Source of the DNA: Minisyncoccota bacterium
Lineage (GTDB): Bacteria > Patescibacteriota > Minisyncoccia > Phycocordibacterales > XYD1-FULL-46-19
Assembly (NCBI GenBank): GCA_041665625.1
Contig: JBAYIK010000001.1
Coordinates: forward strand, 196,341 to 260,340
Length of the DNA stretch: 64,000 nucleotides
Direction: 5' to 3'
Shown: positions 1 through 64,000 of the stretch, one piece after another
How positions within the stretch are numbered: position 1 is the stretch's first letter
Layout: each line of letters starts with the position of its first letter
Program-made: the position numbers and the translations under genes
The notes under the pieces: generated by a model
The model's input: only the letters and a program-made list of their open reading frames with translations
The model's database searches: none
Told to the model about the DNA's origin: nothing

Positions 1-349
1 TGCCTCCGTCGGTAAAGATTTTTATGGCGAAAAATTTGATTACTATCTTCGCGCCATTGTAAGTGAGTATGAGCATGTCGCTGAACTAGTTAAGAGCAAC
101 CGAGAAATTTTTGCCGAACTACACGCAACAAATGAATCTCTCTTGATGATCAAGAATGGCCTGACAATGCGCGTTTTAACAGCTCTCGCCTTTATCTTCT
201 TACCTGTTTCCTTAATTGCCTTCATCTTCAGCATGGCCGGCTCCGGCCCCGTTGTCGAATCTTATTTTGGCTGGTATGGTGTAATTGGCTTGATGGTCCT
301 GGCGGCACTAATGACCTCGGGCCTCGCCAAATACAAAAAATGGATTTAG
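1..349 (+). CDS. corA: CorA-family Mg2+/Co2+ transporter, C-terminal fragment (5' end outside window)
   Basis: The frame is open from the window edge. The C-terminus has two TM helices with '...FLPVSLIAFIFSMAG...' and a 'KYKKWI' tail, typical of a CorA C-terminus. The stop overlaps the cysS start. Confidence 0.65.
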   Translation, partial: ASVGKDFYGEKFDYYLRAIVSEYEHVAELVKSNREIFAELHATNESLLMIKNGLTMRVLTALAFIFLPVSLIAFIFSMAGSGPVVESYFGWYGVIGLMVLAALMTSGLAKYKKWI

Positions 350-1587
350 TCTTCTACAATACCCTAACTCGCGTTAAAGAAAAATTTGTCCCAGTTAGCG
401 CTGGGTCTAAAGCTGTGAATCTCTATGTTTGTGGCCCAACGGTCTATAACTATGCTCATATTGGGAACCTGCGATCATACATTTTTGCTGATCTTGTTTA
501 TCGTACGCTCCGCTTTGCCGACTACGATGTGCGCTGGGTCATGAACATTACCGATGTCGATGACAAAACAATCAAGGGAACGATTGCCAAGTATGGAGAA
601 AATGCCGGAGTCAATGAATTAAAAAAATATACTGAAGAGTATACTCAAGCTTTTCTAGCCGATCTGGACAAACTTAATGTGGAGAGAAAAAACATTAAGC
701 TTATCAATGTCACCGAGGTCATTCCCCAAATTCAGAAATTTATTATTGAGTTAATTGATAAGGGCTACGCTTATAAGGCTGACGACGGGAGCACCTACTT
801 CAGCATTGATAAGTACCAGGAAGTTTTTAATAATTATGGCGAACTCGTTGGCGAAAAATTCTTAGAGGGCAAGCAGATTGGGGCCAGAGTAAAAGTAGAC
901 GAATATGAAAAGGACAATTTGAGCGACTTCGCTCTATGGAAAGCGCGGACCCCTGAAGATGGCAACATCTACTGGGATCACGAGACCTTAGGAGAGGGTC
1001 GTCCCGGTTGGCATATTGAATGCTCGGTTATCAACAATGTCGCCTTCGGTGATAAGACCGTTGACATCCACACTGGTGGTGTTGATCTCGCCTTCCCCCA
1101 CCACACCAATGAGATGGCCCAAAGTGAGGCCCATAACGACAAACCCTTTGTGAAATATTGGCTTCATCCGGAGCATCTCCTTGTTGATAATAAAAAAATG
1201 GCCAAATCGTTAAATAATTTTTATACCCTGACCGACATCAAAGACAAACACTTTAACCCTATTAGCTACCGTTACATTCTCTTGCAGTCTAGCTATAAAC
1301 AAACCACTAACTTTACCTGGGAATCACTTGAGGCCGGAGCTCGCGGTTATGAGAATTTGAAAAGTAAAATTTCTCATCTTAAAAAACAAACAAATTTTTT
1401 CAAATTAATATTAGCTAAAATTGACGAAACTTATCTTAAAGATTTTTCAGCCAAAATTGGTGTGATGAATACCGCCGCTGGACTCGCCTCCTTGCAAGGA
1501 GTTCTCTCCGCCAAAGATCTCACCCCAGCCGAGAAACTCAAACTTATCAAAAAATTTGATGAGGTTCTAGGGTTAAGACTTGTATGA
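340..1587 (+). CDS. cysS: cysteine--tRNA ligase
   Basis: Class I HIGH motif 'YNYAHIGN', KMSKS-like 'KMAKS', and a zinc-binding Cys, over 415 aa. Confidence 0.9.
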   Translation: MDLVFYNTLTRVKEKFVPVSAGSKAVNLYVCGPTVYNYAHIGNLRSYIFADLVYRTLRFADYDVRWVMNITDVDDKTIKGTIAKYGENAGVNELKKYTEEYTQAFLADLDKLNVERKNIKLINVTEVIPQIQKFIIELIDKGYAYKADDGSTYFSIDKYQEVFNNYGELVGEKFLEGKQIGARVKVDEYEKDNLSDFALWKARTPEDGNIYWDHETLGEGRPGWHIECSVINNVAFGDKTVDIHTGGVDLAFPHHTNEMAQSEAHNDKPFVKYWLHPEHLLVDNKKMAKSLNNFYTLTDIKDKHFNPISYRYILLQSSYKQTTNFTWESLEAGARGYENLKSKISHLKKQTNFFKLILAKIDETYLKDFSAKIGVMNTAAGLASLQGVLSAKDLTPAEKLKLIKKFDEVLGLRLV

Positions 1588-1976
1588 TAAAAAATAAATC
1601 TTTAATTCTTAGCCTTATCATTATTGTCATCCTTGGGGGCCTCATCTTCTGGGGTGTTTATTCTGTTCGAAACGCCCCCCATATGGAAGTAACGGGTTTA
1701 ACAGTCAAGGCTTGCCCAAACAAAGATGACAGAGCTTGCTGGCTGCCAGAAGTTATCAATTGCAATATCGGTTCAAAAGTTGGCCCTTTTTATGCTGAAG
1801 ATAACAATAACAAGCCCGTAACTCTTTATGAAAAAATCATAGATAAAGTGACGATCCCCGATGAGAAGGGCCCGGTATGCAAAACAATCATTTACTCCAC
1901 CAGTCACAACGACTGGAAAGGTTCGTTTAATTACTACGGCCAAGACGGAGAACATCTCCCTCGGATAAGGTATTAA
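1584..1976 (+). CDS. hypothetical membrane-anchored protein
   Basis: ATGA overlap with the cysS stop. N-terminal TM helix, Cys-rich ectodomain, no recognised domain. Confidence 0.55.
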   Translation: MIKNKSLILSLIIIVILGGLIFWGVYSVRNAPHMEVTGLTVKACPNKDDRACWLPEVINCNIGSKVGPFYAEDNNNKPVTLYEKIIDKVTIPDEKGPVCKTIIYSTSHNDWKGSFNYYGQDGEHLPRIRY

Positions 1977-1980
1977 AATT

Positions 1981-2024
1981 AAAAAAACAAACCGTCTTGC
2001 GTCCCCGAAGGGTCGCAAGACGGT
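1981..2024 (-). terminator. intrinsic terminator (hairpin ACCGTCTTGCG/CGCAAGACGGT with U-run on the minus strand)
   Basis: An 11-bp GC-rich stem is followed on the minus strand by TTTGTTTTTTT, downstream of minus gene 2044..2328. Confidence 0.6.
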
Positions 2025-2043
2025 AAAACACGAGGGGGCGCAG

Positions 2044-2328
2044 TCAATCATTGACGAGGTTCCTGATGGACTCATGTCTCATCAAGCGCTTCCGAAAGAC
2101 AAGAAACGCGATGTTCCAAAGGGCCCAAGCCAAAGTAAAGGTGGAAACTGCCCCGACGACCAAAGGCAAACCAGGATGACCGGCTGTTCCAAGGAGAATG
2201 TCAAAAGTGATGACAAACCCCCCGAAGACGAAGAGATACAGAATCCCTACCGGCCAAACATTGAATGGCAGGCCTATGGCGAGGGTCAGTATCACGACCT
2301 GTTTCAAAACGGCCTTTTCGATCCTCAT
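2044..2328 (-). CDS. small hypothetical membrane protein (3 TM)
   Basis: 94 aa hydrophobic ORF. Upstream promoter TTGACA-17-TACAGT and a downstream terminator. It lies in GC-rich DNA. Confidence 0.5.
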   Translation of the reverse strand: MRIEKAVLKQVVILTLAIGLPFNVWPVGILYLFVFGGFVITFDILLGTAGHPGLPLVVGAVSTFTLAWALWNIAFLVFRKRLMRHESIRNLVND

Positions 2329-2411
2329 GTGACTCTCTCCCTATTTCTGAGCGCTTTAAGCACTTGGTTGTAAACGTGGTATCTCTTTTTACTGTACATC
2401 TTTTATCAGTA

Positions 2412-2453
2412 TTTGTCAATAATTAGAGTGGTCCAGAGCTCTTTATTGACAAA
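2412..2453. promoter_or_regulatory. divergent promoter/operator region with a perfect 11-bp inverted repeat TTTGTCAATAA..TTATTGACAAA
   Basis: Each arm contains a TTGACA -35 hexamer facing outwards. The central AGAGCTCT is itself a palindrome. The region sits between divergent genes 2044..2328(-) and 2547..4304(+). Confidence 0.5.
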
Positions 2454-2546
2454 ATGCTCAAACTATGTCAGGAATGAGGACAGAGAACTGTTCTCTACAA
2501 TTTGTGACTTAAGTTTTTTCTCGACACTTCACGGAAGGAGTGAACT

Positions 2547-4304
2547 ATGGAAACGCCACTGGAAACGATGCAGATGGACATAGGTCTTTTGTTTGTCTTC
2601 GCCGCGCTGTTCGGGCTAATCTTCAAGATAGCTCGGCAGCCCATGATCCCCGCCTTCGTCTTGGCTGGGGTTATCGCTGGTCCGCTCGGCCTCGGCTGGG
2701 TGACCAGAGTGGAGACAACCTACGACCTTTCCGAAATCGCGGTCACGATCATGCTGTTCGTGATCGGGATCGAGATGGATTTGAGCCGACTAAAGAAATT
2801 GGGGCTGGTCGCCGTTGGTGGCGGACTGCTCCAAGTCCTCATCACTGGGGTCATCGGCTTCGGTCTGGCCAAAGTCTTAGGAATGAGCTACATCGCCGGT
2901 TTCTATATAGGCGCGGCGGTATCATTCTCGTCGACAATGTTGGTCGTCAAGGTGTTGGGTGAGAAGTATGACCTGAACACCCTCTACGGGCGCATCAGTA
3001 TAGGTATCCTAGTGATGCAAGACGTGCTGGCGATCTTCGCCCTGTCAGCCCTGACCACCGCTGACAACTTCTCATTCGACGAGCTCTTGTCGCGAGGCAC
3101 TGCGGCAGCGGGGTTGATACTCCTGATCGTCTTCGTTTGTGGGCAATGGGTTTTCCCGCGCCTGTTCAAATGTGTGGCCCGGGAAAGAGAGACCCTGTTC
3201 GTTGTCGCCATGGGCCTCGTATTCGTCTGCGCATTCTATGCCACACGGACGAAGTTGACCATGGGCATTGGTTCGTTCCTCGCGGGTCTCTCAATGGCGC
3301 GCCTGGCTTATCAGCATGAGCTGATTGGCGACTTCAAGGCACTGAAGGGGTTCTTCACAGTCCTCTTCTTCGCGGCCTTGGGGTTGCAATTAGCCCCGGC
3401 GACAGAAGGAGCGTCACTCGCATCCTTTGGCCTGGTGATATACAGTCACCTGGCCCTCATCGTCCTGATGAGTGTAGTCGTGATTGTTGTAAAGCCCTTG
3501 CTCGTAATGCTGATCGTCAGTGTGTTCGGCTACGAGCGCTCGTCGGCGTTCAACACGGGTTTGGCCCTCGGCCAGTTGTCGGAGTTTAGCCTGGTGCTCG
3601 TGGCCCAGGGCATAGCCCAGAAACACCTGCCCGCAAATCTGCTACCGCCCTTCATCGTGGTGACGGTCGTATCCATGACCATCTCTTCGTACCTCCTGAA
3701 GTACAATCTGTCGCTCTACCAACGGGTGCGTTCGCACCTCCAGTGGCTCGACAAGTTGGCGTTCTGGAGACAAGCACCACCGGAGCAAGAGACTCCGATA
3801 GAGTGTGACATCATCTTGGCGGGAGTAGACCGTCTGGGCAAATCCGTGGAGCGGGCCTTGAGGGACCGAGGGGACAAGTACATGACCTTCGACCACAACC
3901 CCGATATCTATGGTGACCTGCTAAGAGACGGCGTCCCTTGTCGCTTTGGAGATGTCTGCTGCGAGGAAGTCCGCGACGGAATTGATCTGGCCAAGGTCAA
4001 AACGGTCATCTCGACCATACCAGACGTCAACGACAACGGCGTGCTGCTGAACCACCTGAGGCGGGACAATCCCGAGGCGAATTACGTCGCCATCACGTCC
4101 TCGAACCGGACGGCCCTCGGTCTCTATGAGCGGGGGGTCCACCTCGTCATAGTTACGCACATGCTGGCGGCGGCCGCTCTGGGCTGTGCTCGGGGAGCAA
4201 CTGTCCCCGATCTGAGCATTGAGATGCTCCTCAAGCCCGGCGAAGAGCTCCGGAAGAAGGGGCAGGAACACCGTCAGAGGCTCCTCGAGGAGAGCAAGAA
4301 GTAG
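2547..4304 (+). CDS. monovalent cation:proton antiporter (CPA2/Kef-type) with C-terminal RCK/TrkA-N domain
   Basis: SD GGAAGGAG lies 7 nt before the ATG. About 12 TM helices, then 'ILAGVDRLG' Rossmann-like NAD-binding (TrkA_N). Markedly GC-rich compared with its flanks. Confidence 0.8.
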   Translation: METPLETMQMDIGLLFVFAALFGLIFKIARQPMIPAFVLAGVIAGPLGLGWVTRVETTYDLSEIAVTIMLFVIGIEMDLSRLKKLGLVAVGGGLLQVLITGVIGFGLAKVLGMSYIAGFYIGAAVSFSSTMLVVKVLGEKYDLNTLYGRISIGILVMQDVLAIFALSALTTADNFSFDELLSRGTAAAGLILLIVFVCGQWVFPRLFKCVARERETLFVVAMGLVFVCAFYATRTKLTMGIGSFLAGLSMARLAYQHELIGDFKALKGFFTVLFFAALGLQLAPATEGASLASFGLVIYSHLALIVLMSVVVIVVKPLLVMLIVSVFGYERSSAFNTGLALGQLSEFSLVLVAQGIAQKHLPANLLPPFIVVTVVSMTISSYLLKYNLSLYQRVRSHLQWLDKLAFWRQAPPEQETPIECDIILAGVDRLGKSVERALRDRGDKYMTFDHNPDIYGDLLRDGVPCRFGDVCCEEVRDGIDLAKVKTVISTIPDVNDNGVLLNHLRRDNPEANYVAITSSNRTALGLYERGVHLVIVTHMLAAAALGCARGATVPDLSIEMLLKPGEELRKKGQEHRQRLLEESKK

Positions 4305-4324
4305 TCACAAAACGCGTTCGTTCG

Positions 4325-4354
4325 AAGGGGGCCCTCATCGGGGGTCCCCTTTTC
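4325..4354 (+). terminator. intrinsic terminator
   Basis: GC-rich imperfect hairpin AAGGGGGCCC..GGGGGTCCCCTT followed by TTTT, immediately after the antiporter stop. Confidence 0.55.
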
Positions 4355-4433
4355 CTATCCCTGGGTTATGCACCATTATTCCCCAGAAGACTAGTTTGCA
4401 AGACTTGGCTTTTGAATTGGTCAATGTGATAGA

Positions 4434-4443
4434 ATAGACACAT
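4434..4443 (+). promoter_or_regulatory. extended -10 promoter element TGATAGAAT upstream of the dnaB leader
   Basis: TGn plus TAGAAT. The predicted TSS, near 4450, coincides with the first arm of the leader inverted repeat. Confidence 0.4.
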
Positions 4444-4488
4444 GGCCTCCCGTTAGAAGCCGCGATAATGGGTTGGAGGCAATATTTA

Positions 4489-4569
4489 ATGAATATGAAA
4501 AAAATATTATTAGTCTCAGTAGTCGGATTAATTATGAGCAATAATGCGAAGAGCATTATCTGCTTCTAA
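4489..4569 (+). CDS. 26-codon upstream ORF (hydrophobic peptide MNMKKILLVSVVGLIMSNNAKSIICF) in the dnaB leader
   Basis: GGAGG lies 9 nt upstream of the ATG. The ORF ends 2 nt before the probable dnaB ATG. Could be a leader peptide or a tiny membrane protein. Confidence 0.35.
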   Translation: MNMKKILLVSVVGLIMSNNAKSIICF

Positions 4570-4573
4570 CGGG

Positions 4574-5950
4574 ATGGCCGTCAACAAACAACCTTTTGCC
4601 AACAAGCAACCCTTCGCCGGGACAAAATTACGAATCCCTCCCAATGATCAAGATGCTGAACAAGCGCTCTTGGGTTCTGTGATGATTAGCCCTAAGAGTT
4701 TGGGTGAGATTGCCGACTTTCTAAAACCAGAGGATTTTTATTCTATTCGTCATCACAAAATTTATAATGCTATGCTCGACTTGGCCGACGTTGGCCAACC
4801 TGTCGATATTGTCTCAGTCTCATCTAAACTTAAAGACAAAGGCCTCTTAGAGAGTGTCGGGGGTTCGAGTTATATCGCTGAGATTGCGGGCAAGGTTCCC
4901 TCTGCCGCCAACATTGGTCATTATGCCGAACTTGTTCACAAAAAATCTGCCCTACGTAGTCTCATTACTTCAGCCGATGAAATTTCTGAACTTGGCTATA
5001 AAGAAAACGAGGATGTCAGCGACGTTCTTGATCGAGCCCAGAAAATTATTTTTAATCTTGGTTCTTACGCTACTAAGAAAATCGTCAACTTGAAAGATGC
5101 CCTGGCAGAGGCCTGGGAACGCTTCGACCACCTGAGCAAAACTGAAGGCGAGATCCGAGGGGTCTCCACTGGGTTCAAAGGTCTTGATGATAAACTCGCT
5201 GGCTTACAAAAATCTGATTTAATTATTCTCGCGGCTCGCCCATCAATGGGTAAGACTTCGCTCGCCCTAGATATTGCCCGCCATGCCGCTTGTCGCAATA
5301 AAGTGCCAACGCTTATCTTTTCACTCGAAATGAGTACCCAACAACTAACTGACCGCCTGCTCTCCGCCGAGAGCTTCGTCGACTCCTGGAAATTGCGCAC
5401 TGGGGCTATCCGCGCCGATGAAGATTTTGCTCGCTTGCGTGACGCCCTAGATTCACTCGCTCAAGCCCCAATCTTTATTGACGATGAACCTTCTAATAAT
5501 ATTCTCCGCATGAAGTCTGAGGCCCGCAAACTTAAAGCCGAACATGGCTTAGGTCTTATCGTTGTCGACTACCTCCAGCTCATGGTCCCCCGCACCCAAT
5601 CAGATTCTTTAGTGCAACAAATCACCGAGGTCTCACGATCGCTAAAAGCGCTCGCCCGTGAAATTGACGTGCCAGTGCTTGCTCTCTCTCAACTAAACCG
5701 TGCCGTTGAGCAACGTGGTGGCAAGCCTCGCCTCTCCGACTTGCGTGACTCAGGCTCTATCGAACAGGATGCTGACGTAGTACTCTTCATCCATCGTGAG
5801 AAAGATGAGACCAGTAACGAGAAAAACAGCCTGGCCGAGATCATGATTGAGAAGCACCGCAACGGCCCCACTGGGAAAGTGGATCTCTACTTCGACGCCC
5901 AACGCACCAGCTTCTCCGATATTGAAAAGGGCGATTTTGGAACTTTTTAA
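4574..5950 (+). CDS. dnaB: replicative DNA helicase DnaB
   Basis: DnaB N-terminal domain 'AEQALLGSVM', Walker A 'ARPSMGKTS', RecA-like C-terminal domain. The track ORF starts at 4544, but an in-frame ATG at 4574 follows the uORF. Confidence 0.9.
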   Translation: MAVNKQPFANKQPFAGTKLRIPPNDQDAEQALLGSVMISPKSLGEIADFLKPEDFYSIRHHKIYNAMLDLADVGQPVDIVSVSSKLKDKGLLESVGGSSYIAEIAGKVPSAANIGHYAELVHKKSALRSLITSADEISELGYKENEDVSDVLDRAQKIIFNLGSYATKKIVNLKDALAEAWERFDHLSKTEGEIRGVSTGFKGLDDKLAGLQKSDLIILAARPSMGKTSLALDIARHAACRNKVPTLIFSLEMSTQQLTDRLLSAESFVDSWKLRTGAIRADEDFARLRDALDSLAQAPIFIDDEPSNNILRMKSEARKLKAEHGLGLIVVDYLQLMVPRTQSDSLVQQITEVSRSLKALAREIDVPVLALSQLNRAVEQRGGKPRLSDLRDSGSIEQDADVVLFIHREKDETSNEKNSLAEIMIEKHRNGPTGKVDLYFDAQRTSFSDIEKGDFGTF

Positions 5951-5964
5951 AATTTAAAAAATGA

Positions 5965-6045
5965 GGGTCTGCGTCTGGCTTTTTGAAAATGTCTGGCCGA
6001 AGGCGAAGCCTCAGGAGATCCGAGGACTTTTCAAAAAGCCGGAGG
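5965..6045 (+). promoter_or_regulatory. long imperfect hairpin between dnaB and recR (GGCTTTTTGAAAA ... TTTTCAAAAAGCC)
   Basis: 13-bp inverted repeat flanking about 50 nt that includes further GC pairing. Possibly an unusual terminator or processing site. Confidence 0.35.
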
Positions 6046-6073
6046 CTGGCCCGAATCATCACTTGAATTCATT

Positions 6074-6694
6074 ATGGACCCCATCAATCAATTAACCGAT
6101 TTATTTAAAAAATTTCCCGGCATTGGCCCTCGCCAAGCCCGGCGTTTTGTTTATTATCTACTATCGGCCGACCAGAATATTGTTGACCAAATGAGTGAGA
6201 AAATTAAAAATCTCAAACAATCAATTAAACAATGTTCCGAGTGCCAACGCTATTTTAGCAATAGCTATAATGCAAAAAATAGCCTATGCAAAATCTGCGC
6301 TGATGGATCACGAGACAAAGGTAGTCTCTTAATTGTCGAGAAAGATATCGACCTTGAGGCCGTTGAGCGGTCCGGCTCCTATAAAGGTTATTACTTTGTG
6401 CTCGGTGGGTCTGTCCCAATATTAGACCCCAATCCAGAAACCCACGTGCGCTTCCCTATTTTACTTTCCCTTTTAGAAAAAAAGATTAGCGAAGGTTTGA
6501 GCGAAATTATTGTCGCTCTCGCCGTCACCACCGAAGGTGAACATACCGCCCACTGGTTAGCGGCCAAACTGCATCCCTTAGCCCTCCAAGCTAAAATAAA
6601 AATTTCCTTCCCCGGCCGCGGTCTCTCCACGGGCAGCGAGTTAGAATATGCCGACTCCGAGACAATCAAAAATGCTCTAAAAAATCGGCAGTAA
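6074..6694 (+). CDS. recR: recombination protein RecR
   Basis: HhH 'FPGIGPRQARR', C4 zinc finger 'CSECQRY..CKIC', Toprim domain. Confidence 0.9.
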   Translation: MDPINQLTDLFKKFPGIGPRQARRFVYYLLSADQNIVDQMSEKIKNLKQSIKQCSECQRYFSNSYNAKNSLCKICADGSRDKGSLLIVEKDIDLEAVERSGSYKGYYFVLGGSVPILDPNPETHVRFPILLSLLEKKISEGLSEIIVALAVTTEGEHTAHWLAAKLHPLALQAKIKISFPGRGLSTGSELEYADSETIKNALKNRQ

Positions 6695-6720
6695 GATTTC
6701 TCTCACTGCCGATTTTTTAT
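6683..6720 (+). terminator. intrinsic terminator overlapping the recR stop
   Basis: AATCGGCAGT..ACTGCCGATT stem followed by TTTTTT. Confidence 0.7.
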
Positions 6721-6880
6721 TTACTTGACCTTCACCTTCTTAGGCTTCTTGGTCTCGCGTCGTTGTTTATCACTTCCTTTGGCCATATATTTTTATTTAT
6801 TAATAATAATTGAACTTTTTACAATTATATTATAACAAAGCTAGAAAATTATTTCTATTTTTTATGCACTCAAAGTCCAA

Positions 6881-7117
6881 TTAAACTTCTGCGTGATAAG
6901 AAGGTAACCAGTCCATAAGACGACGACGATGTTTGTCGATAGTCCAAGTTTTTTTATCATCAAAAAGAACAGCGTGCGTCGCTTGGAATTGCTCTAAGGC
7001 GGCCACCGTTGCTCGAGGATGGGACTCCGGGATATTCTGGTTATAATAAAGGACAAAAGCCTCTAAGGAAGTCTCAACGAAGTTCTTTTCTTGCTCTGCT
7101 TTATAGTTAAATTTCAC
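6881..7117 (-). CDS. hypothetical protein
   Basis: 78 aa ORF, no recognised motif. Confidence 0.4.
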   Translation of the reverse strand: MKFNYKAEQEKNFVETSLEAFVLYYNQNIPESHPRATVAALEQFQATHAVLFDDKKTWTIDKHRRRLMDWLPSYHAEV

Positions 7118-7163
7118 CCTTACATTATATCACAAATCTTCTTGCTTTACAATGTTTTCCCTT

Positions 7164-8018
7164 TTATCTAACGATAACAAGACTATTATCAAAACGGGCC
7201 CAATCAATCAAAAAAGAACGTCGGCTCAACTTCAAGCGACCAGCCGTAGGATCGTTGATGATTAAATAACTTGGATTATCATCATCACCCTCGTAACCAA
7301 TAATCGTTCTCACGTGCTCACCTGTCCAAGCCTTGATGGTTTTGCCTTCAAGCGTCTGCCACGGATCAAAAGTCATGTTACTCTTGGCCACACCCCAATA
7401 AATTACGGGGTGACCCGCCTTAAGTTCGCGGACAATGTCAGCATAAGTAGCACCACTCTGACCCTCACTCTCTGGCCTCCACGCTTGGGCCAAATCTCTA
7501 ATTACCGGCCAATGAACACCATAACCGGTCGTGTTTTGGGCCCCATCGATAGAGCCAACAAACTCTTTGTCTGGATCCCCCCAAATATTACCAATGCGCG
7601 GGGCTGGGTTAATAGGCATAATCTCAATAATGTCACTCTCATTAATTTTTACTCCGACACCGGCCAAAGCCATACGCAAGGCGGCAATTTCACAGGACAA
7701 ACTGTGTTGCTGATAATAGAGCGGGATAGGCAAGACAAATCGATTAACAACGGGTTCTTCAATTTTTATCTCAGGTTTAAGTTCTTTTGTCGTTGTTGAA
7801 CTAAAGGTAGAGAAACTGCCTTCATTTTTAGCTAAAACCGGTTCAGCTTTCAAAACTCGCTTAGTCTTCAGCACTGACTCATCCACCAAAGCTTCAACCC
7901 TTGTCTCTTGATTAAAATAAAGAAAACAAAAAGCCGCCGCCTCGGCGAATAAAATCAAAAAAATAATTAAGACAATTGTTTGTCTTTTCACACTATAATT
8001 ATAAAACAAAATCACCAA
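7164..8018 (-). CDS. membrane-anchored C39-like (Peptidase_C39_2) cysteine-peptidase domain protein
   Basis: N-terminal TM, then 'YYQQHSLSCEIAALRMAL' (catalytic Cys context) and a downstream His, as in YvpB/C39-like proteins. Confidence 0.6.
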   Translation of the reverse strand: MVILFYNYSVKRQTIVLIIFLILFAEAAAFCFLYFNQETRVEALVDESVLKTKRVLKAEPVLAKNEGSFSTFSSTTTKELKPEIKIEEPVVNRFVLPIPLYYQQHSLSCEIAALRMALAGVGVKINESDIIEIMPINPAPRIGNIWGDPDKEFVGSIDGAQNTTGYGVHWPVIRDLAQAWRPESEGQSGATYADIVRELKAGHPVIYWGVAKSNMTFDPWQTLEGKTIKAWTGEHVRTIIGYEGDDDNPSYLIINDPTAGRLKLSRRSFLIDWARFDNSLVIVR

Positions 8019-8149
8019 TAATAAAACGAATTACTAATAATTTTCTAAAATAATAATTACTTAAACATTGACAAAGCACTAAAAGAATGCTAATAATTAG
8101 AGCGGAAACGCTCATACCGAGCGCTGATCCTAAGTTTGAACAGAAGGAG

Positions 8150-8518
8150 ATGATAACCGTGCCTCTGCAACAGCAATTTGTCAGGGAGGCCGCCGGCCTC
8201 ACCGACGACCAGATCGGGGCGGCCAACGAGAGCCTGCCCGAGAAAGTAGACGGGGAGGTGGTCCTCGCGGTCTTGGAAGGAGACCTCAGTCGTTTCGTGG
8301 CCCTTTCCCTCCACAAGGTCAACGCCATGGAAGATTGGTCCAAAGACCCCGCGATCAAGACCCCCGCACAGAAGGTTGCCTTCCAGAGGCAGACCGAAAT
8401 CCTGGCCCGTTGGGTCTGGGACGAGGTCGAGTATGCCTTCCCGGAGACCGCCAGGAAGGAAGGGCCTTACGCCCACAGCCTACGCCGCGGTTGGAAAGTC
8501 GTCCTCCCCTCGAAGTAA
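8150..8518 (+). CDS. hypothetical protein, member 1 of a GC-rich paralog family
   Basis: SD GAAGGAGA before the ATG at 8150 (track ORF from 8087). Shares 'GEVVLAVLEG...MEDWSKDP...LARWVWDEVEYAFPE' motifs with 11188, 25994 and 27862. GC-rich. Confidence 0.6.
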   Translation: MITVPLQQQFVREAAGLTDDQIGAANESLPEKVDGEVVLAVLEGDLSRFVALSLHKVNAMEDWSKDPAIKTPAQKVAFQRQTEILARWVWDEVEYAFPETARKEGPYAHSLRRGWKVVLPSK

Positions 8519-8533
8519 ATCAGCTCCAGTCCT

Positions 8534-8567
8534 GGCCGTCCTCTCCTAGAGGGCGGCCAAACTTTTT
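8534..8567 (+). terminator. intrinsic terminator
   Basis: GGCCGTCCTCT..AGAGGGCGGCC stem with one G-U pair, then AAACTTTTTAT. Confidence 0.6.
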
Positions 8568-8574
8568 ATAAAAA

Positions 8575-8814
8575 TTATTTAATTAGCTTTAACTTCTCAG
8601 CTCGTGACAATTTCTTCATTTCTGCTTCAGCTTGCGAGGCCAGAGAACGGCCCTTAAATTTTTTGGAGTAAACCAATTTTACCGGGCGACGAGCCGCCGT
8701 ATATTTGGCCCCCAACTTGCCACCATTATGCTCCCCCACTCGCCGCTTAAGATCCGTGGTTATCCCGGTGTAGAGAGTCTTATCAGCGCATTCAAGGATA
8801 TAAAGATAATACAT
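8575..8814 (-). CDS. GIY-YIG nuclease superfamily protein
   Basis: 'YYLYILECADKTLYTGITTDLKRRVGEH' matches the GIY-YIG motif (UPF0213-like). Confidence 0.75.
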   Translation of the reverse strand: MYYLYILECADKTLYTGITTDLKRRVGEHNGGKLGAKYTAARRPVKLVYSKKFKGRSLASQAEAEMKKLSRAEKLKLIK

Positions 8815-8871
8815 CTATTAAATTTAATTATAGCATTGATTTTTAAGATATACTGTGAGAACATTATATAT

Positions 8872-9273
8872 ATGGAATCAATAGAAAGTATCCTAAACAA
8901 TGACTGGCCCGAGAAACGGGCAACAAAAAAAGAGGGGCCAAAGACCGCTTTCGAACTTCTCGCGCAAGAGTTTGATGGAGACATGGACTTAGCCGAGAGA
9001 CGTCTGTCTGATTTTAGAGATAAATCCAGAGGAGATATAAACAATATGACCCCCTCGGGCCGCAAGAGCTGTCGCCTCTATGCAATTATATTCCTAACTC
9101 TCTACCAAGGGACCAAGCAGGGTGGTAAATATTTCTACTCAGGAATCAGCGGGCAAGGAGTAACTCCCCTACTCAATTTTGCCAAAAATGTTATTGCTAA
9201 TACCCCCGAGTTAGAAGCCGAAATTCCTAGCCGCGGATTGGGAGAGCTATTAGCTGACAGAGAGGCAGCCTAA
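8872..9273 (+). CDS. hypothetical protein
   Basis: The ATG at 8872 avoids overlap with the convergent GIY-YIG gene (track ORF from 8632). Confidence 0.45.
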   Translation: MESIESILNNDWPEKRATKKEGPKTAFELLAQEFDGDMDLAERRLSDFRDKSRGDINNMTPSGRKSCRLYAIIFLTLYQGTKQGGKYFYSGISGQGVTPLLNFAKNVIANTPELEAEIPSRGLGELLADREAA

Positions 9274-9283
9274 GAAAATTAGA

Positions 9284-9682
9284 CTAGCGATTGAGATAAG
9301 TAATCGTTAGCTGTAAGACTGTGGCAAAAGAGACCCAAAGAAGATACGGGATCTGGATATAAGTAATCCAGCGAGCATAAGGGAAAATAGCGGCCATGGC
9401 CCAGATGAGGGTGACTAAGACAAGAAGTATATCCGCTGAGGCCAAAAGATTATTCTTCAGACCAAACTGGATGGGAGTAAAAGCAAAATTAAAAACAAGA
9501 TTGAGCAAGAAAGGTAGTGCAATCAAGAGGCCAATCTTCCCTTGCCAAGCCATATAAAAAACTTTGCCAAAAGAGGCTGCAATTAAACAATAGAGAAATG
9601 TCCACACTGGGCCAAAGAGCCAAGCTGGCGGTGACCAAGTGGGTCTAATAATTGTTGAGTACCAATTGTAAGAATTATTCAT
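9284..9682 (-). CDS. tspO: TspO/MBR family tryptophan-rich sensory protein
   Basis: 'RPTWSPPAWLFGPVWTFLY' signature and 5 TM helices. Confidence 0.8.
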   Translation of the reverse strand: MNNSYNWYSTIIRPTWSPPAWLFGPVWTFLYCLIAASFGKVFYMAWQGKIGLLIALPFLLNLVFNFAFTPIQFGLKNNLLASADILLVLVTLIWAMAAIFPYARWITYIQIPYLLWVSFATVLQLTITYLNR

Positions 9683-9683
9683 A

Positions 9684-10052
9684 TTATCTTATTATACTCA
9701 AAATTTTATTCAGCCACAATTGTCGTGGGAGACGACGGAGTTCTTCTCTTATTTCCAAATGATTGGGAAAAGTTTGAGCCACCAAATTCCAAAAATTTGC
9801 CGAGTGATTGAACTCTCGCAAATGGCATAGCTCATGCACAATGATGTAGTCGGCGAGGTGTTCGGGGATTAAAGCAATTTTGTAATTAAAATTTAGATTA
9901 CCACGCGTTGAGCAACTCCCCCACCGCGTCTTCTGATTCCGAATACTAATACGCCTCACCGACACTTGATATATTGGGCTAAAATGTTCAATACGCCGCT
10001 TGGCCAAGGCTCGCGCTGCTTCACGATGTTTTAGATAGTGACTTTTCCGCAT
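9684..10052 (-). CDS. YgjP-like (DUF45) metal-dependent hydrolase
   Basis: 'HELCHLREFNHSANFW' matches the HExxH-containing DUF45/WLM-like motif. Confidence 0.7.
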   Translation of the reverse strand: MRKSHYLKHREAARALAKRRIEHFSPIYQVSVRRISIRNQKTRWGSCSTRGNLNFNYKIALIPEHLADYIIVHELCHLREFNHSANFWNLVAQTFPNHLEIREELRRLPRQLWLNKILSIIR

Positions 10053-10085
10053 TTTTTATAATCTATTATAACATAGGTCACGGGC

Positions 10086-10114
10086 TTGCAATCTTTTGTA
10101 GGCTGTGTTACACT
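10086..10114 (+). promoter_or_regulatory. sigma70-like promoter TTGCAA-17-TACACT
   Basis: Near-consensus hexamers with 17-bp spacing. The TSS is predicted near 10121 and drives the C-rich transcript. Confidence 0.55.
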
Positions 10115-10120
10115 ATGAGC

Positions 10121-10356
10121 AGGTCAAAAGCCTGGTCTTTATATCACTTATACCCGGAGTCGTGCAGTTCCCCCTCTACCCCCCCTCCATACTGCGCGAC
10201 TCCGGTCTTTCCTTTCACATTTCGATCCCCCTTCGGGACCGAACAGATACCTCCCCCTCCCCTAGACGCCGGCTGGGACTCGCTACCCTCCCCCTCCTTG
10301 GTCTTAGCCGGCCACAAATCCTCCGGATGGTGCACCCTGCGCCATCCGGTTTTTCT
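10121..10356 (+). ncRNA. unclassified structured C-rich small RNA candidate, about 236 nt
   Basis: Bounded by the promoter and a strong intrinsic terminator (CCGGATGGTGC..GCGCCATCCGG plus UUUUUCUUUU). The 14-bp hairpin 10154-10207 has a 24-nt C-rich loop. A second hairpin spans GCCGGCU..AGCCGGC. A CUUCGG tetraloop and three 'CCUCCCCCUCC'-type motifs are present. The six-frame ORFs here give only proline-rich translations. Confidence 0.5.
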
Positions 10357-10380
10357 TTTGTTTAATAAGTCCTTTCTTAT

Positions 10381-10665
10381 TTATTTGGCTTCGTCGTCAG
10401 AATTTTTCAAATCAGCCATCTGGATCGGACTCTGGATCTTGGGCGGAGTCATATCAATTGTTCCGAATTGCTTTTCATAATTAGCAATTTGATCGTTCAT
10501 CCATAAAGCAATGCTCTTCATAATTTGCGGAGTCGTGGCAAAAGAATCAAGGCTATTCCCTGAAGTTAGTGCAAAAGAAAACAAGTCTTTACCAAAGGCC
10601 CCCAGGGCCCCATCACAGAATTTCTTTGGTAGTTGATTAAAGTCTACTTGTTTGGGATCAATCAT
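10381..10665 (-). CDS. hypothetical small protein (possibly DUF3467-like)
   Basis: 94 aa; weak resemblance '...IANYEKQFGTI'. Confidence 0.45.
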   Translation of the reverse strand: MIDPKQVDFNQLPKKFCDGALGAFGKDLFSFALTSGNSLDSFATTPQIMKSIALWMNDQIANYEKQFGTIDMTPPKIQSPIQMADLKNSDDEAK

Positions 10666-10694
10666 AATTTTAAATAAATTAATTAATAAAAGGA

Positions 10695-11123
10695 TTATTT
10701 AACGACACAGTCAGTGTAAGTATTTTGATCTTGCTCTGTGATAAAAGCGGTGTCTCCCTTATTCCAAAAGACAAAGCTCTCATCCGCGCTCGCATAACGA
10801 GCGCCACTCGCCGAGATAGCTTGGGACAAAGTCATCTCTCGCCCATCACTCAACTTAAGATCAACAGCCGAGACTCCCCTTTGATAATTATGGAAAGTTG
10901 CTCCAATGCTCTTATTCCCCTCACAGACAAAGGTCGCGTTAATAACTTGCCCAGTTAAACCTTCGGATTGGACAATAGAATTAACAACCTTGGGGACCCA
11001 CGACCCACGCGTAAAGATTAAGACTAACCCGATGATAATAAGGATAAGGAGAACAATTCTAACAAGTTGAATCTTCCAACCTGAACGATAACCCCTACCC
11101 CACACATTCTTCTTTAGAATCAT
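10695..11123 (-). CDS. MliC-family (membrane-bound lysozyme inhibitor of C-type lysozyme) protein
   Basis: N-terminal TM/signal peptide. 'ATFVCEGNKSIGATF...SASGARYASADESFVFWNKGDTAFI' matches the MliC fold signature. Confidence 0.65.
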   Translation of the reverse strand: MILKKNVWGRGYRSGWKIQLVRIVLLILIIIGLVLIFTRGSWVPKVVNSIVQSEGLTGQVINATFVCEGNKSIGATFHNYQRGVSAVDLKLSDGREMTLSQAISASGARYASADESFVFWNKGDTAFITEQDQNTYTDCVVK

Positions 11124-11187
11124 GCCTATATTATATCATATAAATAACGACGCCGATTCAAGAAAAAGGTGACAAGAACCCCTAAAT

Positions 11188-11652
11188 ATGGCAGTAATTG
11201 AGCTGGAGAAGTTAACCCAACGTGCCCCAACTAAAGAGGAGAACCGAATGTTCACCGACAACACCCTTGACGAGGTAGGAGAGATCAGAAAAGTCTTTCT
11301 TGCCGTTGCCGAGGAAAAACTTCCCGACAGCCCCCCAGACGGTTTTACCGTCCTGGGTAACATCGAGGACGCGAGGCTCCGAAGACTCTGGCTTCTCATG
11401 AAGTCCAAGGCCCAGCAAATGGAGAACTGGGTCAAACCCGACAGCGGGCAAAGAGGCTTCTCCGTCACGAGTGGAGAAATCTCCAAGCTCGATAAGGAGC
11501 TGGTCTTTATCCGCCAGTTGTTCTGGCTCGAGCTACAGATGCTCTTCCCGCAGCTCGACAGAATCATCCTGTGTCCATCCGCAATGATCAAAGGCTGGCA
11601 AGTCGCGATCAAATACCCCGAACGCGACCCAGTCGATGAACTGGCGACCTAA
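11188..11652 (+). CDS. hypothetical protein, member 2 of the GC-rich paralog family
   Basis: Motifs 'GFTVLGNIED...QQMENWVKPD...FIRQLFWLELQMLFPQ' parallel 8150..8518. GC-rich. Confidence 0.6.
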   Translation: MAVIELEKLTQRAPTKEENRMFTDNTLDEVGEIRKVFLAVAEEKLPDSPPDGFTVLGNIEDARLRRLWLLMKSKAQQMENWVKPDSGQRGFSVTSGEISKLDKELVFIRQLFWLELQMLFPQLDRIILCPSAMIKGWQVAIKYPERDPVDELAT

Positions 11653-11668
11653 CCCCGGCCCACTGGCC

Positions 11669-11709
11669 ATATAGCCGTTGCCCCACCCTGGGGCCACGGC
11701 TATGTTTTT
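11669..11709 (+). terminator. intrinsic terminator (first of a tandem pair)
   Basis: ATAGCCGT-TG-CCCCACCCTGGGG-CC-ACGGCTAT then GTTTTTAT. Confidence 0.65.
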
Positions 11710-11720
11710 ATAAAAGCAGA

Positions 11721-11748
11721 AAACCGCAGGCGGGGCCTGCGGTCTTTT
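11721..11748. terminator. intrinsic terminator (second of the pair, bidirectional shape)
   Basis: ACCGCAGGC-GGG-GCCTGCGGT, flanked by AAAA on one side and CTTTT on the other. Confidence 0.6.
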
Positions 11749-11990
11749 AAGACAAGCGCGGGGGGTTGAAGGACTCAACCTCGTTCATCTCAAGAGCGAG
11801 ATAGGCGAAGCGAGCCTTGAGTGCCCAGAGAGCCTCTTCAGATAAAGTCTGAGCCGGGAAAATGGAAAGAAAGTTCCGCTTCGCGATCAAACCGTTCTGC
11901 GCCCCAGTCAGACGACGACTCGTGGGGAAGATCCCCGTATCGTCATACCAGACGATCTCATGCGGTGTAGCCTGAATCGTCTGTGGTCCT
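11747..11990 (-). pseudogene. about 80-codon open frame with no canonical start, possible gene remnant
   Basis: The minus-strand frame '...TPHEIVWYDDTGIFPTSRRLTGAQNGLIAKRNFLSIFPAQTLSEEALWALKARFAYLALEMNEVESFNPPRLS*' follows an AAGGAGG SD but has no in-frame ATG/GTG/TTG (only ATT). It lies in a GC-rich segment. Confidence 0.25.
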
Positions 11991-12057
11991 CCTTCTCTTG
12001 TTTGTGAGCAAGCCTAAGTTAATTAGACTCTCTTAAATCTTGATGTCAATTATTTAT

Positions 12058-12456
12058 CTAGAAGACAATCTTGCTCGCGATAAAATAAGTTATGACGGAG
12101 ACAGAGGCAGCCAAGACCGCACCCCAGGCCAAATCAACAATTGTTACCAAGAGGGGCCAATCTTTAGTGAGCGCCAAATTAGTAAGATCATAAGTGGCAT
12201 AAGTGATAAGTCCGAAGAGTGCTCCCAAAAGTAATGCCGAGAGCCACGACCCCTTTTCCACCGCCGGGGTGATGACAAAAATAACTAAGCCAACAATGAA
12301 TAAGAGATAAAAGATAATTGCCGCCGCCCAATTGACGTTACTCTTCATTAAGAAGCCAATCTGAGCCCGATAGAAATCCTTGGCGACAAGCCCAACCCAG
12401 AGCATGTCGAGAGCAAAGAAAACTGGTAGAGCAATAGCATAAAGTTTTATAAACAT
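12058..12456 (-). CDS. DUF2177-like membrane protein
   Basis: 132 aa with 4 TM helices. Leaderless-type TATAAT lies 7 nt before the ATG. Confidence 0.55.
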   Translation of the reverse strand: MFIKLYAIALPVFFALDMLWVGLVAKDFYRAQIGFLMKSNVNWAAAIIFYLLFIVGLVIFVITPAVEKGSWLSALLLGALFGLITYATYDLTNLALTKDWPLLVTIVDLAWGAVLAASVSVITYFIASKIVF

Positions 12457-12502
12457 ATTTATATTATACTCCCCCGTTTAGCCAGCGCCAATGAGATATC
12501 AA

Positions 12503-12533
12503 CATCCCAACAAACTCCAGTTTGTAAGGGTGT
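12503..12533. repeat. copy 1 of a 34-bp conserved element (CATCCCAACAAACTCCAGTTTGTAAGGRTGT)
   Basis: Contains the inverted repeat ACAAACT-CC-AGTTTGT. It lies about 45-75 bp upstream of the -10 of gene 12058..12456. Confidence 0.7.
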
Positions 12534-12554
12534 CATATAAAAAAATAAAAAAGC

Positions 12555-12860
12555 TTAAGATAACGAGCGGAAAGTCTTTAAAAAATCAACAAAAATTTTG
12601 CCATAAGGAGAGAGCTCATGCAAAACAAATTTGCCTTGATACTTCTTGTTAACCAAGCCGGCGACATTGAGTCGTCTCGTATGCTCCCCGATCGTCTTCT
12701 CGTTGGCCTTAATCAATTCAATAATCTCCTCGAGTGTAATCCGCGGGTGGGCAGCAATAGCCAGAAGAATCTCGATGCGATAGTGATTGGCCAAACCCTT
12801 CAGATGTCGCTCCATCTGTTTGGAAGTTTTGAACTTATTCATGTCAATATTATACACCAA
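12555..12860 (-). CDS. ArsR/SmtB-family HTH transcriptional regulator
   Basis: 'HLKGLANHYRIEILLAIAAHPRITLEEI...GEHTRRLNVAGLV' is a winged-HTH ArsR signature. The track start is TTG. An ATG at 12843 lies 6 nt after a TATAAT box, giving a leaderless transcript. Confidence 0.7.
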   Translation of the reverse strand: MVYNIDMNKFKTSKQMERHLKGLANHYRIEILLAIAAHPRITLEEIIELIKANEKTIGEHTRRLNVAGLVNKKYQGKFVLHELSPYGKIFVDFLKTFRSLS

Positions 12861-12872
12861 AGCTGTTTCTTC

Positions 12873-12906
12873 TCATACCAACAAACTCCAGTTTGTAAGG
12901 ATGTTT
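12873..12906. repeat. copy 2 of the 34-bp element, overlapping the -35 region of the ArsR-like gene promoter
   Basis: TCATACCAACAAACTCCAGTTTGTAAGGATGTTT. Its position is what an autoregulatory operator would occupy. Confidence 0.7.
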
Positions 12907-12915
12907 AAAATTTGG

Positions 12916-13419
12916 TTATTTATAGATGGCGATGAGTTGGCGGAGGATGAGTGATTGAGGGGTGATCTCGTGGCCAGAGAAATCAAACCAAACTCGCAAG
13001 AAATCTTCTCGTTTAATTTTTCTTTCTCCGCCAAGCTCCGGATCTTGAAGATAGATATAATCGTCATCCAGACCCGACACCACTGAGTAATGACCGTCGG
13101 GCACCTCCGAATCATCATAATCTTGTCGCCCCCGAGTGAACCAATTCACAATGACCGGTGTCCCCTTCTCGAGCCACTCCTCAATCTCCGCAAAACTGCT
13201 CTCAGTCTTAATCTCCGCCCTGAAGCCAAGAGACTCTGCCGCCCGGACGATATCTTTGTCGCTAACGCCAAGATCAGAGACCAGACCCGTCAGCTCGGCC
13301 AATTCTTTCTCCGTCTTCTCAACTCCATAATAATCCAAGACAATCTTAAGCGAAGCCGGCCCGCACATCCCCGCATGCAAGGTTTCTTGAAAAGGTTTAA
13401 TGGCTAGATGTTTGTTCAT
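12916..13419 (-). CDS. C39-like (Peptidase_C39_2) cysteine-peptidase domain protein
   Basis: 'HAGMCGPASLKIVLDYYG' (Cys), '...DGHYSVVSGLDD' (His), 167 aa. GGGG SD supplied by the upstream repeat element. Confidence 0.6.
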   Translation of the reverse strand: MNKHLAIKPFQETLHAGMCGPASLKIVLDYYGVEKTEKELAELTGLVSDLGVSDKDIVRAAESLGFRAEIKTESSFAEIEEWLEKGTPVIVNWFTRGRQDYDDSEVPDGHYSVVSGLDDDYIYLQDPELGGERKIKREDFLRVWFDFSGHEITPQSLILRQLIAIYK

Positions 13420-13472
13420 TTTTTTCCCCGAAGTCGTATCTCGCGTAGCCAGATCCGACTTCTTAGCTTAAC
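13420..13472. repeat. short copy of the intergenic element 'CCCCGAAGTCGTA..(loop)..ATCCGACTTCTTAGCTTAA'
   Basis: 7-bp inverted repeat GAAGTCG/CGACTTC. The minus-strand orientation gives 'GGGGAAAAAAATG' providing SD and start for 12916..13419. Related copies at 15121 and 16423. Confidence 0.6.
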
Positions 13473-13864
13473 ATTTTATAATATTCGGGATAACTTTTCT
13501 TAATAAAATTCTTCCAACAAGCTGTCTCATTACCATGACCTAAATCTTTTTTCCCATAGACAAGAAGGACTCTTACAACCCCCTTGTCTTTATGAAGAGC
13601 GACAATGCACCGATTGCCAGAACCGTGTCTTGACTCTTGAGTTCCGGAAATTTTAAATTCTGTCTTACAAATAACGATATCTGCATCTTTATCTGTTATC
13701 GGCTCAGCAATACTCTTCAAAAATAGGGCGTCAATCTTCTCAAATTCCTCAGCGATAGTCCCAAGTGTAAAGTCCCAAGCTCCCTTATACTTCTTAGCAA
13801 AAGATTTTATAAAGTGCCTCTCCGCAAAAGGCTCGAAGATAACTCTATACTTAGTAAACCTCAT
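13463..13864 (-). CDS. putative toxin partner of the Panacea-domain antitoxin (small protein, unknown family)
   Basis: About 134 aa from 'MRFTKYRVIFEPF...', overlapping the 3' end of the upstream HTH-Panacea gene by about 14 nt. The track ORF runs to 13912. Confidence 0.45.
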   Translation of the reverse strand: MRFTKYRVIFEPFAERHFIKSFAKKYKGAWDFTLGTIAEEFEKIDALFLKSIAEPITDKDADIVICKTEFKISGTQESRHGSGNRCIVALHKDKGVVRVLLVYGKKDLGHGNETACWKNFIKKSYPEYYKMLS

Positions 13865-14534
13865 GAGGATCTTCCTGTGTAATAAGAGCGTAAGAGACAA
13901 TTTCTTCATCATCAGCCATTAAATATGGCAGTTGGTTATGAGTAAAATTAACAATTTCGGCTGTTTTTTTATCTTTCCACTTTCTATGAATTTCTTTCAT
14001 TAAGTTTTCTTCCTCAGGCAAAATAGATTCTAACTTTTGTTTTTTATTACTATCTGACTCACTAATTATAATCATTTCTTTGCCATCAGCGTTCTTGCGG
14101 TCAACGATTATCTTTCCTTCTTCCTCAAGCTCATCAAGGGCTCGAAAATAAGAATCTGGAACTGGCCCATATTTAATTTTACGATACTGCATACCACTCA
14201 TGCTATTCAAATGACTATAAAACCAGGCAAAATCAGAGAGATAGACAAGTTTGGCCAATTTAGTCTTTTTAACACTTTTACCCAATCGGAGAAAAGACAG
14301 GATCATCTGCTTATATTTCTCGTAATTAGGAGACTCACCCTTCTCCATCTCTTCGAAAGGTATATTTAAAATGCCTGAGAGTTTTTCAAATTCACTCATA
14401 GACAGCTCTCTCTTCCCCTGTTCAATGGCAATATAAGAAGGACGAGAAAGACCCAATTTAGAGGCTAAGTCTAATTGGGAGAGACCTTTCTTAAGTCGAG
14501 AGGCTTTAATCAGCTTCGCGTACTTAGTAATCAT
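13851..14534 (-). CDS. HTH_XRE plus Panacea (DUF4065, SocA-like) domain protein, antitoxin-like
   Basis: 'LSQLDLASKLGLSRPSYIAIEQGKR' is Cro/C1 HTH. 'KLAKLVYLSDFAWFYSHLNSMSGMQYRKIKYGPVPD' is the Panacea signature. ATG at 14534 has a TATACT box 12 nt upstream (track ORF to 14696). Confidence 0.65.
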   Translation of the reverse strand: MITKYAKLIKASRLKKGLSQLDLASKLGLSRPSYIAIEQGKRELSMSEFEKLSGILNIPFEEMEKGESPNYEKYKQMILSFLRLGKSVKKTKLAKLVYLSDFAWFYSHLNSMSGMQYRKIKYGPVPDSYFRALDELEEEGKIIVDRKNADGKEMIIISESDSNKKQKLESILPEEENLMKEIHRKWKDKKTAEIVNFTHNQLPYLMADDEEIVSYALITQEDPHEVY

Positions 14535-14781
14535 ATACCAATAAGTATACATAAACGTGTAAATAATGCAAACATAGGTGTTGATAAGTTTGACATAAAA
14601 AATAAACGGAGTAAAATTTATAGAGGAGAGAGCCTTTTTGCGGAAATCCTCTCCCCTAAAACATAAATATCTTTTTTGCCCTTTGGGGTATTTCAACTAA
14701 ACTAATAAGTAAAAACTTTAACACTTTTATTTTACCAAATTTAGATTAATTAATAAACAAGGGTAACTAACCAAACATTCA

Positions 14782-14982
14782 ATGCCTTATTACACTCGTA
14801 ATACCGGCAAATCGTGGACACCAAAAGATGTGACGCAGTTAAAACAGCTCGTTCGTCAAAATACACCAACACGAGTCGCCGGATTCAAACTTGGCAGAAC
14901 TGAAGATGCGGTCAGAGCAGAGGCCAGTAAACTCTCCCTCAGCTTAAAGCCAACAAACCAGTCGCCGCACAATAGAAAGTAG
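14782..14982 (+). CDS. small putative DNA-binding (HTH-like) protein
   Basis: 66 aa. '...WTPKDVTQLKQLVRQNTPTRVAGFKLGRTEDAVRAEASKL' resembles sigma-70 region-4/terminase-small-subunit-like HTH. Its own terminator follows. Confidence 0.45.
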   Translation: MPYYTRNTGKSWTPKDVTQLKQLVRQNTPTRVAGFKLGRTEDAVRAEASKLSLSLKPTNQSPHNRK

Positions 14983-14996
14983 ACCTTAAATTTGAA

Positions 14997-15037
14997 AAGA
15001 AAGAACGAGACCGCAACTCGTTCTTTCTATTTTTTTA
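14997..15037 (+). terminator. intrinsic terminator
   Basis: AAGAACGAG-ACCGCAA-CTCGTTCTT then TCTATTTTTTTAT. Confidence 0.7.
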
Positions 15038-15068
15038 TCTATAATTTATGAGACTAACCTCAGTCTCC

Positions 15069-15102
15069 TCATCCCAACAAACTCCAGTTTGTAAAGATGT
15101 TT
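15069..15102. repeat. copy 3 of the 34-bp element
   Basis: TCATCCCAACAAACTCCAGTTTGTAAAGATGTTT. Confidence 0.7.
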
Positions 15103-15120
15103 AGGCGTTTTTCTTTCTTC

Positions 15121-15140
15121 TCCCCTTTTCCCCGAAGTGA
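15121..15140. repeat. partial copy of the 'CCCCTTTTCCCCGAAGT' element
   Basis: Matches the 5' part of the elements at 13420 and 16423. Confidence 0.45.
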
Positions 15141-15202
15141 GTTTTAGTTGTTATGACACATTTTACCCTTGAGACGAGGCCTGACCTCGTTTCTCTAATA
15201 AA

Positions 15203-16342
15203 TTAATCTGCTATATCAATATCAGGGATATCTCCATAATACTGGAGTGCCCGAAGTATTGCCGGAAAAAGGGTGGAATCAGATACCGGATGCATGACAA
15301 AAGGAGGGAGAGCTTGCAAGTTCTGTCCAGAAGAAGCCTTCTCGTCAGCCTGGTAATGAAAAGAGAAATTAGTGAAATACAACGCATTCCAAGCAGAAGG
15401 ATTTTCTTTTGTAACATTTTTGGAATGAGAGGCATTTTTAAAGATATTTTTCACCCACGGTATCTTTTTAAAATCCCCTGATTCTTCATGTGGTACATTT
15501 ATATCAACAAAGACAAGAAAAGGCATCTTGCCACACTCTGTTTTTTTAAAGGCCTGGTTAAGGAGACGTTGGATACCTCCGCCATTAATTTTGGACCCAT
15601 TAACATCTCCTGGGGTATGAAGGATTCCAGGCCTGTGCCTACTTTTAGCTTCGACGGCGATTTCTACTCCTGACTCTTGATGTGTGGCAATAAATTCACA
15701 ATGTGGCTCTGAATGGTCTTCTTCATCTAGCCATCTTATATTAAAACCTAATCGCGCAATGATTGCAGCAATCATAATTTCGTATCTTGCCCCTTGATAT
15801 TCTAACGGCGTTTTAAGACGACCAAGAAGAAAGTCAGGTATTCTAGAAACATGTCTTAGTGTTGAAATATCAAAAGCAAGAGAAATTAAAGATTTAGTCC
15901 ACCCGTTTGGAGGAGCCTCTAATACGCCAGGGGTTTTATAATTAGGTTTAGCCAAGAGTTCTTTTTTCCATTCATCAAATTTCAAAAAACATTTCACAAT
16001 AAAATGTTGATCTTCCCACAACAGAGACTGTTGCTCATTAATCCATTCGAAACTCAAAGTATCTTTAAGAATAAATTGAATAAAATCATGAAAGGTCTCA
16101 TCAGAATTTTCGCTAAGATATACTTGATTACCAATTGCCCAGACTTTTTTCCCTTTGTGAATTACCGGGTTAACATAATTAATATAAATCCCTTTTTGCT
16201 TAAGAAGATTTTCTTTTTCTCGTATTTTTTTAAAATGTAAGAGTACTTCCATGGGAACAGGTGAGTTATCTTCATCCATATGACATTTTTTATATTTCTT
16301 ACCACTTCCACAGTGGCAAAGCTGGTTTCTTCCTAATTTCAT
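15203..16342 (-). CDS. SEC-C metal-binding motif protein with possible PD-(D/E)xK nuclease-like core
   Basis: N-terminal 'CHCGSGKKYKKCH' (SEC-C). The central 'EPHCEFIATHQESGVEIAVEAKSRH' resembles an E..ExK restriction-endonuclease-like signature. No other recognised domain. Confidence 0.55.
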   Translation of the reverse strand: MKLGRNQLCHCGSGKKYKKCHMDEDNSPVPMEVLLHFKKIREKENLLKQKGIYINYVNPVIHKGKKVWAIGNQVYLSENSDETFHDFIQFILKDTLSFEWINEQQSLLWEDQHFIVKCFLKFDEWKKELLAKPNYKTPGVLEAPPNGWTKSLISLAFDISTLRHVSRIPDFLLGRLKTPLEYQGARYEIMIAAIIARLGFNIRWLDEEDHSEPHCEFIATHQESGVEIAVEAKSRHRPGILHTPGDVNGSKINGGGIQRLLNQAFKKTECGKMPFLVFVDINVPHEESGDFKKIPWVKNIFKNASHSKNVTKENPSAWNALYFTNFSFHYQADEKASSGQNLQALPPFVMHPVSDSTLFPAILRALQYYGDIPDIDIAD

Positions 16343-16422
16343 AATAATTTATTTTTTAATCATGTCCTCACAACACACCACGTTGTTCAACAGAATTGAA
16401 TCAATGGGAACGACCCCATTAA

Positions 16423-16541
16423 TCCCCTTTTCCCCGAAGTCGTACTTCAAGCGCTTGCCCTGCGCCGTGCCGGCCATAGCTTTAGCGAAGACTAGAAGCT
16501 TCGGTGAAGTAGGGAGCTCGAAATCCGACTTCTTAGCTTAA
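16423..16541. repeat. long copy of the intergenic element (same ends as 13420..13472, with an extra internal segment of about 75 nt)
   Basis: 'CCCCTTTTCCCCGAAGTCGTA' ... 'ATCCGACTTCTTAGCTTAA'. Lies between the methyltransferase and SEC-C genes. Confidence 0.6.
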
Positions 16542-17812
16542 GAAACAAAATCCAAGAGAGACTTTCCAAGCCTCTCAATAACTCCAACGACCAGAGCATT
16601 ACCCATAATAAAGGCTCTTTTTGTGTCTGGGGTAACTTTTCCATTTAACATAAATTTTGTGTGGTCAGAAGGAAACATGTTTAACTTCTCCAACTCAAGT
16701 GGGGTAAGCCGGCGAAGCCTGCCAGATTTAGTCTTAATGACGTGTTTAAAGCGCGAGGGAGAACTTCCACCTTCCCCCGTCACAATTGTTCTGGATGGCT
16801 TATCAAGAGAATCAGGAAAAGCCATTGGGCCTTCTGAGTAATCATATTCAAACCCATCTTTTGATTTCCGCCCCTCTTTCTTTCCACCTTTTAAATATTC
16901 CCATCTTTTTTGATCAGCCTTTTTTATAAAAAATTCTTCTGGAATTTTTGCTTCGTCGTGAATAATAATATTTTTAAGTAAAATAGACTTACCATTATAA
17001 TTAGGCACAGATTTTACTGAGTAGACTTTTCTATCAATCATAACTCCGGAAACATCAAAAGGGCTTTTAGTTGGTTTATTTGAAGAAAAATTCTTAGATA
17101 TTTCCTCCAGACTTCCCTCAATTCTAAATTCGCCCAATTTACCTTCACCTTTTTTCACAGGGAAAGCTTTAGCAATTACTCCATCTTTGTAAATCCAATT
17201 TTCAAGATTTTTTTCTTTTTTAATAGCATTAAAAATCTTACTGCCTTTTTTATACCCCATAATAAAAACTCTTCTCCTTCTTTGCGGCATCCCGTAATCG
17301 GCCGCATTTACAACCCTCCATTCAACTGCATAACCAAGATAAGAAAGAGAGGTCAGCATAACAGCAAAATCTCGACCTCTCTGTCCTGAAGGGGATTTTA
17401 ATAATCTATCGACATTCTCTAACATTAAAAAGTTCGGGGAATTTTTTCCTTTTTTATTTAAGATATTATAAATAGACCACCATAAAACACCTTTCTTACC
17501 ATAGATACCCTTAGCCTGGTTCGCTGTTCTCGCAACAGAATAATCCTGACAAGGAAATCCCCCGACAAGTAAATCATGGTCAGGTATTTCTTTAAATTTA
17601 TTTTCAACGACATCTTGGATATCTTCACAAGAATGTCCCTCTTCTCCAAATATGTTTATATAAATCTGAGAAGCATGTTGTGTAGCTGCCCCTGGTTCCC
17701 ATTGGCTATTCCATACTGTCTCATATTTTAAGTCTTTTTTACTTGCAGCATCAAGGCCAAGGCGGAAGCCCCCAACACCGGCAAAAAGCTCAAGGACTCT
17801 TATTTTCTTCAT
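16538..17812 (-). CDS. DNA (cytosine-5)-methyltransferase
   Basis: Motif I 'LFAGVGGFRLGL', motif IV 'GGFPCQDYS', motif VI 'ENVDRLL'. Adjacent to a Sau3AI-like endonuclease. Confidence 0.85.
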   Translation of the reverse strand: MKKIRVLELFAGVGGFRLGLDAASKKDLKYETVWNSQWEPGAATQHASQIYINIFGEEGHSCEDIQDVVENKFKEIPDHDLLVGGFPCQDYSVARTANQAKGIYGKKGVLWWSIYNILNKKGKNSPNFLMLENVDRLLKSPSGQRGRDFAVMLTSLSYLGYAVEWRVVNAADYGMPQRRRRVFIMGYKKGSKIFNAIKKEKNLENWIYKDGVIAKAFPVKKGEGKLGEFRIEGSLEEISKNFSSNKPTKSPFDVSGVMIDRKVYSVKSVPNYNGKSILLKNIIIHDEAKIPEEFFIKKADQKRWEYLKGGKKEGRKSKDGFEYDYSEGPMAFPDSLDKPSRTIVTGEGGSSPSRFKHVIKTKSGRLRRLTPLELEKLNMFPSDHTKFMLNGKVTPDTKRAFIMGNALVVGVIERLGKSLLDFVS

Positions 17813-17843
17813 AAAGAGATTCTAACAGATAGCGTCAAAAAGA

Positions 17844-19247
17844 TCAATATTGATCTTTTTGGTTTTCTATGGCCTGCTGTATATACTTAGCATTTAACCA
17901 AAAACACCGTTTCATTTCCTGTGTTTTTTGGGGAGTTTCAATGGTATCTGTACTGTCTTTCCCGTGAGGTCGAACGTGGGCAACAGGACTTTCCTTCATT
18001 TTTGGCAAATCTTCGTACCGACCATCCTTAATACAATCAACTGTTTTTTGCCAGACCTTTTCTACCTCACCAATGTCTTTCATCGGAAAATTCCAGAAGA
18101 AGGTTTTCTTCAATATTATATTTTTACTCCTCTTTTCCTTTTGAAAAACGACAAATAAAAACTTCTTTGTCTCCAGCTGTAAATGAAACTCGGCCATAGT
18201 TTCGTCTTCTTCGTCAAACCACAAATCATTTACTAAACTTTTGTAGTCGAATGCAGGAAAAGAAATAGATTCTCTTAGTGTCCCGGTGTGTTCAAGAGTA
18301 ATGACTCTAAGTGTAATGTTGGCCTTCTCTAATTCCTCTACATTATTTGATTCAACGTCTAATATCCTGTTAACAATTAATCTTTTGTAACTCTTTGATT
18401 TTTTGCCGAGACTTGAATTTAACTTAGCTAGTATCTCCGTGTCTGTTTTGCCAATAAATTGGCTAAATTTTTCTTTAACAACATCTTCAATTGTTTCAAT
18501 TCTCCGGTGTTTCTTAAAGATTGAGTCAGTATTTGTTTTTTCTCCAAGCAGTTTAGTCTGAATAAGGTAATTGATATATTGCTGTTTAAAAGAAAAGGCT
18601 CTCGGTTTCGCAGCGATGCGCCCCATCGGCTGATCCCTAACAACTCGGCTATTAGCCGCTTTAGTGCAAGCTCCCAGATAATAAGTATCTCCCTCAGAGA
18701 GCAAGTGGGCTTCCCCTCGTTTAATCTTATTTACTATATATTCCCAGTCTTTTTTAATCTGAAAAACATCTTCGTCGGAAATATCCTCAAGGAGCTTCAG
18801 CAAATGGACAAACTTGAACTCATAATCAAGGATACTTTGACTTTCAATCCAAAGATAGAACATCAGTAGTAAAGTTTTATTCTTTTTTAGGAAAGAGCTT
18901 TGTTCCCAGGTCTCACCGACAACGGTATCATAATTAATCATTGAAAAGACGAGACGCTCCTTAGAGGAGAGCTTACCGGTGTTGTGTTTTTTTAGAGGAG
19001 TAGTCTTCAGCTCAACACTCGCAACAGTAAAATCTGGTTCACTTATATTACCTGGATTGATTTCGAAAAAATATTTTTCCATTAAATCACCCAAAAAACC
19101 TTTGCGTTTCAATCCGTACCCACCAATTTGTTCTTCAATTGCCCCGAGACTTCCAGAAGGGATGACTTGGCGCAAAGACTTTTGCAAAATAGTCTTTGCT
19201 TTCTCTAAAACCTGTTCTTTTGTGTTATATGTTTGAGACATGTTCAA
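17844..19247 (-). CDS. Sau3AI/MutH-family type II restriction endonuclease (GATC-type predicted)
   Basis: 'EPDFTVASVELKTTPLKKHNTGKLSSKERLVFSMINYD', 'EAHLLSEGDTYYLGACTKAANSRVVRDQPMGRIAAKPRAFSFK' and C-terminal 'HVRPH...FWLN' parallel the MutH/Sau3AI catalytic and duplicated domains as I recall them. Confidence 0.7.
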   Translation of the reverse strand: MNMSQTYNTKEQVLEKAKTILQKSLRQVIPSGSLGAIEEQIGGYGLKRKGFLGDLMEKYFFEINPGNISEPDFTVASVELKTTPLKKHNTGKLSSKERLVFSMINYDTVVGETWEQSSFLKKNKTLLLMFYLWIESQSILDYEFKFVHLLKLLEDISDEDVFQIKKDWEYIVNKIKRGEAHLLSEGDTYYLGACTKAANSRVVRDQPMGRIAAKPRAFSFKQQYINYLIQTKLLGEKTNTDSIFKKHRRIETIEDVVKEKFSQFIGKTDTEILAKLNSSLGKKSKSYKRLIVNRILDVESNNVEELEKANITLRVITLEHTGTLRESISFPAFDYKSLVNDLWFDEEDETMAEFHLQLETKKFLFVVFQKEKRSKNIILKKTFFWNFPMKDIGEVEKVWQKTVDCIKDGRYEDLPKMKESPVAHVRPHGKDSTDTIETPQKTQEMKRCFWLNAKYIQQAIENQKDQY

Positions 19248-19900
19248 ATATTAGAAATAAAACTTGCCGACAAAGTTTTAGAAACCACAACATGATCAAC
19301 GACTTTAATGTCTAAGATTTTCCCCGCACTGATTAGCTTCTTAGTAACCTCGATGTCATCAGCGGAGGGTTCAAGGTCGCCAGAGGGATGATTATGAGAA
19401 ATTATAATTGAAGAGGCGTTATTTTTAATGGCTCCCTCAAAGACTTCTCGAGGATGAACAAGGCTTTCATTAAGAGTGCCAATTGAAATAATATCTCTTT
19501 GTATTTCTTGGTTACGGCTATCCAGGTAAAAAACAACAAAGTGCTCCTTTTTGCTTCCCCTTATGTCCTCCATCCTCTCCCAGACATCTTTTGGGGAAAG
19601 TAATATAGAGGATTTCTTGTCTTTCAACATCCTTTTGCCAAGCTCAAAACAGGCCATAATTTCACAAGCTTTTGCCGAACCTAGGCCATGGATAGTTTTT
19701 AATTCATCAATACTTATATCAACAAATTTTTCGTTTTCAAATTTCTGTAAGATTTTTTGAGCTAGTTTTAGCACATTCAAATCTTTTGTACCAGTACGAA
19801 GCAAAATCGCCAGCAATTCGACGTCAGATAATTTGCCCGGACCATACTTTTCCATCTTCTCTCTTGGTCTATCAACACGGGGTAAATCCTTAATTTTCAT
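19244..19900 (-). CDS. radC: RadC-like JAB/MPN domain protein
   Basis: 'HNHPSGDLEPSADDIEVTKKL' is the JAMM motif. HhH-like N-terminus. Confidence 0.8.
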   Translation of the reverse strand: MKIKDLPRVDRPREKMEKYGPGKLSDVELLAILLRTGTKDLNVLKLAQKILQKFENEKFVDISIDELKTIHGLGSAKACEIMACFELGKRMLKDKKSSILLSPKDVWERMEDIRGSKKEHFVVFYLDSRNQEIQRDIISIGTLNESLVHPREVFEGAIKNNASSIIISHNHPSGDLEPSADDIEVTKKLISAGKILDIKVVDHVVVSKTLSASFISNI

Positions 19901-19996
19901 AATTTATTTTCCTATTCTACCACATTTCTCGCCTTTTTACGATAAACCAAAACACCCCCGAAGGGAAGGGTGTTTTGAGTAAGTACCTAGAATTAT

Positions 19997-20293
19997 CTAG
20001 ATTACCTTCCAGAGAAATTTACGATAAGCGGGAGAGAGGTCCGCCCAAGATTTAAAGGCTTTATATTGAGCAATGGATTGTTGAGAATTTTTTGAATCAA
20101 TCGTCTCAATCTCAATAACGACTTCAGCATTCCCATTCCGTACGTAAACATCAGGAATATAGCCATTAATAACTGGCGGTTTATTGTTTCCGGGCAAATC
20201 CGAATAAACAACAGGCCAACCAGCACGAACATATTGAGAAGCAATATTTGCCACTTCAGTATCGTGGATAACTTGATTTTCTTTTGGTCTCAT
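19997..20293 (-). CDS. hypothetical small protein (weak PD-(D/E)xK-like 'IPDVYV...EVVIEIE')
   Basis: 98 aa with a flanking hairpin terminator at 19945-19975. Function unknown. Confidence 0.4.
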   Translation of the reverse strand: MRPKENQVIHDTEVANIASQYVRAGWPVVYSDLPGNNKPPVINGYIPDVYVRNGNAEVVIEIETIDSKNSQQSIAQYKAFKSWADLSPAYRKFLWKVI

Positions 20294-20334
20294 TAGGTTT
20301 ATAATTAGTTTGTTATTTAGGTTCTTCCGACCTT

Positions 20335-20380
20335 TAATAAAAACAGCGAGACCGAAGGGGCTCGCTGTTTTTATTTTATT
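20335..20380. terminator. bidirectional-shaped intrinsic terminator
   Basis: ACAGCGAG-ACCGAAGGGG-CTCGCTGT flanked by an A-run and TTTTTATTTT. Confidence 0.6.
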
Positions 20381-20581
20381 AAAATTTAGTTTTTGAACTT
20401 ATAGCGTGATCGAAAGCAATAGGGTGGGCTTTTTACGTAAAAAATAACGCTTAGAGTCACCTTCGATAATTCTTTGATAAATTGTAGAAGAACTTATGGA
20501 TCCATTATAAAAACAACGATAAATAGCCCCTTTTGGGGACAAAATGTTCATAAAAAGGGACTATCCCAACAAATATTGAAT

Positions 20582-21427
20582 CTAAACCGGGCAGGTATTC
20601 TTACCCAACGCCGTATACAGGCCACACCAACTGAAAATCGCTTCGAAGAGGCAGAAGCCGGAGAAGAAGAGGATTAGCGGATTCCAAGTGGTGAGGATGG
20701 CGAAGAAGAAGAGGGCGACCGCTAGGGCCAAACGAATTAGCCGATCTCTCTTGCCAATATTTTGGGAGCGACCTCGGACCGAGCGCTCGGCAAAGAATTT
20801 GGCCAAGGAGCGATAAGCGAAGCCGACAATGAAGGCGAGGGCAAACATTAACAAGATTAAGCCCCAACCGAAGGGTGAATAGATAAAATTGGCCGGTGAC
20901 TTACCAAAAAAGTCTCGCTTGAGTTGTGGCAAAACTTTATAAACATTCACCGTCTCAGCAAAAGAGAAACTCTCAATCTCGCCAACCGCCAAAGCATACT
21001 TACCTTTGTTCAGAGGACTAGTAACGATAACTTCATAATCCCCCGCCAGAGCTTGGGACTTATACTCTGGGCCGCGCCAATAATCATCATAGCCAAACTC
21101 TTCATGATACTTCTCCCAATTAGAATCTTGTCCGCCCAAGACGGCCAATTGTTCCCCAGCGCGGGAAACAGTCGCTGAGATATCTCGCGGAGGAAGCGCC
21201 CCTGTGCCCGTCTCTTGATATGGCAACAAAATATTAACATAGAGGGCAAAAGCTTTGTCTGAATGAATTTTATAAATCACCGGCTCCCCCGCCAGTTGCC
21301 CATAATAGGCCTTGGAGATCTCTGGTTCCGTCACGATAATTGGATTGCTGGTGGCGAGGCGGGGTTGATGAGCGAGGGCGAGGGTGGGTGTGAGGAGAAG
21401 AAGGAAGAGGAGGAGATATTTTTTCAT
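20582..21427 (-). CDS. hypothetical secreted/membrane protein
   Basis: Signal peptide 'MKKYLLLFLLLLTPTLALA' (start at 21427, track to 21460). C-terminal TM helices. Confidence 0.55.
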   Translation of the reverse strand: MKKYLLLFLLLLTPTLALAHQPRLATSNPIIVTEPEISKAYYGQLAGEPVIYKIHSDKAFALYVNILLPYQETGTGALPPRDISATVSRAGEQLAVLGGQDSNWEKYHEEFGYDDYWRGPEYKSQALAGDYEVIVTSPLNKGKYALAVGEIESFSFAETVNVYKVLPQLKRDFFGKSPANFIYSPFGWGLILLMFALAFIVGFAYRSLAKFFAERSVRGRSQNIGKRDRLIRLALAVALFFFAILTTWNPLILFFSGFCLFEAIFSWCGLYTALGKNTCPV

Positions 21428-21429
21428 GT

Positions 21430-21753
21430 TTATTCCACTTCTACCGCCGTCCCATAACAAAGCACCTCAGTGACGCCTTGGAGGAGTTCGGTGGTGTCGT
21501 AACGCACGCCAATAATGGCGTTGGCGCCTTGGGCTTCGGCATGCTTGATCATAAGTTCGAAGGCCTCTTCGCGAGTAGTCTCACAGAGGGAGGTGAAGAG
21601 GGAGATATTGCCACCGAAGATGGTTTGGAGTCCCCCGCCGATAGTGCCGACAATGGAGCGAGAGCGAACAATTATCCCTTTCACAATGCCTAAGTTCTTA
21701 ACAATTTTCTTGCCTGGTAATTCGAATGCGGTCGTAGTGTTTGTGTGATTCAT
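21430..21753 (-). CDS. YbjQ/UPF0145 family protein
   Basis: '[29 protein letters not shown]...[13 protein letters not shown]' is the DUF74 signature. Confidence 0.8.
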
Positions 21754-21770
21754 ATTATTTATATTAATTA

Positions 21771-22436
21771 TTAATAACTATTTTCTTCATCTTCTTCTCG
21801 ATTACGAAAGAAACGCTTTACCTCGGCCTCATAATCTTCTTTAAGCAACGGCAACAAACCCTTAACCTCGGGATGGCTATTATAAACTATTTGTTTGTTT
21901 TGAATTTGCCCACGGAAGAGAGTTGGGAAACTAAGACCGGTCTTACGCCAGACGGGCATCTTAGATAAAGTCTCAGCCAAGTCATCGGGGATAGCTAAAA
22001 CAGCGGGAATGGTCTCGCTCTCACCCAAACCCTTCATCAAGGCCACCCCGCCACGCAATGACCTTGGAGCAAAATGAGACGGAATAAAGACGCCATGACG
22101 AACAGGACCCAAGAGATAACCATCGCGGTTATTACCAAACATGAAGTTCCTCTCAGTCGAGCCTTCAGTAAAAAAGTGATAGAAAAAACTGCTTGAACCA
22201 AGAGCCTCGCGACCACGGCGAGTAATGGCCTTCTCATACCAGCCAAAAATCTCGTCGGCCTTCTCTTCGCCATAATGATAAAAGAATTCGGCTGTGTCGA
22301 TTAGGCCCAGTGGAATTTTCTCGTCTTCTTGAACAGAAAGAGGAACATCGAGGGCTTCTTCAACACCTTGATCAACTTCGTCTCGAAGTTCTTTATCATT
22401 CTTATCCTTATGCCAAAAGTTTTCTAAGGGTGACAT
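21771..22436 (-). CDS. hypothetical protein
   Basis: 221 aa, no recognised motif. Confidence 0.5.
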
Positions 22437-22467
22437 TATCGATATCGTAACATTTTATTAATTTTAT

Positions 22468-22500
22468 TAAAACAACATGCCGCCGGCGGGAGAACCCCGT
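22468..22500 (-). terminator. GC-rich hairpin terminator
   Basis: GCCGCCGGCGGG..CCCGTCGGCGGC followed on the minus strand by a T-rich tract. Downstream of the basic-protein gene. Confidence 0.5.
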
Positions 22501-22531
22501 CGGCGGCTAGAAAAAACTCGAACACTATCCC

Positions 22532-22840
22532 CTACTTGTCGGTGCGGTGATAGTCCCGGCCCTCGCGCAAGGCCTTCTTGCGGAGTTGAGCGTTCCGAAC
22601 GCCGGCTGTGGTCTTGCCGACCAGCCCGAAGGCATCGGCCTGAAGCCCGGCCTCGCGGACATGAAAGGGTGTCTTACCAGCAACAAGCGTCGCCTTGCTC
22701 CGTTCGCCGACGTCGTCGCCATGAGAGACCTTGCTCCCCGTGTAGGCGACTTTGGCCTTCTTCGCCTTGGCCTTCTTGCTGGTCGTACGGGAAAGTCTGG
22801 TCCCTTTTTTCTTTTTCTCCTTGCTCTTCTTTTTCGGCAA
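22532..22840 (-). CDS. lysine-rich basic hypothetical protein (GC-rich insert)
   Basis: AAGGAGG SD 5 nt before an in-frame TTG at 22840 (track ATG at 22906). 'PKKKSKEKKKKG...KKAKAKKAK' tail. Opposite-strand ORFs overlap it. Strand chosen on the SD. Confidence 0.45.
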   Translation of the reverse strand: MPKKKSKEKKKKGTRLSRTTSKKAKAKKAKVAYTGSKVSHGDDVGERSKATLVAGKTPFHVREAGLQADAFGLVGKTTAGVRNAQLRKKALREGRDYHRTDK

Positions 22841-22943
22841 AATGACCTCCTTCTCGCTATGACGCCATGAGCAATTCATGTGCGTCGGTTTGTTATTGTC
22901 CAACAAGAATCTACCACAAAACCAGCGGGCCTGGCAAGATTAC

Positions 22944-23459
22944 TTAGACCCCCCTAGTGACATCCACTAACCCGCCAGCATACTCAGCATCATAAATTTC
23001 TTTGCCATCAACCTTAATATATTCATGGCCAGAAAAGCGACCAAGGTCGCCAGTATAAATATTGTCGTAGGTCCACTCCTTACCATCGATGACCTCGCTC
23101 ATATGCACCGGACCACGCACAGGCAAGTCTTCGGGGGCATTCATCAGAGCCTTACGTAAGAAAGCATAAGCCGCGCTCTTTTCAATTTCCTTATCACTCA
23201 CTTCGCCATAATAAATCATCATCCATTCAGAGTGACCATCTTTAAAGATTATCTCACGGCCACCATAAGGTTCACCGCCGAAGAAATTATCGTGGAAACG
23301 CCAAGCCTTGTCAGCACTCTCATAAGAAATAGTGGTTGACCCATCGGCCTCCTTGGTCCAGACCTGTTCTTCGCCACTACCATAACCAGCCCTATTAGCC
23401 TCAACTAAAAATTTTTTAATATTCGCGAGTTGTTCTAAACTCTGTGGTGTTTCTTCCAT
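22944..23459 (-). CDS. hypothetical protein
   Basis: 171 aa, acidic, no recognised motif. Confidence 0.5.
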   Translation of the reverse strand: MEETPQSLEQLANIKKFLVEANRAGYGSGEEQVWTKEADGSTTISYESADKAWRFHDNFFGGEPYGGREIIFKDGHSEWMMIYYGEVSDKEIEKSAAYAFLRKALMNAPEDLPVRGPVHMSEVIDGKEWTYDNIYTGDLGRFSGHEYIKVDGKEIYDAEYAGGLVDVTRGV

Positions 23460-23668
23460 AATTTTTTATTTTTTACTCAGTGATGGATCAAATTCGGGGG
23501 TGGGATATTCTGGCCATAATGGCGGATATTCAGGCGGGGCAGAACTCGGACCTTCTGGCTCAGACTCAGTCTCGGGGGCAGTTTCTAAAGGTCTTGGGTT
23601 TGTTGGATCTTCAAACATATTTTTTGTTTGTCTCGAGCAAAGTCGAGAAATAAAATTAAACTAATAAA

Positions 23669-24937
23669 TTAACTAAAAATATTCTTCAAGGCACCGCCGA
23701 CAAAGGTCCAGCCATAATCCCGCCCCTTAATGAGTAAGGCCTTAAGCTTGGGCCAGCGGTTGACGCGATAAAGACTCTGGAAAGGACTCATTAATCCTAC
23801 CTTATTCGTGATTAATTCGCCAAGGAGCGAAGCGGCAATGGCTGAGTAAGTGAGACCATTGCCCGAGAAGGCAAAGGCATAGTAGAGGCCAGACTTCTGG
23901 TCTTGGCCAATATAAGGGAGTCCGTCGATTGACTCCAAGAGTTGCCCAGACCAACGACGAACAACCTTAAGTTCGGGGGTGGAGAAAAATTTCTCAGCAT
24001 GATTAAGAAGAGCGTGATAATTCTTGGCACGACCAAGCTTAAGATCCTCGCGATGATCCTCACCGCCAAAAATAATCTGGCATTTACCATCGCGATTAAC
24101 CACCCGACTATAGTGGTAAGGGCGAGAGAGATCCTCGTAGAGACCGTCGGCTAACACTTCGCCCGGTGCCTCTAATTCTAAGACATAAGAACGGTAAAGC
24201 GCTTTCTTGAAATAGAGATGCCAAGGCTCTTGCCACGGGCTATAAGTAGTAATAACAACATTCTTGGCAATAATTTGTTTATCCCCCACCTTGATAATCC
24301 AGCGATCACCTTTTTTTTCTAAGGCCAGGGCCTCAGTCTCTTCATAAATCTTGGCACCATGGCGGGTCGCAATCTCGGCCAAGGCGGTGAGAAATTTCAG
24401 CGGGTGATAGGTGGCTTGATCGGCTAACTCTAAATAGCCACGGGCAAAAGAATTGCAGAGAGATACCGGTTGATAATCAGCGTTAATTCCTACACTTCTC
24501 ATGGCAACCAATTCCCTCTCTAGATGCTCCGTTTCCTTCTTGGTCTTGGCGAGAATCTTCGTAGATAGAGATTTAAAATCACAAGCAATATTCTCCTTCG
24601 TGATAATCTGCGAAATGTACTCAATCGCCAAGCGATGAGACTGAGCGACTTGGCGTGCACCATCTTCGCCAAAAGCAAATTTGAGATCTTGGTAACTGGT
24701 ATCGATAGATTGGGTTAAGAAGCCCGTTGTGCAGTCAGTCGTCCACTCACCCAAGCGTCCTTTCTCAACAAGAGCAACCGAGGCACCAGCCTTGGCCAAT
24801 TCGTAAGCCGAGAAGACGCCGGTAATACCACCACCGACAATTAAAGTATCAATTTCTAAATCTTCAGTTAACTTGGGGTAACTTGGGCGTGTCACGCCCT
24901 CAAGCCAGATTTCATAATCTTCCCCTTTTTGTCCCAT
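23669..24937 (-). CDS. FAD-dependent oxidoreductase (DAO family)
   Basis: 'LIVGGGITGVFSAYELAKAGASVALVEKG' dinucleotide-binding motif, 422 aa. Confidence 0.8.
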   Translation of the reverse strand: MGQKGEDYEIWLEGVTRPSYPKLTEDLEIDTLIVGGGITGVFSAYELAKAGASVALVEKGRLGEWTTDCTTGFLTQSIDTSYQDLKFAFGEDGARQVAQSHRLAIEYISQIITKENIACDFKSLSTKILAKTKKETEHLERELVAMRSVGINADYQPVSLCNSFARGYLELADQATYHPLKFLTALAEIATRHGAKIYEETEALALEKKGDRWIIKVGDKQIIAKNVVITTYSPWQEPWHLYFKKALYRSYVLELEAPGEVLADGLYEDLSRPYHYSRVVNRDGKCQIIFGGEDHREDLKLGRAKNYHALLNHAEKFFSTPELKVVRRWSGQLLESIDGLPYIGQDQKSGLYYAFAFSGNGLTYSAIAASLLGELITNKVGLMSPFQSLYRVNRWPKLKALLIKGRDYGWTFVGGALKNIFS

Positions 24938-24971
24938 CTTAGAATTATAACAAAAAGAAGATCACTTGGCG

Positions 24972-25460
24972 CTAGCCCAATTTTTCTTTTAATTCTAAGG
25001 CTCTCTCGATAATCCTATCCCCAATCTCGCCCCAGTCGAAGTATTGTTTATAGTCAGCGGGATCAATGAGTTTGATCTCCTTAATACTCCCAGCAGGATC
25101 TTCGACAAAGTCACCTAAGGGGCGGGCCAGACAAGCGGCCCGCAATTGATACTTAATTACCCCGTCCTTATCTGTTATTTTTTGATAACCAAGCGGTAGC
25201 CACTTAGTAACCTCCATGTTACTTTCCTCAATAATCTCGCGCTTCAAAGTCTCTTCGAAACTCTCGCCCAGCTCGATCGTGCCACCAATCAGGCCCCAAG
25301 CATTTTTCTTACCACCAAAGCCAATAACTAATTTATTATCACAAAAGCAGACCCCGTAGACCTGAGTACAAAGTTCCCGAGGCAAAGTATTGAAATCGTC
25401 AATATCGTCATACTCAAGATCGAAATCCTGACCCCAAAGATGCAACTTGGTTTTTATCAT
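24972..25460 (-). CDS. NUDIX hydrolase
   Basis: Nudix box 'GGTIELGESFEETLKREIIEESNME'. Confidence 0.8.
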   Translation of the reverse strand: MIKTKLHLWGQDFDLEYDDIDDFNTLPRELCTQVYGVCFCDNKLVIGFGGKKNAWGLIGGTIELGESFEETLKREIIEESNMEVTKWLPLGYQKITDKDGVIKYQLRAACLARPLGDFVEDPAGSIKEIKLIDPADYKQYFDWGEIGDRIIERALELKEKLG

Positions 25461-25526
25461 ATTTATTATTTTAACTTAATAATTATTAATAATGAAACTA
25501 AAAAATCCCGCGGTCTGCGGGATTTT

Positions 25527-25841
25527 CTACTTGCCGATTTTGGCAATGGAGACTTTAGTAAAGGGTTGTCGGTGCCCAGCCTTCTTGTGATGACGGACCT
25601 TGGCTTTATACTTAACAACGACGATCTTCTTGTTGCGGCCATCAGCCTCGAACTTGGCGGTAACTGTCGCCCCATCTAAGTAAGGGGTACCAAGCTGAAC
25701 TTTGTCACCATCAACAATGAGAAGCACTTTATCAAAAACAACCTCACCTTTGGCCTTAGCCTCGGCTAGTTTCTCGACTTGCAAAAGGTCGCCCTCGGCG
25801 ACTTTATACTGTTTTCCACCTGTTTCGATAATTGCGAACAT
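25527..25841 (-). CDS. rplU: 50S ribosomal protein L21
   Basis: '[18 protein letters not shown]...[16 protein letters not shown]'. Start at the internal Met (track to 25859). Confidence 0.9.
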
Positions 25842-25993
25842 AACCCTAGTATTATACACATGGGGCGGGAAAAATCAAGAGTTTGCCCCCTTAGGCCTTT
25901 GGGGATATAGTAAAAGAGGAATTGCAAATATAGTGATGTTCGCCGCAAATTGAAAAAAGGTCAAGAGGAGCCAAAACCAGAAGGAGAATACCC

Positions 25994-26662
25994 GTGGCAG
26001 ACCCCAAACAGAAAGAGAAAACCCCAAGGAGGCAGCTAAGTCCCGACTGTCGGGCAAAGGTCTCCAAAGCCTGGGCCCAATGCCTCGCCGACCCCGAAAC
26101 CCCAACCCCCTTTGCCCAAGGGACCCACGCTGTCTACAACGGGAGCACAATCCCCAACCTCATCATTGAGGGAATCAGGGGCCAGATGGAAGATGAGGGA
26201 AAGTTCTTCAAGCCCGAGGACGAGGTCAGCATTTTCTTCGAGATCAGCGGGGTAGTTCTTCCCCGACACCTGACAGTGACCGGAGGACTAGAGAGCTTCC
26301 TCATGGAGATCGAAGACCAGTTCTTGAACGGCTGGCCCTTCCAAGGTGAGAAGCCTGGTGCGAAGAGAACGCTCAGCGATATCGTTCGACTAAGGGTCAA
26401 GACCGCGATCAAGGAATCGGTGAGCAACGCCAACGTCGCGAGAGAAGACGTCGCGGGGATCTTGGCAACCGAGATCATGAGCAAGTACTACCTCGAAACC
26501 GAGGAGACCTCGGCTGAGCTCTTCGCCGTCTTCGACACGGTGATGGACAGTCTGGGTCAGAGAGGCCTCGAAGAATTCTTTGACAGCTTCGAATCCGAAG
26601 TCCTCAACCACCCCCTGCTGAAAGATGCTCCGCCCGAGCAACAGGAGATCCCCGAGACTTGA
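25994..26662 (+). CDS. hypothetical protein, member 3 of the GC-rich paralog family
   Basis: 'GVVLPRHLTVTGGLESFLMEIEDQFLNGWPFQGEKPG' parallels 'G.VVL...L...ME.W.KP' of the other members. GC-rich. Confidence 0.55.
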   Translation: MADPKQKEKTPRRQLSPDCRAKVSKAWAQCLADPETPTPFAQGTHAVYNGSTIPNLIIEGIRGQMEDEGKFFKPEDEVSIFFEISGVVLPRHLTVTGGLESFLMEIEDQFLNGWPFQGEKPGAKRTLSDIVRLRVKTAIKESVSNANVAREDVAGILATEIMSKYYLETEETSAELFAVFDTVMDSLGQRGLEEFFDSFESEVLNHPLLKDAPPEQQEIPET

Positions 26663-26678
26663 TCTCCCTCAATTTGCA

Positions 26679-26715
26679 AACGCCGCGGCTAACCCCCGCG
26701 GCGATTGTGTTTTAT
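26679..26715 (+). terminator. intrinsic terminator
   Basis: CGCCGCGG-CTAACCC-CCGCGGCG then ATTGTGTTTTAT. Confidence 0.65.
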
Positions 26716-26734
26716 ATAAAATACGAACAAAAAA

Positions 26735-27796
26735 TTAATCGTCTAAGCTTGGCTTTTCTATCAACTCCGGTTCAAAACCGGCCGAGGCACCCGTGACCCG
26801 CATTACGTCCTTGTCCACTTTCTTAAGCTCCTTATAGGCCAAATTATAGTGATTTACCGAGGTTCCCAGAGCATTCCCCAGCTTGGCCATATAGCCCTCA
26901 TAAGCCCCTATATGCTTGCCTAGCTCCTCGACCCTCTTACGTATCTCCTTGGCCGATTCTTCGATCTGGAGGGCTTTTAGGCCCTGTAGGACGGTCTGTA
27001 GATAGGCCAGGAAGCTCGTCGGGGAGACGATAATAACGTGATATTTAGAGGCGGCCCGCTGGATGAGATTCTCAGTATTCTCGTCCTGGAGGGCCCCAAT
27101 TTTGTTAATTAGAAGGTCATAATAAATGGCCTCGTGGGGGATGAACATGAAGGCAAACTCCATAGTCCCCTGGTCGGGCTGAACATATTTGGCCGTCTCG
27201 GTAATACGATTCTTGAGGTCATTCACAAAGACTTTCTCATACTTCTCTTTCTCAGTCTCATTCCTCTCCCCCACTATGCGATTATAATTTTCTAGAGAAA
27301 ACTTAGAGTCGATCGGGATTATTTTATCTTTGACAAAAACCACAGCATCAACAATGGTGCCATCAGAAAAAGGATATTGCATCTGATAAGAGCCCGGGGG
27401 CATAATATTCTTGAGCAAGGTCTCGAGATAATACTCCCCCACTATCCCGCGCTGTTTAGGATTTTTTAAAATATCTTGAAGTGATTGAAGTTGATCGGTG
27501 AAGTTAACAACTTGTTTATTGGTCTCTTCTAGCCTGACAAGTTTTTCTGTCACCTCTCGAGACAATCTAGAAAATTCATTAAACTGCGAGCGCACGTTCT
27601 CAGCGGACATTTTGTTAGTCTCGAGCAAACGACTGTCGATAGTTTTGGTAAGATTCTCAATCTGATTCTGCAAGAGCATCATCGCACTATTATCTTGAGG
27701 CTTAATTGTCTCCTTCTGTCCCAATAAACGCAAAGCAATAAAAGCCAGACTGAAGCCCGCGACGAGAGCAATAATGACAAAGATTATGGTGTTCAT
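26735..27796 (-). CDS. rmuC: DNA recombination protein RmuC
   Basis: N-terminal TM, long coiled coil, RmuC C-terminal domain. Confidence 0.8.
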   Translation of the reverse strand: MNTIIFVIIALVAGFSLAFIALRLLGQKETIKPQDNSAMMLLQNQIENLTKTIDSRLLETNKMSAENVRSQFNEFSRLSREVTEKLVRLEETNKQVVNFTDQLQSLQDILKNPKQRGIVGEYYLETLLKNIMPPGSYQMQYPFSDGTIVDAVVFVKDKIIPIDSKFSLENYNRIVGERNETEKEKYEKVFVNDLKNRITETAKYVQPDQGTMEFAFMFIPHEAIYYDLLINKIGALQDENTENLIQRAASKYHVIIVSPTSFLAYLQTVLQGLKALQIEESAKEIRKRVEELGKHIGAYEGYMAKLGNALGTSVNHYNLAYKELKKVDKDVMRVTGASAGFEPELIEKPSLDD

Positions 27797-27861
27797 AATT
27801 TACATTGTAACAAAAATCTAATATAACTAAAGAGGATATAGACATCCAGAAAGGAGTAAGT

Positions 27862-28194
27862 ATGGCTGAAGATATCTGGGAATTCGACGCACCAAAGAAC
27901 CCCTTCAGGCCAGAAGTGGTCCTTGAGGTCTGCACTTGCGGTAAGTGTGGCAAATCTGGTGTCCCTGTTGGGAGGCTCATTGGGGATCCCGAGTCTCCAC
28001 CACTAGAAGTAAGCTTCTCAAGGCCAAGTGCCCGAGTAATGGCTAAGGGGCTCTGGGAAGCGGGAATGATCAACAAGCCCAACTACCTCTTCTTGCTTAG
28101 ACAGATTTCTCGGTCGGAGATGGCAGACAGACTCCTCGAGAGAGATGAAAAAAAGAGAGAGGAAAATCTCTCCGACTTCTGCGAGAAGGGTTAA
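27862..28194 (+). CDS. hypothetical protein, member 4 of the GC-rich paralog family
   Basis: SD AAAGGAG. 'PEVVLEVCTCG...MAKGLWEAGM' parallels 'GEVVLAVLEG...LARWVWDEV' of 8150..8518. Confidence 0.55.
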   Translation: MAEDIWEFDAPKNPFRPEVVLEVCTCGKCGKSGVPVGRLIGDPESPPLEVSFSRPSARVMAKGLWEAGMINKPNYLFLLRQISRSEMADRLLERDEKKREENLSDFCEKG

Positions 28195-28234
28195 CCGGTC
28201 GCACCCACAAAGGGTGCGACCGGATTATTTTTTA
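28194..28234 (+). terminator. intrinsic terminator
   Basis: CCGGTCGCACCC-ACAAA-GGGTGCGACCGG then ATTATTTTTT. Confidence 0.75.
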
Positions 28235-28981
28235 CTGACGAAGATCTTTATTAACCTTAGTATAGGGTCGGCCAAAAATAATTGGCCAGAGATAATTAAT
28301 ACCATAACGCAAAGCAATGCGAATTGTTCCTTCAGTTTTAAGACGACGACCAGAGGTCTCCATCGGGAGACTAAAAGTCCATTTTACTTTACCAACTTTC
28401 TCAATCCTCATCGCGACATCAGTCTCCTCACCATAGAAATCAAATAAATCGACACGGTAGCCACCAATGGCTTCGAGAGCCGTCCGACGAAGAATAAAAT
28501 TCCCGCCTTGTAGCATCGCCCCTTTTTTAAAAAATAATTGATCAAACCAAACGACGGCTAAACCGATAGCGTAAAAAAACTTGGAGAGAAAATTAACCGC
28601 TGGAGATAAGTCATAATAAATATAGGGGCCAGAGAGAGCGACTAGTTTAGAATCATTCTCAAACTCCATTAAGACTTTAGCGACCCAGCCCACTGGCAAC
28701 TGACTGTCAGCATCGATGTTGCCAATGAGTTCTCCGGTCGAATTAACAAAACCGGCCTGACGGGCTCGCACCAAACCTTTTCTTTCCTCGTCAACAACAT
28801 TAACAAAAGGAAAACCTAGGGCAATTTCTTTGGTTCTATCCGTACTCGCATTATTAACAACAACAACTTCAACGACATCCTCATAACCCTTAATTCCCTG
28901 CTCAACGTACCCAAGGCAGTGAGCGAGCCCGGCCTCTTCGTTATAAGCCGGAATAACAATACTTAATTTTTTATTGGCCAT
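28232..28981 (-). CDS. family 2 glycosyltransferase
   Basis: 'LSIVIPAYNEEAGL', 'DADSQ'. Confidence 0.8.
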   Translation of the reverse strand: MANKKLSIVIPAYNEEAGLAHCLGYVEQGIKGYEDVVEVVVVNNASTDRTKEIALGFPFVNVVDEERKGLVRARQAGFVNSTGELIGNIDADSQLPVGWVAKVLMEFENDSKLVALSGPYIYYDLSPAVNFLSKFFYAIGLAVVWFDQLFFKKGAMLQGGNFILRRTALEAIGGYRVDLFDFYGEETDVAMRIEKVGKVKWTFSLPMETSGRRLKTEGTIRIALRYGINYLWPIIFGRPYTKVNKDLRQ

Positions 28982-30134
28982 GATATTTATTAATAACTTC
29001 TTGATATATCTCTTCCCATTGTTCACAAATGGCTTGAGGAGAATAACGAAGGGCCACGAGTCGTCCGGCCAAACCTAATTGTAGACCAAGTTCAGGATTC
29101 TTCAATAAGTTTTTAATTCGCTCGGCCATTAGTTCATAATCATCAACAGGCACTAAGTAGCCCGTCTCCCCTTCGCTGACATATTCAGGCAAAGCTCGAG
29201 CGTTAACCCCAACAACCGGTATACCACAAGCCATCGCCTGAAGAGCCACCATGCTCTGAGTCTCCGCAGGGCTAGCAATCGCAAAAACATCGGAGGACTG
29301 AAAAAGTTTAGCTAATTCTGGTTTACTCAAAGTTCCGACAAACACCACATTGTCCTCTAGCCCTAACTCCGAGATTAATTTCCGCCACTTAGACTCCTCA
29401 GCACCATGACCGGCTAGCGCCAGAGCGACATTAGGAATTTCCTCTTTGACCAGAGCAATCGCCCGTAAAATAATCTCAACCCTTTTCTCTAAGGCAAAGC
29501 GGCCAGCAAAAGAAACAACCGGGCGACCAGCCAAGCCAAAAAATTCTTTTAATTTTTCTTTAGCCTCGAAGTTCGGCTTGAAGGTCTCTGTATCAATCGG
29601 ATTAGAAATTGGATGAGAAGATTTACCAAAACCATGTTTGGTCATCTCAGTCAGGACTGTTTGGGATGGAGCGGTAAGATGCTCCCCGCGGTTATAAAAC
29701 CAAGCATCGTAACGTGAACCAATACTTCCTAAGAGTTTAGGGGCAAAGGGGCTATAACAAGTGAACTCTGAGACGATACTATGATTAGTTCCAATCATTG
29801 GAAGCTTAAGTAAACGCGCCGCGAGAAGAGATTCGAGCCCCATACTCGCGATGGTGTGAGTATGGATAATATCTGGTCGATTCTCACGAAGAAGTCTCCA
29901 ACCTTTGCCTGTCGGATAAGCCAGTCGCGCCGGAATAGAAATTGGTAAACGTAAAGAAGGGAAACGATGAATAAAAACATTCTCACCCAAATCAATTTCT
30001 TCGGTTGGGATATGGGGAACATAAATATCAACCCGATGTCCACGCGCGCCAAGTGACGAAGCCATCAAAGCAATCGAATCTTCAACTCCGCCCAAGTGAG
30101 GATAGAAAGTATCAGCAAAGATGGCAATTTTCAT
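28971..30134 (-). CDS. family 4 (GT-B) glycosyltransferase
   Basis: 'MKIAIFADTFYPHLGGVE' start. C-terminal 'E..G.......E' donor-binding region. Confidence 0.8.
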   Translation of the reverse strand: MKIAIFADTFYPHLGGVEDSIALMASSLGARGHRVDIYVPHIPTEEIDLGENVFIHRFPSLRLPISIPARLAYPTGKGWRLLRENRPDIIHTHTIASMGLESLLAARLLKLPMIGTNHSIVSEFTCYSPFAPKLLGSIGSRYDAWFYNRGEHLTAPSQTVLTEMTKHGFGKSSHPISNPIDTETFKPNFEAKEKLKEFFGLAGRPVVSFAGRFALEKRVEIILRAIALVKEEIPNVALALAGHGAEESKWRKLISELGLEDNVVFVGTLSKPELAKLFQSSDVFAIASPAETQSMVALQAMACGIPVVGVNARALPEYVSEGETGYLVPVDDYELMAERIKNLLKNPELGLQLGLAGRLVALRYSPQAICEQWEEIYQEVINKYHGQ

Positions 30135-30141
30135 ATAAAAA

Positions 30142-30732
30142 TTATTTCTCTTCAATCTTACGACTTTTGCGCCAATAGTAGAAAGAGACAGCCGCCAAAA
30201 TCGCCAAGGCGACAGACATAAGCGCTCCAGCGTAATCAAGATAAACAACGAACTTCTGGTAAGCATCCCCGATGAAGTAGCCAATGGTCATGAGAACCGC
30301 CGTCTTAATAACTTCAATAGTGATGCCATAACGTAAGAATTTATAAAAACTATATTTGGCGAGCCCCGCCCCGGTCAATACTGCCGCCGCGGCAATGTGA
30401 GGAGTAATCTTAGCAGTCAACAAAATCTTGCCACCGTGATTATCGAAATGATTTTTTAATTTTATTGTCTGTTCGAGATCAAGCCTCAGCCAATGGCCCC
30501 ATTTCTTGATCAAAGGGGGTCCACCCCAATAGCCAACAGCGTAATAGATAGCGTCGCCCAAAATATTGGCAAAGATTAAAATAAAATAGGCAACAAAAAA
30601 ATTGAAGATACCTAAAGCCGAGAACCAGCCACAAATCACCGCAATAACAGGTCCTTCAACAAAAGCGATAGGAAAAACCAATAAATAACCGTAAGTCTTA
30701 AGGAGAACAATGGCTTGGGCAATGGTGAACAT
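30142..30732 (-). CDS. DedA-family membrane protein
   Basis: 'VFPIAFVEGPVIAVICGWF' DedA signature. Confidence 0.75.
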   Translation of the reverse strand: MFTIAQAIVLLKTYGYLLVFPIAFVEGPVIAVICGWFSALGIFNFFVAYFILIFANILGDAIYYAVGYWGGPPLIKKWGHWLRLDLEQTIKLKNHFDNHGGKILLTAKITPHIAAAAVLTGAGLAKYSFYKFLRYGITIEVIKTAVLMTIGYFIGDAYQKFVVYLDYAGALMSVALAILAAVSFYYWRKSRKIEEK

Positions 30733-30773
30733 TCTAAAATGATAGCACGAATCGAGATCCTTAAAAATATACC

Positions 30774-31748
30774 TTATATATTAGAAGGTGAAAATACCGC
30801 ATACAAGAAAGGATAGCTGTCGGTATTTATCGAATCTATCGTCGATATTTCGGTTAGCACTTTGCATTCATCAATATCTACTACAACCATTTTGCCGGCT
30901 TCTTCTTCAAGTTTAGATGTCGCTTTTTTTACTATCAAGATTGAGGGAAGATTGATAGGCCACAACGTATCGTTTGGCTCGACGGGATTACCAATAATTA
31001 GATTCGGGCATACCAATGTTTGGTTATCTGTCCTATAAAATTTGGTCCTTCCAAACATATAACTTTGGTTATAATTAGCAATATATTTTCCATCGGGTGA
31101 GACACTAAAACTTTTACCATTATCGATTGGAATGTCGTATGAGCTAATCTTGAAGTCTGGAAGATTGACTGATTTTAGGGATTTATTTGTATCATACTTT
31201 GTATATGCATTTTCTGTATAAAAGTATTTATTGTCCCTTGTCCAACCTATTTTGGATACATTGAGACTATCACCAAATTCCTCGAATGCTTCATTTTTTA
31301 TCATCTTACCAACTTCGATCTTTTTTTGACTTAAGCTATCTCTAATAACAAGGCTGTTACTATTTTTATATACAACATATCTATGATCAAATGACCAACT
31401 TGGAGGATCCACAGAAACAGGGCCTTCAAATCTAAAAACTTCATTTTTAACATCTGAAGCTATTAATTTTGATTGAGGATTAGAAAAATTGCCAATATAC
31501 AATTTCCCATCAAGTATATAACTAAATTCATTGTTATTAATCCATACTAATGGACTTGCTCCTCTTTTGTATGAAGTTCCTGATGAAGTAATGGTTACTG
31601 TGACCTTATTTGTTTCAACATCCCTTATCTCAACCATCTCTCCACCGTTTACCAAATATGATATATATTTACTATCAGGAGACCAATTTATATCCGTATA
31701 TGCTTTGTCCCCAGGCATAATTAAGTCTCTTTTTTCGGAAGAATTCAC
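30774..31748 (-). CDS. WD40-like/TolB-like beta-propeller repeat protein (N-terminus probably missing)
   Basis: Repeated 'SPDGKYI' blades. Start codon is GTG. The frame stays open upstream to 31943, where DNA composition switches to GC-rich. No signal peptide. Confidence 0.6.
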   Translation of the reverse strand: MNSSEKRDLIMPGDKAYTDINWSPDSKYISYLVNGGEMVEIRDVETNKVTVTITSSGTSYKRGASPLVWINNNEFSYILDGKLYIGNFSNPQSKLIASDVKNEVFRFEGPVSVDPPSWSFDHRYVVYKNSNSLVIRDSLSQKKIEVGKMIKNEAFEEFGDSLNVSKIGWTRDNKYFYTENAYTKYDTNKSLKSVNLPDFKISSYDIPIDNGKSFSVSPDGKYIANYNQSYMFGRTKFYRTDNQTLVCPNLIIGNPVEPNDTLWPINLPSILIVKKATSKLEEEAGKMVVVDIDECKVLTEISTIDSINTDSYPFLYAVFSPSNI

Positions 31749-31902
31749 AACAACAAGGGATACTCCCGTTTTACCATAATCAAATTTCCCAATAGTTCCA
31801 TCACGGTCAAAGTTTAATCGCGAGTAAATAATATATTTACCATTAGGAGACCACCTCGGGCTTAAAATACTTTCATTGTCGGCCTCTACTAATTTCTTAG
31901 TG

Positions 31903-32526
31903 CTACCCTCTTTGTCGACGATGGAAGTAGTACTCGGGGTTAATCACACGCGGGACTGCGTCGGCCAGGCAGGTCGCTCCCCAGACCACGCAGATGAAAC
32001 CCACAACATAAGGGATGAATACGGCGGTAAAGCCTCTCCACCCACTCTCCGAGAAAAGGTTCTGGCTGTCGAAGATTGACTCTCCCTTTTCGCATTTCCA
32101 CTTTCTCCTGACGACCGACGAGAAGACGACCGCCACAAGGAACAGAGTCCATGGCACGATCAACTCGCTGATCGCCGCCGCGTATTGCTGCTTGACGAAG
32201 ATCTTCCAAATCTGCGGCGACACCTTCTCGAGTGTCACAGAGATGGAGCTCACCAACTGGGTGACCATGTCGAGCGCCCGATCGGCGACTCTGGACATGT
32301 CCACGCTTGGCTTTTCGAGGCTGTTTGGATCCGTCTTGGCCGGCGCGGCCTTTGGCGTCTCCACCCCGAACAATCCGACCAGAGACTGAAGCTGGGCCTG
32401 AGCCGTCGCCTTCTCAGCCGGTGTGAACACCTTCTGCGAGGTATCGATGGGGGCCTCTTGCGCCATCGAAACGACGGGGACGCAGAGGAACGACAGGACG
32501 ACTGCCAACAAAACGAGCTTATGCAT
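31903..32526 (-). CDS. hypothetical secreted protein (GC-rich insert)
   Basis: SD GGAAGAAGGAAAC then ATG. Signal peptide 'MHKLVLLAVVLSFLCVPVVSMA', C-terminal TM. The last 14 codons read through into AT-rich flank DNA. Confidence 0.55.
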   Translation of the reverse strand: MHKLVLLAVVLSFLCVPVVSMAQEAPIDTSQKVFTPAEKATAQAQLQSLVGLFGVETPKAAPAKTDPNSLEKPSVDMSRVADRALDMVTQLVSSISVTLEKVSPQIWKIFVKQQYAAAISELIVPWTLFLVAVVFSSVVRRKWKCEKGESIFDSQNLFSESGWRGFTAVFIPYVVGFICVVWGATCLADAVPRVINPEYYFHRRQRG

Positions 32527-32619
32527 TGAACGGTTTCCTTCTTCCGATTGTAAGACCGACACCATGTCGGTCATCATTTCTGGTTCATACTATATAGATT
32601 AATATTGATTCTGTCAAGA

Positions 32620-32634
32620 CTGTGACCTCACGGG
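32620..32634. repeat. 15-bp direct repeat of the tRNA 3' end (CTGTGACCTCACGGG)
   Basis: Identical to 32722-32736, which covers the last 12 nt of the tRNA plus 3 nt beyond. Confidence 0.6.
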
Positions 32635-32684
32635 ATCTCCCTCGACTAAAACAAAGCAGTTTGCTCTCTTGAGGCCACAAATAA

Positions 32685-32716
32685 AAATGGCCCGCTAAAG
32701 AAAGCGGGCTCATTTT
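32685..32716 (-). terminator. hairpin plus T-run downstream of the tRNA
   Basis: AGCCCGCT..AGCGGGCC then ATTTTTATTT on the minus strand. Confidence 0.5.
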
Positions 32717-32724
32717 TATATCTG

Positions 32725-32796
32725 TGACCTCACGGGGAATCGAACCCCGATTACCGCCTTGAGAAGGCGATGTCCTAACCGTTAGACGATGAGGCC
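32725..32796 (-). tRNA. tRNA-Glu (anticodon CUC)
   Basis: Manual cloverleaf: acceptor GGCCTCA/TGAGGTC, D-stem GTCT/GGAC, anticodon stem-loop with loop TTCTCAA (U33, anticodon CTC, A37), T-arm CGGGG-TTCGATT-CCCCG, discriminator A, CCA not encoded. Confidence 0.75.
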
Positions 32797-32959
32797 AAAT
32801 TTTTACCCTAAAATCATAACATCTAAGGCCCTTTTGGGCAATATTTTGGCAGAGTTTTTATAAGGATATTTACTTGACATTATGTCAAGCCTATGCTATA
32901 CTCTAGAAAGGTAGAGGGACGTGGGCGATTTTGCCCAATCCCAACAAGGAGAAACCAAG

Positions 32960-33069
32960 ATGATGACCACATTGCTCTTTCTGTGCTGGACCCTGATCAT
33001 GTCGCTGGTCGTTTACGTCAGCATCAAGGGGCCCGAGAAGCTCGCCATCCACATCATCGGCGAGTACTA
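32960..33069 (+). CDS. 36-aa small hydrophobic protein (MMTTLLFLCWTLIMSLVVYVSIKGPEKLAIHIIGEY)
   Basis: SD CAAGGAGA 7 nt upstream. Followed by a GC-rich terminator. Not in the ORF track (under 60 aa). Confidence 0.4.
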
Positions 33070-33084
33070 ACCCGGGGGCAATAG

Positions 33085-33125
33085 CCCTAAAACCCCTCCC
33101 CTCGGCTTCGGCTGGCGGGAGGGCT
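33085..33125 (+). terminator. intrinsic terminator
   Basis: CCCTCCCCTCGGC..GCTGGCGGGAGGG then CTTCTTATTTT. Confidence 0.55.
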
Positions 33126-33140
33126 TCTTATTTTAGAAAA

Positions 33141-34445
33141 TTATCTTTTCTTCCACTCAGCATCCTGACGGACCAAAAGTTTTTCTTTAAGTTCAGGGTG
33201 GAACATTATCTCTTCAACCACCTTCTCCATCCTCACCGATTGCGAACCTTTAACAAAGATGACGTCCCCCGCTTTTATCTTGCTCTGCAAGAATTGACCA
33301 GCTTCGACAGAATCATCAAAATGCTTTATTTTTTTCTCAGAGAATTTTTTCTCGAGCATCGCTTCATCAATAAATTTAGACCGCAAGCCAACCGTGATCG
33401 CCAAGTCACAAATCTCCGCCGCTTGATAACCTATTTTTTTATGTGCCTCGACGGTCATCCCACCGAGCTGCATCATGTCACCCATCACAGCAATTTTACG
33501 GCCTTCATTTTTAAAACTTTCTAGAGCGGTGAGCCCTGCCGACATCGCCGCTGGCGAGGCATTGTAGGTATCATCCAAAATTACCGTTCCCTTAATCCCT
33601 TCAATAAGACGCAAGCGTCCAGGAGGGGGCAGATAACTAGCCAGAGAATCCACCATCTCAACCATATTAAGGCCAAGCTTATCCCCTACTGAGAGAGCGG
33701 CAAGAACGGGATAAATTTGATGGGAACCAATGACCCCGGGAATTTTTACTTCTAGTTCTTTCCCATTATGATAAAGTTTGAAAGAGAGGCCCGCTGGTAA
33801 TTCTTGACCATTTTTTATTTCATAAAAAGTCTCACCCAAACTCGAACGATAATCAGCTGAATCATTCTGACCATAAGTAAAGATCTCAGCTTTGATATCT
33901 AAGACAAATTTGAGAGCGTTCCCGTCATCGGCATTCAAGAGAACGAAGCCATCAAGAGGAACCGACTTCGGTAAAAGCATTTTCTCGTTGATGACCTCAT
34001 CCTTAGACTTAAAGAATTCCATATGCACCGGCACCTCGGGCAAGAGAGTAGTCACCGCTACATCGAACTTAACCCATTTCAATATATCTTTAATCTCGCC
34101 GGGATACTCTAACCCCACCTCTAGCACGAGCCATTTGGGATAAGCTCGAGTCCCAAACAATTGACGCAGACCATAAATCATAATCTCCAACCAGCCAAAA
34201 GGATCATTCCAAGCAGACTGGCAGCCAAGGATAGTAAGAGGGATACCAATATCACCGTTATAACTTTTCTCACTCTTACGGACAGAAAAACCGCCAGCGG
34301 AGAGGACACGGTAAATGGCATCCTTAGTTGAAGTCTTCCCGACACTACCGGTCACTCCAATAATTTTGGGGTGATATTTGTTAAGAAGCATCTTCGCTTC
34401 CCACTGAAGAATCTTAGCAATTGTGGTTTTTAGGACTTTTTTCAT
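33141..34445 (-). CDS. murF: UDP-N-acetylmuramoyl-tripeptide--D-alanyl-D-alanine ligase
   Basis: 'IGVTGSVGKTSTKD' P-loop, Mur ligase domains. Confidence 0.85.
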   Translation of the reverse strand: MKKVLKTTIAKILQWEAKMLLNKYHPKIIGVTGSVGKTSTKDAIYRVLSAGGFSVRKSEKSYNGDIGIPLTILGCQSAWNDPFGWLEIMIYGLRQLFGTRAYPKWLVLEVGLEYPGEIKDILKWVKFDVAVTTLLPEVPVHMEFFKSKDEVINEKMLLPKSVPLDGFVLLNADDGNALKFVLDIKAEIFTYGQNDSADYRSSLGETFYEIKNGQELPAGLSFKLYHNGKELEVKIPGVIGSHQIYPVLAALSVGDKLGLNMVEMVDSLASYLPPPGRLRLIEGIKGTVILDDTYNASPAAMSAGLTALESFKNEGRKIAVMGDMMQLGGMTVEAHKKIGYQAAEICDLAITVGLRSKFIDEAMLEKKFSEKKIKHFDDSVEAGQFLQSKIKAGDVIFVKGSQSVRMEKVVEEIMFHPELKEKLLVRQDAEWKKR

Positions 34446-34447
34446 AA

Positions 34448-36151
34448 TTAACGGTCGGGGGCTACTTGATAATAGTTTAGCAGAAAACGGGAGGTGTTAA
34501 CAAATGGGGTTGTTAAAGTCTCAGAGGAAAACTGAGCCCCTTTAGGATTAACAATAAAAATAAAAACGAGGAAGCGTGGATTATAAGCCGGGAAATAACC
34601 AAAGAAAGAATGGAGGAAGCGATCCTCAAAGTACTTACCATTAGCCGGATTAGCAATTTGAGCGGTCCCCGTCTTCGCCGCAATGCTATAACGCTCCATC
34701 TTAACCTTCGGCATCTTCTCATCAACAACAACCGACAGCATTCGACTAATTTCTTCGCTCGTCTCCTTCTTAATTACCTGGCGAACAATCTTTGACTCGA
34801 ATTTCTGAGTTATCTTATTTTGATAATCGATTTCCTTAACCACATGGGGGGTCACTAGATAACCGCCATTACCAAGAACCGAGAGGGCCCGGACCAAACT
34901 GAGAGGTGTCACGGCAATGCCCTGGCCAAAAGAGGCCGTCGCATAATCAACCAAACGCGGACTCTTAAGATTCTTCATCAAATTTGTGGCTTCTCCCGGC
35001 AAATCAACTCCGGTTGGTTCATTAAAACCATAAGCGTTAAAATATTGACGGAAACGGTCTTGACCTAATTGTTGGGTAACAAAAGATGCTCCACAATTAA
35101 GCGATTGATTGAGAACTTCTTGCATCGGGATAACTCCGCGGGCCTTATCATCATAATTACAAATTTTCTTTTTGTTTAGAGTAATACAGCCCTTATCATT
35201 ATAAGTGGTCTTGGCCGTAACAACCCCAGTATCAAGACCGGCGGCCATGGTCAGCGGTTTAAAGATTGAACCAAGTTCATAAACCCCTTCAACTAGCGGG
35301 TTGGTTAAGACTCCGAGATCGGTAACCTTACCCCCCGGGTCAAAATTAGGCCAAGCGGCCATCGCGATGATCTCCCCCGTTTTAGGGTCGATAATAATAC
35401 CGCCAATTTTGTCACCCTGCCATTCTTCTTCGGCCTTCATTAATTCGCCTTCAAAGAACTTCTGAGCTACGGGCTCTAGTGTTGTAACAATATTCCCTTC
35501 CGCCGAAGCGGCCTTCCCTGACAGGGAGCTCCCGATACCAGAGAATATCTCGACAAAGAAATTGGCAAAGGACATCTCCGACTGACGCGACAGAACTTTT
35601 TCATATTGCCGTTCCAAACCATAACGACCAACGAGATCGTCCCCTTTATACCCAACCAAGCCTACAACTTGCGAGGCCGAATTACCAAAAGGATAGGACC
35701 GAAGTTTTTGTTTATAAATAGTAACACCCTTAATACCTAGCGCCTTAATCGCCTCGGCTTTACCTGGCTCAACCTTGGTGGCAATCTCCTTATAACTACT
35801 AGATGAATTCACCGTCCACTTAGACCAGTCGCCTGGATCAAGAGGAATAATTGAATTTAACTTGAGATAGGTGCTTGAAGCTTGGCTAGCCAGTAAACGA
35901 GGATTAATTGTAACAAGATAAGCAGTCTTCATCCCCGCCAGAGCGAAGAGTGAGCCATCCTTCTTTTGAGCCAATATGCTTCCCCGATTACCCAAGTCAG
36001 TACTCGGTCTAAGGTACTGCCGATCACCTTTGTCACGATAGTACTCAGATTTCACTACTTGAATAAAGAAAAGACGAACCAAACACAAAGCCGCCATCAA
36101 GAGAAAGATGACAACCAAGAAACTTATTCGCCCCCGAGGATTAGATTTCAT
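34448..36151 (-). CDS. ftsI: peptidoglycan D,D-transpeptidase (PBP, FtsI-like)
   Basis: PBP dimerisation domain. 'GSIFKP' SxxK, SxN and KTG motifs. Lies in the dcw context. Confidence 0.85.
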   Translation of the reverse strand: MKSNPRGRISFLVVIFLLMAALCLVRLFFIQVVKSEYYRDKGDRQYLRPSTDLGNRGSILAQKKDGSLFALAGMKTAYLVTINPRLLASQASSTYLKLNSIIPLDPGDWSKWTVNSSSSYKEIATKVEPGKAEAIKALGIKGVTIYKQKLRSYPFGNSASQVVGLVGYKGDDLVGRYGLERQYEKVLSRQSEMSFANFFVEIFSGIGSSLSGKAASAEGNIVTTLEPVAQKFFEGELMKAEEEWQGDKIGGIIIDPKTGEIIAMAAWPNFDPGGKVTDLGVLTNPLVEGVYELGSIFKPLTMAAGLDTGVVTAKTTYNDKGCITLNKKKICNYDDKARGVIPMQEVLNQSLNCGASFVTQQLGQDRFRQYFNAYGFNEPTGVDLPGEATNLMKNLKSPRLVDYATASFGQGIAVTPLSLVRALSVLGNGGYLVTPHVVKEIDYQNKITQKFESKIVRQVIKKETSEEISRMLSVVVDEKMPKVKMERYSIAAKTGTAQIANPANGKYFEDRFLHSFFGYFPAYNPRFLVFIFIVNPKGAQFSSETLTTPFVNTSRFLLNYYQVAPDR

Positions 36152-36464
36152 TATTAGAAGCTAATAGGCCAAGAGGTTCGTTACGGGTGGCAAAACTCGC
36201 GCTATTGGCGGCATCAACATAACCCAACTTCTTAACCAGCTCCAAATTAACAACGCTCATCTGGCCAAGATAATTGGCTTCAAGGGCTGAGACCTCGGCA
36301 TCGAGCTGAACAATTTTTTCTTCACTATCCCGACGAGCCGCGACTGAGGAAACAGAACTACTGAGAAAATAAAGATAAGTGCCCACCATAAAAACCAGGC
36401 CAACAATAATTATCCATTTAGTTTTATTTTCCCAATTTTTCATTTTATTTACAAATTTTTTCAA
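36141..36464 (-). CDS. ftsL: cell division protein FtsL-like
   Basis: Small bitopic protein with coiled coil, between rsmH and ftsI. Confidence 0.6.
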   Translation of the reverse strand: MKKFVNKMKNWENKTKWIIIVGLVFMVGTYLYFLSSSVSSVAARRDSEEKIVQLDAEVSALEANYLGQMSVVNLELVKKLGYVDAANSASFATRNEPLGLLASNNEI

Positions 36465-37341
36465 TTACTCGCAATTGAGCGCTCCGGGACCGAGGATTAG
36501 CGACCTCCTCTTCTCTCTCTGGGGTGATGGCTTTCTTATTAACTAAACGACCCTCACCACTTACGACCTTATCTTTAAAAAAATTCTTAACAGTCCTGGC
36601 CTCAAGGCTGTGGAAGGAAATGGCAGCAACCCTCCCACCACAGCCTGTTTTAATCCAGGCGCCGGCGAGCCCCTCTTTAAGGGCACCGATCTCATCATTA
36701 ACAGTAATTCTTAAGGCTTGAAAAGTTTTGGTGGCAAAATGGGTCTTACCATGGAGGCGATTACTTGGCATCGCACTCTTGATAATTTCCACTAAGTCAA
36801 AAGTGGTTTGAATTTCTCGCTTCTTTCTGGCCTCCACTATCGCTTTAGCGATACGACGAGACAATCTCTCTTCGCCGTAACCATAGATAATATCAGCGAG
36901 ACTTTCCTCGGCCCAAGTATTAACTATTTCTTTGGCCGTGAGAGTCTCCTCAGTAATCTCGGTTGCGAGAGTCATCAGGAGCGGCTCATCTTTTTGGAAG
37001 GTGAAGCCCCGACCCGATGAATCGAAGTGCTCAGAATTTAGACCAAGATCAAACAAGACGGCATCTACTTCAGTTATATCCTTCTCCGTTAAGGCCAAGG
37101 CGATATGCCGGAAATTGATGTTTATAAAAATGCTTTGGCAAGGTACACTCTTTAGATTCTCTTTAGCCTTAGCGAGCAAGCTCGCGTCAGCGTCAAGACC
37201 AATCAAGAGGCCCTTCTTACCCAAAAGCTTAGCCATTTCCTTCGCATGTCCACCGAGGCCCAAAGTTGCATCCACAACTTTGTCACCAGCTTTAATCTTC
37301 AGTAGCTCAATTGTCGATTGTAAAAGAACTGGTACGTGCAT
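36445..37341 (-). CDS. rsmH: 16S rRNA (cytosine1402-N4)-methyltransferase RsmH
   Basis: 'HVPVLL...DATLGLGGH' MraW signature. Confidence 0.9.
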   Translation of the reverse strand: MHVPVLLQSTIELLKIKAGDKVVDATLGLGGHAKEMAKLLGKKGLLIGLDADASLLAKAKENLKSVPCQSIFININFRHIALALTEKDITEVDAVLFDLGLNSEHFDSSGRGFTFQKDEPLLMTLATEITEETLTAKEIVNTWAEESLADIIYGYGEERLSRRIAKAIVEARKKREIQTTFDLVEIIKSAMPSNRLHGKTHFATKTFQALRITVNDEIGALKEGLAGAWIKTGCGGRVAAISFHSLEARTVKNFFKDKVVSGEGRLVNKKAITPEREEEVANPRSRSAQLRVIEKICK

Positions 37342-37342
37342 A

Positions 37343-37801
37343 CTAAAACATTCCTACTTCACTGAGACGCTCGGCCAGCACGTCGGCCTGCTTCTCGACC
37401 TTGTCGATATTTTCCTTCCATTTACGGTCATCCCAAATTTCTATTCTCTCAGACAAACCCACAACCACCACCCGGCTCTTGAGGTCGGCAAAATCTTTGA
37501 GATGATCAGGAATAAGAACTCGCCCCATGGCATCAATCTCTACCTCGAAGGCGCTGCCTAAAATAAAACGGGAAAAAGAACGAGCCGCACTCTGAGTCAT
37601 AGGGAGTTTATCAATCTCGCCACTGACCTTCTTCCAACCTTCGAGAGTATAGGCAAAGAGACAAGAGTCGAGACCTTTAGTAATTACCATTTTCTTACCA
37701 ATTTCTTTACGGAAAGAGGCGGGCATTGAAATGCGCTTCTTATCATCTATGGTATGTCTAAATTCCCCGATTAACATCCTTCCCATTCTATCCCACTTCA
37801 T
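37343..37801 (-). CDS. mraZ: transcriptional regulator MraZ
   Basis: Duplicated 'DxxxR' MraZ domains: 'DDKKRISMP', 'DAMGRVLIP'. Confidence 0.85.
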   Translation of the reverse strand: MKWDRMGRMLIGEFRHTIDDKKRISMPASFRKEIGKKMVITKGLDSCLFAYTLEGWKKVSGEIDKLPMTQSAARSFSRFILGSAFEVEIDAMGRVLIPDHLKDFADLKSRVVVVGLSERIEIWDDRKWKENIDKVEKQADVLAERLSEVGMF

Positions 37802-37896
37802 GCCACTTCACAACAACCCTCCCCCACCTAAAACTGTGGATAACATAAAAAACCAAGCAACGCTTGGTTTTTTATGTTAATTTTTCTCTTTATTTA

Positions 37897-38961
37897 CTAT
37901 TTTAATACAGTCCAGAGATTTGGGTCGCTCTCGCCATCAACTTTAAACAAAGCAACGCCTTTAAGGCCAAGGTTCTTCGCCAATTTAACTTTAGTGGCAA
38001 TCGCCACACTATCAGATAAAACGGCGTAGCGGTTCTGCCCTTCTTTAGTATAAGCAAAAGCTAATTCACCAGCGCTATTGCGGACTGGAGTTGAGTTGGT
38101 ACTTTGAGCTAGCTCCATAAAAGTTTTATAAGACAAGGCACTTAATTTCTTATAGTCATAGAAAGTTCCCTTATCAATCACCTGATAAGCGTAGCCATAA
38201 TTAGCCACACTCAAAACAATTTTATTGTAAGAAATTTGCTGATGAGCATAGGCGACAACTTTCTTTACAAAGCTAATATCCGCTACTGGGGTATAAAGGC
38301 CAGCCGATTTATTGCGTCGATTCAAAATAATATCAGCGGTCATTTGGTCGTAAGCCATCAAACGGACTTCATCACAATAAGTATTGATCATCTTATAATC
38401 ATTGGCATACTCAATCTCCTCAGGAATATTCAAAAAGCGTGAGGAAGGTGGAAGACGGGGTTCAACAGTACAAACCAAGACCTTCTTGTTCTTGTGTAAT
38501 TGAGTCGAGAGATCTTTCAAAAATAAGCCGAAGGTTTTGAAGACAGCGGTAGTCTTCCCTTCATAATCAATATCAATACCGGCATAATTTTTGGTATTAA
38601 CGATATCAACAATTTGTTTGATATGAGCATCACGATTTTTCTTCGTCGCCATAGTCTTCTGAATAGCTTGACCATCATTCCACATAATTGTTGGAATAAT
38701 TTTTACTTTCTTGGCCCGAGCCGAAGACAATAGGGAAACCCAAGGTTCTTGCGACACCTTCATGGGATCCCAAATTACCCCGTTGGCTTTAACTTCGTAG
38801 GAAAAGGGGCTAATTGAGGCTAGCTGGTTCAAATGGGCAGTCGTCTCAGCCGAGGCCGCCGTCTTCTTCCAATATGGGACCCAAGCCGAAAATTCCAAGG
38901 CTTTGGCCTGGGATATGACCGGCAACGACAAAATAAGCAATAAAAATAAGACCTTTTTCAT
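37897..38961 (-). CDS. secreted glycoside hydrolase family 18 (chitinase-like) protein
   Basis: Signal peptide. 'YAGIDIDYEG' is the GH18 catalytic DxxDxDxE-type motif. Confidence 0.7.
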   Translation of the reverse strand: MKKVLFLLLILSLPVISQAKALEFSAWVPYWKKTAASAETTAHLNQLASISPFSYEVKANGVIWDPMKVSQEPWVSLLSSARAKKVKIIPTIMWNDGQAIQKTMATKKNRDAHIKQIVDIVNTKNYAGIDIDYEGKTTAVFKTFGLFLKDLSTQLHKNKKVLVCTVEPRLPPSSRFLNIPEEIEYANDYKMINTYCDEVRLMAYDQMTADIILNRRNKSAGLYTPVADISFVKKVVAYAHQQISYNKIVLSVANYGYAYQVIDKGTFYDYKKLSALSYKTFMELAQSTNSTPVRNSAGELAFAYTKEGQNRYAVLSDSVAIATKVKLAKNLGLKGVALFKVDGESDPNLWTVLK

Positions 38962-38997
38962 AAGCCTTTGTATTATGGCACAAAATACAGAATTCTC

Positions 38998-39813
38998 CTA
39001 AGCAAGTTCTACTCTTAATTCAGCTCCAGCCTCATCGCCAACTAATTTTAAATCATGAATATAGTCTAGGGCTCTTCTTCTAAGGACAGGGTCTTTTTCT
39101 CTTTCTCCTACTAAATCTCTACCTATATTAATTTCTTTACCCTTATAAGTTCTTCTTTTCCTAGTTGGTTTTACATAATAAAATTGTCTACCCTCTTTTT
39201 CTTCGTCACGCTCTTGTTCAGAATTAAACTTTTTATCATTATCATAAAATAAATAAGAATAACCTCCCCAATCATTTATATAAAAGCCTGAAGTTTTTGG
39301 CTGGCCAGCATCATTCCAAATATTCTGATAGCCACGCATTCTAAAAATATCCACTATTTCATCGAGTTGGCCACAACACCCCATCTCAGATAAAAGGACT
39401 CCATCTTTTACATTATTAATAGCTTTTTCACAACCCCTATTTGTTTCGTCATAAATCAATATTTTTTCGTTTTTGTTGATACCCCTTTTTTCTTCATAAT
39501 CTTTATAGATCTTATTATTGTCGCAAAAATAGCCCCTATTTCCTCTATCCATGGCAAATCTGAAGAAATTTGGCGCTTTTTCATTTGGGTAAGCTTGGCG
39601 CCAAGTATTTCTTAATAACCAACCAAAAGGAACGGCGCTTGTTTCTGTCAAAAAAATATGATCTGGTGCAATTTCGTCGTGCCAAGTTTTTACTCTCTCT
39701 TTAGCCCACTCTCGATAACGGACAACGTCTTCGGGTGTCATCACGCGATAATGTTTCTCTCCACCTTCTTGATTTGCTTTATTTCCTAATTGGAAAAAAT
39801 CTTCTTGGCTCAT
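38998..39813 (-). CDS. hypothetical protein
   Basis: 271 aa, no recognised motif. Confidence 0.5.
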   Translation of the reverse strand: MSQEDFFQLGNKANQEGGEKHYRVMTPEDVVRYREWAKERVKTWHDEIAPDHIFLTETSAVPFGWLLRNTWRQAYPNEKAPNFFRFAMDRGNRGYFCDNNKIYKDYEEKRGINKNEKILIYDETNRGCEKAINNVKDGVLLSEMGCCGQLDEIVDIFRMRGYQNIWNDAGQPKTSGFYINDWGGYSYLFYDNDKKFNSEQERDEEKEGRQFYYVKPTRKRRTYKGKEINIGRDLVGEREKDPVLRRRALDYIHDLKLVGDEAGAELRVELA

Positions 39814-39817
39814 ATTT

Positions 39818-40162
39818 TCAACTATTATTTAGCTCTTTTAATAGCTCCTCATAAAAAACAAACAAAGAATTTTCACCCTCAAAATCAAGTTTGGGGGACG
39901 ACTTATAATCGGTCCCTCCAGATACTTCGATGTGGAAAGCTAGATATTTACTACGATCTTCATAGGTAGCAAAAATTTTTTCTCTTTGCTTATCAATTTT
40001 TTGCCAAAAATAATCCTGCTTCTCTTGATCTTCAATATCAAAAATTTTAGCTAATACAGTGTTCCTAAGGTCATTGAACTTTTTAAAAAAATCATGCCAT
40101 TTTTTTTCTTCCAACAAAATTCCTTCATTATCAGAATTTATTTTAGGAGAATCTTCAGACAT
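39818..40162 (-). CDS. hypothetical protein
   Basis: 114 aa. Confidence 0.45.
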   Translation of the reverse strand: MSEDSPKINSDNEGILLEEKKWHDFFKKFNDLRNTVLAKIFDIEDQEKQDYFWQKIDKQREKIFATYEDRSKYLAFHIEVSGGTDYKSSPKLDFEGENSLFVFYEELLKELNNS

Positions 40163-40196
40163 ATCGGGTTCTAAATTTCAACAAAAAGAAACAAGA

Positions 40197-41660
40197 TTAT
40201 TTATCCTTTGGTCTCATTAGAGGGAAAATCTGAGCTTCGCGGGTGGAGCGGTTGGAGAGGAAGGCAAAAACACGTTCGCTCATACCAAAACCACAAGTTG
40301 GTGGCATGCCATACTCAAGAGCTTCAACAAATTCTTCATCTTTCATCTGAGCTTCTTCATCCCCCGCTTCCCGTAACTTAGCTTGTTCATCAAAGCGCTC
40401 CATCTGGTCAATTGGGTCATTAAGTTCGCTGTAACCATTACCTAACTCTGAACCAGCAATAATCGGTTGGAAGCGCTGGGTTCGACGATGATCAATCTCA
40501 TCTCTCTTGGCTAATGGTGAAATCTCAATCGGCACGCCAACTAAGAAACCAGGACCAGCAATTTGCTTGCGACAATACTTCCACAGATTGTCCATCGCTC
40601 GCGTAATATTAAAACCCTTTTTGTCATAAGTAATACCGAGTTCCTTCAACTTCGCCTCAATCTCTTCAATCTTCGCTTCGAAGACATCAACGCCGGTCAT
40701 TTCTTTGACCACTTCACGGAAGTCGTAGCGCTCCCATTTCTTACCTAAATCGATATCAAACTCCCCAATTTTGAATTCCAAGGTGCCAAAAGTTTCTTCA
40801 GCGACATATTTATAAAGTTCTTCGACAAGTTGCATCCCCTTCTCATAATCAGCGTAGGCCAAATAGAATTCCATTTGGGTATAATCCTGAAGATGCTCAG
40901 CATCCATCCCCTCATTGCGAAACTGGCGACCAATCTCAAAAGTTCGAGGAAAACCAGCCACCATTAATTTCTTCTGCCATAATTCACCCGTGGAGATACG
41001 GAGATAAACATCAAGGTCAAGAGCGTTGTGATGGGTCACAAAGGGTCGGGCATCAGCCCCCCCAGCCGTGTTTTCTAAAACCGGGGTTTCTACTTCGAGA
41101 AAATTTTTGCTCAAGAGAAAGTTGCGAACAGATTGCCAGAACTTACCACGCTTCACCACCATCTCCCGAACATCCTCATTAAGAAGAATATCGAGATAAC
41201 GCTTACGTAGGCGTTCTTCCACATCTTGGAAACCAGACCACTGGTCAGGTAAAGGGCGAAGGCTCTTAGCCAGAATCTTCCAACCCTCAGCTTCAATCGT
41301 TTTTTCTCCTCGTTTAGTGACAATCAATTTGCCAGTGGCTTGAATAAAATCACCAATATCAATAGTATCAGCCAGAAGTTCGAAGGTTCGGCCCAAGGTA
41401 TCTTCCTTCAACAAAACTTGGATCTTGGCTCCGTTATCAAATAGGTCAACAAAAATTAACCCGCCCTGACGACGCAAAGCCATAATTCTTCCGCCAGTCG
41501 TAATGTCTCTCCCCTTCTCAACAAAATGATCAAAATTAGAAACAGCTTCTTCAATCGAAGTATTTATTTCTGTCTGAGCCGGGTAAGGATTATAACCGCC
41601 ATCTCGAAGAACCTTAAGTTTCTTTAAACGTTCACTGCGTAATTCTTCAAGTGAAGCCAT
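40197..41660 (-). CDS. lysS: lysine--tRNA ligase (class II)
   Basis: OB anticodon-binding domain. Class II motifs 1-3: 'FRNEG', 'GGSEL..G', 'GFGMSER'. Confidence 0.9.
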   Translation of the reverse strand: MASLEELRSERLKKLKVLRDGGYNPYPAQTEINTSIEEAVSNFDHFVEKGRDITTGGRIMALRRQGGLIFVDLFDNGAKIQVLLKEDTLGRTFELLADTIDIGDFIQATGKLIVTKRGEKTIEAEGWKILAKSLRPLPDQWSGFQDVEERLRKRYLDILLNEDVREMVVKRGKFWQSVRNFLLSKNFLEVETPVLENTAGGADARPFVTHHNALDLDVYLRISTGELWQKKLMVAGFPRTFEIGRQFRNEGMDAEHLQDYTQMEFYLAYADYEKGMQLVEELYKYVAEETFGTLEFKIGEFDIDLGKKWERYDFREVVKEMTGVDVFEAKIEEIEAKLKELGITYDKKGFNITRAMDNLWKYCRKQIAGPGFLVGVPIEISPLAKRDEIDHRRTQRFQPIIAGSELGNGYSELNDPIDQMERFDEQAKLREAGDEEAQMKDEEFVEALEYGMPPTCGFGMSERVFAFLSNRSTREAQIFPLMRPKDK

Positions 41661-41774
41661 CCCGTTAGAAATTTATTATTATTAAAATATCTCCAGACCT
41701 TTTATCTACCTTATCTATTATATTTATCATACCATTACTTTAATTTTAAATTTCTAACGGGACCATCTGTCTTT

Positions 41775-42236
41775 TTACTGAATATCAATAATCTTATATT
41801 TATTTTCGCCTTTTGGTGTCGAAACAGAAATAATATCCCCTTTTTTGTGGCCAAGGAGCGCCGCTCCCAAAGGTGACTCATGAGAAATTTTACCAACGGA
41901 CATGTCTGCTTCTTCGGCGCCAACGATAACAAATTTTTCTTCATTACCATTATCACGCTTAGTGACAACGGTGGCCCCTACTTCGGCCTTGTCTCCTTTA
42001 TGCGAAGTAATAATTTGGCCGTATTTGATGATTTCTTCTAGCTCACTAATGCGATCTTCGACATCAGCCTGTTTATCACGAGCTTCGTGATATTCGGCAT
42101 TCTCAGAGAGATCTCCAAGGGACTTGGCATATTCTAAATTCTCAGCAATTTTCTTACGTTCAACAGTCTTTAACTGTTTTAGTTCTTCTTTGAGAGCATC
42201 GTATTTCTCCTGACTTAAGTAATGTGGGTTATTCGA
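41775..42236 (-). CDS. greA: transcription elongation factor GreA
   Basis: 'LKEELKQLK...AKSLGDLSENAEYHEARDKQ'. Start at the internal Met (track to 42344). Confidence 0.85.
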   Translation of the reverse strand, partial: SNNPHYLSQEKYDALKEELKQLKTVERKKIAENLEYAKSLGDLSENAEYHEARDKQADVEDRISELEEIIKYGQIITSHKGDKAEVGATVVTKRDNGNEEKFVIVGAEEADMSVGKISHESPLGAALLGHKKGDIISVSTPKGENKYKIIDIQ

Positions 42237-42292
42237 CATATCGGAGAGTATTATAGCAGATTCAAAAAAAACCCGCCAGACCTTGGGCTCCC

Positions 42293-44035
42293 TTAAGGTC
42301 TGGCGGGAACGGAGAGGTACTCTGGCGCGTAGATAGTCATCCATTCTAGCAATTGCTGGATAACCGTAACGCTCCCGACGGTATTAGTCCTTTCCCCTTT
42401 TTCCATCACAACGGCAAAGGCATAACGCGGATTCTCGTAGGGCCAATAGCCGGCAATCCAAGAGTTAACTGTCATCTTAGTAACACCAATTTCCGCACTT
42501 CCTGTTTTGGCCGCCACCGTAACACTGGGGAGGTTGAGAGACTTCGCCGTCCCCTCAGTTACAGTTTGGCGCATCCCTTCGTGAACAGTCGTCCAAACAT
42601 TTGGATCAAGGGAAATTTTAGTACTCGTAATAAGCTGGCCGGGTTTAATTTTTACCACCGTTGGTTTGAGCAACTTACCATTATTAGCAATAGCGGCATA
42701 AGCCCGAGCCATCTGAATAGGAGTGACCTGGGTCCCATATTGACCAATAGAAGTATGGTAAGTATTACCCAAAGTCCAAGCTTCACCTTTAAAGTTCTTG
42801 GCTTTCCACTCTGGGCTAGGAATAACCCCCTCTTCCTCTCCGGGCAAATCAATCCCCGTCTTTTCCTTCAAACCAAAAAGTTCTGCGTATTTCTCAATTT
42901 TTAGAATACCCAAACCCGACTGAGAACCAAAGCCCCCGCCGATGATATAAAAATAGACATCGCAAGAGACCGCAATCGCTCGACGCATATCGACAGTGCC
43001 ATTGTTTTGCCAATCTTTAAAAACCGTTTCCTTAGTTTTATCATAAGGATTAGGAACAATTAATTTTCCATTCGTTATAAAATTTTTAAGGGGGTTCACG
43101 GTCTTCTCAGCCAAAGCTCCAATTGCGACAAATAATTTAAAAGTTGAACCAGGCGCATAGAGACCACCAATCGAGCGATCAAGCATAAAATTATTATTGC
43201 TCGTAAGATATTTGCTGATTGTTTTCTTGTCTTGGCCAGCCGCTAAAATATTCGGGTTATAATCAGGATAACTGGCCAAGGCCAAAATTTCTCCAGTCTG
43301 GACGTCCATGATAACAGCCCCACCACCAGCAAAACCGCGATCAATGGCGAGTTGATTCATAAACTCATAAAGCTTCGCCTGAACTTTGTGATCTACAGAA
43401 AGCTTGAGTTCTTGGCCCGGTATCGGTTTCTCAACGACATGATCAGAGACCTGCTTCCCATCAGCGCCAACTTCAACAATTCTTACACCCCTTTCACCCA
43501 AGAGATACTCATTGTATGTTCGTTCAACTCCATCGCGACCCAAGAACTCCTGCGGGTGGAAGCGCCCAGTGGCAAATTCGGTGGCATTAGGAAAACTAAC
43601 ATAGCCAAGCAAGTGACCAAGGCCAGGCGTATCAAGATAAACACGTTTGGGTCCAATTCTATCATCTGTCGAGGTGGCATTGTCTGTCCAAACAAGGACC
43701 TTCCCCTTCCGATCATAAATATTCCCTCGCTCAGCAAAAATTGGAGTAAAATTCAAACTATTATTTTTGCCTCGTTCGGCATAATATTCCCCTTTCATCA
43801 CCGTCAACCAAAAAGTTCTTCCAATAAAAACTGTGAAGATAAAGAAACAAAAAATTGCTACACCATAAAAAGCTCTTCGGCTGATCGCCCTTTCTAGACG
43901 ACCTTCAAATTGCTGTTCATCATAGGCTGGCAAATTACTGGCATCAACAAAAATCTCGTCCGGAGATAAATCAAAATTACGAGTCGATCTTTTGCGGTTA
44001 GTGAAAAACATAAAGACGAGTCTTAAGCCATTCAA
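42293..44035 (-). CDS. mrdA: peptidoglycan D,D-transpeptidase MrdA (PBP2)
   Basis: PBP dimerisation plus transpeptidase ('STFK', 'KTG'), downstream of mreBCD. Confidence 0.85.
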   Translation of the reverse strand: MNGLRLVFMFFTNRKRSTRNFDLSPDEIFVDASNLPAYDEQQFEGRLERAISRRAFYGVAIFCFFIFTVFIGRTFWLTVMKGEYYAERGKNNSLNFTPIFAERGNIYDRKGKVLVWTDNATSTDDRIGPKRVYLDTPGLGHLLGYVSFPNATEFATGRFHPQEFLGRDGVERTYNEYLLGERGVRIVEVGADGKQVSDHVVEKPIPGQELKLSVDHKVQAKLYEFMNQLAIDRGFAGGGAVIMDVQTGEILALASYPDYNPNILAAGQDKKTISKYLTSNNNFMLDRSIGGLYAPGSTFKLFVAIGALAEKTVNPLKNFITNGKLIVPNPYDKTKETVFKDWQNNGTVDMRRAIAVSCDVYFYIIGGGFGSQSGLGILKIEKYAELFGLKEKTGIDLPGEEEGVIPSPEWKAKNFKGEAWTLGNTYHTSIGQYGTQVTPIQMARAYAAIANNGKLLKPTVVKIKPGQLITSTKISLDPNVWTTVHEGMRQTVTEGTAKSLNLPSVTVAAKTGSAEIGVTKMTVNSWIAGYWPYENPRYAFAVVMEKGERTNTVGSVTVIQQLLEWMTIYAPEYLSVPARP

Positions 44036-44243
44036 TAATAGGAACTAAAAGCAAAGCGCTAATTGTTAGCCAAGGGCTAGAACCAGAAAGGCTATAGAGT
44101 AGTTCATAAAGCAAAACGGCAACAACCCCCTCATAATACCAAGGGAAATAACAAATGAGAGTTAGCAGAAAAAGAAAACTTATCCACCAAGGTAAGGTAA
44201 AAACTGAAACAAAAAGAAGTATAGAGAAACTAAGTCTTGGCAT
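43998..44243 (-). CDS. mreD: rod shape-determining protein MreD
   Basis: Small polytopic membrane protein between mreC and mrdA. Confidence 0.6.
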   Translation of the reverse strand: MPRLSFSILLFVSVFTLPWWISFLFLLTLICYFPWYYEGVVAVLLYELLYSLSGSSPWLTISALLLVPIIEWLKTRLYVFH

Positions 44244-45039
44244 TATAAATTTCTAACCATTTAAGCTGCCATAGGTTAACGGGGGTCTTAATTAGAATTG
44301 TCTGATTCGGCTGGCTAGGGTTCTTACTTATCGCCCGGACTGTCCCTACAAGCAAATTATTAAAAAGTGGTGCCGCGACTCGGTCACCAATAGAAATGAT
44401 AGTATCTTTAGGCAAAGACACGGCAAAATTCCCTGCCCCAGCCCCAGAGGCCGTGGCGGGAACATTCTTTGGCCCAATGACAACAGAAATATTACTTTCA
44501 GCGGAAAGCAAGCTTACCTTAGAATACCAAGAGCCAACTTCAGCAACGCGACCAATAAGGACCGTTCTGTCTGTCACCGCTAAATCACCAACCTTAAGTC
44601 TCTTAGTTAAATTATCTTTCCCCACATCAATGAGAAGGGTTTGGTAGGGAACAAAGTTAGGTAAGAAAATTACTTCTCCCACGACAGGGAAACTTTTATC
44701 TTTAGCTTTACCAAACAGAGCTCTTAAGTAATCATTATTGCTCTCAACCTGGGCTTTAGCCAAAAGAGTAATTTTTAGCTTGTCATTCTCCGCCCGGAGA
44801 CGACGATTTTCAATCGCTAAACTATTTTTATTACGAAAAAAATCAAAAACAGTTTGACCAGCAGCAAACAAACCTTCATTCCCCCACCATAAAGGGCGGA
44901 AGACAACACTTAGGGGCCCAGCAAAGGGGCGAAGCAAAACTCCAGCTAAAAAATAAATTGCCAAAAGGACAAAAAAGAAGCTGGCAATCTTCTGAATTAA
45001 TTTTTTATGATTTTGTTGATAGTAATTTCGTTTAGCCAT
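44230..45039 (-). CDS. mreC: rod shape-determining protein MreC
   Basis: N-terminal TM, coiled coil, beta-rich C-terminal domain. Confidence 0.8.
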   Translation of the reverse strand: MAKRNYYQQNHKKLIQKIASFFFVLLAIYFLAGVLLRPFAGPLSVVFRPLWWGNEGLFAAGQTVFDFFRNKNSLAIENRRLRAENDKLKITLLAKAQVESNNDYLRALFGKAKDKSFPVVGEVIFLPNFVPYQTLLIDVGKDNLTKRLKVGDLAVTDRTVLIGRVAEVGSWYSKVSLLSAESNISVVIGPKNVPATASGAGAGNFAVSLPKDTIISIGDRVAAPLFNNLLVGTVRAISKNPSQPNQTILIKTPVNLWQLKWLEIYNAKT

Positions 45040-46092
45040 TTAGCGCGGAGTTAGTTCTTCCTCATTATCGATTAATATGTCACGATAGGCCTCAAAATCA
45101 TCAAGGATAACCCCAGTCCCTCGGACAACAGCCGTCAGGGGGTCATCAGCCAAGTGAACAGGGATTTCCAATTCTTTACTCAAGAGCTCACCTAGACCAC
45201 GAATAAGAGCTCCTCCTCCAGTAAGGACTAAACCTCGGCGCATAATATCAGAGACCACTTCTGGTGGAGTTGCCTCTAAAACTTCCTTCACGGCGTCAAC
45301 AAAAATATTAAGAGAGGTAAAAATAGCTTCACGCACATCAGAATCAGTAATAGCCACTTCACGAGGAAGACCTGTCACAAGATCGCGGCCACGAACCAGA
45401 GTTTCATTATTATCCTTCTGTTTCAAAACGGCTCCAATATTTATTTTAACTTCTTCGGCCGTTCGTTCTCCTAAGAGAATTTTAAATTCATCGCGGACAT
45501 AATTAATAATATCTTGATTGAAGCGTTCACCGGCGACCAAAAGATTCTTAACCTTAACCAAGCCGCCAAGCGAAATAACCGCTATATCTGTTGTCCCGCC
45601 ACCAATGTCGACAATCATATTACCGACTGGATCAAAGATGGGCATATTAATACCAATAGCGGCGGCCACCGGTTGCTCAACAATATGAACAGCGCGGGCG
45701 CCCGCAGCCGTCGCGGCATCACGAACAGCACGTCTCTCAACATTGGTAATCCCCGAAGGAACAGCAATCACAACACGAGGACGGAACAAATTACTACCCA
45801 CCAAGGTCGCCGTCTTTTTCAAAAAATAAGCGAGCATTTCTTCGGCCACCTCATAATTAGAAATAACTCCTCCAACCAGAGGTTTTATCGCTTGGATATG
45901 GGCTGGGGTACGACCAATCATCTGGCTCGCATCGTTACCAACAGCCACGACCCGCCCCGTCTTTTGGTTTAAAGAAACAATAGATGGCTCAGAGATAATA
46001 ATGCCATGACCCTTAACATAGACTAAGGTATTAGAGGTCCCCAGGTCGATACCGACATCATTAGAAAACATTTTCGAAAATTGCCAAAACAT
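45040..46092 (-). CDS. mreB: rod shape-determining protein MreB
   Basis: Actin-fold motifs 'DLGTSNT', 'DIGGGTTD'. Confidence 0.9.
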   Translation of the reverse strand: MFWQFSKMFSNDVGIDLGTSNTLVYVKGHGIIISEPSIVSLNQKTGRVVAVGNDASQMIGRTPAHIQAIKPLVGGVISNYEVAEEMLAYFLKKTATLVGSNLFRPRVVIAVPSGITNVERRAVRDAATAAGARAVHIVEQPVAAAIGINMPIFDPVGNMIVDIGGGTTDIAVISLGGLVKVKNLLVAGERFNQDIINYVRDEFKILLGERTAEEVKINIGAVLKQKDNNETLVRGRDLVTGLPREVAITDSDVREAIFTSLNIFVDAVKEVLEATPPEVVSDIMRRGLVLTGGGALIRGLGELLSKELEIPVHLADDPLTAVVRGTGVILDDFEAYRDILIDNEEELTPR

Positions 46093-46113
46093 ATCATTCT
46101 TTCGCTCGGTTAA

Positions 46114-47364
46114 TTATTTTACGATCTCTATTAATTCCTCCAGGCTGACCATACGAACTTCACCACTCACTCGCTCTTTTAATTCAAATTGACCGCTCGC
46201 TAAAGTCTTATCTGAGACAATCACTCTATAGGGAATACCAAGCAAATCGGCATCGGCAAATTTTTCACCAGCGCTAGCTACTCTATCATCATAAAAAACC
46301 TCGACACCCTCATCATTTAGACTAGCATAAAGTTTCTCCGCTAATTCCGCCGAATTGTTTCCTTCACCAGGAATCCAAACAAGATGAACGGTAAAGGGCG
46401 CAATACTTCGAGGCCAAACAAGACCCCGGTCATCAGCAAAAGTTTCCACGACGGTCCCCATTAATCGGCCTAACCCGATACCATAGCAGCCCATGACCAC
46501 AGATCGATTTTCGCCGTTCTCGTCAGTAAAAGTAAGGCCGAGTGACTTAGAAAACTTGGTTCCTAACTTAAAGATATTGCCAACTTCAATTGCTCTCTTC
46601 TCCACCAGGTCATCCATCCCAATCCCCATCTCTGCTAAAGTCTCCTCATCAAGAACCTCTTTGTTGATTGCAAATTTTTTCTCCTCACAGACATAAATGG
46701 TATCCTCCCCCGCCTCTGATAAGGTTTGATACTCGTGACTATATTTACTAAAAGTTCCGCCTGAAGCAAAAGTTATATAAGTAATATCCCCCAAACCAAC
46801 CCGTTCAAAAATTCTTTCGTAAGCGCCCTTGGCTTTATCATAAAAATCATCTAGTTCCTCTTCGCTTTTAGAAAAAGAATAAAGATCTTTCATTAAAAAT
46901 TCACGGCCCCGCATAATCCCGCTCTTCGCTCGAAGTTCATTACGGAACTTAGTCTGGAATTGATAAGCATAGACCGGCAAATCTTTATACGAACTAATAT
47001 GATCACGCATCAAGTTGGTAATCATCTCCTCATGAGTTGTCCCAAGTCCAATCTCACCACCTGACTTTAATTCTGTTTTGAACCAATTATCAACAGCTTC
47101 ATCATCCCAACGTCCAGTCTTCTTCCATAATTCAGGATTTTGGAAAGCAGTAAGAGATAATTCATTTCCCCCAAGTTCATTCATTTCTTCACGGATAATA
47201 TTCTCAATCTTGTTTAGAACACGCAAACCAAGGGGAAGATAAGAATAGACCCCAGCTAATTCCTTATTAATAAAACCAGCACGAATCAAGAGCTTGGCGT
47301 TCTCGGCCACCTCTTCTTTCGGCGCTTCACGCCGAGTTTTAGTGAACAATTGAGATTGTCGCAT
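46114..47364 (-). CDS. proS: proline--tRNA ligase (short form without INS editing domain)
   Basis: 'MRQSQLFTKT', class II motifs, 416 aa. Confidence 0.85.
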   Translation of the reverse strand: MRQSQLFTKTRREAPKEEVAENAKLLIRAGFINKELAGVYSYLPLGLRVLNKIENIIREEMNELGGNELSLTAFQNPELWKKTGRWDDEAVDNWFKTELKSGGEIGLGTTHEEMITNLMRDHISSYKDLPVYAYQFQTKFRNELRAKSGIMRGREFLMKDLYSFSKSEEELDDFYDKAKGAYERIFERVGLGDITYITFASGGTFSKYSHEYQTLSEAGEDTIYVCEEKKFAINKEVLDEETLAEMGIGMDDLVEKRAIEVGNIFKLGTKFSKSLGLTFTDENGENRSVVMGCYGIGLGRLMGTVVETFADDRGLVWPRSIAPFTVHLVWIPGEGNNSAELAEKLYASLNDEGVEVFYDDRVASAGEKFADADLLGIPYRVIVSDKTLASGQFELKERVSGEVRMVSLEELIEIVK

Positions 47365-47397
47365 ATGCCCCCATCTTAACCCAAAAGCCTAAGTGGG

Positions 47398-48507
47398 TCA
47401 AAGAAGCTTGAAAATGTCACTAATAGCAATAACCGCCATCAGGAGGAGGAGGAGACCAAAGCCAATCATGTTGAGAGTATTGGCAATAACTGGCTTAATA
47501 GGGCGACGAATTACCGCTTCGATAGCAACAAAGAGGAGGCGTCCGCCGTCTAAGGCCGGGAAGGGTAAAAGGTTAATGATTGCTAAGTTAACCGAGATAA
47601 TGACCATAAAATTAAGGATATAGACCAAGCCCATCTTGGTGGCATCATTCATTAGGCCATAGATACCGATTGGCCCAGAAACAGCGGCCAAGGCTCCTTG
47701 CCCCTCCGTCGCAATCATTGAGAAGAAATCTCCGAAAGATAGAAAAGTGTTAACAATAAGATGATATGAAAAATAAAGTCCATAACAAGGCGCCTTCCAC
47801 CAAGCCGCCGAGACCAAACCAATTTTCTGCATAGCGATACCGATCATGGCATCGCTACTAGAACTATTCGTTTTAGGAATAACCGTCAGCACCGAACTCG
47901 TAGCCAAAAGGCCCTTGCGTGAATATTCTACTTTTACTTCTTGATTTGGAAACTTCTTCACAAAAGTGCGGACGGAGTCGGCCGACAAATTCACCACCTT
48001 TTCTTGGCCTGACGAAAGTGAAATTAATTGATCACCAGCCTTGATACCACCCAAGGCCGCCGGCGAGTCTTTAAGGACATTAACCACGGCCAACATCTCA
48101 CGATGAACGGTCATCCCAGCCGGGACTCCCCCGTCCGTCGCCACGGGCATTCCAATCATTAAATTTATAGAGATAAGAATCCAAGCAAAAATTAAATTAA
48201 AAGTAACACCGGCAGCGAGGACCAGAGCTTGGATCCACTTGGGTTTATGGACAAAAGAGCGAGCACTATCAGGGCCACTGGTATTTTCTTCATTAGGATC
48301 TTCACCAAAAATTTTAACAAAACCACCAAAGGGCAAGGCGTTGATCGAATAGGTGGTCTCCCCTTTTTTCACCCCAAAAACTTTTGGTGGCAGCCCTAGA
48401 CCAAATTCGTCCACCCGAATTCCAGAGAGTTTGGCAACAATAAAATGCCCCAACTCGTGAGTTAAGATAAGTAACGCGAGGACAAGGATAAAAAGTACGA
48501 TTGTCAT
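47398..48507 (-). CDS. rseP: RIP metalloprotease RseP (site-2 protease)
   Basis: 'HELGHF' plus PDZ plus 'LDGG'. Confidence 0.85.
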   Translation of the reverse strand: MTIVLFILVLALLILTHELGHFIVAKLSGIRVDEFGLGLPPKVFGVKKGETTYSINALPFGGFVKIFGEDPNEENTSGPDSARSFVHKPKWIQALVLAAGVTFNLIFAWILISINLMIGMPVATDGGVPAGMTVHREMLAVVNVLKDSPAALGGIKAGDQLISLSSGQEKVVNLSADSVRTFVKKFPNQEVKVEYSRKGLLATSSVLTVIPKTNSSSSDAMIGIAMQKIGLVSAAWWKAPCYGLYFSYHLIVNTFLSFGDFFSMIATEGQGALAAVSGPIGIYGLMNDATKMGLVYILNFMVIISVNLAIINLLPFPALDGGRLLFVAIEAVIRRPIKPVIANTLNMIGFGLLLLLMAVIAISDIFKLL

Positions 48508-48508
48508 G

Positions 48509-49057
48509 CTAGCTCATTATTTCGGTTTCCTTTCTTTTAGATAGGGCTTCGAGTTTAGCATTCGCCTCGTCAATCATTTTCTGCAAATCATCCTTAGCCT
48601 TATACTTGTCGTCTTCGCTCATTTCACCGGCTTTCTCCTGTTCTTGAATTTCCTCCCAAACTTTTTCTCGTTCCTTGCGCACCGAAATACGAGCATCTTC
48701 TAACTTATCACCTGTAAGCTTAATTAACATTTTGCGGCGCTCTTCAGTGAGCATGGGGAAGATGGCGCGCAGACCACTTGAATCCGGCGAGACAGAGAGG
48801 CCAATATTAGCGGCTTCGATGGCTGTCTGGATAGCGCCGAGCTGACTCTTGTCCCACGGGGTAATACGCACAGTTCGAGCATCTTCAATCCCAATGGCGG
48901 CCACATGTTTAAGAGGAGTTCGCGCACCATAAGATTCTACCATCACGCTGTCTAAAACAGCGGGGGTGGCCTTTCCCGTTCTAATGCTCAAATACTCACG
49001 TCCGAGCCAATCCTCAACCTCGGTTAATTTTGTTTTAAATGATAAAAAGTTATACAT
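48509..49057 (-). CDS. frr: ribosome recycling factor
   Basis: RRF fold, 182 aa. Confidence 0.9.
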   Translation of the reverse strand: MYNFLSFKTKLTEVEDWLGREYLSIRTGKATPAVLDSVMVESYGARTPLKHVAAIGIEDARTVRITPWDKSQLGAIQTAIEAANIGLSVSPDSSGLRAIFPMLTEERRKMLIKLTGDKLEDARISVRKEREKVWEEIQEQEKAGEMSEDDKYKAKDDLQKMIDEANAKLEALSKRKETEIMS

Positions 49058-49079
49058 GGATATATTATATAGGAAGTTG

Positions 49080-49787
49080 CTAATTTGGTAAAATCAAAGC
49101 TAAGTGTTCTAAAATGAGGCGATTGGACGAACGAGGGTTCTCTAAATAGCGACGAGATTTTTCTAATTCATAGAGAATGAGCTCTTCGTCTTTAGTAATT
49201 TTCCTCATCTCTATCCCCGCTCGGAGAGTTTTCTCTAGTTCTATCACAAAATCGATTATCTCACTTTTAGATTTGTCTTTCGATTTAAGAAATTCTTTTT
49301 GTAAAAATTCAAGGCGGTCGGGAAGGTCGAGTTTAAGGAATTTGCCCACCCCCAAGGACTCTCCTTGAGCGGCCCCCAAAGGAGAGTCCTTGGGGGTACC
49401 CAGGACCATCATTCGCGAGCAGACCGTCGGAAGAAAAATCTCCGCTGAACGAGCAATGATGAAAAAATGAGTATCAGGGATAGATTCTTCAAAAGTCTTA
49501 ATCAAAGCATTTTGCGCTTCAGACGTAGCCGAATTTATTTCTAAGACAAAGAAGCGACCCGTACCCGAAAAAGATTTGCGCGATTCTTTCTCAATTAAAG
49601 TGTGACTGTCTTTAACTCCAAAGGAATCATAAGCTTGCCAGAAAAGATCAGGGTAAGCAGACAAATTCTCTATCTTTAAATTCCCTTTTAATTCTTGAGC
49701 GAGAATTCCTTGCCAATATTTCCTATCCCCAACCAATAAATAGGCGTGATACAATTTTTTAAAATCAAAAATTTCTTTATTTCCCAT
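49080..49787 (-). CDS. holB: DNA polymerase III delta' subunit-like (HolB)
   Basis: 'QNALIKTFEE', 'FFIIA', 'PTVCSRM'. P-loop degenerate, as expected for delta'. Confidence 0.7.
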   Translation of the reverse strand: MGNKEIFDFKKLYHAYLLVGDRKYWQGILAQELKGNLKIENLSAYPDLFWQAYDSFGVKDSHTLIEKESRKSFSGTGRFFVLEINSATSEAQNALIKTFEESIPDTHFFIIARSAEIFLPTVCSRMMVLGTPKDSPLGAAQGESLGVGKFLKLDLPDRLEFLQKEFLKSKDKSKSEIIDFVIELEKTLRAGIEMRKITKDEELILYELEKSRRYLENPRSSNRLILEHLALILPN

Positions 49788-49796
49788 TACTTGTTA

Positions 49797-50810
49797 CTAT
49801 CTCTTGGAAATAATACTTCTTTTATAGACATCAATATGATCAAGGGCGATGCCAGTCCCCTTCGCCACACAATAAAGAGCATCTTCGGCCACATAAGCTT
49901 TAACCCCCGTCTTACGGAAAATGAGTTCAGATAAATTACGCAATTGTGACGATCCGCCGGTCAAAGTAATCCCCTGGTCAATGACATCAGCTGAAAGTTC
50001 AGGCGGAGTATCTTGAAAAACAATTTTAATAGCGCGGATAATTTCCTTAAGTTCATTGTCGATAGCCCGCACAATCTCATTAGTTCGTACCTCCGCCGAA
50101 CGAGGAAGCCCGGTCATAAAGTCTCGCCCCTTAATAGTATAAGAAACCTCATCCTCGATCGGAACTGCTGAACCAACCGAAATTTTTACTTCCTCAGCCG
50201 TCTTATCGCCAATAGCTAAATTGAAAGTTTTTTTAATATAATCGGCAATCGCTTGGTCAATCTTATTGCCGGCATGCTTAACCGACGTCGAAGAGACAAT
50301 ACCTCCAAGAGAAATCACCGCCACGTCAGTTGTTCCCCCTCCGATATCAACAACCATGTGACCACAGGCCTCATAAATTGGAATTCCCGCACCGATAGCG
50401 GCCAAGATTGGCTCCTTCACGACATAAGCATTCTTGGCTCCGGCCCGTACTGTAGCTTCAATTACCGCTCGGCGTTCAGTTGAAGTGACACCGGCTGGGA
50501 CAGAGACCATGACGTCAGGCTTAAACAAGTTAAAACGCCCGATCGCTTTATTAATATAGTAACGCAACATCGCCTCAGTAATGCGGTAGTCAGCAATTAC
50601 ACCATCTTTCATCGGCTTATAGACCATAATGGTGTCGGGGGCCTTACCAACCATATCTTTAGCTTCTCCCCCCACCGCCACAACCCGGTTATCCATCAAG
50701 TTAACAGCCACAACCGAGGGCTCATTCAAGACTATCCCCTGGCCCGGCACATAAACCAAAGTATTGGCCGTCCCTAAGTCTATTCCTAGTTTTGTGGTAA
50801 ACACTGACAT
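49797..50810 (-). CDS. MreB/Mbl-like actin homolog (second paralog)
   Basis: 'LGIDLGTANT', 'DIGGGTTD'. Confidence 0.85.
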   Translation of the reverse strand: MSVFTTKLGIDLGTANTLVYVPGQGIVLNEPSVVAVNLMDNRVVAVGGEAKDMVGKAPDTIMVYKPMKDGVIADYRITEAMLRYYINKAIGRFNLFKPDVMVSVPAGVTSTERRAVIEATVRAGAKNAYVVKEPILAAIGAGIPIYEACGHMVVDIGGGTTDVAVISLGGIVSSTSVKHAGNKIDQAIADYIKKTFNLAIGDKTAEEVKISVGSAVPIEDEVSYTIKGRDFMTGLPRSAEVRTNEIVRAIDNELKEIIRAIKIVFQDTPPELSADVIDQGITLTGGSSQLRNLSELIFRKTGVKAYVAEDALYCVAKGTGIALDHIDVYKRSIISKR

Positions 50811-52120
50811 AATTCGTTTTTATCATCGCCGGAGACTCTTTTGACCTCTAGACCTAGGCTAACTAGGCGCTTTTCGATCTCCTCGTAACCCCGGTCGATA
50901 TATTCGACATTATGTACTACCGATTGCCCAGATGCAATAATAGCCGCTAAAACATAAGCTAAGCCCGCTCGCAGGTCTGGACTCTCAATCTCTCGGCCTG
51001 ATAGGGGTGTTGGCCCATCAATAATCGCACGGTGGGAATCAAGAACCTTCACTTTAGCCCCCATCCGATTTAGGGCATCAAAATAATTTAAGCGACCCTC
51101 AAAAATTGTTTCGAAGATATAACTCTGACCTTCAGCTTGCGTTAAAAAAATAGAAAAGGGTGCTTGCAGATCGGTGGGGAAACCAGGATACTCGTGAGTC
51201 TTCACATCAAGCGCCGTAAATTTCTCGTCACCACTATTTGTAACTTTAACCCAATCAGGACCTGTTTCGATATTAACTCCGGCCTCAGATAAATAAGCAG
51301 TGAGGGCGTCAAGATGGTCGGGGTGACAATTTTTAACAGTCAATTCCGAGGCAGCGAGAGCCCCAAGAATAATAAAACTCCCCGCCTCAATGCGGTCGGG
51401 TAAAGTGTGGTGGGTTTTCCCTTCACCAATTAGTAAATCCCCACCTTCAATTTTAATCGTCGAAGTTCCAAGACCAGTAATTTTGGCTCCACATTCATTT
51501 AGCCATTCACCCAATGAGACAATCTCTGGCTCAACGGGGCAATTCTTAAGAACCGTCACGCCACGAGCTAAAACCCCCGCCATCATAAAGGTCTCAGTAC
51601 TCGTCACTGACTGTTGCTTGAAAAAGATCTCGGCTCCAACTAATTTCCCGTCAGCCGCCTCAACCGTAAAGGTCTCTCCGTCCTCAGTAATGTTTGCTCC
51701 CATCTTGCGGAAACCTGACAGAAACATATCTATCGGCCGTTTACCAATAACACAACCACCAGGGTAAGGGAAAATTACTTTACCAAAGCGAGCCAAAAGC
51801 GGCCCAGTAATAACAATCGAAGCTCGCAGTTTCTTAGAAATATCAGCTGGCAAGCTAAACTCTTTGAGCTCTGTTGTATCTAAAGAATAAAAATTCTTTC
51901 CTGAATGTTCAACCTTAACGCCTAATCGTTCCAAGAGTTCAATAATCTTTCGAACATCTTCAATCTCCGGGATGTTTTCAACAGAAAAACCGTCTTTGAA
52001 CAAAACGCTACCGGCCAAAACCTTAAGGGCCTCGTTTTTGGCACCACCAATAGCAATTTCACCTTTCAGAGTTTTGGCACCACCTAAACCGGCGATAATG
52101 AATCTATCGTCTTTAATCAT
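50786..52120 (-). CDS. murA: UDP-N-acetylglucosamine 1-carboxyvinyltransferase
   Basis: EPT fold with catalytic Cys in 'PGGCVIG'. Confidence 0.9.
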   Translation of the reverse strand: MIKDDRFIIAGLGGAKTLKGEIAIGGAKNEALKVLAGSVLFKDGFSVENIPEIEDVRKIIELLERLGVKVEHSGKNFYSLDTTELKEFSLPADISKKLRASIVITGPLLARFGKVIFPYPGGCVIGKRPIDMFLSGFRKMGANITEDGETFTVEAADGKLVGAEIFFKQQSVTSTETFMMAGVLARGVTVLKNCPVEPEIVSLGEWLNECGAKITGLGTSTIKIEGGDLLIGEGKTHHTLPDRIEAGSFIILGALAASELTVKNCHPDHLDALTAYLSEAGVNIETGPDWVKVTNSGDEKFTALDVKTHEYPGFPTDLQAPFSIFLTQAEGQSYIFETIFEGRLNYFDALNRMGAKVKVLDSHRAIIDGPTPLSGREIESPDLRAGLAYVLAAIIASGQSVVHNVEYIDRGYEEIEKRLVSLGLEVKRVSGDDKNELCQCLPQN

Positions 52121-52131
52121 GATTAAGCCTA

Positions 52132-54231
52132 TTATTTCACAGAAACGTCTCTTGTCAAAATTCCGTCTTTAAAGTTAATAGGCTCAGATTGGTAAACTTT
52201 AATGTAGGATCCGTCAGGAAGTTTCTCTTCGACCGTATAATAGTAGACACCAGGTCGGACTAAGAGGTAAAAACGTCCAAACTTATCGGCCACCACCTGT
52301 TTAATTTGTTGATTAAGATTAGGAATAAAGACCCGCAAAATAGCAAAAGATAGAGGTTCACCAGTACTTTCCCTAAACACTCTCAGTGGTTTATATTTAT
52401 CTCGCCAGAAAATATTGTAGATAATAATTCCAACATAGAGAAGAGTAATGATAATATTTGGAAGTGAGAAATCAAAGACAATAGCATAAATAGAAAGGAT
52501 GAAACCAAAACCAAAGAATAATTTATACAAACGATTCAACCAGAGCTTGCGTCGGTCGTAGAAACGGAAGAAATTAGTCTTTGTCTTCGCAAATTCATTC
52601 CAGTCGAAGTCAACTGAGTCCATCGGAATATTAAGATTGACAACGTTGTTACTAGTAACAACAATCGGGGAGCCAAAATATAAATTACGATAAAGCTCAT
52701 CCCACTCTCGTCCTTCTAATTTAGAGGAAGGGAATTTATAGTGAGTCTTATTCGCCTTAAAATAATAAGTACCATCTGGCAGGAAGAAACTATAGCGCCC
52801 ATCAATATCAGTAATGGCGCTAGCCATCTCTTTCATTTTACCATCAGGGCCCGTCACTTCAGCCGTAACATAAACCGGATCGAGAGGTTGTTTTGTCTCA
52901 GAGTCATAAACTGTTCCCCAGGGTTTGTCGTGACGGCGACGACCAAGGAAATAACTAAAGACACGGATCAGAAGATTCCAGAGATCAATTAACAAAGGAA
53001 GGAAGCCAATAAATAGCCCGGCAGTTGTTAGCCAAGGAAAAGCCGTGTTAGGTATCACCAAGCGACCCTTGATATGCTGCATCGTCTGATTCTCGTAATT
53101 GATGATATAAATATCAATCGGATACAAACCCCTCTTGAGTAAAGGACTAAGCATCGCCTCATAAGTTATCCCATCAGCAGAGCGATGCATCAAAAAAGAA
53201 TAACTTTTATTTTTATCATAAGGATCTGTCAGTGTTACCCCAATGGTCTTAAGGGAAGAGACAATTGAACTAAATTTTAATCGAACAGTTACAGGTTTGG
53301 CCCCTGCCAAGCGAACAATCCCCCTCCAGTCAAAAGTTTTTACACTTTCTGCTGGTTGAATAAAGGATAATTCCCATTTTACGTTTAAAGACGAGGCGGC
53401 AGGAGGAAGAAAAGAAAAAGGACCACCATCCTCACCATAGCGGCAGCTGTCGTCATTAAGTTCTGCTCGTGGATTATAGTTTAAAGCAGCCGGGTCAGTA
53501 CAACCAGAAATTTTCCCCGGTGGCCAAGGAACGACCTCATCAGCAAGACGCCCGTCAGAAAAAGAATTATCATTATTAAGAACGAAAGCCGTATAATAAT
53601 AATGTTGCCCCTCTTGGACATTGGAATCAAGAGTTCTCTCCCCTTTTCCTTCATAAATCTTTACTAAGCCAACTGGTGAATTAACCCAGCCACGGACAAT
53701 GACAATTGACTGGAATTTTGTTAGGGGAGGATTCTCCCAGGTAAGGAGTATGGCCTTCTGGACTTCATCATATTTTGCTTTAAAGTTGTTAAGTTGATAG
53801 TGACAAGTCCCATTATCAGCCGTTGCTATCGGATTATAATTAATAGCGACCTTGTCAGTACATCCAATTGGTTGAGGTGGATGACAATTATAAGTACAAG
53901 AGTGATCGTCTTGGGTTGCCAGTGGATTATAGTTACAAGCTCGGGGGTCAATACAGCCAGGAACAGGAGGAACAACCGCCGCTGGATCAATCTCCATATA
54001 ACGATAACCAGTACTAGCATTATTAAGTCCACCAAAACCCAAGCCCGAAGCAAGTTCTCCTAAGGTGTCACTAAGACCATAATTCCCCGAAGTCGAAAAG
54101 TCTGTCCCCCCAACATTCAAACTATCTTTTTCTAACCGATAATTGGGGCTAGCTGCAACATAGGCAGAAGCCGAGCTAACAAAACCAAAAAATAAGATGG
54201 AGAAAAAAAAGATAAAAAAAAATTTTTTCAT
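52132..54231 (-). CDS. large secreted hypothetical protein with three tandem Cys-pair repeats
   Basis: Signal peptide. Three repeats of the form 'GC[IT]D..A.NYNP.A...D.SC.Y'. C-terminal TM helices. Confidence 0.6.
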   Translation of the reverse strand: MKKFFFIFFFSILFFGFVSSASAYVAASPNYRLEKDSLNVGGTDFSTSGNYGLSDTLGELASGLGFGGLNNASTGYRYMEIDPAAVVPPVPGCIDPRACNYNPLATQDDHSCTYNCHPPQPIGCTDKVAINYNPIATADNGTCHYQLNNFKAKYDEVQKAILLTWENPPLTKFQSIVIVRGWVNSPVGLVKIYEGKGERTLDSNVQEGQHYYYTAFVLNNDNSFSDGRLADEVVPWPPGKISGCTDPAALNYNPRAELNDDSCRYGEDGGPFSFLPPAASSLNVKWELSFIQPAESVKTFDWRGIVRLAGAKPVTVRLKFSSIVSSLKTIGVTLTDPYDKNKSYSFLMHRSADGITYEAMLSPLLKRGLYPIDIYIINYENQTMQHIKGRLVIPNTAFPWLTTAGLFIGFLPLLIDLWNLLIRVFSYFLGRRRHDKPWGTVYDSETKQPLDPVYVTAEVTGPDGKMKEMASAITDIDGRYSFFLPDGTYYFKANKTHYKFPSSKLEGREWDELYRNLYFGSPIVVTSNNVVNLNIPMDSVDFDWNEFAKTKTNFFRFYDRRKLWLNRLYKLFFGFGFILSIYAIVFDFSLPNIIITLLYVGIIIYNIFWRDKYKPLRVFRESTGEPLSFAILRVFIPNLNQQIKQVVADKFGRFYLLVRPGVYYYTVEEKLPDGSYIKVYQSEPINFKDGILTRDVSVK

Positions 54232-54240
54232 AAATTGAAT

Positions 54241-54909
54241 TTAACGGGCAGGAGTCAAAACAAAGACATAACTACTTCCTCTTTGACCAGATGGGAAAAT
54301 GGGGGTGACTGTACCCGACCGACCGGTCGCGTCAAACTTGATATCAACAGGGTCAGCGAAGACCTGCTGTAAATCTTTTTTAAGATTCTCATCAATTTCT
54401 AATGCCCCATTGGAGGGAAGAGCCATCACGGCATAAACTTTTTTATCAGAACTAACACTCCCCCCAAAAAGAGAAACGGGACTACTACCCCCTTGGAGAG
54501 TCTTCGTAATAACTAATGAAGATGGTTCTTCTTGACCCCAAATCCCCCGCCACGTAATGACTAAATAATTCCAAAAATTCTCCAACCAAGAAACGACGGT
54601 TTTAAATAAATTAGAAACTGATTCGTAAACCGAGGCCATAAAAAGGACATTATCGGGCAAATCAATCTTAGCCACAGAGGCATAGCGTTCCTCTGGTAAA
54701 TCATAATTAGCCAGCTTCACCCCAACTTGCAAACTACCGACAAGCATCAACGCCAAAACAAAGCCCGTAAGAGGCAAGGTAATTAATTTCCATTTATTGA
54801 GAGGGCGAGTCGCCAACTTCCTATCAGGGGGAAGAGAAAGGTCCCGGTCGCCAGGCGATACAATAACAGGAGCAGATGATTCAACTTTAAAATAACCGAC
54901 TTTCATCAC
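54241..54909 (-). CDS. hypothetical membrane-anchored protein
   Basis: 222 aa with one TM. Confidence 0.5.
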   Translation of the reverse strand: MMKVGYFKVESSAPVIVSPGDRDLSLPPDRKLATRPLNKWKLITLPLTGFVLALMLVGSLQVGVKLANYDLPEERYASVAKIDLPDNVLFMASVYESVSNLFKTVVSWLENFWNYLVITWRGIWGQEEPSSLVITKTLQGGSSPVSLFGGSVSSDKKVYAVMALPSNGALEIDENLKKDLQQVFADPVDIKFDATGRSGTVTPIFPSGQRGSSYVFVLTPAR

Positions 54910-55001
54910 CCTTATAATACAACAATCAGCCTCATTTGAGAAGAAAAATTATGGTTGTGGATAAATAAGAAAATCGCTATACTCTGACTAACTAAACTCT
55001 T

Positions 55002-56891
55002 ATGAAAATAGTCACTGTTATCCCCCTAAAAAAAAATGTTTGGCGAGACAATTTGTCTTATTTTACGGCCCAAGATGCGCCTCTCGGTTCCCTAGCCACG
55101 GTGCCGGTGAGAGGACAACAGGTTTTAGCCCTAATTATCGACAGCCGTGAGGCAAGCGACCTAAAAAGCGAGCTCAAGAATGTCGACTGGCAACTCCGCA
55201 AAGTGACAAAGATAAGAAAAATAAACTACTTTGACGCCCAGTTTATGATGGCCGCCAACATCACCGCTGATTATTTTGCTACATCCACTGGCCCCGTTAT
55301 TAAAGCCACCATTCCTCAAGCCATTCTCGATGAGCTCCCTGAGGTCAAAGCAATAAAGGCCACCCCAACCGAAAAAATATTACCAGAAATCAACGCTGTC
55401 CAGGAACCAGAAGAGGAGCGACTCGCCCGTTACAAAAGTTTGATTCGCGAAGCTTTCGCCAAAAAACAATCAGTATACCTCTGTCTACCGACCAGCGCCG
55501 ACATCAATCGAATTATTGAACCGCTCAAAAAAGGAATTGAAAACTATGTCCTCGTCGGACACGGCACGCTCTCAAAAAAAGAACAAATTGATTTTTGGAA
55601 AAAAGCTCTTAGCACTGAGCACCCAATACTCGTTGTCGGCACTCCACTCTTCCTCTCTTTACCACGCGAAGACATAAGTACCATAATTATTGAGCACGAA
55701 AATTCTCCGGCCTACAAAATGATGGTTCGTCCCTTTATTGACTGGCGTTTCTTTATTGAAGAGCTTGTTAAACAAAAAGAAATAAGATTAATCTTAGGCG
55801 ACAGCGCTCTCCGTAGCGAAACAATATATCGTTTAGGGAAAAGTGAAGTAACAGCCCTCGGTTCGATCAAATATCGCTTTACCTCTAATGCCACCAACCA
55901 AATTATCCCCTTAACAAATGACAAGGATAAGACCAGTATCCTTGAAGCCACCAATGAGAGACTCAGAGAAAGAATTGAAAATGCTCTGGACAGTAACGAG
56001 AAAGTTTTTATTTATTCAGGGAGGAGAGGCCTTGCTCCCCTCACTATCTGTCGCGATTGTGGGACAGTAATGGCTTGCGATGTCTGTCACTTACCCCTGA
56101 CTATTCACCAGAACCCACGGCTCAAAGAAAGGGTCTTTATCTGTCACAAATGTGGTCAGGTCGTGGAGATTGAAGATGAGTGTAAAAACTGTAAAGGCCA
56201 ACGTCTCGCGATTATCGGCTTCGGTGTCGAAAAGATAGCGGAGGAACTGGCCACAAATTTCCCCAAAGCAACAATCTTTCGTCTTGATAGTGACAATGCC
56301 AAGACCAGTAAAAAAGCCGAAGAGATTATTCGTCAATTTAATAAGACACCTAATAGTATTTTGATCGGAACCGAAATGGCCCTTCACTATATAGACGGCC
56401 CAATAGATAACGTCTTCGCCGTAGGGCTTGATGCCTTCCTTGCTATGCCCGACTGGCGCGCTAGTGAAAAATTATTTTCCACTCTCATTAAGCTCAAACA
56501 ACTAACACGCAAACATTTTATTATCCAAACAAGACAGCCGGAAGAAAAAGTTTTTACTTATGTCACAGGAGGTAATCTTATCGACTTCTATCGTGACGAA
56601 ATTGCTGACCGTCAGGAGATGGGTTACCCACCCTTCAAAGTGCTTATTAAAATATCTTTGGCTGGGAGTTTGCCTGAAATTAGAAAGGAGATGTCCCGTT
56701 TAGAAAAAATGGTCGAAAAATGGCAGCCTCTTGGTTACCCCGATATCTCAAAAAACACCAAGGGTCTCCCGGTTTTAAATATCTTACTTCGTCTCCCCGC
56801 AAGCAATTGGCCCGATCCCGAATTATCAAAAATTCTCAAATCTCTCCCCCCCTCTTTCATCATTAACGTCGATCCCGAATCTGTGTTATAA
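55002..56891 (+). CDS. priA: primosomal protein N' (PriA)-like with degenerate helicase motifs
   Basis: N-terminal 3'-DNA-binding-like domain. Cys-rich Zn region 'CRDCG..CDVCH...CHKCG..CKNCKG'. Helicase C-terminus. No GxGKT Walker A. 'IIEHEN' replaces DEEHD. Confidence 0.75.
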   Translation: MKIVTVIPLKKNVWRDNLSYFTAQDAPLGSLATVPVRGQQVLALIIDSREASDLKSELKNVDWQLRKVTKIRKINYFDAQFMMAANITADYFATSTGPVIKATIPQAILDELPEVKAIKATPTEKILPEINAVQEPEEERLARYKSLIREAFAKKQSVYLCLPTSADINRIIEPLKKGIENYVLVGHGTLSKKEQIDFWKKALSTEHPILVVGTPLFLSLPREDISTIIIEHENSPAYKMMVRPFIDWRFFIEELVKQKEIRLILGDSALRSETIYRLGKSEVTALGSIKYRFTSNATNQIIPLTNDKDKTSILEATNERLRERIENALDSNEKVFIYSGRRGLAPLTICRDCGTVMACDVCHLPLTIHQNPRLKERVFICHKCGQVVEIEDECKNCKGQRLAIIGFGVEKIAEELATNFPKATIFRLDSDNAKTSKKAEEIIRQFNKTPNSILIGTEMALHYIDGPIDNVFAVGLDAFLAMPDWRASEKLFSTLIKLKQLTRKHFIIQTRQPEEKVFTYVTGGNLIDFYRDEIADRQEMGYPPFKVLIKISLAGSLPEIRKEMSRLEKMVEKWQPLGYPDISKNTKGLPVLNILLRLPASNWPDPELSKILKSLPPSFIINVDPESVL

Positions 56892-56898
56892 TAGGCCG

Positions 56899-57420
56899 AT
56901 GGTAAAAATTGTAACCAAAGACCATAAAGGGCTACATGAAAGGGCAAAGACAGTCCCGAAGGAACTTTTTGGTACCCCTGAACTTAAGAAAATTATTGCC
57001 GATATGAGTCTCGCTCTCTCTAAAGAGGATGACGGGGTGGCCCTAGCCGCGCCTCAGATTGCCGTGCCTCTTAGAATTTTTATCGTCGCCGGTAAGATTC
57101 TAACACCAGAAGATGAGGAGAAAATTTACCCAGACTTAGTCTTTATTAATCCGATTATAACCAAGCTATCTAGAACAAAAGAAGAGATGGATGAGGGCTG
57201 TCTCTCGGTGCGTTGGTACTTCGGTCAAGTGAAGCGCTCAAGCAAGGCAACGGTTGAAGCTTATGATATTAATGGTAAAAAATTCTCTCGTTCAGGCTCT
57301 GGCGTCATTGCCCAAATCTTCCAACACGAGACCGATCACTTAGACGGAGTGCTCTTTATTGAAAAAGCCAAGAACCTAAGGGAATATACCCCGGAAGGAA
57401 AACAAAAAGAAAAAGCCTAG
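56899..57420 (+). CDS. def: peptide deformylase
   Basis: 'GVALAAPQI', 'EGCLS', 'HETDHL'. Confidence 0.9.
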   Translation: MVKIVTKDHKGLHERAKTVPKELFGTPELKKIIADMSLALSKEDDGVALAAPQIAVPLRIFIVAGKILTPEDEEKIYPDLVFINPIITKLSRTKEEMDEGCLSVRWYFGQVKRSSKATVEAYDINGKKFSRSGSGVIAQIFQHETDHLDGVLFIEKAKNLREYTPEGKQKEKA

Positions 57421-57863
57421 GCTCGAGAAATTAATTGATCACCTTCGTCCCACCAACGACCAAAACCGGTCGAAGGGTTTTTATCAAGAGATAACCTCCA
57501 GCCCATCCCGCCCCACCATAGACGAACAACGCAACCAGCGACCATAAAGAAGTTGGGTTCAGTAGTCAGGAGAAAACCTTCTTCTCCGTTCGGTTGTTGC
57601 TCCAGTAAAAACTTGATGTCAGCCAAGCTCGAGTCTCCTTCTCCATCAAGAAAAAAAGTCTCTTTCTGCCCTAAGGCTCGTGCGCCTAGGCGACGAGGGC
57701 CTTCGACCCCAACCGTCCCCCACATCTTTTTTAAATCAGAGTCAACGGAGCTAAAACGAATATCGTTAGAATTAACATTAAAAAAATCTGACACCTCGAA
57801 GGCTTCTGTTACTGGTAAATCGATTTGCTTGCCAGGGGAACTTTCTTTAGTTGGATCTTCCAT
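57417..57863 (-). CDS. hypothetical protein
   Basis: 148 aa, Trp/Gly-rich C-terminus. Confidence 0.45.
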   Translation of the reverse strand: MEDPTKESSPGKQIDLPVTEAFEVSDFFNVNSNDIRFSSVDSDLKKMWGTVGVEGPRRLGARALGQKETFFLDGEGDSSLADIKFLLEQQPNGEEGFLLTTEPNFFMVAGCVVRLWWGGMGWRLSLDKNPSTGFGRWWDEGDQLISRA

Positions 57864-57924
57864 TGACTTAATAATATTACAGGCGTATTTACTTGTCTAG
57901 CCGTTTCTTGCTAAACTTCTTAAT

Positions 57925-58767
57925 ATGAAATTTGCTTTCTTTGGAACAGACGAGTTCAGTGTTAGGGCTTTAGATAATCTTAAAAAAGAGGGGCTTTTAG
58001 CTTCCCTCATTGTTACCGTGCCCGATCAACCGAAGGGGAGAAAAAGGGTGATGACTTCCCCATTGGCCAAGACCTGGGCAGAAGAAAATGACATCCCCTT
58101 TATTCAGCCGGCGAGCTTGAAGGGACTAAATTTTCCTGAAGAAAAATTTGATTTCTTTTTAGTCGCGTCTTATGGCAAGATAATCCCACAAGAAATTTTA
58201 AATATTCCAACTCATGGCACTCTTAATATCCATCCGTCACTTCTTCCTAAATATCGTGGGCCTTCACCCCTAGAAACTGCCATTCTAAATGGTGATGAAG
58301 AAACAGGCGTCGCCATTATGTTAGTTGACGCTCTCATGGACCACGGGCCAATTATTGCCATGGAAAAAATTGAATTAGCTGATAAATATAATTTTGAACA
58401 ACTAAGAGACAAATTATCTGATGTCGGAACAGAGTTATTAATTAAGATTTTGCCAGATTATTTAGCTGGCAAAATTAGTCCTGAGCCCCAAGATCACGAG
58501 CAAGCAACCGTCACAAAAAAATTTACCAAGGAAGATGGTTTCTTAGACCAGCAAGCTCCGGCTCTTTCCCGCTTCCGTCAAATTCTCGCTTTTAATCCTT
58601 GGCCCGGCACTTATTTTGATTACCCCGGGCCGGCCGGTAAAATTCGTCTTATAGTAAAACAAGCTCACCTCGAGGAGGATAAGCTTGTCTACGATCGTGT
58701 TGTCCCAGAAGGGCGCAAAGAGATGGATTGGAAATCTTTCCTAAACGGACTACACGCGGCGGAATAG
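57925..58767 (+). CDS. fmt: methionyl-tRNA formyltransferase
   Basis: 'NIHPSLLPKYRG' formyltransferase motif. Confidence 0.85.
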   Translation: MKFAFFGTDEFSVRALDNLKKEGLLASLIVTVPDQPKGRKRVMTSPLAKTWAEENDIPFIQPASLKGLNFPEEKFDFFLVASYGKIIPQEILNIPTHGTLNIHPSLLPKYRGPSPLETAILNGDEETGVAIMLVDALMDHGPIIAMEKIELADKYNFEQLRDKLSDVGTELLIKILPDYLAGKISPEPQDHEQATVTKKFTKEDGFLDQQAPALSRFRQILAFNPWPGTYFDYPGPAGKIRLIVKQAHLEEDKLVYDRVVPEGRKEMDWKSFLNGLHAAE

Positions 58768-59106
58768 ATTCTTGATAGCGCGAGAACCACGCTTGAACAA
58801 AGTATTTTTCTTTTTTTCTGAAGTACTAATATCCTCAGCCAGGCCATCTTTGACCTTATCAATAGCAGCATAGAGATCATCTTTTTCTTCAACGTGACGA
58901 ATAATCTTACCCGCCGTGTGAAGATTAATCTCACCAAAGAACCATTCACCAGTCTTGTGATGATTGGTTCTCTTTCCAATTTCTACATCAGCATAAGCCG
59001 CCGGGTCATTGATTAGTAATTTGTCGAGCATGGCCACCTTATCATTAACATAGGAGCTGAGCGCCGGAGTAAGTTCTATCCCAGAAGCTTTTATATTGAT
59101 TCTCAT
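58750..59106 (-). CDS. hpf: ribosome hibernation promoting factor (RaiA/HPF short form)
   Basis: 'MRINIKASGIELTPAL..YV'. Confidence 0.8.
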   Translation of the reverse strand: MRINIKASGIELTPALSSYVNDKVAMLDKLLINDPAAYADVEIGKRTNHHKTGEWFFGEINLHTAGKIIRHVEEKDDLYAAIDKVKDGLAEDISTSEKKKNTLFKRGSRAIKNLFRRV

Positions 59107-59192
59107 ATTAATTTATTGTTAATAATTAATAATGGGGGCCTTTTATACCCCCATTATATCATACAATTAGAAGTGGCAAATATAATAAGTCT

Positions 59193-60626
59193 CTAGATGG
59201 TTTCAGCAAGAATGGTATTGGTTGTGCCACCAGTGCCCAACGGTAAGCCAGCCACAATAATAACCTTATCCCCTTTTTTAACCAGTTTTTTGCCTAAGAG
59301 CATACCCTTAGACTCTTCGACCACCTGAGAAAGTGAAACAAAATTTTTATCGAGTAGCGGGTAACAACCAAAAGACAAGGCCATTTGATTATAAGTTTTC
59401 TCGTTCGGAGTGAAAATGACCAGGGGTTTCTTAGGCTTAAGGCGTGAGATCATTCGAGCGGTATAACCCGAAGCTGATAAGACAACGATGGCACTAGCCT
59501 CAATATTGCGACCGACATTTATCGCCGCCTGAGAGATAGCATCCGTAACACTACTCTTAAGGCAAACATTACTTGAGCAGACATTAGCCAGATAAACATC
59601 ATGGTCAAGATGTTTCTCAGTCTGGATTGCCACACGAGACATCACATCAACAGCTTCTACGGGGTGTTTGCCAAGAGTGGTCTCTTCAGAAAGCATCACC
59701 GCGTCAGTACCATCAAAAATAGCATTGGCCACATCATTAACCTCCGCCCGAGTCGGAGTTGCGGAACTAATCATTGATTCCAACATTTGCGTTGCAGTAA
59801 TAACAGGCAAGCCCAAACGGTTACATTTCTTAATAATCGTCTTCTGTGCAAAAGGTACTTGCTCCGCGGGAATCTCAATGGCTAGGTCACCGCGGGCGAC
59901 CATAACACCATCCGAAACAGCAAGAATGGCGTCTAAGTTATCAATGGCTTCTTCGGTTTCTATTTTGGAAATAATTTTGATATCTTCGGCCCCCTTCTGT
60001 TTAAGAATTTCTCGCAATTCGATAACATCTTCAGGACGACGGACAAAAGAAAGAGCCATAAAATCTACTTTTTTCTCGATACCAAATTCTAGATCTTTCT
60101 TATCTTTATCAGTTAGAGACGAAAGGGAAAGGTAGGCACCAGGGACATTAACTCCTCGACGACCCTTAGTCTCACCACCAATAATAATCTGACAATAGAT
60201 ATCATTACCAAGAACCTTCTTCACTTCAAGTTTCTTCTTACCATCGTCAAGAAAAATAATATTGCCCGCTTTAACTTCTTTAGGCAAATTAGCATAAGAG
60301 ACCCAAGCCTTGTGTTCATCTCCAACAACAGCTTCAGTGGTGGTTAAAACAAATTCCTCACCCGGGACCAAGGTCACTCGCTCTTGGTAAAAATCACCAA
60401 TACGAATTTTGGGGCCACAGAGATCTTGCAAAATGGCCACGGGGGTATCTAGTCGAGCCGAGATAGACCTAGCCCGCGTCACCCGGACGCCGTGCTCGGC
60501 AAAATCTCCATGAGAAAAATTAAGACGAATGACATTAACCCCGTGTTTAATTAAACGCTCAAGGGTTTTCTCATCTTCAGAGACCGGCCCAATCGTCGCG
60601 ACTATTTTAGTTTTCTTTGTATACAT
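59193..60626 (-). CDS. pyk: pyruvate kinase
   Basis: 'KIVATIGP', 'MVARGDLAIE'. Confidence 0.9.
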   Translation of the reverse strand: MYTKKTKIVATIGPVSEDEKTLERLIKHGVNVIRLNFSHGDFAEHGVRVTRARSISARLDTPVAILQDLCGPKIRIGDFYQERVTLVPGEEFVLTTTEAVVGDEHKAWVSYANLPKEVKAGNIIFLDDGKKKLEVKKVLGNDIYCQIIIGGETKGRRGVNVPGAYLSLSSLTDKDKKDLEFGIEKKVDFMALSFVRRPEDVIELREILKQKGAEDIKIISKIETEEAIDNLDAILAVSDGVMVARGDLAIEIPAEQVPFAQKTIIKKCNRLGLPVITATQMLESMISSATPTRAEVNDVANAIFDGTDAVMLSEETTLGKHPVEAVDVMSRVAIQTEKHLDHDVYLANVCSSNVCLKSSVTDAISQAAINVGRNIEASAIVVLSASGYTARMISRLKPKKPLVIFTPNEKTYNQMALSFGCYPLLDKNFVSLSQVVEESKGMLLGKKLVKKGDKVIIVAGLPLGTGGTTNTILAETI

Positions 60627-60693
60627 ATTTTTTAAATTATAAGAGGTGAAGCTCCCCTTTTGAGAAGCCCCACCTCTTAGACTATTTGATTAC

Positions 60694-61464
60694 TTACTTA
60701 ATACCGTAACGTAAAACGACTGAGGCTGTCAAATCTTGAGACCCGGGCTCTATGGCCGGGGCTGGAGCTGAGACACTCTTCATCATGGCAATATCCGCAC
60801 CGCCACCAATACCATAAGGCATAGGCTGATAAGAATTACCGTTATCCTCGATCGAGAGTAATTCCCCTAAACGGAAACCAGCAGTCGAAGCCAGAGCCTT
60901 AGCCTTAAGCTGAGCCTTCTTAACGGCTTCGCCCTTCACTTGACCCAAGAGACTATCCATATCGTCGAAGGTAAAACTTAATTGAGAGACAGTATTGGCT
61001 CCAGCCGCCACCACTCCCTGTAGAACTTTACCAATAACCTTAAAATCACGGATCTTAACTGTCGCGTTCTGTCTGACAGTATAGCCAACTATCGCTGGTG
61101 GTGGGCAGACCATATTCCCAGTGCAAGAAGAATATTGATAACGTGGCTCTAAGCTATAACCGGTAGTCTTAATATCTTTGGCCTCAATTTTTTGGCCTTT
61201 TAGATAATCAATAATTTTATTCATCTTGGTCGTATTCTGTTCTTGTAGTTTGGCAACGTCAGTCCCCCCTTCGGTGACAACACCAAGATCAACAGTGGCA
61301 ATATCAGGAACGGCATTAACTTTAGCCTCACCGGTAACACTAAAACTTCGGAGCATCATTGAGTCAGCATAAGTTTGTGAATAAGAATAAGCTGAGTAAG
61401 ACAAAATTAGCACCGCGACAATCAACACCCCATAAAACACATTCTTTGTTTTTATATTATCCAT
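60694..61464 (-). CDS. SIMPL-domain (DUF541) periplasmic protein
   Basis: N-terminal TM plus SIMPL fold signature. Confidence 0.65.
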   Translation of the reverse strand: MDNIKTKNVFYGVLIVAVLILSYSAYSYSQTYADSMMLRSFSVTGEAKVNAVPDIATVDLGVVTEGGTDVAKLQEQNTTKMNKIIDYLKGQKIEAKDIKTTGYSLEPRYQYSSCTGNMVCPPPAIVGYTVRQNATVKIRDFKVIGKVLQGVVAAGANTVSQLSFTFDDMDSLLGQVKGEAVKKAQLKAKALASTAGFRLGELLSIEDNGNSYQPMPYGIGGGADIAMMKSVSAPAPAIEPGSQDLTASVVLRYGIK

Positions 61465-61512
61465 ATTTTTTTATTTTTAAGAATAAATATTAATTAATAA
61501 TTGACTTTATTA

Positions 61513-62373
61513 TTATAGGACAATTCGGAGGACGAGGGCAAGAAACAAAGCCAGAACCTTCAACCACCAATTCCGAGCCAAAAAGACGCGCCAAAAATGA
61601 GAAAATTCTGGTTCTTGAGCTACACTGATAAATTTACTAATCTGCTCTTCTAGTAAATGGATATTATCAATTTTTTTTAATTCACCACGACTAGCGACAG
61701 AAATTTCGCCACGCTCTTCGGAAACAACAATGACAAGAGCGTCCGTCCTTTGCGTAATTCCCACAGCCGCACGATGTCTTGTCCCAGTTTTTTCGAAACC
61801 AGAAAAATTATCGGCCAGAGGCAAATGAACGCCAAACTTCTTCACTCGATTATTATCGATAATCATGGCTCCATCATGCCCCGGACTAGTTGGATCAAAA
61901 ATTGAAAGAATGAGAGGTAAAGAAACCCGTCCCTCAAGAACGAAACCTCCCTCAACAATACCCTCTAGTGGTAATTCTCCAGGCAAGACAATCAATGCCC
62001 CGATTTTCTTAGCCGCCATTTCTTGGGCCGCTTTAATAATAGAGAAAGAGACATCATTTGAAATTGTTCTTTGCCGACGGTGAGTCAAGCGACGAGTGGA
62101 AATAAAAATCCAGTCAAAGAAGCGCCGAAGTTCTCGTTGGAATATGACGACAAAGACAAGAAGGAAAACTGTTGATAGGATTTGGAATATCTCTCGGGTT
62201 AAAGTTAAGGATAATGTTCGCGCAAAATAAATAATTAAGAGATAAATCGCTGCCCCATAAGCCACAACAAAAGACTTAGACTGCTTAATGAAGACCAGAA
62301 TGAAATAAATCAGCAAGGCAACAAGCAAAACATCAATAATATCTTTAGATTGGAAAAGTGTTAAATATGACAT
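61513..62373 (-). CDS. cdaA: diadenylate cyclase CdaA
   Basis: 3 TM plus DAC domain: 'DGAMII', 'TGTRHRAAVGIT', 'VVSEERGEISV'. Confidence 0.85.
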   Translation of the reverse strand: MSYLTLFQSKDIIDVLLVALLIYFILVFIKQSKSFVVAYGAAIYLLIIYFARTLSLTLTREIFQILSTVFLLVFVVIFQRELRRFFDWIFISTRRLTHRRQRTISNDVSFSIIKAAQEMAAKKIGALIVLPGELPLEGIVEGGFVLEGRVSLPLILSIFDPTSPGHDGAMIIDNNRVKKFGVHLPLADNFSGFEKTGTRHRAAVGITQRTDALVIVVSEERGEISVASRGELKKIDNIHLLEEQISKFISVAQEPEFSHFWRVFLARNWWLKVLALFLALVLRIVL

Positions 62374-62476
62374 AATGAAGACAAATAAGACCTAAGGGCT
62401 CTTGCCCTTAGCATCAATTTAGATGTGTAATACTGGTAATTATAGCAAATTTGTCTCCTTGGGGCAAATCAGTTAA

Positions 62477-63781
<1,305 letters not shown>

Positions 63782-63803
63782 GCTTAATCAAATTCAAAAA
63801 CTC

Positions 63804-63852
63804 AAAAGCCCTTATCTTGCGAAGTCCAACTTCGATAAATAAGGGCTTTTGG
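63804..63852. terminator. bidirectional-shaped intrinsic terminator
   Basis: AAAAGCCCTTAT..ATAAGGGCTTTT with an inner GCGAAGT/ACTTCG helix, between convergent genes. Confidence 0.6.
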
Positions 63853-63878
63853 GTTACTTTATCAACAATTTTACAGGC

Positions 63879-64000
63879 TTAAGCTTTTTTGCCTTGATTG
63901 GCGACTTTGTCGAGGGCCGCTTGGAGAGCAGCGGGGTCGGCGAGGAAGTAGCGATTGATTGGTTTGAGATTATCGTCTAATTCGTAGACCATTGGGATGC
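63879..64000 (-). CDS. 3' end of an unidentified gene (5' part outside window)
   Basis: Open frame '...MVYELDDNLKPINRYFLADPAALQAALDKVANQGKKA*' reaching the window edge. Confidence 0.3.
   Translation of the reverse strand, partial: IPMVYELDDNLKPINRYFLADPAALQAALDKVANQGKKA

Follow-up and report, generated by a model that had tools for sequence, protein, structure and literature searches.

The window, that is, the whole 64,000-nt stretch of DNA that was analyzed, carries three direct copies of a palindromic element as read on the plus strand, and the genes and sites described here are all assigned to the minus strand. A predicted repressor gene (12555..12842), recognized by profile, structure and homologues, encodes a 95-aa winged-helix protein of the ArsR/SmtB fold. 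The sequence-only reading had placed a repressor gene at 12555..12860; the gene itself stands, and its true start is the ATG at 12842 rather than the TTG at 12860. Its promoter, ATGAGA-16-(TG)TATAAT (12849..12876), leaves 6 nt to the ATG, and its mRNA is probably leaderless. The copy S2 (12873..12906), a candidate autoregulatory operator of this gene, has its center at 12888|12889, 46 nt before the ATG, and its proximal arm overlaps the -35-like hexamer ATGAGA. With ATGAGA-16-TATAAT at 12876-12849 and the TATAAT 6 nt before ATG 12842, the copy does overlap the -35 region, as had been claimed. The copy S1 (12502..12535) lies past the repressor stop codon (at 12555) and was recognized by a position-weight matrix and as the 3′ copy found throughout the family. 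It is followed by a DUF2177 membrane-protein gene with its own promoter (12058..12491; Pfam DUF2177, E=3e-46): the gene occupies 12058-12456, a promoter scan places TTGGCG-17-TATAAT at 12463-12491, with the TATAAT 6 nt before the ATG at 12456, and a terminator lies at 11746-11720. S1 was correctly described as lying upstream of this promoter; it ends 10 nt before the -35, its center is 61 nt before the DUF2177 ATG, and it covers about -80 to -47, a position upstream of the promoter and not on it. The third copy, S3 (15069..15102), is an orphan between the stop codon of a SEC-C-motif gene (15203) and a bidirectional terminator (14998-15038), with no recognizable -10 and no ORF downstream of it. 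A gene for a C39-like cysteine peptidase (12916..13419; Pfam Peptidase_C39_2, E=5e-15) is preceded by an SD-like GGGGA and is probably cotranscribed with the module upstream of it.

All three 34-bp copies are real. The 30-nt cores span 12503-12532, 12874-12903, and 15070-15099; extended to 34-mers, the copies occupy 12502-12535, 12873-12906, and 15069-15102, with 4, 1, and 1 mismatches to the string first proposed, so that copy 1 begins at 12502, 1 nt before the position 12503 assigned to it in the sequence-only reading. The 22-mer CCAACAAACTCCAGTTTGTAAG was matched three times in the window with at most one mismatch, against 0.00 matches expected from 100 shuffles. With a matrix made of sites taken from other genomes, the three copies scored 43 to 48 bits, compared with at most 6 bits in the rest of the window and 8 bits for the best match in 50 shuffled windows. 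They are the sole sites of this kind, about 30 to 34 bp long, in the 64-kb window. The inverted repeat ACAAACT-CC-AGTTTGT can be read directly in the copies, and the palindrome continues outward with two A.A mismatches (CATCC-CA-ACAAACT / AGTTTGT-AA-GGATG). The 11-nt half-copy ATCCCAACAAA at 20563, which had been taken to mark the far edge of an island, was rejected as a chance-level match: in simulated 64-kb sequences with matching dinucleotide composition, a mean of 1.7 such 11-mers is shared with the element, and at least one in 70% of cases; the real window has two, at 7555 and 20563. A tRNA or tmRNA fragment acting as an att site was also rejected; the sole tRNA lies at 32.7 kb. No Rfam 15 family reached its gathering score at the sites, and a search of 12400-16600 with an E-value threshold gave only two chance-level matches, away from the sites.

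The 95-aa protein falls below the thresholds of both Pfam HTH_5 (E=2e-4; 21.6 bits versus a cut-off of 22) and the NCBIfam ArsR/SmtB family NF033788 (35.1 bits versus 55), and a phmmer search against the PDB gave an ArsR match with an E value of 3e-4. The AF2 model (pLDDT 87) has the topology α1-α2-α3-αR-β1-β2-α5 of the ArsR/SmtB winged-helix fold, and its best Foldseek matches were CadC, SmtB, YgaV, and SqrR (TM 0.72 to 0.76). The model thus predicts an ArsR/SmtB fold, and sequence comparison indicates a divergent branch of this family. Homologues form at least 1,761 clusters at 90% identity, and many of them do have a precomputed PF01022 match. Protein identity across CPR classes is unusually high, at 70 to 77%, and the recognition helix NEKTIGEHTRRL is essentially invariant among the homologues. 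An alignment of 23 homologues contained no Cys, no conserved His, Asp, or Glu ligands in α5, and none of the known ArsR/SmtB sensory sites (α3N CXC, α5 DxHx10Hx2E, or other described metal and thiol sites); the His residues conserved among homologues are H13, H20, H54, and H75.

The same palindrome was found in about 36 loci of CPR/Patescibacteria, and its association with the gene was followed in 80 metagenome loci for which homology to the 95-aa protein (window 12555-12842, minus strand) was the sole criterion of choice. All 77 testable loci have a site upstream of the winged-helix gene, and 76 of 79 have a second one past the stop codon. The distance from center to ATG is 30 to 36 nt in 63 of the 77 loci and exactly 32 nt in 38. 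In this canonical layout, the center, 32 nt before a putatively leaderless ATG, contains a hexamer resembling a -35 (TTGAGA/CTGGAG), and the spacer between it and an extended -10 is taken up by the proximal arm. Among 63 distinct upstream sites, 58 have a -10 (at least 5/6 matches) at offset +20/21, 6 nt before the ATG, and the layout TGnTATAAT-6 nt-ATG is present in 58/63 distinct homologous promoters. The asymmetric center is oriented with the gene in 76/79 promoters of winged-helix genes (TTGA/TGGA versus TCCA). The clade of the window (L013, L031, and L063) departs from this layout, with centers at -46 to -55 and not at -32. The 3′ copy starts 0 to 5 nt past the stop codon in most loci, with 15 to 18 nt from stop to center in 45/76, and is accompanied by a -10 in only 8/63, so that it does not generally serve as a promoter-operator of the gene that follows. 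The spacing of the two flanking sites is tight (mode 335 bp) but tracks gene length, and the helical-phase vector strength of this spacing in a test for DNA looping was only 0.3 to 0.4. Exact cores number 1 to 4 per MAG. Taken across these loci, the comparison indicates that the unit of repressor and palindromes is conserved throughout the CPR bacteria.

The arms of the sites are 13 to 15 bp long (CAT[A/C]C[C/T][A/T]A-CAAACT) around an asymmetric center of 2 to 4 bp. In the perfect form, TACCAACAAACT-CC-AGTTTGTTGGTA, the arms are conserved to ±15, which fits a 12-2-12 operator geometry; the ArsR/SmtB family binds 12-2-12 inverted repeats that overlap promoters (PMC8790569). The 14-nt core and the arm sequence are common to lineages from Saccharibacteria through Paceibacteria. 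In L034, which encodes a homologue of 54% identity, ACATTCT-TG-AGAATGT stands on both flanks of the gene, and in L017, with a paralogue of 38% identity, the promoter spacer contains TTCTGCAGAA, which points to co-variation, with the palindrome diverging along with the protein and keeping the same position. The half-site variants CCAACA and CCTTACA occur in homo- and hetero-combinations. Hybrid arms, which leave 2×2 internal mismatches, are common (37/120 distinct sites, 31%, including all three copies in the window), so pairing between the arms is not required. In 40% of the distinct sites the inner positions do not pair and make a better -35 (TTGAGA) instead. The arm types (61/29/8/22) agree more often than they would if they were independent, although hybrids are frequent and this test for hairpin covariation is confounded by lineage effects.

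Considering the association with both flanks of the gene, the fixed geometry, the orientation with the gene, and the co-variation, we suggest that the repeats are in all likelihood operators bound by a dimer of the 95-aa protein. This agrees with the sequence-only reading, which saw in them the operators of the adjacent ArsR-like repressor and a small regulon; from the comparison we infer binding, repression, and leaderless transcription. The dimer of the ArsR/SmtB-fold protein would bind the sites as double-stranded DNA. In the canonical arrangement, the center would double as the -35 hexamer and the proximal arm would lie in the spacer up to the extended -10, so that the bound protein would exclude RNA polymerase and the gene would be under negative autoregulation. 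The second copy, a few nucleotides from the stop codon, would be a second operator, which may have an additional role as an RNA hairpin or terminator and, where the next gene is close, may co-regulate it. In the window, S2 alone sits in the classical repressing position, and it would be the autoregulatory operator, shifted 14 nt upstream and still over the -35. S1 would be the 3′-flank copy. It may have an effect on the DUF2177 promoter, which is 10 nt distant, and the DUF2177 gene is a candidate for a second gene under control of the repressor.

S3 has the appearance of an operator that has been displaced. The sequence flanking it, GAGGAGACTGAGGT, matches the operator-promoter directly upstream of the C39-peptidase gene in the relative L013, where the site center is 39 nt before the ATG and the gene is, judged by sequence, under the control of the site. 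The C39 gene region of the window is 92.6% identical in nucleotides to L013 3037-3607, and 1.6 kb (13463-15045) lie between S3 and the C39-peptidase gene in the window. S3 would once have been the C39-peptidase operator, severed by insertion of a 1.6-kb toxin-antitoxin-like module. The 149-aa protein of the window and the 232-aa protein of L013, compared as a source of the shared 56-nt flank, have no homology.

It had also been proposed that the copies are recombination sites of a cassette array. Such sites would be attC-like or dif-like and would delimit mobile cassettes whose recombinase is encoded elsewhere. Like attC and Xer/dif-module sites, the copies are imperfect palindromes at gene boundaries in a variable region; the homology of the repressor unit with L013, L063, and L031 is bounded on each side by the outer edge of a site, and the flanking genes differ; L013 has an additional unit, of 224 bp, that exactly fills the space between two copies, and accessory modules (a Panacea module and restriction-modification genes) abut S3. 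However, the likeness does not extend to length, core motifs, size of the center, a recombinase, the lack of own promoters, or a free promoter register. The attC sites are 57 to 141 nt long with R″(RYYYAAC)...R′(GTTRRRY) cores, and neither the left end of the element (TCCCAAC/TACCAAC) nor its right arm, starting GTTTGTA, fits these cores. Integrons have an adjacent IntI-type tyrosine recombinase with attI/Pc and mostly promoterless cassettes, but no integrase or recombinase was found within ±10 kb (scan of 9.2-23.5 kb and 20-kb ENA annotation), and the flanked units have their own -10/-35 promoters. The dif sites of Xer recombination consist of two 11-bp arms and a 6- to 8-bp central region, and the sites on either side of a module alternate in orientation; the sites here are 30 to 34 bp long with a center of 2 nt (4 at most), and the three copies are all direct. 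Their position is locked to the -35, -10, and ATG in 77 loci, the apparent half-site at 20563 is due to chance, and the single indel bounded by two copies fits homologous recombination between 40-bp direct repeats. Recombination at the sites would put junctions inside the element; with one possible exception the junctions with a related genome adjoin it instead, and the breakpoint between the window and L013 near S3 is about 13 nt outside, at the former -10. We consider the recombination-site explanation highly improbable. Scarcely credible, too, is a miniature mobile repeat (MITE- or REP-like) spread through CPR genomes. It would account for a palindromic, intergenic, multicopy element in many lineages, but the 64 kb contain just three copies, none of them more than 2.6 kb from the regulator, and there are 1 to 4 exact cores per genome assembly, with no target-site duplications, no variable flanks, and a constant register with promoter elements and the start and stop codons of the regulator. 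Nor did a phage-borne element hold up as a candidate: of 60 viral-contig matches to the 16-nt core, none had extended arms (PWM <18 bits), and on a rough estimate they are taken as chance matches. It is very unlikely that the sites are bound by some other protein, be it a second transcription factor or an alternative sigma factor, for which the winged-helix gene is merely the commonest target. A membrane-anchored HTH_11 protein is likewise encoded between two sites (L007) and recurs near the regulator, but in essentially every locus it is this one gene family that has sites on both flanks while other neighbors vary, the palindrome changes when the recognition helix changes, and the dyad symmetry suits a homodimeric winged-helix protein and not a sigma factor.

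Alternatively, the main role of the palindromes might be that of hairpins in RNA or single-stranded DNA, which would flank the gene as intrinsic terminators or insulators; conservation of their sequence would then be incidental or arise by homogenization between copies. The 3′ copy is near the stop codon in most loci, usually without a -10, relatives with perfect palindromes fold at about -20 kcal/mol (z -5 to -7.6) followed by U-rich tails, some copies lie between convergent genes with A/T-tract flanks (L055, L066, and L050), and arm types are partly concordant. In addition, GC-rich hairpins of 32 to 60 nt are inserted exactly at the palindrome center in some 3′ or extra copies (L078, L144, L113, and L112), which would destroy a dimer site and spare the hairpin stem and so hints at an extra single-strand or RNA role. 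However, a rho-independent terminator is a G+C-rich stem followed by a U-tract, whose stem sequence is free to vary, whereas core and arm sequence are here shared across phyla, a conservation at the level of sequence that argues against a purely structural role. The mismatched hybrids (31% of sites) and the 40% of sites with unpaired inner positions that improve the -35 point the same way. The upstream copy precedes the transcription start and is therefore absent from the gene's own mRNA, and upstream and downstream copies are equally palindromic. As RNA, the window copies are weak hairpins without a U-run, no more stable than shuffles (z -0.8 to -2.5). We regard the hairpin explanation as unlikely for the sites as a whole; hairpin formation is best seen as something that the 3′ copies may do in addition.

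Read as operators, the sites resemble those of ArsR/SmtB autorepressors such as SmtB, CzrA, CadC, and AzuR/AztR, which are small α1-α2-α3-αR-β1-β2-α5 winged-helix proteins, homodimeric in the known family, with one to few sites per genome and operators of arms of at least 12 bp and a 2-bp center over the -35 or spacer of their own or a neighboring promoter (PMC8790569). The system differs from them in the absence of α3N Cys, α5 Asp/His/Glu ligands, and any Cys, in scores below the curated cut-offs, in the operator itself (ACAAACT-SS-AGTTTGT versus a TGAACA-NN-TGTTCA type), in candidate targets other than metal efflux or metallothionein genes, and in a second copy that abuts the stop codon in nearly every locus. 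The non-metal, autoregulatory PagR, HlyU, SqrR/BigR, SdpR, and YgaV share fold and size and are among the top structural or NCBIfam matches, but the Cys pairs of SqrR, BigR, and HlyU are absent here, and no operator sequence or target genes were found in common with these non-metal regulators.

The genomes of CPR/Patescibacteria are tiny and encode very few transcription factors, of which, to our knowledge, almost none has an assigned binding site. The repressor and its palindromes would form a gene switch of an ordinary kind that seems not to have been described for CPR so far; a literature search of incomplete coverage found neither the motif nor an ArsR-like regulon in CPR. One CPR factor is thereby paired with a predicted operator from sequence alone, and the pairing brings a precise promoter model (embedded -35, extended -10, and leaderless start). 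It offers a testable switch and a reporter for the few culturable CPR systems, e.g., Saccharibacteria co-cultures, the motif lets annotators predict regulon members in thousands of MAGs, and the three repeats of the window are explained without a new type of mobile element.

More tentatively, and with considerable doubt on our part, the site-gene-site unit might be the hub of a Patescibacteria-wide stress regulon, a functional analogue of the SOS or photo-oxidative response, whose palindromes would also be terminators or insulators and preferred points of module gain and loss. An ArsR-fold repressor without a ligand site would then control TspO and a shifting set of repair and nucleotide-sanitizing genes (UvrC, pyrimidine-dimer glycosylase, GIY-YIG, MGMT-like, and NUDIX/MazG), with a putative link to DNA damage or photo-oxidative stress. 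The LexA SOS box and DdrO/RDRM of Deinococcus likewise combine a palindrome before the regulator gene with scattered genes of DNA-repair type, a likeness in regulon flavor only, since LexA and DdrO have a different fold and the regulator here has no evident autocleavage or partner protease. With antisense ORFs of the regulator gene (families F1-F4) left out of the neighbor-gene families, the genes that recur near sites across genomes are GIY-YIG, MGMT-like, NUDIX, UvrC, pyrimidine-dimer glycosylase, and TspO, the commonest partner (about 11 loci), in a putative regulon that is heterogeneous and mostly local.

Three direct copies of an imperfect palindrome of about 30-34 bp occur in the window, at about 12502-12535 (S1), 12873-12906 (S2) and 15069-15102 (S3), with 30-nt cores at 12503-12532, 12874-12903 and 15070-15099. 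The 34-mer of the sequence-only reading aligns at 12502, 12873 and 15069 with 4, 1 and 1 mismatches, and 0 copies are expected by chance. A position-weight matrix (PWM) derived from sites of other genomes scores S1-S3 at 43-48 bits, compared with at most 6 bits in the rest of the 64 kb and 8 bits for the best match in shuffled windows. The repeats are therefore real. The 11-nt half-copy reported at 20563 is not significant, since the window shares 2 such 11-mers versus a mean of 1.7 in simulated 64-kb sequences.

S1 lies between the minus-strand genes of a DUF2177 membrane protein (12058-12456) and a 95-aa winged-helix protein (12555-12842). Beyond S2 follow, also on the minus strand, the genes of a C39-like peptidase (12916-13419), a 149-aa protein without a family match (13463-13912) and an HTH_3 and SocA/Panacea protein (13851-14552). 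A plus-strand 66-aa ORF (14782-14982) and a bidirectional terminator (14998-15038) come before S3, which is followed on the minus strand by the genes of a SEC-C-motif protein (15203-16342) and, from 16538, a C5 methyltransferase, a MutH/Sau3AI-like nuclease, RadC and an AHJR-like protein. No recombinase gene was found within 10 kb on either side of the repeats. The block at 13463-20300 has a GC content of 0.365-0.39, versus about 0.44 elsewhere in the window, and looks like a defence or accessory island: it holds the antitoxin-type HTH-XRE/Panacea (SocA-like) gene with its 149-aa partner, the SEC-C-motif gene, the C5 methyltransferase with the MutH/Sau3AI-like nuclease, RadC and the AHJR-like nuclease. 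It is missing from L013, a locus of a Candidatus Vogelbacteria MAG and the nearest relative of the window among the loci fetched; the window itself is part of a 293-kb metagenome contig in ENA.

A scan of the 18-mer CAACAAACTCCAGTTTGT against one genome per species found 72 loci, where chance alone would give about 17. Of the 72, about 36 belong to the Patescibacteria, or candidate phyla radiation (CPR), several having 2-4 copies, and the groups matched are Paceibacterota, Vogel-, Sungii-, Nomura-, Moran- and Tagabacteria and Saccharibacteria. In the Patescibacteria the arms reach a 30-38-bp palindrome, aACATACCAACAAACT-SS-AGTTTGTTGGTATGTt; the non-CPR matches comprise only the core and lie within coding sequence. 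At least 16 of these loci encode, directly next to the site, a homologue of the 95-aa protein (55-90% identity). The reciprocal test, on 80 metagenome loci chosen by protein homology alone, was unbiased; the site was found upstream of the regulator gene in 77 of 77 loci and just past its stop codon in 76 of 79, and two of the three loci missing the 3' site have sites split by an insertion. The regulator family comprises at least 1761 clusters at 90% identity, its conservation is unusually high (70-77% identity) and its recognition helix, NEKTIGEHTRRL, hardly varies at all. Where the homologue has diverged, so has the palindrome, in an unchanged location. In L034 (54% identity, recognition helix NVKTISEHTRRL), ACATTCT-TG-AGAATGT flanks the gene on both sides, and a paralogue in L017 (38% identity) has TTCTGCAGAA within the promoter spacer and a half-site at the stop codon. 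The repeats are most likely operators of a conserved CPR autorepressor of the ArsR fold. The ArsR-like operators proposed from the window alone are strongly supported and can be generalized beyond it.

The AF2 model of the 95-aa protein (pLDDT 87) has the topology a1-a2-a3-aR-b1-b2-a5, and its top structural matches are CadC, SmtB, YgaV and SqrR, with a TM of about 0.75. ArsR-type sequence models match the protein weakly, under the curated cut-offs, and it contains neither cysteine nor a5 metal ligands; its conserved residues include H13, H20, H54 and H75. For ArsR/SmtB proteins, binding to 12-2-12 inverted repeats that overlap promoters is documented (PMC8790569); the CPR site shares this geometry, but its sequence is unrelated. 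No description of this repressor-operator system was found in the searchable literature, and the pair is a further case of a well-known kind of system.

The typical unit reads AACATCCTTACAAACTT followed by GAGAATGTAAGGATGTtGTG-TATAAT-6 nt-ATG. Of 77 loci, 38 have the palindrome centre 32 nt upstream of the start codon and 63 have it 30-36 nt upstream; the central hexamer (TTGAGA or CTGGAG) occupies the -35 position and the proximal arm forms the promoter spacer. An extended -10, TGnTATAAT, is present at offset +20/21 in 58 of 63 distinct promoters, and the asymmetric centre is oriented with the gene in 76 of 79 cases. Because the ATG lies only 6 nt past the -10, the regulator mRNA is probably leaderless. 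A protein on the palindrome would block the -35 and the spacer, and such blocking by a regulator of its own promoter is negative autoregulation.

Both promoters described in the sequence-only reading hold up in the window. That of the repressor gene is ATGAGA-16-TATAAT, 6 nt before the ATG at 12842, with the -35 overlapped by S2, which we interpret as the autoregulatory operator. In the clade of the window, L013, L031 and L063, an insertion of 14-23 nt has moved the palindrome away from the -10, which puts the centre of S2 at -46; an arm still covers the -35-like ATGAGA. Ten nucleotides separate S1 from the start of the DUF2177 promoter downstream, TTGGCG-17-TATAAT, which lies 6 nt before the ATG at 12456. 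S1 corresponds to the copy found family-wide at the 3' flank. Relative to the DUF2177 promoter it extends from about -80 to -47, which makes direct occlusion doubtful; as a speculation, an activator could also act from its centre, near -61. Downstream of S3 there is neither a -10 nor an ORF. Its flank, GAGGAGACTGAGGT, matches the L013 sequence between the site and the ATG of the C39-peptidase gene, which are 39 nt apart as measured from the site centre. The homology between the window and L013 at S3 stops at the former -10, and at this breakpoint a 1.6-kb low-GC module, containing the terminator, the small ORF, the HTH-Panacea gene and the 149-aa gene, lies between S3 and the C39 gene. The best reading of S3 is a displaced operator. 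For S1 and S3, the individual roles are less certain than the operator reading as a whole.

Two half-site variants, CCAACA and CCTTACA, are seen in all combinations. Hybrids make up 37 of the 120 distinct sites and include S1-S3, and in about 40% of sites the inner positions are unpaired and the match to the -35 is improved instead. Pairing of the arms is thus not required, which favours half-site recognition by protein subunits. A terminator or insulator function of the 3' copy is plausible as an addition to the operator role, not as its replacement. Several observations favour a hairpin instead: the arm types are more concordant than under independence, the upstream and downstream copies are more alike within a locus (0.79, reached in 0 of 2000 permutations) than between loci (0.72), perfect palindromes in some relatives form strong RNA hairpins with U-rich tails, and just 8 of 63 3' copies have a -10. 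Moreover, four sites (L078 4289-4350, L144 4291-4380, L113 1603-1665 and L112 269-330) have a related GC-rich hairpin of 32-60 nt exactly at the centre, in 3' or extra copies only and never in the autoregulatory one. The consensus of the insertion is GCCTgCCCgTCCGTAGC..GCGaAGGaGG, and the split sites each fold into one long composite hairpin, that of L144 at -45 kcal/mol.

Binding of the sites by another protein is disfavoured by their gene-specific association and by the co-variation of palindrome and protein. The fallback of the sequence-only reading, that the repeats are cassette or recombination sites, is not supported. The sites fall short of the criteria for attC and dif, no recombinase gene lies within 10 kb of them, they stand in fixed register with promoter elements, the units between them carry their own promoters and the L013 junctions fall beside the element, not within it. 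One 224-bp unit in L013 is an exception in being bounded by two site copies, but this is the expected outcome of homologous recombination between direct repeats of about 40 bp. A MITE is not supported either, since copies are few, three in the 64 kb, and lie clustered around the regulator, and extended arms occur in 0 of 60 core matches in viral contigs. L013 has, at 2880-3050 (minus strand), a self-contained micro-unit between two site copies, in which a 17-codon ORF (MRSPRHEALHAQDCCALL) is combined with TTGACG-17-TATAAT, a Shine-Dalgarno sequence and a strong terminator; the unit adjoins the gene of the C39-like (bacteriocin-processing-type) peptidase and is absent from the window.

Across all loci, with flanks up to 10 kb, an ORF starts 15-120 nt downstream of 173 of 226 sense-oriented sites. 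Besides the regulator, the most frequent site-proximal gene is TspO (about 11 loci), and others encode small GIY-YIG proteins, MGMT-like DNA-binding proteins, hydrolases of the NUDIX and MazG-like types, UvrC, pyrimidine-dimer glycosylase, DUF2779/PD-(D/E)XK and SNase nucleases, TfoX_N, YgjP-like and DUF2177 proteins, C39 peptidase, GroES and more. The set is heterogeneous, and its apparent DNA-repair or photo-oxidative flavour is suggestive. The TspO, YgjP-like and small GIY-YIG genes of the window (8575-10052), within 4 kb of the repressor gene, have no detectable site; in other CPR genomes, the sites control members of these families directly. In L007 (57-500), two palindrome copies flank the gene of a 113-aa membrane-anchored HTH_11 protein, which recurs near the repressor gene in L144 (4450-4743), L117 (48-305), L073 (1-84) and L109 (5839-5961); the protein may be a second regulator of the circuit. 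A good copy (43 bits, L072 4782-4821) falls inside a 694-aa UvrA-resembling ORF, perhaps as an internal promoter-operator, perhaps as an in-frame insertion.

A second, lineage-specific repeat, unrelated to the palindrome, reads on the minus strand T-TAA-GCTAAGAAGTCGGAT...loop...ACGACTTCGGGGAAAA(GGGGAG), with a loop of 19 or about 105 nt. It is found in the window at 13422-13467, 16428-16540 and 15103-15138 and in L013 at 3688-3745, is absent from the other 211 loci, and contains the exact 13-mer TTTTCCCCGAAGT, which occurs 3 times versus 0.26 expected. The repeat begins at the stop codons of the 149-aa and C5 methyltransferase genes; a 3' part of it adjoins S3 on the upstream side, and in L013 the copy is upstream of site S4. 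Either an intercistronic hairpin with a ribosome-binding site or a small element marking the boundaries of gene modules could account for it.

Follow-up and report, generated by a model that had tools for sequence, protein, structure and literature searches.

The closest described systems to the gene pair analyzed here are the PanA-PanT toxin-antitoxin (TA) pairs, for which 88 clusters of PanT toxins were predicted by Kurata et al. in 2022 (PMC8832971). PanA-PanT complexes have been shown experimentally for other pairs (PMC8832971), and a stand-alone Panacea domain is able to neutralize directly, while in some multidomain PanA proteins it is the added domains that neutralize (PMC8832971, PMC10440598). 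The rows of Dataset S1 that make up cluster T14 come from genomes of the RefSeq type (Methanobacteria, Cryosericota, Saccharibacteria, and Flexibacter); the best HHpred match of the cluster representative is HigB-2 (99.73%), and the rows include two Saccharibacteria genomes in which an HTH-containing PanA is encoded first and overlaps the toxin gene by 11 nt (PMC8832971). The overlap given in the T14 rows ranges overall from -8 to -17 nt, with -11 in both Saccharibacteria rows, and all of these rows are marked 'notest' (PMC8832971). HigB-2 itself is a ribosome-dependent mRNase of the Pfam 'RelE' family (PF06296), to which the similarity of the PanT protein described here stays below Pfam thresholds. 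In the higBA2 operon the toxin is encoded first and HigA2 neutralizes via a disordered N-terminal region, whereas in panAT the antitoxin comes first and the partner of panT is an unrelated Panacea protein.

The pair lies on the minus strand of the window (the whole stretch of DNA that was analyzed, 64,000 nt). As the initial annotation had proposed, the upstream gene, panA (14534..13851, stop codon included), encodes an antitoxin of 227 aa with an N-terminal Cro/C1-type HTH and a Panacea (DUF4065) domain, which Pfam recovers as HTH_3 (E = 4.6e-13, residues 9 to 62) and SocA_Panacea (E = 1.1e-11; 46.1 bits against a cutoff of 25.7; residues 93 to 202). The small ORF behind it, panT (13864..13463, minus strand, stop codon included), was found where it had been placed, its product measuring 133 aa from the start MRFTKYRV rather than the approximately 134 aa first given; it is the predicted toxin gene, with a HigB-2-like product of the RelE/ParE fold. 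The order is therefore antitoxin and then toxin, and the overlap between the 3' end of panA and the start of panT, put at about 14 nt by the initial annotation, measures 14 nt when read directly from the sequence (13851..13864, minus strand). Public records use a longer call of 148/149 aa for the toxin; the start at MRFTKYRV is favored because the homologs, in nearly all of the best 120 of 871, are 131 to 133 aa long. Across 77 related loci the two genes overlap by 11 nt in 34 and by 14 nt in 27 (either length in 61), and an SD-like motif precedes panT in only 27. The 14-nt overlap suggests that translation of panT is coupled to that of panA.

The pairing of PanT with Panacea is obligate. We examined 80 loci located with a profile of close homologs, each in a different GTDB species representative. 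The toxin gene had room upstream in 78 of them, and every one of these 78 testable loci has a PanA homolog directly upstream in the same orientation, 77 with an intact HTH; in the other two of the 80, the toxin gene lies at a contig edge. The same arrangement is seen in six sampled relatives with only 29 to 39% identity to the window toxin, in which panT also follows directly behind an HTH-Panacea gene, and in a seventh distant relative, carried on an 849-nt contig, the upstream gene is cut. For three close homologs, the gene immediately before is a 227- to 230-aa HTH-plus-Panacea gene that overlaps the toxin gene by 11 to 14 nt, and the neighborhoods are unrelated: a type I restriction-modification (R-M) specificity subunit, GmrSD, and Fic flank the first, HsdM, AlbA_2, and a Cu-oxidase flank the second, and the third lies between rplL and mraZ. 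Flanking genes vary between loci, and there is no longer conserved operon around the pair. Co-occurrence of the small ORF with Panacea genes was a check named by the initial annotation, and its outcome in the species representatives and the six distant relatives bears out the proposed PanA-PanT pair; that the two genes form a predicted type II TA operon is strongly supported.

PanT belongs to a sizeable family. Its ORF is far from a chance reading frame: a database search returned 871 homologs, the best 120 of which are 66 to 77% identical to it, and by this conservation it is a real gene. The named homologs among those best 120 of 871 come from metagenome-assembled genomes of Patescibacteria, Paceibacterota, or Parcubacteria and are annotated 'hypothetical protein', and an exhaustive profile search (E up to 1e-3) gathered 207 clusters at 50% identity, nearly all with lengths of 125 to 146 aa and mostly from Patescibacteria. 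With the single PanT sequence as the query, Pfam, PADLOC, NCBIfam, PHROGs, and PDB sequences all lacked a significant match, and a profile of close homologs was likewise empty in the family scans. The family, sizeable as it is, is thus absent from Pfam, since 98 representatives gave no consistent Pfam family, a single one of the 98 touching PF06296 at a subthreshold E of 0.014.

The initial annotation could not place the small ORF in a known toxin family. This holds for database family matches, including all Pfam models of the RelE/ParE superfamily, to none of which PanT has an above-threshold match, but not for its fold: structure prediction and profile search, both of which had been suggested for the ORF, gave a RelE/ParE fold and a match to HigB-2. 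The AlphaFold2 model (33-sequence alignment; pLDDT 88, pTM 0.82) opens with a short strand and three helices, continues with a sheet of three strands (residues 63 to 69, 84 to 91, and 96 to 104), and closes with two C-terminal helices (113 to 132). This is a predicted structure of the RelE/ParE superfamily (BECR fold), in which an N-terminal strand and helices precede an antiparallel β-sheet, and its best structural matches are all RNases. The broader profile built from the 98 representatives, the only one to reach HigB-2, had V. cholerae HigB-2 chains as its sole PDB matches (E about 0.01), a weak similarity in which the PanT motif '..SxKxSGNRxI...iLLVYsKnD' is aligned to 'KGKRGGSRII...LLTIYGKNE' of HigB-2. 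A direct hhalign comparison gave a probability of 79.7% and an E of 1.5e-5, with a HigB-2 sequence whose numbering matches the PDB-profile alignment. By model and by profile, HigB-2 is the nearest characterized relative of PanT. No sequence similarity was detected to RelE, YoeB, or HigB, archaeal or bacterial; compared with these, PanT is 30 to 45 residues longer, with two extra C-terminal helices, and it lacks a catalytic pair like that of YoeB/YafQ (His-Glu or His-His).

The alignment equates PanT K71, R85, Y103, and K105 with R51, R64, Y82, and K84 of V. cholerae HigB-2, where alanine substitution cuts activity 170- to 3000-fold (350- to 3000-fold for R64, Y82, and K84) (PMC5416850). Three of these positions are nearly invariant in the 98 PanT representatives (R85 in 97, Y103 in 96, and K105 in 97), whereas position 71 is variable (K in 32, A in 21, R in 18, and S in 14), the window protein having K. 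The fourth catalytic position is therefore uncertain, as K71, the residue aligned with HigB-2 R51, is not conserved family-wide. K67, conserved in 97 of the 98 and located on strand β2 on the same face as K71, may stand in for HigB-2 R51. Together with E113, which is present in all 98, K67 is an invariant specific to the PanT family, and the family-specific conserved residues K24, S78, and E113-T114 have no assigned HigB-2 counterpart. The proposed active-site codons span 13550..13666 on the minus strand (K67, 13664-13666; R85, 13610-13612; Y103, 13556-13558; K105, 13550-13552), with the codon for E113 (13526-13528, minus strand) just outside. The window PanT looks active, judging from the presence of all the conserved residues listed. 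G104, where close homologs mostly have H, was considered as a sign of inactivation and rejected, because the position varies (S, H, G, C, and A) and HigB-2 has G there.

PanA has 2,178 detectable homologs, the best of them 85% identical and 224 to 230 aa long, and its AlphaFold2 model (pLDDT 81.8) has three parts. The HTH DNA-binding domain (residues about 6 to 65; 14340..14519, minus strand) has five helices in the model, and its best PDB sequence matches are R-M controller proteins (C.BclI, E = 4.9e-5; C.Esp1396I; C.AhdI). The Panacea domain (residues about 71 to 206; 13917..14324, minus strand) has weaker matches to DarG models as well, and the PanA model resembles the C-terminal domain of DarG as seen in the DarTG complex, a resemblance in keeping with Panacea as a toxin binder; PanA has no macrodomain, however, and PanT is unrelated to the ADP-ribosyltransferase DarT. 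The C-terminal tail (residues 207 to 227; 13854..13916, minus strand) is modeled with low confidence: mean pLDDT is 58 to 75 in the three 10-residue blocks that begin at residue 201 and end the protein. It contains the invariant T219-Q220-E221-x-P223 all the same and is a candidate toxin-binding segment.

Upstream from panA, a consensus scan identified a promoter-like element on the minus strand (14544..14572), with a -35 hexamer TTTGCA (14572..14567), a 17-nt spacer, and a -10 hexamer TATACT (14549..14544) that ends 9 nt before the panA ATG (14534). It is sigma-70-like and agrees with the consensus at 9 of 12 positions; the region shows no enrichment of promoter-like sites. In 69 of 77 family sequences, a -10-like hexamer ends 6 to 9 nt ahead of the ATG, and because of this spacing the panA mRNA would be leaderless or nearly so. 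The consensus upstream of panA in these 77 sequences reads aTGTCaA..tTat.aACA-(4)-aTGTTTgacTTtTttACA-(about 8)-TATAcT-(6-9)-ATG. In the window, two 17-bp TGT-N11-ACA boxes, TGTCAAACTTATCAACA (14595..14579, minus strand) and TGTTTGCATTATTTACA (14574..14558, minus strand), are candidate PanA operators (14558..14595); at least one such box is present in 68 of the 77 sequences, and two or more are present in 43. The second box overlaps the -35 element, so the layout is as expected for repression by an HTH protein, and we infer autorepression by the PanA HTH as well as the leaderless mRNA from the conservation of this arrangement.

The comparison with T14 bears on whether the toxin could be a new partner of Panacea, as the initial annotation had considered possible. 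This is probably not the case, as T14, with its HigB-2-like toxin, HTH-containing PanA, and Saccharibacteria members, is already listed in Dataset S1, so that the pairing has probably been cataloged computationally. As the dataset describes it, T14 shares with the window family the HTH-plus-Panacea antitoxin, the antitoxin-then-toxin order, the overlapping genes, and HigB-2 as the best remote match. The window clade differs in being labeled Paceibacterota or Parcubacteria and in being much larger, and it was not found in the part of Dataset S1 searched. One of the T14 genomes (taxid 2080845) is now named Candidatus Nanoperiomorbus periodonticus, and a homolog search started from a Saccharibacteria-type member of the family led to a protein of a Ca. 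Nanoperiomorbus sp. that shares 39% identity with the window toxin (E = 2e-27) and lies behind an HTH-plus-Panacea gene. Because this homolog shares both the architecture and a genus of T14, the window family is very probably T14 itself or a large Paceibacterota branch of it, T14 being compared here through its description in the dataset.

The pair stands at one end of a low-GC stretch (about 13460-20500) with a GC content of 0.34 to 0.40, against mostly 0.41 to 0.56 in the flanks, and at the end of the module the content steps from 0.476 (13000-13499) to 0.370 (13500-13999). A SEC-C-motif protein, a C5 DNA methyltransferase, a MutH/Sau3AI-family nuclease, and RadC are also encoded in this stretch, the methyltransferase and the nuclease about 2 kb from the pair. 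Relatives adjoin type I R-M, GmrSD, Fic, AlbA_2/Schlafen, and reverse-transcriptase genes, which suggests that the cassette is a mobile unit of defense islands. The module end and the edge of the low-GC island are marked by a hairpin after the panT stop codon (13429..13461, minus strand; -18.5 kcal/mol, z = -4.9 against shuffles in RNA folding), which has no U-tract and whose 3' arm runs into GGGG, the SD of the next gene. That gene (13419..12916, minus strand) starts 43 nt past the panT stop codon and encodes the C39-like peptidase that the initial annotation had placed directly downstream (Peptidase_C39_2/C39, E = 5.4e-15). The SD had been attributed to a repeat element, and this is true in part: the 17-nt hairpin core TACGACTTCGGGGAAAA recurs at 16432, with shorter versions at 15130 and 54085, but the 37-nt hairpin as a whole occurs only once in the window.

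Our combined results are probably best explained by a type II PanAT operon with a HigB-2/RelE-like toxin that cuts mRNA on the ribosome and is neutralized by PanA. In such an operon, panA would be transcribed first, from the sigma-70-like promoter, and panT would be translated from a start codon that lies within panA, 14 nt from its end. PanT would most likely enter the ribosomal A site and cleave translating mRNA via K67, R85, Y103, and K105, and this cleavage would result in growth arrest. PanA would neutralize PanT by direct binding via the Panacea domain, the C-terminal tail, or both, and its HTH, bound to the two TGT-N11-ACA boxes over the -35 region, would autorepress the operon. The location at the edge of a low-GC island with a Sau3AI-like R-M system and the R-M, GmrSD, Fic, and Schlafen/AlbA_2 neighbors of its relatives indicate that the cassette probably serves in phage defense by abortive infection, in island stabilization, or in both. 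The analysis establishes the gene structure, the domain content, the fold, the obligate pairing, and the conservation of the residues and of the promoter/box region, while toxicity, RNase activity, and ribosome dependence of PanT, the neutralization interface, and the biological role of the pair are what we infer for the locus.

The main alternative retains the RelE/ParE fold and changes the target, PanT being a ParE-like toxin that poisons DNA gyrase instead of cutting mRNA. We regard this as quite unlikely, with RNases as the only best structural matches of PanT, HigB-2 as its sole sequence-profile match, and R85, Y103, and K105, the matches to the HigB-2 active site, nearly invariant. To our knowledge, ParE proteins lack the HigB-2-type R/Y/K active-site constellation; the conservation of RNase-type residues in PanT makes the gyrase poison less likely. 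A C-terminal helix, moreover, is present in HigB-2 itself (α3; PMC5416850). An RNase of the RelE/BECR type that does not depend on the ribosome, or whose substrate is another RNA (tRNA or rRNA, for instance), is likewise an unlikely reading, if a somewhat better one; the invariant E113 and the conserved K24 and S78, for which HigB-2 offers no assigned counterpart, would fit it, as would the remoteness of the similarity between PanT and HigB-2 and the differing cellular targets of the wider BECR-fold toxins (PMC11980606). It is opposed by the listing of the closest relatives by fold and profile (aRelE, YoeB, HigB, and HigB-2) as ribosome-dependent mRNA-degrading toxins (PMC11980606, Table 1; PMC5416850) and by the β2-β3 loop of PanT, which is long, as in HigB-2, where contact of this loop with 16S rRNA has been proposed (PMC5416850).

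Two further readings alter the composition or the nature of the module rather than the toxin's target. The resemblance of the PanA HTH to R-M controllers, C.BclI foremost, and the nearby C5 methyltransferase and MutH/Sau3AI-like nuclease could indicate that the locus is not a TA pair at all, PanA being a controller-type regulator of the adjacent R-M genes and the small protein a harmless cofactor. Such a role is very improbable, however, as the pair travels into many contexts whose fetched flanks are free of R-M genes (rplL/MraZ, Fpg), the conserved boxes are those of the panA promoter itself, and the small protein appears to retain RNase-type active-site residues. A three-gene module, in which the C39-like peptidase would be a partner of the pair that, for instance, processes or degrades the antitoxin, is suggested by the short same-strand distance from panT with no U-tract terminator between and by the occasional accessory third genes, including proteases, described by Kurata et al. 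(PMC8832971). A homolog of the peptidase was found in none of 90 related loci within the fetched flanks, the GC content changes sharply at the junction, and the downstream genes vary by locus. A three-gene module is therefore the most improbable of these readings, and the peptidase was rejected as a third component; given its absence from the fetched flanks of the 90 related loci, it is a chance neighbor.

The preferred reading, a PanAT operon with a HigB-2/RelE-like mRNase, brings a small conceptual gain, as the pairing of Panacea with a RelE-fold toxin is already known and the PanT cluster has apparently been cataloged. The Patescibacteria-wide family, the set of active-site residues, and the conserved leaderless-type promoter/operator region are useful additions that are new here, and the specific outputs are the residues K67, R85, Y103, K105, and E113 together with the 38-bp operator region. 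A bolder possibility, which we hold to be doubtful, is that the cassette represents a dominant, horizontally mobile TA/abortive-infection module of Patescibacteria, with its own conserved leaderless promoter and operator and with proteins about 57 to 85% identical across many lineages, repeatedly inserted in the defense islands of these ultrasmall episymbionts; E113-T114 and the C-terminal helices of PanT might then mark out a version of the RelE fold that differs in catalysis or regulation from those of the toxins studied so far. The PanT family has no Pfam or NCBIfam model, and building one would improve the annotation of Patescibacteria. For about 900 "hypothetical proteins" of the candidate phyla, our results provide a testable prediction, namely that they are RelE/HigB-2-like mRNases held in check by a Panacea antitoxin.

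The true starts of the toxin-antitoxin pair, as shown by the lengths of homologs and by promoter conservation, lie at 13864 for the toxin (PanT) and at 14534 for PanA. Public gene calls for this contig (locus L091) take upstream starts, giving a toxin of 148 aa (13463-13912) and a PanA of 233 or 281 aa (called span, 13851-14696).

A few homologous cassettes (L027, L053, L058, L064, L072, and L076) come from MAGs labelled Verrucomicrobiota, Bacteroidia, Gammaproteobacteria, Pacearchaeota, or Nanoarchaeota, reflecting either real transfer outside Patescibacteria or errors of binning or labelling. At the related Nanoperiomorbus locus (L101), a MazE/PemK toxin-antitoxin pair (4962-5411) lies approximately 2 kb from the PanAT pair; toxin-antitoxin modules are thus clustered there.

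Divergent from panA, a 66-aa ORF on the plus strand (MPYYTRNTGKSWTPKDVTQLKQLV...; 14782-14982) had no match in Pfam and is followed by a terminator-like hairpin with a 12-bp stem (14998-15028). Its homolog was seen in one of the related loci and in none of the others: in L090 (368-625; E value, 1.2e-32), it is encoded on the opposite strand, upstream from the PanAT pair.

The TA pair is among the genes of a low-GC island (13460-20500; GC of 0.34-0.40 versus mostly 0.41-0.56 in the flanks), which also encodes a C5 DNA methyltransferase (16538-17812), a MutH/Sau3AI-family nuclease (17844-19247), RadC (19244-19900), and, on the minus strand, a 379-aa protein with an N-terminal SEC-C zinc motif (15203-16342). 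PADLOC matches of the latter were weak and arose solely via the SEC-C motif; a stretch in its C-terminal region ('...VEIAVEAKSRH...') looks like a PD-(D/E)xK nuclease motif. A short G-rich motif, (TA)CGACTTCGGGGAAAA(GGGGA), recurs on the minus strand of the window (13426-13443, 15130-15147, 16432-16452, and 54085-54098), where chance would yield about 0.03 occurrences of an 11-mer in 64 kb. Three copies lie in intergenic junctions separating gene units in the low-GC island, and the GGGG ahead of the start codon of the C39 peptidase gene (13419-12916, minus strand), the next after panT, is part of the copy at 13426. The motif is possibly what remains of a repeat, or else a signal that marks cassette junctions. 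The island itself appears to be a defence island gained by horizontal transfer, its type II restriction-modification system being Sau3AI-like.

Follow-up and report, generated by a model that had tools for sequence, protein, structure and literature searches.

The gene analyzed here occupies positions 15203-16342 on the minus strand of a 64,000-nt stretch of DNA (hereafter the window, that is, the whole stretch that was analyzed). It is a complete, uninterrupted open reading frame (ORF) that starts with ATG and encodes 379 amino acids followed by a stop codon (identical to protein P0001), and it is the sole long ORF at that site; two metagenome contigs, of 293 kb and 20 kb, encode the identical protein (Candidatus Paceibacterota metagenome-assembled genome). 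The gene lies within a low-GC island of about 7 kb (roughly from 13.5 to 20.4 kb; 13463-20293 as delineated from the composition profile and Pfam matches), with a GC content of approximately 0.37 compared to 0.44-0.50 in the flanks; neither a tRNA gene nor flanking direct or attachment-site repeats were found at the island borders. The island contains, in order, a 149-aa ORF with an HTH-Panacea antitoxin gene, a 66-aa ORF, the gene under study, a methyltransferase gene, a Sau3AI-type endonuclease gene, RadC, and an AHJR-like nuclease gene. As stated in a preliminary description of this DNA, the gene adjoins restriction-modification genes: directly upstream, on the same strand, lies a complete Type II system (16538-19247, minus strand; Pfam, NCBIfam, and PADLOC) that consists of a C5 DNA methyltransferase (16538-17812, minus strand; Pfam DNA_methylase, E = 1.9e-61; PADLOC MTase_II) and a Sau3AI-family endonuclease (17844-19247, minus strand; NCBIfam restrict_Sau3AI, 434.6 bits against a cut-off of 300; PADLOC REase_II). 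This context fits a defense island.

The methyltransferase gene was thought to be separated from its neighbor by a 120-bp repeated element. The spacer is actually 195 bp long (16343-16537), but it does hold an element that is partly repeated elsewhere in the island. Specifically, the spacer contains a terminator-like hairpin (16398-16425, minus strand) and a 110-nt hairpin element (16428-16537), both ends of which are found again at 13422-13467, where they form a compact 46-nt hairpin. An exact 18-nt copy of the start of this element, TCCCCTTTTCCCCGAAGT, is found downstream of the gene, at 15121-15138 (two matches to this string in the window against 0.09 expected by chance), and a third, partial copy of 17 nt occupies positions 13422-13438; the 64,000-nt window contains no second full-length copy of the 110-nt element. 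The compact 46-nt hairpin folds with z-scores between -3.7 and -4.4, and the long copy with z-scores of about -1.8 to -2.0; the latter values and the lack of an Rfam match for the spacer element do not support the presence of a structured RNA in the spacer. Because the terminator-like hairpin is located between the methyltransferase gene and the nuclease gene, it suggests that the latter belongs to a transcription unit separate from the restriction-modification genes.

All three copies of the element directly follow minus-strand genes of the island, and we read the element as a probable shared intergenic signal rather than an insertion mark. The 18-nt direct repeat that brackets the gene could also be taken for the trace of a cassette insertion, a reading that, in view of the third copy, we rejected as the main one. 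The same repeat bears on the possibility that the protein is the toxin of an addiction module or else an endonuclease of the homing type that stands alone and promotes the spread of its own gene. Such a selfish role appears very unlikely, given that the third copy makes the bracketing repeat look like a common intergenic signal and not a target-site duplication, that clustering of the genes adjacent to relatives (see below) detected no conserved small partner that could act as an antitoxin or immunity protein, and that homing-type enzymes are usually encoded inside or beside their target gene, which is not the case here.

The first 22 residues of the protein, MKLGRNQLCHCGSGKKYKKCH, contain the SEC-C zinc-knuckle motif that was noticed from the sequence at the outset. 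Residues 5-22 (16277-16330, minus strand) match Pfam PF02810 with E = 5.8e-9 and a score of 36.1 bits, well above the curated cut-off of 20.4, and the same segment also matches SecA C-terminal metal-binding peptides in PDB. The CxC...C(H/C) arrangement is present, with C9, C11, C20, and H21 as the predicted metal ligands. A Pfam SEC-C match was likewise obtained for 57 of the 60 close relatives that were scanned one by one. Across the more diverse set of 123 family representatives described below, the CxC...C(C/H) motif is found within the first 60 residues of only 52 proteins and is absent in 71, so the motif is an optional add-on. It is also promiscuous, because the same N-terminal motif is joined to unrelated bodies in proteins encoded on Bacillus plasmids, for which profile comparison aligns only 26 residues; the bodies of the Enterococcus SEC-C plasmid proteins that we examined are unrelated to the family as well. 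Thus, SEC-C is an N-terminal module that does not define the family, and a few relatives carry other N-terminal additions, for example, a HicB-plus-HicA module in P0180. The proposed combination of SEC-C with a nuclease applies to the 379-aa protein, which contains the motif and a predicted nuclease domain, but does not extend to the 71 representatives without the motif.

Apart from SEC-C, the protein is indeed as unrecognizable as it was initially judged to be: the body showed no match in Pfam, NCBIfam, PADLOC, or PDB, either with phmmer or in profile searches. The bodies of the 60 relatives scanned singly equally lack matches in these databases, with one reaching Mrr_cat at E = 0.026. None of the models in PADLOC-DB v2.0.0 covers the body, and the hits are limited to residues 2-26, which resemble the SEC-C-like tails of the E2, E1-E2, and PDC-S12 models. 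A scan with residues 31-379 as the query against 1.84 billion cluster representatives retrieved 1320 clusters (at 50% identity) with E <= 1e-3, including 301 with E <= 1e-30. Members of the family were detected in Patescibacteria, in Thermoleophilia, and on plasmids of Caballeronia, Rhizobium, Agrobacterium, and Sinorhizobium, with a patchy distribution across phyla; one metagenome sample contains two versions of the protein that are 41% identical and reside on different contigs. When genome contigs were searched with a profile made from the full alignment, most of the matches involved SEC-C only, and L009 was the only true relative; the searches of metagenome and viral contigs were therefore redone with the alignment cut to the body. 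In the viral collections, only two IMG/VR loci were found, both near contig ends, and a structural search of BFVD produced no significant match, so that a phage origin of the family is not supported.

The fold of the body was predicted with AlphaFold2 from a 60-sequence alignment, and the secondary structure was assigned with DSSP. The model is confident (mean pLDDT of 91.5, pTM of 0.88) and consists of four parts: the zinc knuckle; a linker helix that connects the knuckle to the body (residues 31-49; 16196-16252, minus strand) and is variable in length and weakly conserved in the 60-sequence alignment; an N-terminal domain; and a C-terminal alpha/beta domain. The latter is predicted to contain a PD-(D/E)xK nuclease core (residues ~179-345; 15308-15808, minus strand) with the succession helix-strand-strand-strand-helix-strand, that is, the helix, three antiparallel strands, second helix, and fourth strand that characterize the core fold of this superfamily; the prediction thus bears out the nuclease-like core first proposed from the sequence.

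The initial proposal of a nuclease core relied on an E..ExK-type signature, 'EF....GVEIAVEAKS', a short pattern that, taken alone, could arise by chance. The string is present as E216-F217 ... E231-A232-K233, the codons of E188, E216, and E231-A232-K233 were read directly in the DNA, and the motif is credible despite its shortness because these residues are conserved at 98-100% in 123 relatives and map to core strands 2 and 3 of the model. Conservation was assessed among 123 representatives of at least 300 aa, with approximately 30-45% identity to the query. In this set, E188, E231, K233, and N282 are invariant (100%), Q183 is conserved at 99%, and E216, S234, H113, G147, and D158 are conserved at 98%. 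The glutamate E188 (codon at 15779-15781, minus strand) is part of the string Q183-G-A-R-Y187-E188 on the first core helix (residues 179-197); E216 (codon at 15695-15697, minus strand) is at the start of core strand 2 (residues 217-221), where the PD motif has its 'D'; and E231-A232-K233 (codons at 15644-15652, minus strand) form the (D/E)xK motif on core strand 3 (residues 227-234). We read these positions as a conserved active site because each is kept in 98-100% of the representatives and falls on the expected helix or strand. The predicted catalytic constellation is accordingly E188/E216/E231-x-K233, with the acidic residues and the lysine placed on the same predicted helix and strands as in other members of the PD-(D/E)xK superfamily, in which a glutamate on the first helix is frequent.

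The N-terminal alpha/beta domain (residues ~55-178; 15809-16180, minus strand), delineated from the model secondary structure and conservation, is specific to the family and is predicted to adopt a three-stranded beta meander followed by helices; it matched nothing in Pfam, PDB, or PADLOC. Its most conserved residues, T83-F84-H85, W100, H113, G147, D158, and R175, are retained in 85-98% of the 123 representatives. Because the domain is as strongly constrained as the active site, it appears to be part of the function of the family, not a variable appendage. This layout, in which one polypeptide combines the N-terminal domain with a PD-(D/E)xK domain at the C-terminus, would also be compatible with a Type IV, modification-dependent endonuclease, in which the N-terminal domain reads a modified base, the nuclease domain cuts, and DNA is surveyed constitutively, without a trigger. 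The invariant polar residues H113, D158, and R175 would suit a binding pocket, the gene sits by restriction-modification systems as Mrr/Mcr-type genes often do, and, in contrast to Type II enzymes, the family shows conservation across phyla. We regard this interpretation as unlikely. The protein matches neither Mrr_cat nor any other Type IV model in Pfam, nor any Type IV model in PADLOC.

To characterize the genomic context of the family, we collected 80 metagenome loci with the body-only alignment, called ORFs, and clustered the neighbors, which resulted in 66 non-redundant loci; the ORF calling was crude, many of the contigs are short, and four of the restriction-linked loci (L111, L119, L120, and L123) come from close relatives and are not independent. 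The 149 ORFs located within two genes of the family member in these 66 loci include, among the 25 top families listed, N6_N4_Mtase (7), LexA_DNA_bind with Peptidase_S24, that is, LexA-methyltransferase fusions (6), ResIII (3), C5 DNA_methylase, RE_TaqI, RE_endonuc, Mrr_cat, and SocA_Panacea (2 each), and MunI, MvaI/BcnI, and HSDR_N (one each); the picture obtained by running PADLOC on the neighbor ORFs agrees with that from Pfam. A restriction-modification or Mrr gene lies no more than two genes away in at least 11 of the 66 loci, and approximately 50 have no restriction gene at this distance, many of them on short contigs. As a control, we analyzed 125 ORFs located at least 3.5 kb away in the same loci. 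The top families in this set are NUDIX, Toprim, sigma-70, and histidine biosynthesis, with one methyltransferase among the 25 top families listed, so that the control ORFs are mostly housekeeping genes. The enrichment of restriction genes is therefore local to the gene, given that the near ORFs are rich in such families and the distant ORFs of the same loci are not. Thus, the homologs are not mainly embedded in housekeeping contexts, the commonest neighbors being methyltransferases, restriction endonucleases, and Mrr-like nucleases. The possibility of a conserved neighborhood, raised in the preliminary description, is realized inasmuch as restriction genes recur near the relatives, but there is no conserved partner gene: no neighbor family is present in more than about one-tenth of the 66 loci.

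The restriction systems that adjoin the family members vary widely in type and specificity and include Sau3AI, TaqI, MunI, MvaI/BcnI, an endonuclease-VII-like gene, Type III, and Type I. Individual loci illustrate this diversity: one relative adjoins a Type III restriction system, another is near an Mrr-like gene and a recombinase, the Caballeronia plasmid copy adjoins a Type I restriction system and an integrase, and the Rhizobium plasmid copy adjoins an AAA ATPase, a helicase, and a patatin gene. On the plasmids of Rhizobium and Agrobacterium, the ORF immediately ahead of the homolog is conserved and about 270 aa long. Further relatives are located near an HTH/M78 pair and a resolvase in a prophage-like region, in an insertion between dnaK and dnaJ that is accompanied by Fic and HD-domain genes, and among ordinary genes (P0068). 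The protein might also be a housekeeping repair or recombination nuclease of small-genome bacteria, such as a structure-specific resolvase or a flap nuclease, with only incidental adjacency to restriction genes. This is the least probable of the readings that we weighed, considering the location of the gene in a low-GC island, the patchy distribution across phyla that includes proteobacterial plasmids, the neighborhood that is never the same, the enrichment of restriction genes close to the gene and not at a distance, and the two 41%-identical versions in a single sample. A role as a Vsr-type repair partner of the C5 methyltransferase was also considered and rejected, because relatives adjoin N6 and N4 methyltransferases and no Vsr model was matched.

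Two arrangements among these loci keep open the possibility of functional or regulatory coupling with restriction systems. In L121, the gene of a family member without SEC-C shares 4 bp with the end of an MvaI/BcnI endonuclease gene. In five loci (L111, L119, L120, L123, and L130), the gene is divergent from, and 29-75 bp apart from, a gene for a methyltransferase fused to an N-terminal module that comprises a complete LexA DNA-binding domain and an S24 autopeptidase, which would permit shared control. The protein could accordingly be an auxiliary nuclease that acts on the ends or nicks produced by the neighboring restriction enzyme and completes the destruction of the DNA, with co-regulation in some lineages. 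Adjacency to restriction-modification genes of at least six kinds and the persistence of one conserved family beside many specificities are consistent with such a sequence-independent role. On the other hand, most of the loci, namely, the approximately 50 mentioned above, have no restriction gene within two genes, and in the window a terminator-like hairpin parts the gene from the methyltransferase gene. Moreover, because defense islands of Patescibacteria are composed largely of restriction-modification systems, the adjacency may be mere co-location. On balance, we assign this role a low probability. Stated in its most general form, it would amount to a sequence-independent, conserved nuclease that is recruited beside any type of restriction-modification system to boost restriction by destroying the ends and nicks made, a RecBCD-like job in small-genome bacteria that, in one lineage, would be switched on together with restriction via a methyltransferase fused to a LexA-like repressor that is cleaved upon DNA damage. 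This generalization is doubtful to the same extent; if correct, DNA damage would serve as a signal for a second round of nuclease attack.

The interpretation that we favor, with a probability of roughly 0.55, is that the gene by itself constitutes an immune function, with the protein as the effector, and that it spreads as part of defense islands, mostly at the edge of restriction-modification modules. Under this interpretation, the protein would act as an endonuclease that depends on metal ions and has no fixed recognition sequence, its substrate being nucleic acid and most probably DNA. Activity would be gated, or the target recognized, through the conserved N-terminal domain, as is the case for the N-terminal domains of Shedu-type nucleases; gating is an assumption here, and a free, ungated nuclease would be toxic. 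The SEC-C knuckle could be an optional accessory for tethering or regulation. Sequence specificity of the Type II kind is not expected because the family is conserved across phyla and occurs beside systems of many specificities. For the same reason, and because a Sau3AI-family endonuclease is already paired with the adjacent methyltransferase, the protein is not the cognate enzyme of the latter. The suggestion that this is a candidate defense gene is thus supported by the predicted nuclease fold together with the restriction-gene neighborhoods, and we consider it a credible candidate for a bacterial immunity gene, one that might protect against phages.

The family that the protein represents is large, new, and unnamed; its enzyme superfamily is well known and its genomic setting is of a familiar kind, and the assignment of such a family to immunity would strike a specialist as plausible rather than surprising. 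If protection against phages or plasmids is indeed its function, the gene would by itself make up a new immune system, with over a thousand diverged relatives that all fall outside the current models used to find defense systems; the family is concentrated in Patescibacteria, a group whose immunity beyond restriction-modification is poorly known. If the protein is merely another nuclease of defense islands, the gain would be more modest, that is, a new Pfam-type family and better annotation of about 1,300 protein clusters. The recurrent placement of the gene by many types of restriction systems and by LexA-methyltransferase fusions makes it possible to test, in a concrete case, whether immune modules cooperate or are co-regulated. 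The threads that we find more interesting are this placement beside every restriction type, the LexA-methyltransferase neighbors, and a possible link to the Rugutis system discussed below.

Mechanistically, the protein would resemble Shedu, HamA, NucC, and Mrr-type nucleases, by analogy of predicted fold and layout, but we do not file it under any of these because the respective sequence-model tests fail. With Shedu (SduA), it would share the logic of a single-protein nuclease in which an N-terminal domain serves as the gate; however, neither DUF4263 in Pfam nor SduA in PADLOC is matched, the N-terminal domain is conserved throughout the present family whereas that of Shedu is variable, and the catalytic 'D' position is a glutamate here. 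HamA (DUF1837) of the Hachiman system and the NucC or Cap4-type effectors each act together with a second component, HamB helicase in the former case and a cyclic-oligonucleotide synthase in the latter, whereas the present family has neither a conserved partner nor a PADLOC match. The topology of the core and the order of the catalytic residues, E ... D/E ... ExK, are shared with minimal PD-(D/E)xK nucleases of the Hjc, AF1548, and Mrr types and with the Type II enzymes PaqCI, NgoMIV, and HindIII, but sequence similarity to these proteins is undetectable, and the present family has an additional conserved N-terminal domain of 120 residues. The zinc knuckle, in turn, has the CxC...C(H/C) motif and the basic KKYKKC stretch in common with the SecA C-terminal domain, YecA, and YchJ; here, in contrast, the motif precedes a predicted nuclease at the N-terminus, and most family members lack it. 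In SecA, the C-terminal domain binds zinc or iron and contacts SecB and ribosomes (bioRxiv 10.1101/613315), and binding of this kind is also known for YecA.

By architecture, the closest described system is Rugutis (pUCCL633_059), a single-gene anti-phage system from a Lactococcus plasmid (Grafakou et al., NAR 2024, PMC11381338; Mosterd et al., PNAS 2025, PMC12184496; PMC13064643). [quoted passage not shown] Compared by description, the two have in common a single gene, a similar size (359 vs 379 aa), an N-terminal SEC-C motif, and an unannotated body, and Rugutis is carried by mobile DNA. Given that SEC-C is a promiscuous module, we treat this as a resemblance only. Indirect observations lean against homology of the Rugutis body to the present family, which nonetheless may exist: the bodies of the other SEC-C proteins compared are unrelated to it, and no Lactococcus plasmid was retrieved by tblastn with either the protein or the family consensus (for the consensus, E <= 1 across 72,556 plasmids). 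If the predicted nuclease and its immune role are confirmed, the family would provide a concrete enzymatic activity for one of the SEC-C-tagged proteins of plasmids and defense islands and, as such, could help explain Rugutis.

Apart from the gene encoding the 379-aa SEC-C protein with the predicted nuclease core (window 15203-16342) and the restriction-modification genes, the low-GC island contains several further genes. At one end of the island, a gene on the minus strand (window 13851-14696) matches the HTH_3 and SocA/Panacea antitoxin-type families and is overlapped by an ORF for 149 aa on the same strand (13463-13912) that has no family match; together, the two genes (13463-14696) probably represent a Panacea-type toxin-antitoxin pair. 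At the other end, a minus-strand gene encoding a RadC protein (JAB domain; 19244-19900) shares 4 bp with the beginning of the gene for the Sau3AI-type endonuclease; before it lies an ORF of the same polarity encoding 98 aa with an AHJR-like nuclease fold (19997-20293). In this segment (19244-20293), RadC may form one module with the adjoining restriction system. Convergent to the gene for the SEC-C protein is a plus-strand ORF encoding a basic protein of 66 aa (14782-15028 including the terminator), which has no family match; after it comes a typical intrinsic terminator, with a 12-bp stem at 14998-15028 and then a T run.

Two types of short repeats are found in and around the island. A hairpin element is present at window positions 16428-16537 (long copy), 13422-13467 (short copy) and 15121-15138, immediately after minus-strand genes of the island. 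On the minus strand, GGGGAAAA(G)GGGGA comes next to its stem, GAAGTCG ... CGACTTC, on the 3' side, and the loop of the long copy contains a GC-rich insert of 60 nt. The short copy ends with GGGGAAAAAAATG, the ATG of which is the start codon of a Peptidase_C39 gene. Comparison of the hairpin element with Rfam yielded no match. The second repeat, 31 nt long, intergenic and with an internal palindrome (ACAAACTCCAGTTTGT), occurs in the window in three copies (12503-12533, 12874-12904 and 15070-15100) that are 94-100% identical; around one copy, the similarity extends to about 80 nt (12828-12907 versus 15024-15103). This sequence might act as an operator or else be a mobile repeat of small size.

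Relatives of the SEC-C protein occur in diverse genomic settings. Of the linkages seen between the family and restriction systems, the closest is in contig L121 (446-2091), where a member lacking SEC-C (1066-2091) and the end of an MvaI/BcnI-family endonuclease gene (446-1069) have 4 bp in common. The endonuclease gene itself follows a controller-type HTH gene (222-443; 73 aa). In a Patescibacteria contig (L008), a family member (7001-8152) lies between dnaK and dnaJ, accompanied by HD_4, Fic and Trypco2 genes; here, the chaperone operon looks to be split by a small variable island. The homologs from the rhizobial plasmids L092 (Agrobacterium) and L093 (Rhizobium) are longer, 475-477 aa. Immediately 5' of the homolog gene, both plasmids have a conserved ORF, about 270 aa long and without annotation (the pair spans 5917-8161 and 5921-8155, respectively), which overlaps the start of the homolog gene in Agrobacterium and ends 7 bp upstream in Rhizobium. 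The conservation of this ORF directly before the homolog points to a version of the system that comprises two genes. In another family member, a JGI metagenome protein of 456 aa (P0180), the SEC-C motif is replaced by other domains, the N-terminal 123 residues matching a HicB-like antitoxin and a HicA toxin; this junction, on a 2-kb contig, could reflect either a true fusion or an error in gene calling. In a separate family, encoded by L090 (3989-4816) and 33 other Bacillus/Priestia plasmids, proteins of some 275 aa carry the SEC-C motif at the N terminus, and their bodies are annotated as a YkgJ-type cysteine cluster; beyond 26 residues, they are unrelated to the family of the 379-aa protein.

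In five loci, the family member is divergent, across a gap of 29-75 bp, from a minus-strand ORF in which a complete LexA module (LexA_DNA_bind and Peptidase_S24) is joined to a DNA methyltransferase, namely, N6_N4_Mtase in L111 (3764-5287), L119 (1440-2960), L120 (352-2217) and L123 (756-2186), and MT-A70 in L130 (6445-7776). The restriction endonuclease partner differs among these loci, being TaqI-, MunI- or endonuclease-VII-like. In L111 (5346-5362), L119 (3017-3033) and L123 (2223-2239), the ATG of the family member is immediately preceded by the conserved leader AAGTTATCCCCAAT, with the variant AAGTTATCCACAT in L130; the leader is absent from the gene at window 15203-16342. It might serve these loci as a common signal for translation or as an operator. 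A literature search found no publication on a LexA-methyltransferase fusion in restriction systems; the joining of a predicted damage-cleavable repressor to a restriction-system methyltransferase is an unusual combination.

Follow-up and report, generated by a model that had tools for sequence, protein, structure and literature searches.

GATC is the target of several enzymes related to one another, namely Sau3AI, LlaKR2I and MutH (PMC4471560). For Sau3AI, the product of the partner methylase M.Sau3AI is GAT(m5C) (PMC3287169), and a model in which the two domains of the endonuclease act by autoinhibition is summarised in bioRxiv 10.64898/2026.04.21.719898. DpnIII and LlaKR2I cut unmethylated GATC, and protection against them is given by a 5mC methylase. 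DpnIII has kept this cleavage, together with the use of a 5mC methylase, at 34% identity to Sau3AI (PMC4471560). That is, the specificity is kept at such divergence. Regulation through the recognition site has been described for CfrBI. As described in bioRxiv 10.64898/2025.12.04.692298, the promoter region of the CfrBI system contains the site that the system recognises, and the expression of both the methylase and the endonuclease is tuned when this site is methylated.

We analyzed a stretch of 64,000 nucleotides from contig JBAYIK010000001.1 (hereafter, the window). In the ORF listing of the window, an endonuclease gene and a methylase gene lie on the minus strand, at the positions given by an earlier reading of the sequence alone (the sequence-only reading). 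The features are listed in Table 1. We think that the locus is very probably an intact Sau3AI-family type II restriction-modification system in the genome of an uncultured member of the Patescibacteria (Candidatus Paceibacterota). Identical copies of both proteins are already held in GenBank under a Candidatus Paceibacterota MAG. The pair is thus a routine, previously auto-annotated kind of bacterial defence, and it adds one more Sau3AI-family system. A search of the literature found no report on Sau3AI with Patescibacteria or on GATC restriction-modification in CPR.

Table 1. Features of the radC-endonuclease-methylase locus in the window
Feature	Positions	Strand	Basis or remark
Terminator-like hairpin upstream of radC	19947..19978	-	left edge of the cassette transcription unit
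radC, 218 aa, first gene of the cassette	19244..19900	-	Pfam, NCBIfam
Sau3AI-family type II restriction endonuclease gene, 465 aa	17844..19241	-	NF040973, 4pxg, identical GenBank protein
N-terminal MutH-like catalytic domain, residues 1-236	18534..19241	-	Pfam MutH; E. coli MutH structures
Catalytic motif D70-X6-E77-X-K79 (PDFTVASVELK), 465-aa numbering	19005..19034	-	alignment; codons read directly
Second MutH-like domain, C-terminal, residues 244-465	17847..18512	-	hhalign; 7xm0, 2reu; HVRPH and CFWLN motifs inside
Perfect 24-bp palindrome AAAAAGATCAATATTGATCTTTTT, two GATC sites 10 bp apart	17837..17860	.	spans the endonuclease gene end and the -35 element
Promoter-like element for the methylase	17819..17847	-	promoter scan; conserved TTGATC-N17-TAnnnT pattern
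C5-cytosine DNA methyltransferase gene, 424 aa	16538..17812	-	Pfam, TIGRFAM, motifs, identical GenBank protein
Variable / target-recognition region of the methylase, residues 196-360	16733..17227	-	alignment with Sau3AI-family partner methylases
Terminator-like hairpin, 113 nt past the methylase stop codon	16398..16425	-	right edge of the transcription unit

The endonuclease and its partner methylase

The endonuclease gene starts with the ATG at 19241 and stops with the TGA at 17846-17844. The sequence-only reading gave a protein of 467 aa, and this length is indeed obtained from a TTG two codons upstream of the ATG (17844..19247), which overlaps the stop codon of radC. The start itself, however, is almost certainly the ATG, because the identical database protein (P0001; 100% identity and coverage) is 465 aa long. 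The name of this protein in GenBank is 'Sau3AI family type II restriction endonuclease'.

The membership in the Sau3AI family, which had been proposed from the letters of the sequence, was borne out by two comparisons. With the curated NCBIfam equivalog model NF040973 (restrict_Sau3AI), for which the cutoff is 300, the endonuclease scored 434.6 bits, and its residues 7-460 covered model positions 1-474 of 475. With the crystal structure of Sau3AI (4pxg_A), residues 37-416 were aligned on chain residues 42-427 with an E value of 3.5e-58. The peptides quoted in the sequence-only reading (PDFTVASVELKTTP, KERLVFSMINY and HVRPH...CFWLN) are all present in the ORF.

In the N-terminal domain, Pfam detected MutH at residues 61-153 (E=3.5e-25), and residues 30-230 were aligned with the E. 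coli MutH structures 1azo and 2azo at an E value of about 1e-9. When 11 sequences from CPR, Bacillota and Bacteroidota together with Sau3AI were aligned, the residues D70, E77 and K79 did not vary. The catalytic D..E.K residues expected from the first reading are conserved as D-X6-E-X-K across four phyla and in Sau3AI. Every family-invariant residue is kept in the full-length endonuclease of the window. The protein is also 72-85% identical to many intact relatives, which indicates purifying selection.

The second MutH-like region of the sequence-only reading proved to be real. When the N-terminal and C-terminal halves of the endonuclease were compared with each other by hhalign, the profile-profile alignment had a probability of 96.5% (E=7e-10, 201 columns), and the C-terminal domain matched the structures of the Sau3AI C-domain, 7xm0 and 2reu, at E values of about 1e-13 to 1e-14. 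In this half, the catalytic positions read E..T.R; the catalytic Glu is replaced by Thr. The C-terminal domain is predicted to be a non-catalytic effector that binds GATC.

The start of the methylase gene is located 31 nt past the endonuclease stop codon. The adjacent 424-aa enzyme is a C5-methyltransferase, as the first reading had it: Pfam DNA_methylase (PF00145) matched with 208.7 bits (E=1.9e-61) and TIGR00675 (dcm) with 223.6 bits. The model scores of both proteins thus lie well outside what chance would give. GenBank names the identical protein DNA (cytosine-5-)-methyltransferase. The motifs I (FAGVGG, residues 10-15), IV (PCQ, 87-89) and VI (ENV, 132-134), on which that reading was based, are all present in the ORF. 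Motifs VIII (QRRRR, 177-181) and X (GNA, 404-406) were found as well, and all five are invariant in the alignment with relatives. The catalytic residue is Cys88 in motif IV (codon 17551-17549).

The variable region of the methylase was aligned over 152-165 of its 165 positions, with 27-51% identity, with methylases of Segatella, Muribaculaceae, Clostridium, Lactiplantibacillus and Anaerocolumna, each of which adjoins a Sau3AI-family enzyme. At 18 positions of the region, the residue is the same in all of the phyla compared. HhaI, HaeIII and Dnmt1, which are solved C5-methylases with other specificities, matched only residues 4-195 and, weakly, motifs IX-X. Among the methylases compared, the variable region is shared only with Sau3AI-family partners from other phyla. 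Autoregulation of the SsoII/EcoRII type, in which the methylase binds DNA through an extension at its N-terminus, was rejected; motif I begins at residue 10, so the methylase has no such extension.

The putative methylase promoter and the radC cassette

As shown in Table 1, a promoter-like element for the methylase overlaps the end of the endonuclease gene. The -35 hexamer TTGATC (17847-17842) includes both a GATC site and the endonuclease stop codon. It is followed by a spacer of 17 nt and by the -10 hexamer TAGAAT (17824-17819), which has TG ahead of it. The end of the -10 hexamer is 6 nt from the methylase start codon, and the methylase mRNA is therefore probably leaderless. As a promoter, the element is a candidate that matches the consensus; Patescibacterial promoters are poorly characterised. 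A hairpin was called at 17834-17863, over the palindrome of the junction; most relatives have a shorter form of this palindrome, AGATCAAnnTTGATC.

The same arrangement was found widely. TTGATC, 17 nt and TAnnnT stand just upstream of the methylase gene at 30 of 31 CPR junctions; counted as distinct endonuclease-methylase junctions, the pattern is present in 22/23, and in 4/4 further loci. It occurred 32 times in the 643 kb scanned, each time at the junction of the two genes. It was also found upstream of the methylase in three of five non-CPR loci, those of Clostridium, Lactiplantibacillus and Muribaculaceae relatives. The conservation of a promoter-like element bearing GATC suggests that the methylase may be under methylation-sensitive control. 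Since GATC is fixed in the methylase -35 across Patescibacteria, Bacillota and Bacteroidota, the element is a candidate for the timing of the methylase in Sau3AI-family systems that have no C protein.

The endonuclease gene is preceded by radC. RadC is widespread, and what it does has been uncertain for decades; an article entitled 'RadC, a misleading name?' is cited in PMC3239186. The radC product of the window consists of an N-terminal UPF0758/HhH region and a RadC JAB domain in which the metal motif HxH-x7-S-x2-D is intact (Pfam RadC, E=2.8e-40; UPF0758_N, E=5.1e-26). It scored 239.5 bits with the NCBIfam RadC equivalog, of which the cutoff is 180. No second radC was found in the window.

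The radC stop codon lies 2 nt ahead of the endonuclease start codon, which leaves no room for a promoter of the endonuclease's own; the endonuclease is presumably co-transcribed with radC. In related loci, radC is upstream of the endonuclease in 19 of the 25 that are informative, and the endonuclease and methylase genes are adjacent in all 30 that have downstream sequence, as well as in six non-CPR loci. The genomic contexts of the three genes differ across Patescibacteria. Upstream of radC, the sequences of the loci are unrelated to one another, and neither a conserved promoter nor a conserved GATC was found there. The GC content of the cassette is 37%, below that of its surroundings, and that of the window is 43.5%; the description 'AT-rich genome' in the sequence-only reading was an overstatement. 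The three genes behave as a cassette, and this cassette is apparently a tight, co-diverging, mobile operon.

In some relatives, defence cargo is inserted between radC and the endonuclease gene, and in several a vsr gene adjoins the endonuclease-methylase pair. Vsr is a repair enzyme for 5mC deamination, and its place there speaks for a 5mC methylase. PADLOC gave no match for RadC, the AHJR-like ORF or the 149-aa ORF, and its match of the SEC-C protein covered the zinc motif only.

These features can be joined in a single picture, in which a mobile radC-endonuclease-methylase cassette has spread through Patescibacteria, RadC is its working partner, the cassette offers a slot that collects defence genes, and TTGATC senses methylation. 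In such a cassette, RadC might act, for example, in the processing or repair of DNA ends or in the control of the endonuclease, and the methylase -35 TTGATC might sense the GATC methylation of its own cell, as a device common across phyla in the Sau3AI family. We put this forward tentatively and think it rather doubtful as a whole. The position of radC beside a restriction enzyme offers a concrete genetic context for testing the function of RadC.

Predicted GATC specificity and alternative explanations

The GATC/5mC specificity of the pair is inferred from its family membership. The window contains 186 GATC sites, and an active endonuclease therefore needs an active methylase. The under-representation of GATC that the sequence-only reading wished to see checked does exist, but it is mild: the observed/expected ratio is 0.78, the third lowest among the 16 palindromic tetramers, most of which also have ratios below 1. 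Depletion of this degree is weak and is not diagnostic for specificity. Neither of the findings named in that reading as speaking against it, that is, best REBASE hits of a different specificity or loss of the catalytic residues, was obtained.

For comparison with Sau3AI itself, we rebuilt its residues 42-427 from the 4pxg alignment, with the E64A substitution of the crystal reverted, and scanned genome contigs with this query. Four loci were returned, and no close Staphylococcus sau3AIR/sau3AIM locus was among them. The best match, with 53% identity, was in a Streptococcaceae MAG, and its methylase gene was cut off by the end of the contig. A tblastn search of plasmids gave Sau3AI-family genes in Bacillus, Priestia, Lactiplantibacillus and Clostridium; pKR223/LlaKR2I was absent from these matches.

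Three other explanations of the locus were considered. MutH is a single-domain nickase of roughly 225 aa, which is activated in trans by MutL and reads adenine methylation. The 465-aa protein could be a mismatch-repair nickase of this type standing beside an unrelated Dcm-like methylase, since Pfam sees just a MutH domain in it, it aligns with E. coli MutH, and several relatives are named 'DNA mismatch repair protein MutH' in their sources (some JGI records). The MutH equivalog models, however, fail clearly (NF003458, 73.6 against 243 bits; TIGR02248, 59.2 against 229.9 bits). At twice the length of MutH, the protein contains a further MutH-like domain, just as Sau3AI does, and it is accompanied in 30/30 loci by a C5-methylase and by no Dam-type methylase. 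The varying contexts and the low GC of the cassette also argue against a repair gene. We consider this the least probable of the three. That the endonuclease is inactive, through silencing or through point changes that weaken it, and that the methylase acts alone in an epigenetic or anti-restriction role, is only slightly less improbable. Such decay is known in the clade (in locus L036 the endonuclease is split into pieces of 338 and 117 aa beside an intact methylase), and the endonuclease of the window has no promoter of its own. This protein, however, is full length with its invariant residues in place, and its high identity to many intact relatives points to purifying selection.

The pair could also be a genuine member of the Sau3AI family in which recognition has drifted, so that plain GATC has given way, for instance, to another site or a longer one. 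The endonuclease is about 37% identical to Sau3AI, and at this identity drift can occur in principle; the 27-51% identity of the methylase variable region to non-CPR partners and the weak GATC depletion would agree with it. GATC, however, is kept by DpnIII at a still lower identity, by LlaKR2I and even by MutH (PMC4471560), and 18 positions of the variable region do not vary across phyla. Moreover, GATC is strictly conserved in the methylase -35 at the CPR junctions (30/31) and in the Clostridium, Lactiplantibacillus and Muribaculaceae relatives, which is difficult to account for if GATC is not the site on which the family as a whole acts. Drift is thus very unlikely, if a little less so than the other two.

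As an intact Sau3AI-family system, the pair would work as follows. The methylase would methylate C5 of the GATC cytosine on both strands of the host DNA, and the endonuclease would cut unmethylated GATC with the active site of its N-terminal MutH-like domain (D70, E77, K79), as in Sau3AI. Autoinhibition is probably relieved when the degenerate MutH-like copy at the C-terminus binds a second GATC; cutting would then need two sites. Because the endonuclease has no promoter of its own and the methylase has a promoter-like element bearing GATC, we speculate that, on entry into a new cell, the methylase would be made first, from the unmethylated promoter, and would then be tuned by methylation of this promoter as in CfrBI, in either direction. 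The predicted GAT(5mC) methylation could help to bin Patescibacteria reads or to link them to hosts in methylation-aware metagenomics.

Comparison with known systems

The likeness to CfrBI concerns regulation only: the methylase of the window also has its own putative recognition site inside a promoter element. The CfrBI enzymes are unrelated, and their genes are divergent with a single shared site. In contrast, the window has a tandem pair with the site in the -35 hexamer of the methylase promoter, where any effect of methylation is hypothetical.

MutH of E. coli and H. influenzae (1azo, 2aoq) shares with the endonuclease the fold, the catalytic triad and the GATC target family; that the residue numbers D70, E77 and K79 are identical is a coincidence. 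The endonuclease differs from MutH in its 465 aa and two domains, and it stays below the MutH equivalog cutoffs. DpnIII of Streptococcus pneumoniae PMEN1 and LlaKR2I, encoded on a Lactococcus lactis plasmid, are likened to the pair by description as members of the Sau3AI family. DpnIII lies in the dpn locus, whereas the pair of the window lies behind radC.

Compared with Sau3AI of S. aureus 3A, the C-terminal region of the endonuclease is shorter (465 aa in all, whereas the constructs that were crystallised have roughly 490-509) and the identity is about 37%. The pair, predicted from sequence, belongs to an uncultured Patescibacterium host and is embedded in a radC cassette. Both endonucleases nevertheless combine a catalytic MutH-like N-terminal domain with a non-catalytic MutH-like C-terminal domain, pass the same curated model, carry the same D-X6-E-X-K triad and have a C5-methyltransferase as partner.

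The Sau3AI-type endonuclease and its database records

The six-frame ORF list contained two neighbouring minus-strand ORFs, of 467 aa (from a TTG) and 424 aa, exactly where the sequence-only reading had placed a Sau3AI-like endonuclease and a C5-cytosine methyltransferase, and all the peptide motifs that it had quoted were present. The endonuclease ORF itself stood, but its true start is almost certainly another codon. The TTG runs into the stop codon of the gene before it, and two codons further on, at 19241, comes an ATG; because the identical database protein has 465 aa, we adopted the ATG start and the 465-aa numbering.

The Sau3AI-type architecture proposed for this protein was borne out by the searches. 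The endonuclease has a single Pfam MutH domain (residues 61-153, E=3.5e-25) and matched the NCBIfam Sau3AI-family equivalog end to end with 434.6 bits (cutoff 300); the two MutH equivalog models gave just 73.6 and 59.2 bits (cutoffs 243 and 229.9). The top match among all PDB sequences was full-length Sau3AI (4pxg, E=3.5e-58, query residues 37-416), followed in order by structures of the Sau3AI C-terminal domain (7xm0 and 2reu) and by E. coli MutH.

The window protein was aligned with a Sau3AI fragment, with three homologues from Patescibacteria and with six genes of the Sau3AI family (from Clostridium, Lactiplantibacillus, Streptococcaceae, Muribaculaceae, Segatella and Anaerocolumna). The catalytic triad of the MutH type, D70, E77 and K79 (PDFxxAxVELK), was invariant across this alignment, and E55 and the ERLV segment were likewise invariant. 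When the alignment was cut into N and C halves and the two profiles were compared with each other, they matched over 201 columns (probability 96.5%, E=7e-10), and thus the second MutH-like region noticed earlier is real. The positions of the C half equivalent to D/E/K read E/T/R, so that the catalytic glutamate is missing there. A preprint that discusses Sau3AI describes its N domain as catalytic and its C domain as an effector without catalytic activity: once the C domain has bound one GATC, autoinhibition is lifted and a second GATC can be cut (bioRxiv 10.64898/2026.04.21.719898). The window endonuclease has this published architecture, a MutH-like N domain with the catalytic triad and a degenerate C domain.

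Both proteins are in GenBank at 100% identity on a 293,061-bp MAG contig, named 'Sau3AI family type II restriction endonuclease' and 'DNA (cytosine-5-)-methyltransferase' [Candidatus Paceibacterota bacterium]. There are over 100 clusters with 70-84% identity in MAGs that carry the labels Nomurabacteria, Taylorbacteria, Vogelbacteria, Yonathbacteria, Staskawiczbacteria, Peregrinibacteria and Minisyncoccia. Our literature search found no paper tying Sau3AI-type systems to Patescibacteria. The interpretation as a Sau3AI-family restriction-modification pair is supported; the pair is an uncharacterised addition to a known family, the automatic annotation is correct, and the enzymes are ordinary members of a well-known family without an unusual feature of their own. 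The chief value of the pair is the methylation prediction for an uncultured lineage. Of more interest to specialists are the association with radC and the putative promoter that carries GATC, both seen only by comparison of sequences.

The methylase and its predicted specificity

The methylase matched Pfam DNA_methylase (208.7 bits) and TIGR00675 (223.6 bits), and motifs I (FAGVGG), IV (PCQ, Cys88), VI (ENV), VIII (QRRRR) and X (GNA) were invariant in the alignment, in agreement with the earlier assignment to the C5-methyltransferases from motifs I, IV and VI. Motif I starts at residue 10, which leaves no place for an N-terminal DNA-binding extension. Specificity hinges on the variable region that separates motifs VIII and IX. 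Solved C5-methylases with other specificities (HhaI, HaeIII, Dnmt1 and Dnmt3) matched the methylase only at residues 4-195 and, weakly, at motifs IX-X. The methylases adjoining Sau3AI-family endonucleases at five non-CPR loci aligned with it over the full length (39-58% identity), and at residues 196-360 they covered 152-165 of the 165 positions with 27-51% identity and 18 invariant residues.

In every characterised member of the Sau3AI family the target is GATC and the modification 5mC. The product of M.Sau3AI is GAT(m5C) (PMC3287169); DpnIII, with only 34% identity to Sau3AI, still cleaves GATC and is paired with a 5mC methylase, and Sau3AI, LlaKR2I and MutH are GATC cutters too (PMC4471560). 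We strongly infer from sequence that the window pair has GATC/5mC specificity.

Vsr repairs T:G mismatches arising from 5mC deamination, and the Vsr gene found beside the pair in several relatives therefore fits 5mC methylation. No Vsr gene adjoins the pair in the window.

The window has 43.5% GC and is not notably AT-rich as had been supposed; the three cassette genes have about 37%. It contains 186 GATC sites in its 64 kb, with an O/E of 0.78 under a second-order Markov model, the third lowest among the 16 palindromic tetramers. The suggested under-representation of GATC was thus found, but it is mild; 15 of the 16 tetramers are below 1. With so many GATC sites, an active endonuclease needs an active methylase.

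The radC cassette and its neighbourhood

The radC gene directly upstream of the endonuclease, on the same strand, is full length with an intact JAB metal motif (HNHPSG...S..D) and scored 239.5 bits against the NCBIfam RadC equivalog (cutoff 180); only 2 nt separate its stop codon from the endonuclease start codon. Among 29 related loci retrieved via the endonuclease, the methylase follows in every locus having downstream sequence; 25 have sufficient upstream sequence, and in 19 of these radC stands there, on the same strand. Starting from RadC instead, we found that 48 of its 60 closest homologues (on contigs of at least 5 kb) lie on a contig equal in size to one with an endonuclease or methylase match; among the remaining twelve, all four checked directly had the pair downstream of radC.

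At the level of protein identity the three genes co-diverge in step: RadC 74-84%, endonuclease 72-85% and methylase 68-82% in a set of six loci; for the most distant loci the values are about 50%, 56-65% and 58-61%, respectively. Outside the cassette the flanks of different loci are unrelated, with different housekeeping genes each time; the only flank gene in common, pilM of L007 and L010, has 26% identity between two loci whose endonucleases have 85%. The GC of the cassette is 1.4-8 points under each locus average. In two loci its immediate neighbour is a gene for a large serine recombinase (with Resolvase, Recombinase and Zn-ribbon domains), and these recombinases may be the vehicle of its mobility. 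Comparison between loci revealed no conservation upstream of radC, and in the window terminator-like hairpins stand on both sides of the unit. Taken together, the in-step divergence, unrelated flanks, low GC, recombinases, unconserved upstream sequence and bracketing hairpins indicate that radC, endonuclease and methylase form a three-gene unit moving horizontally. In the related loci the endonuclease gene is nearly always at most 18 nt from the preceding gene, or overlaps it, and so it appears to have no promoter of its own.

The gap between radC and the endonuclease is a variable slot in relatives, filled at times with other defence genes (see table); the window cassette is the minimal form, with this slot empty. 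The place of radC, directly before the endonuclease, is taken by a Vsr gene in L021-L023. In L012, L015 and L019 a short gene of XRE-type HTH runs right up to the radC start codon and ends there; it may be a regulatory fourth member of the cassette, and the window lacks it. The broken endonuclease gene of L036, beside an intact methylase, looks like a decaying copy. At the Segatella copri locus an ORF lies between the two genes, and the methylase has a C-terminal extension of about 150 aa.

The low-GC stretch around the cassette, compared with 43.5% for the whole window, looks like a small defence/mobile island. It covers a toxin-antitoxin pair, a SEC-C protein, the restriction-modification pair and radC. 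The first is probably formed by the HTH_3 and SocA/Panacea-domain protein and its overlapping ORF, for which no family match was found; L018 (50-55% identity) and L008 have homologous pairs close to the cassette. The SEC-C protein, directly downstream of the methylase, has no recognisable domain beyond its N-terminal zinc motif, and no homologue in the related loci. Upstream of radC, beyond a terminator-like hairpin, is an AHJR-like (restriction-endonuclease-fold) ORF; an ORF in L011 at the equivalent position is 33% identical. Two Peptidase_C39-like proteins lie less than 6 kb apart.

Coordinates of features in the window and in related loci
Locus	Feature	Positions	Strand
Window	Endonuclease ORF from TTG	17844-19247	-
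Window	Methylase	16538-17812	-
Window	radC	19244-19900	-
Window	Promoter-like element of methylase	17819-17847	-
Window	24-bp palindrome	17837-17860	
Window	HTH_3 + SocA/Panacea protein (281 aa) and 149-aa ORF	13463-14696	-
Window	SEC-C protein (379 aa)	15203-16342	-
Window	AHJR-like ORF (98 aa)	19997-20293	-
Window	Peptidase_C39-like	7164-8018	-
Window	Peptidase_C39-like	12916-13419	-
Window	RmuC-family gene	26735-27796	
Window	36.5-39% GC throughout	14000-20000	
Window	35-36% GC	31000-32000	
Window	35-36% GC	39000-40000	
L019	Vsr	4940-5398	
L021	Vsr	219-680	
L023	Vsr	3532-3993	
L029	Vsr	6679-7128	
L032	Vsr	6695-7162	
L038	Vsr	8397-8771	
L011	Slot: OLD-family ATPase-TOPRIM nuclease	4271-6004	
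L018	Slot: OLD-family ATPase-TOPRIM nuclease	2383-3987	
L015	Slot: AIPR/AbiU	1661-3472	
L036	Slot: AIPR/AbiU	5663-7474	
L016	Slot: PDC-M43B-like HATPase protein	2140-3635	
L010	Slot: small NOV_C/Hjc-like protein	5556-6008	
L019	Slot: small NOV_C/Hjc-like protein	1810-2262	
L037	Serine recombinase	8375-9706	
L038	Serine recombinase	1311-2960	
L036	Broken endonuclease (338-aa + 117-aa ORFs)	7467-8864	
L005	Segatella copri 511-aa ORF	5332-6867	
L011	AHJR-like ORF relative	3295-3543	

GATC in the putative methylase promoter

The 31-nt spacer between endonuclease and methylase holds a promoter-like element of the methylase (TTGATC, 17 nt, TGtTAGAAT), which a generic promoter scan also calls. The TGA that ends the endonuclease gene is part of the -35-like hexamer TTGATC, and the -10-like TAGAAT ends 6 nt ahead of the methylase start codon. 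TTGATC-N17-TAnnnT was present in 22 of 23 distinct junction sequences and in all four loci retrieved independently via RadC; overall, it is kept in 30 of 31 CPR junctions. All 32 occurrences in 643 kb, both strands, were at the junction and none elsewhere. Five loci (L009, L021, L025, L033 and L024) keep the hexamer although the stop codon precedes it, so it is not conserved merely as coding sequence. The distance from the -10 to the ATG is 6-7 nt in most loci, which suggests a leaderless methylase transcript.

TTGATC-17-TATAAT also precedes the methylase on a Clostridium tagluense plasmid, a Lactiplantibacillus plasmid and a Muribaculaceae contig (twice), loci at which the two genes are convergent or divergent; the Segatella and Anaerocolumna loci lack it. 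The fixed GATC in the putative methylase promoter gives independent support for GATC as the functional site of the family.

A perfect 24-bp palindrome, AAAAAGATCAATATTGATCTTTTT, spans the endonuclease stop codon and contains two GATC sites 10 bp apart; relatives retain the shorter AGATCAAnnTTGATC. A two-site element is one possible reading, and a weak hairpin at the 3' end of the endonuclease gene is another.

We propose that transcription of the methylase responds to the methylation state of the GATC in its own -35, and that in a naive cell the methylase would be expressed first, without a C protein or a DNA-binding extension. In CfrBI, according to a preprint, less methylase and more endonuclease are expressed when the system's single promoter site is methylated (bioRxiv 10.64898/2025.12.04.692298). 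The window system resembles CfrBI in that a predicted recognition site lies within the putative promoter element of the methylase.
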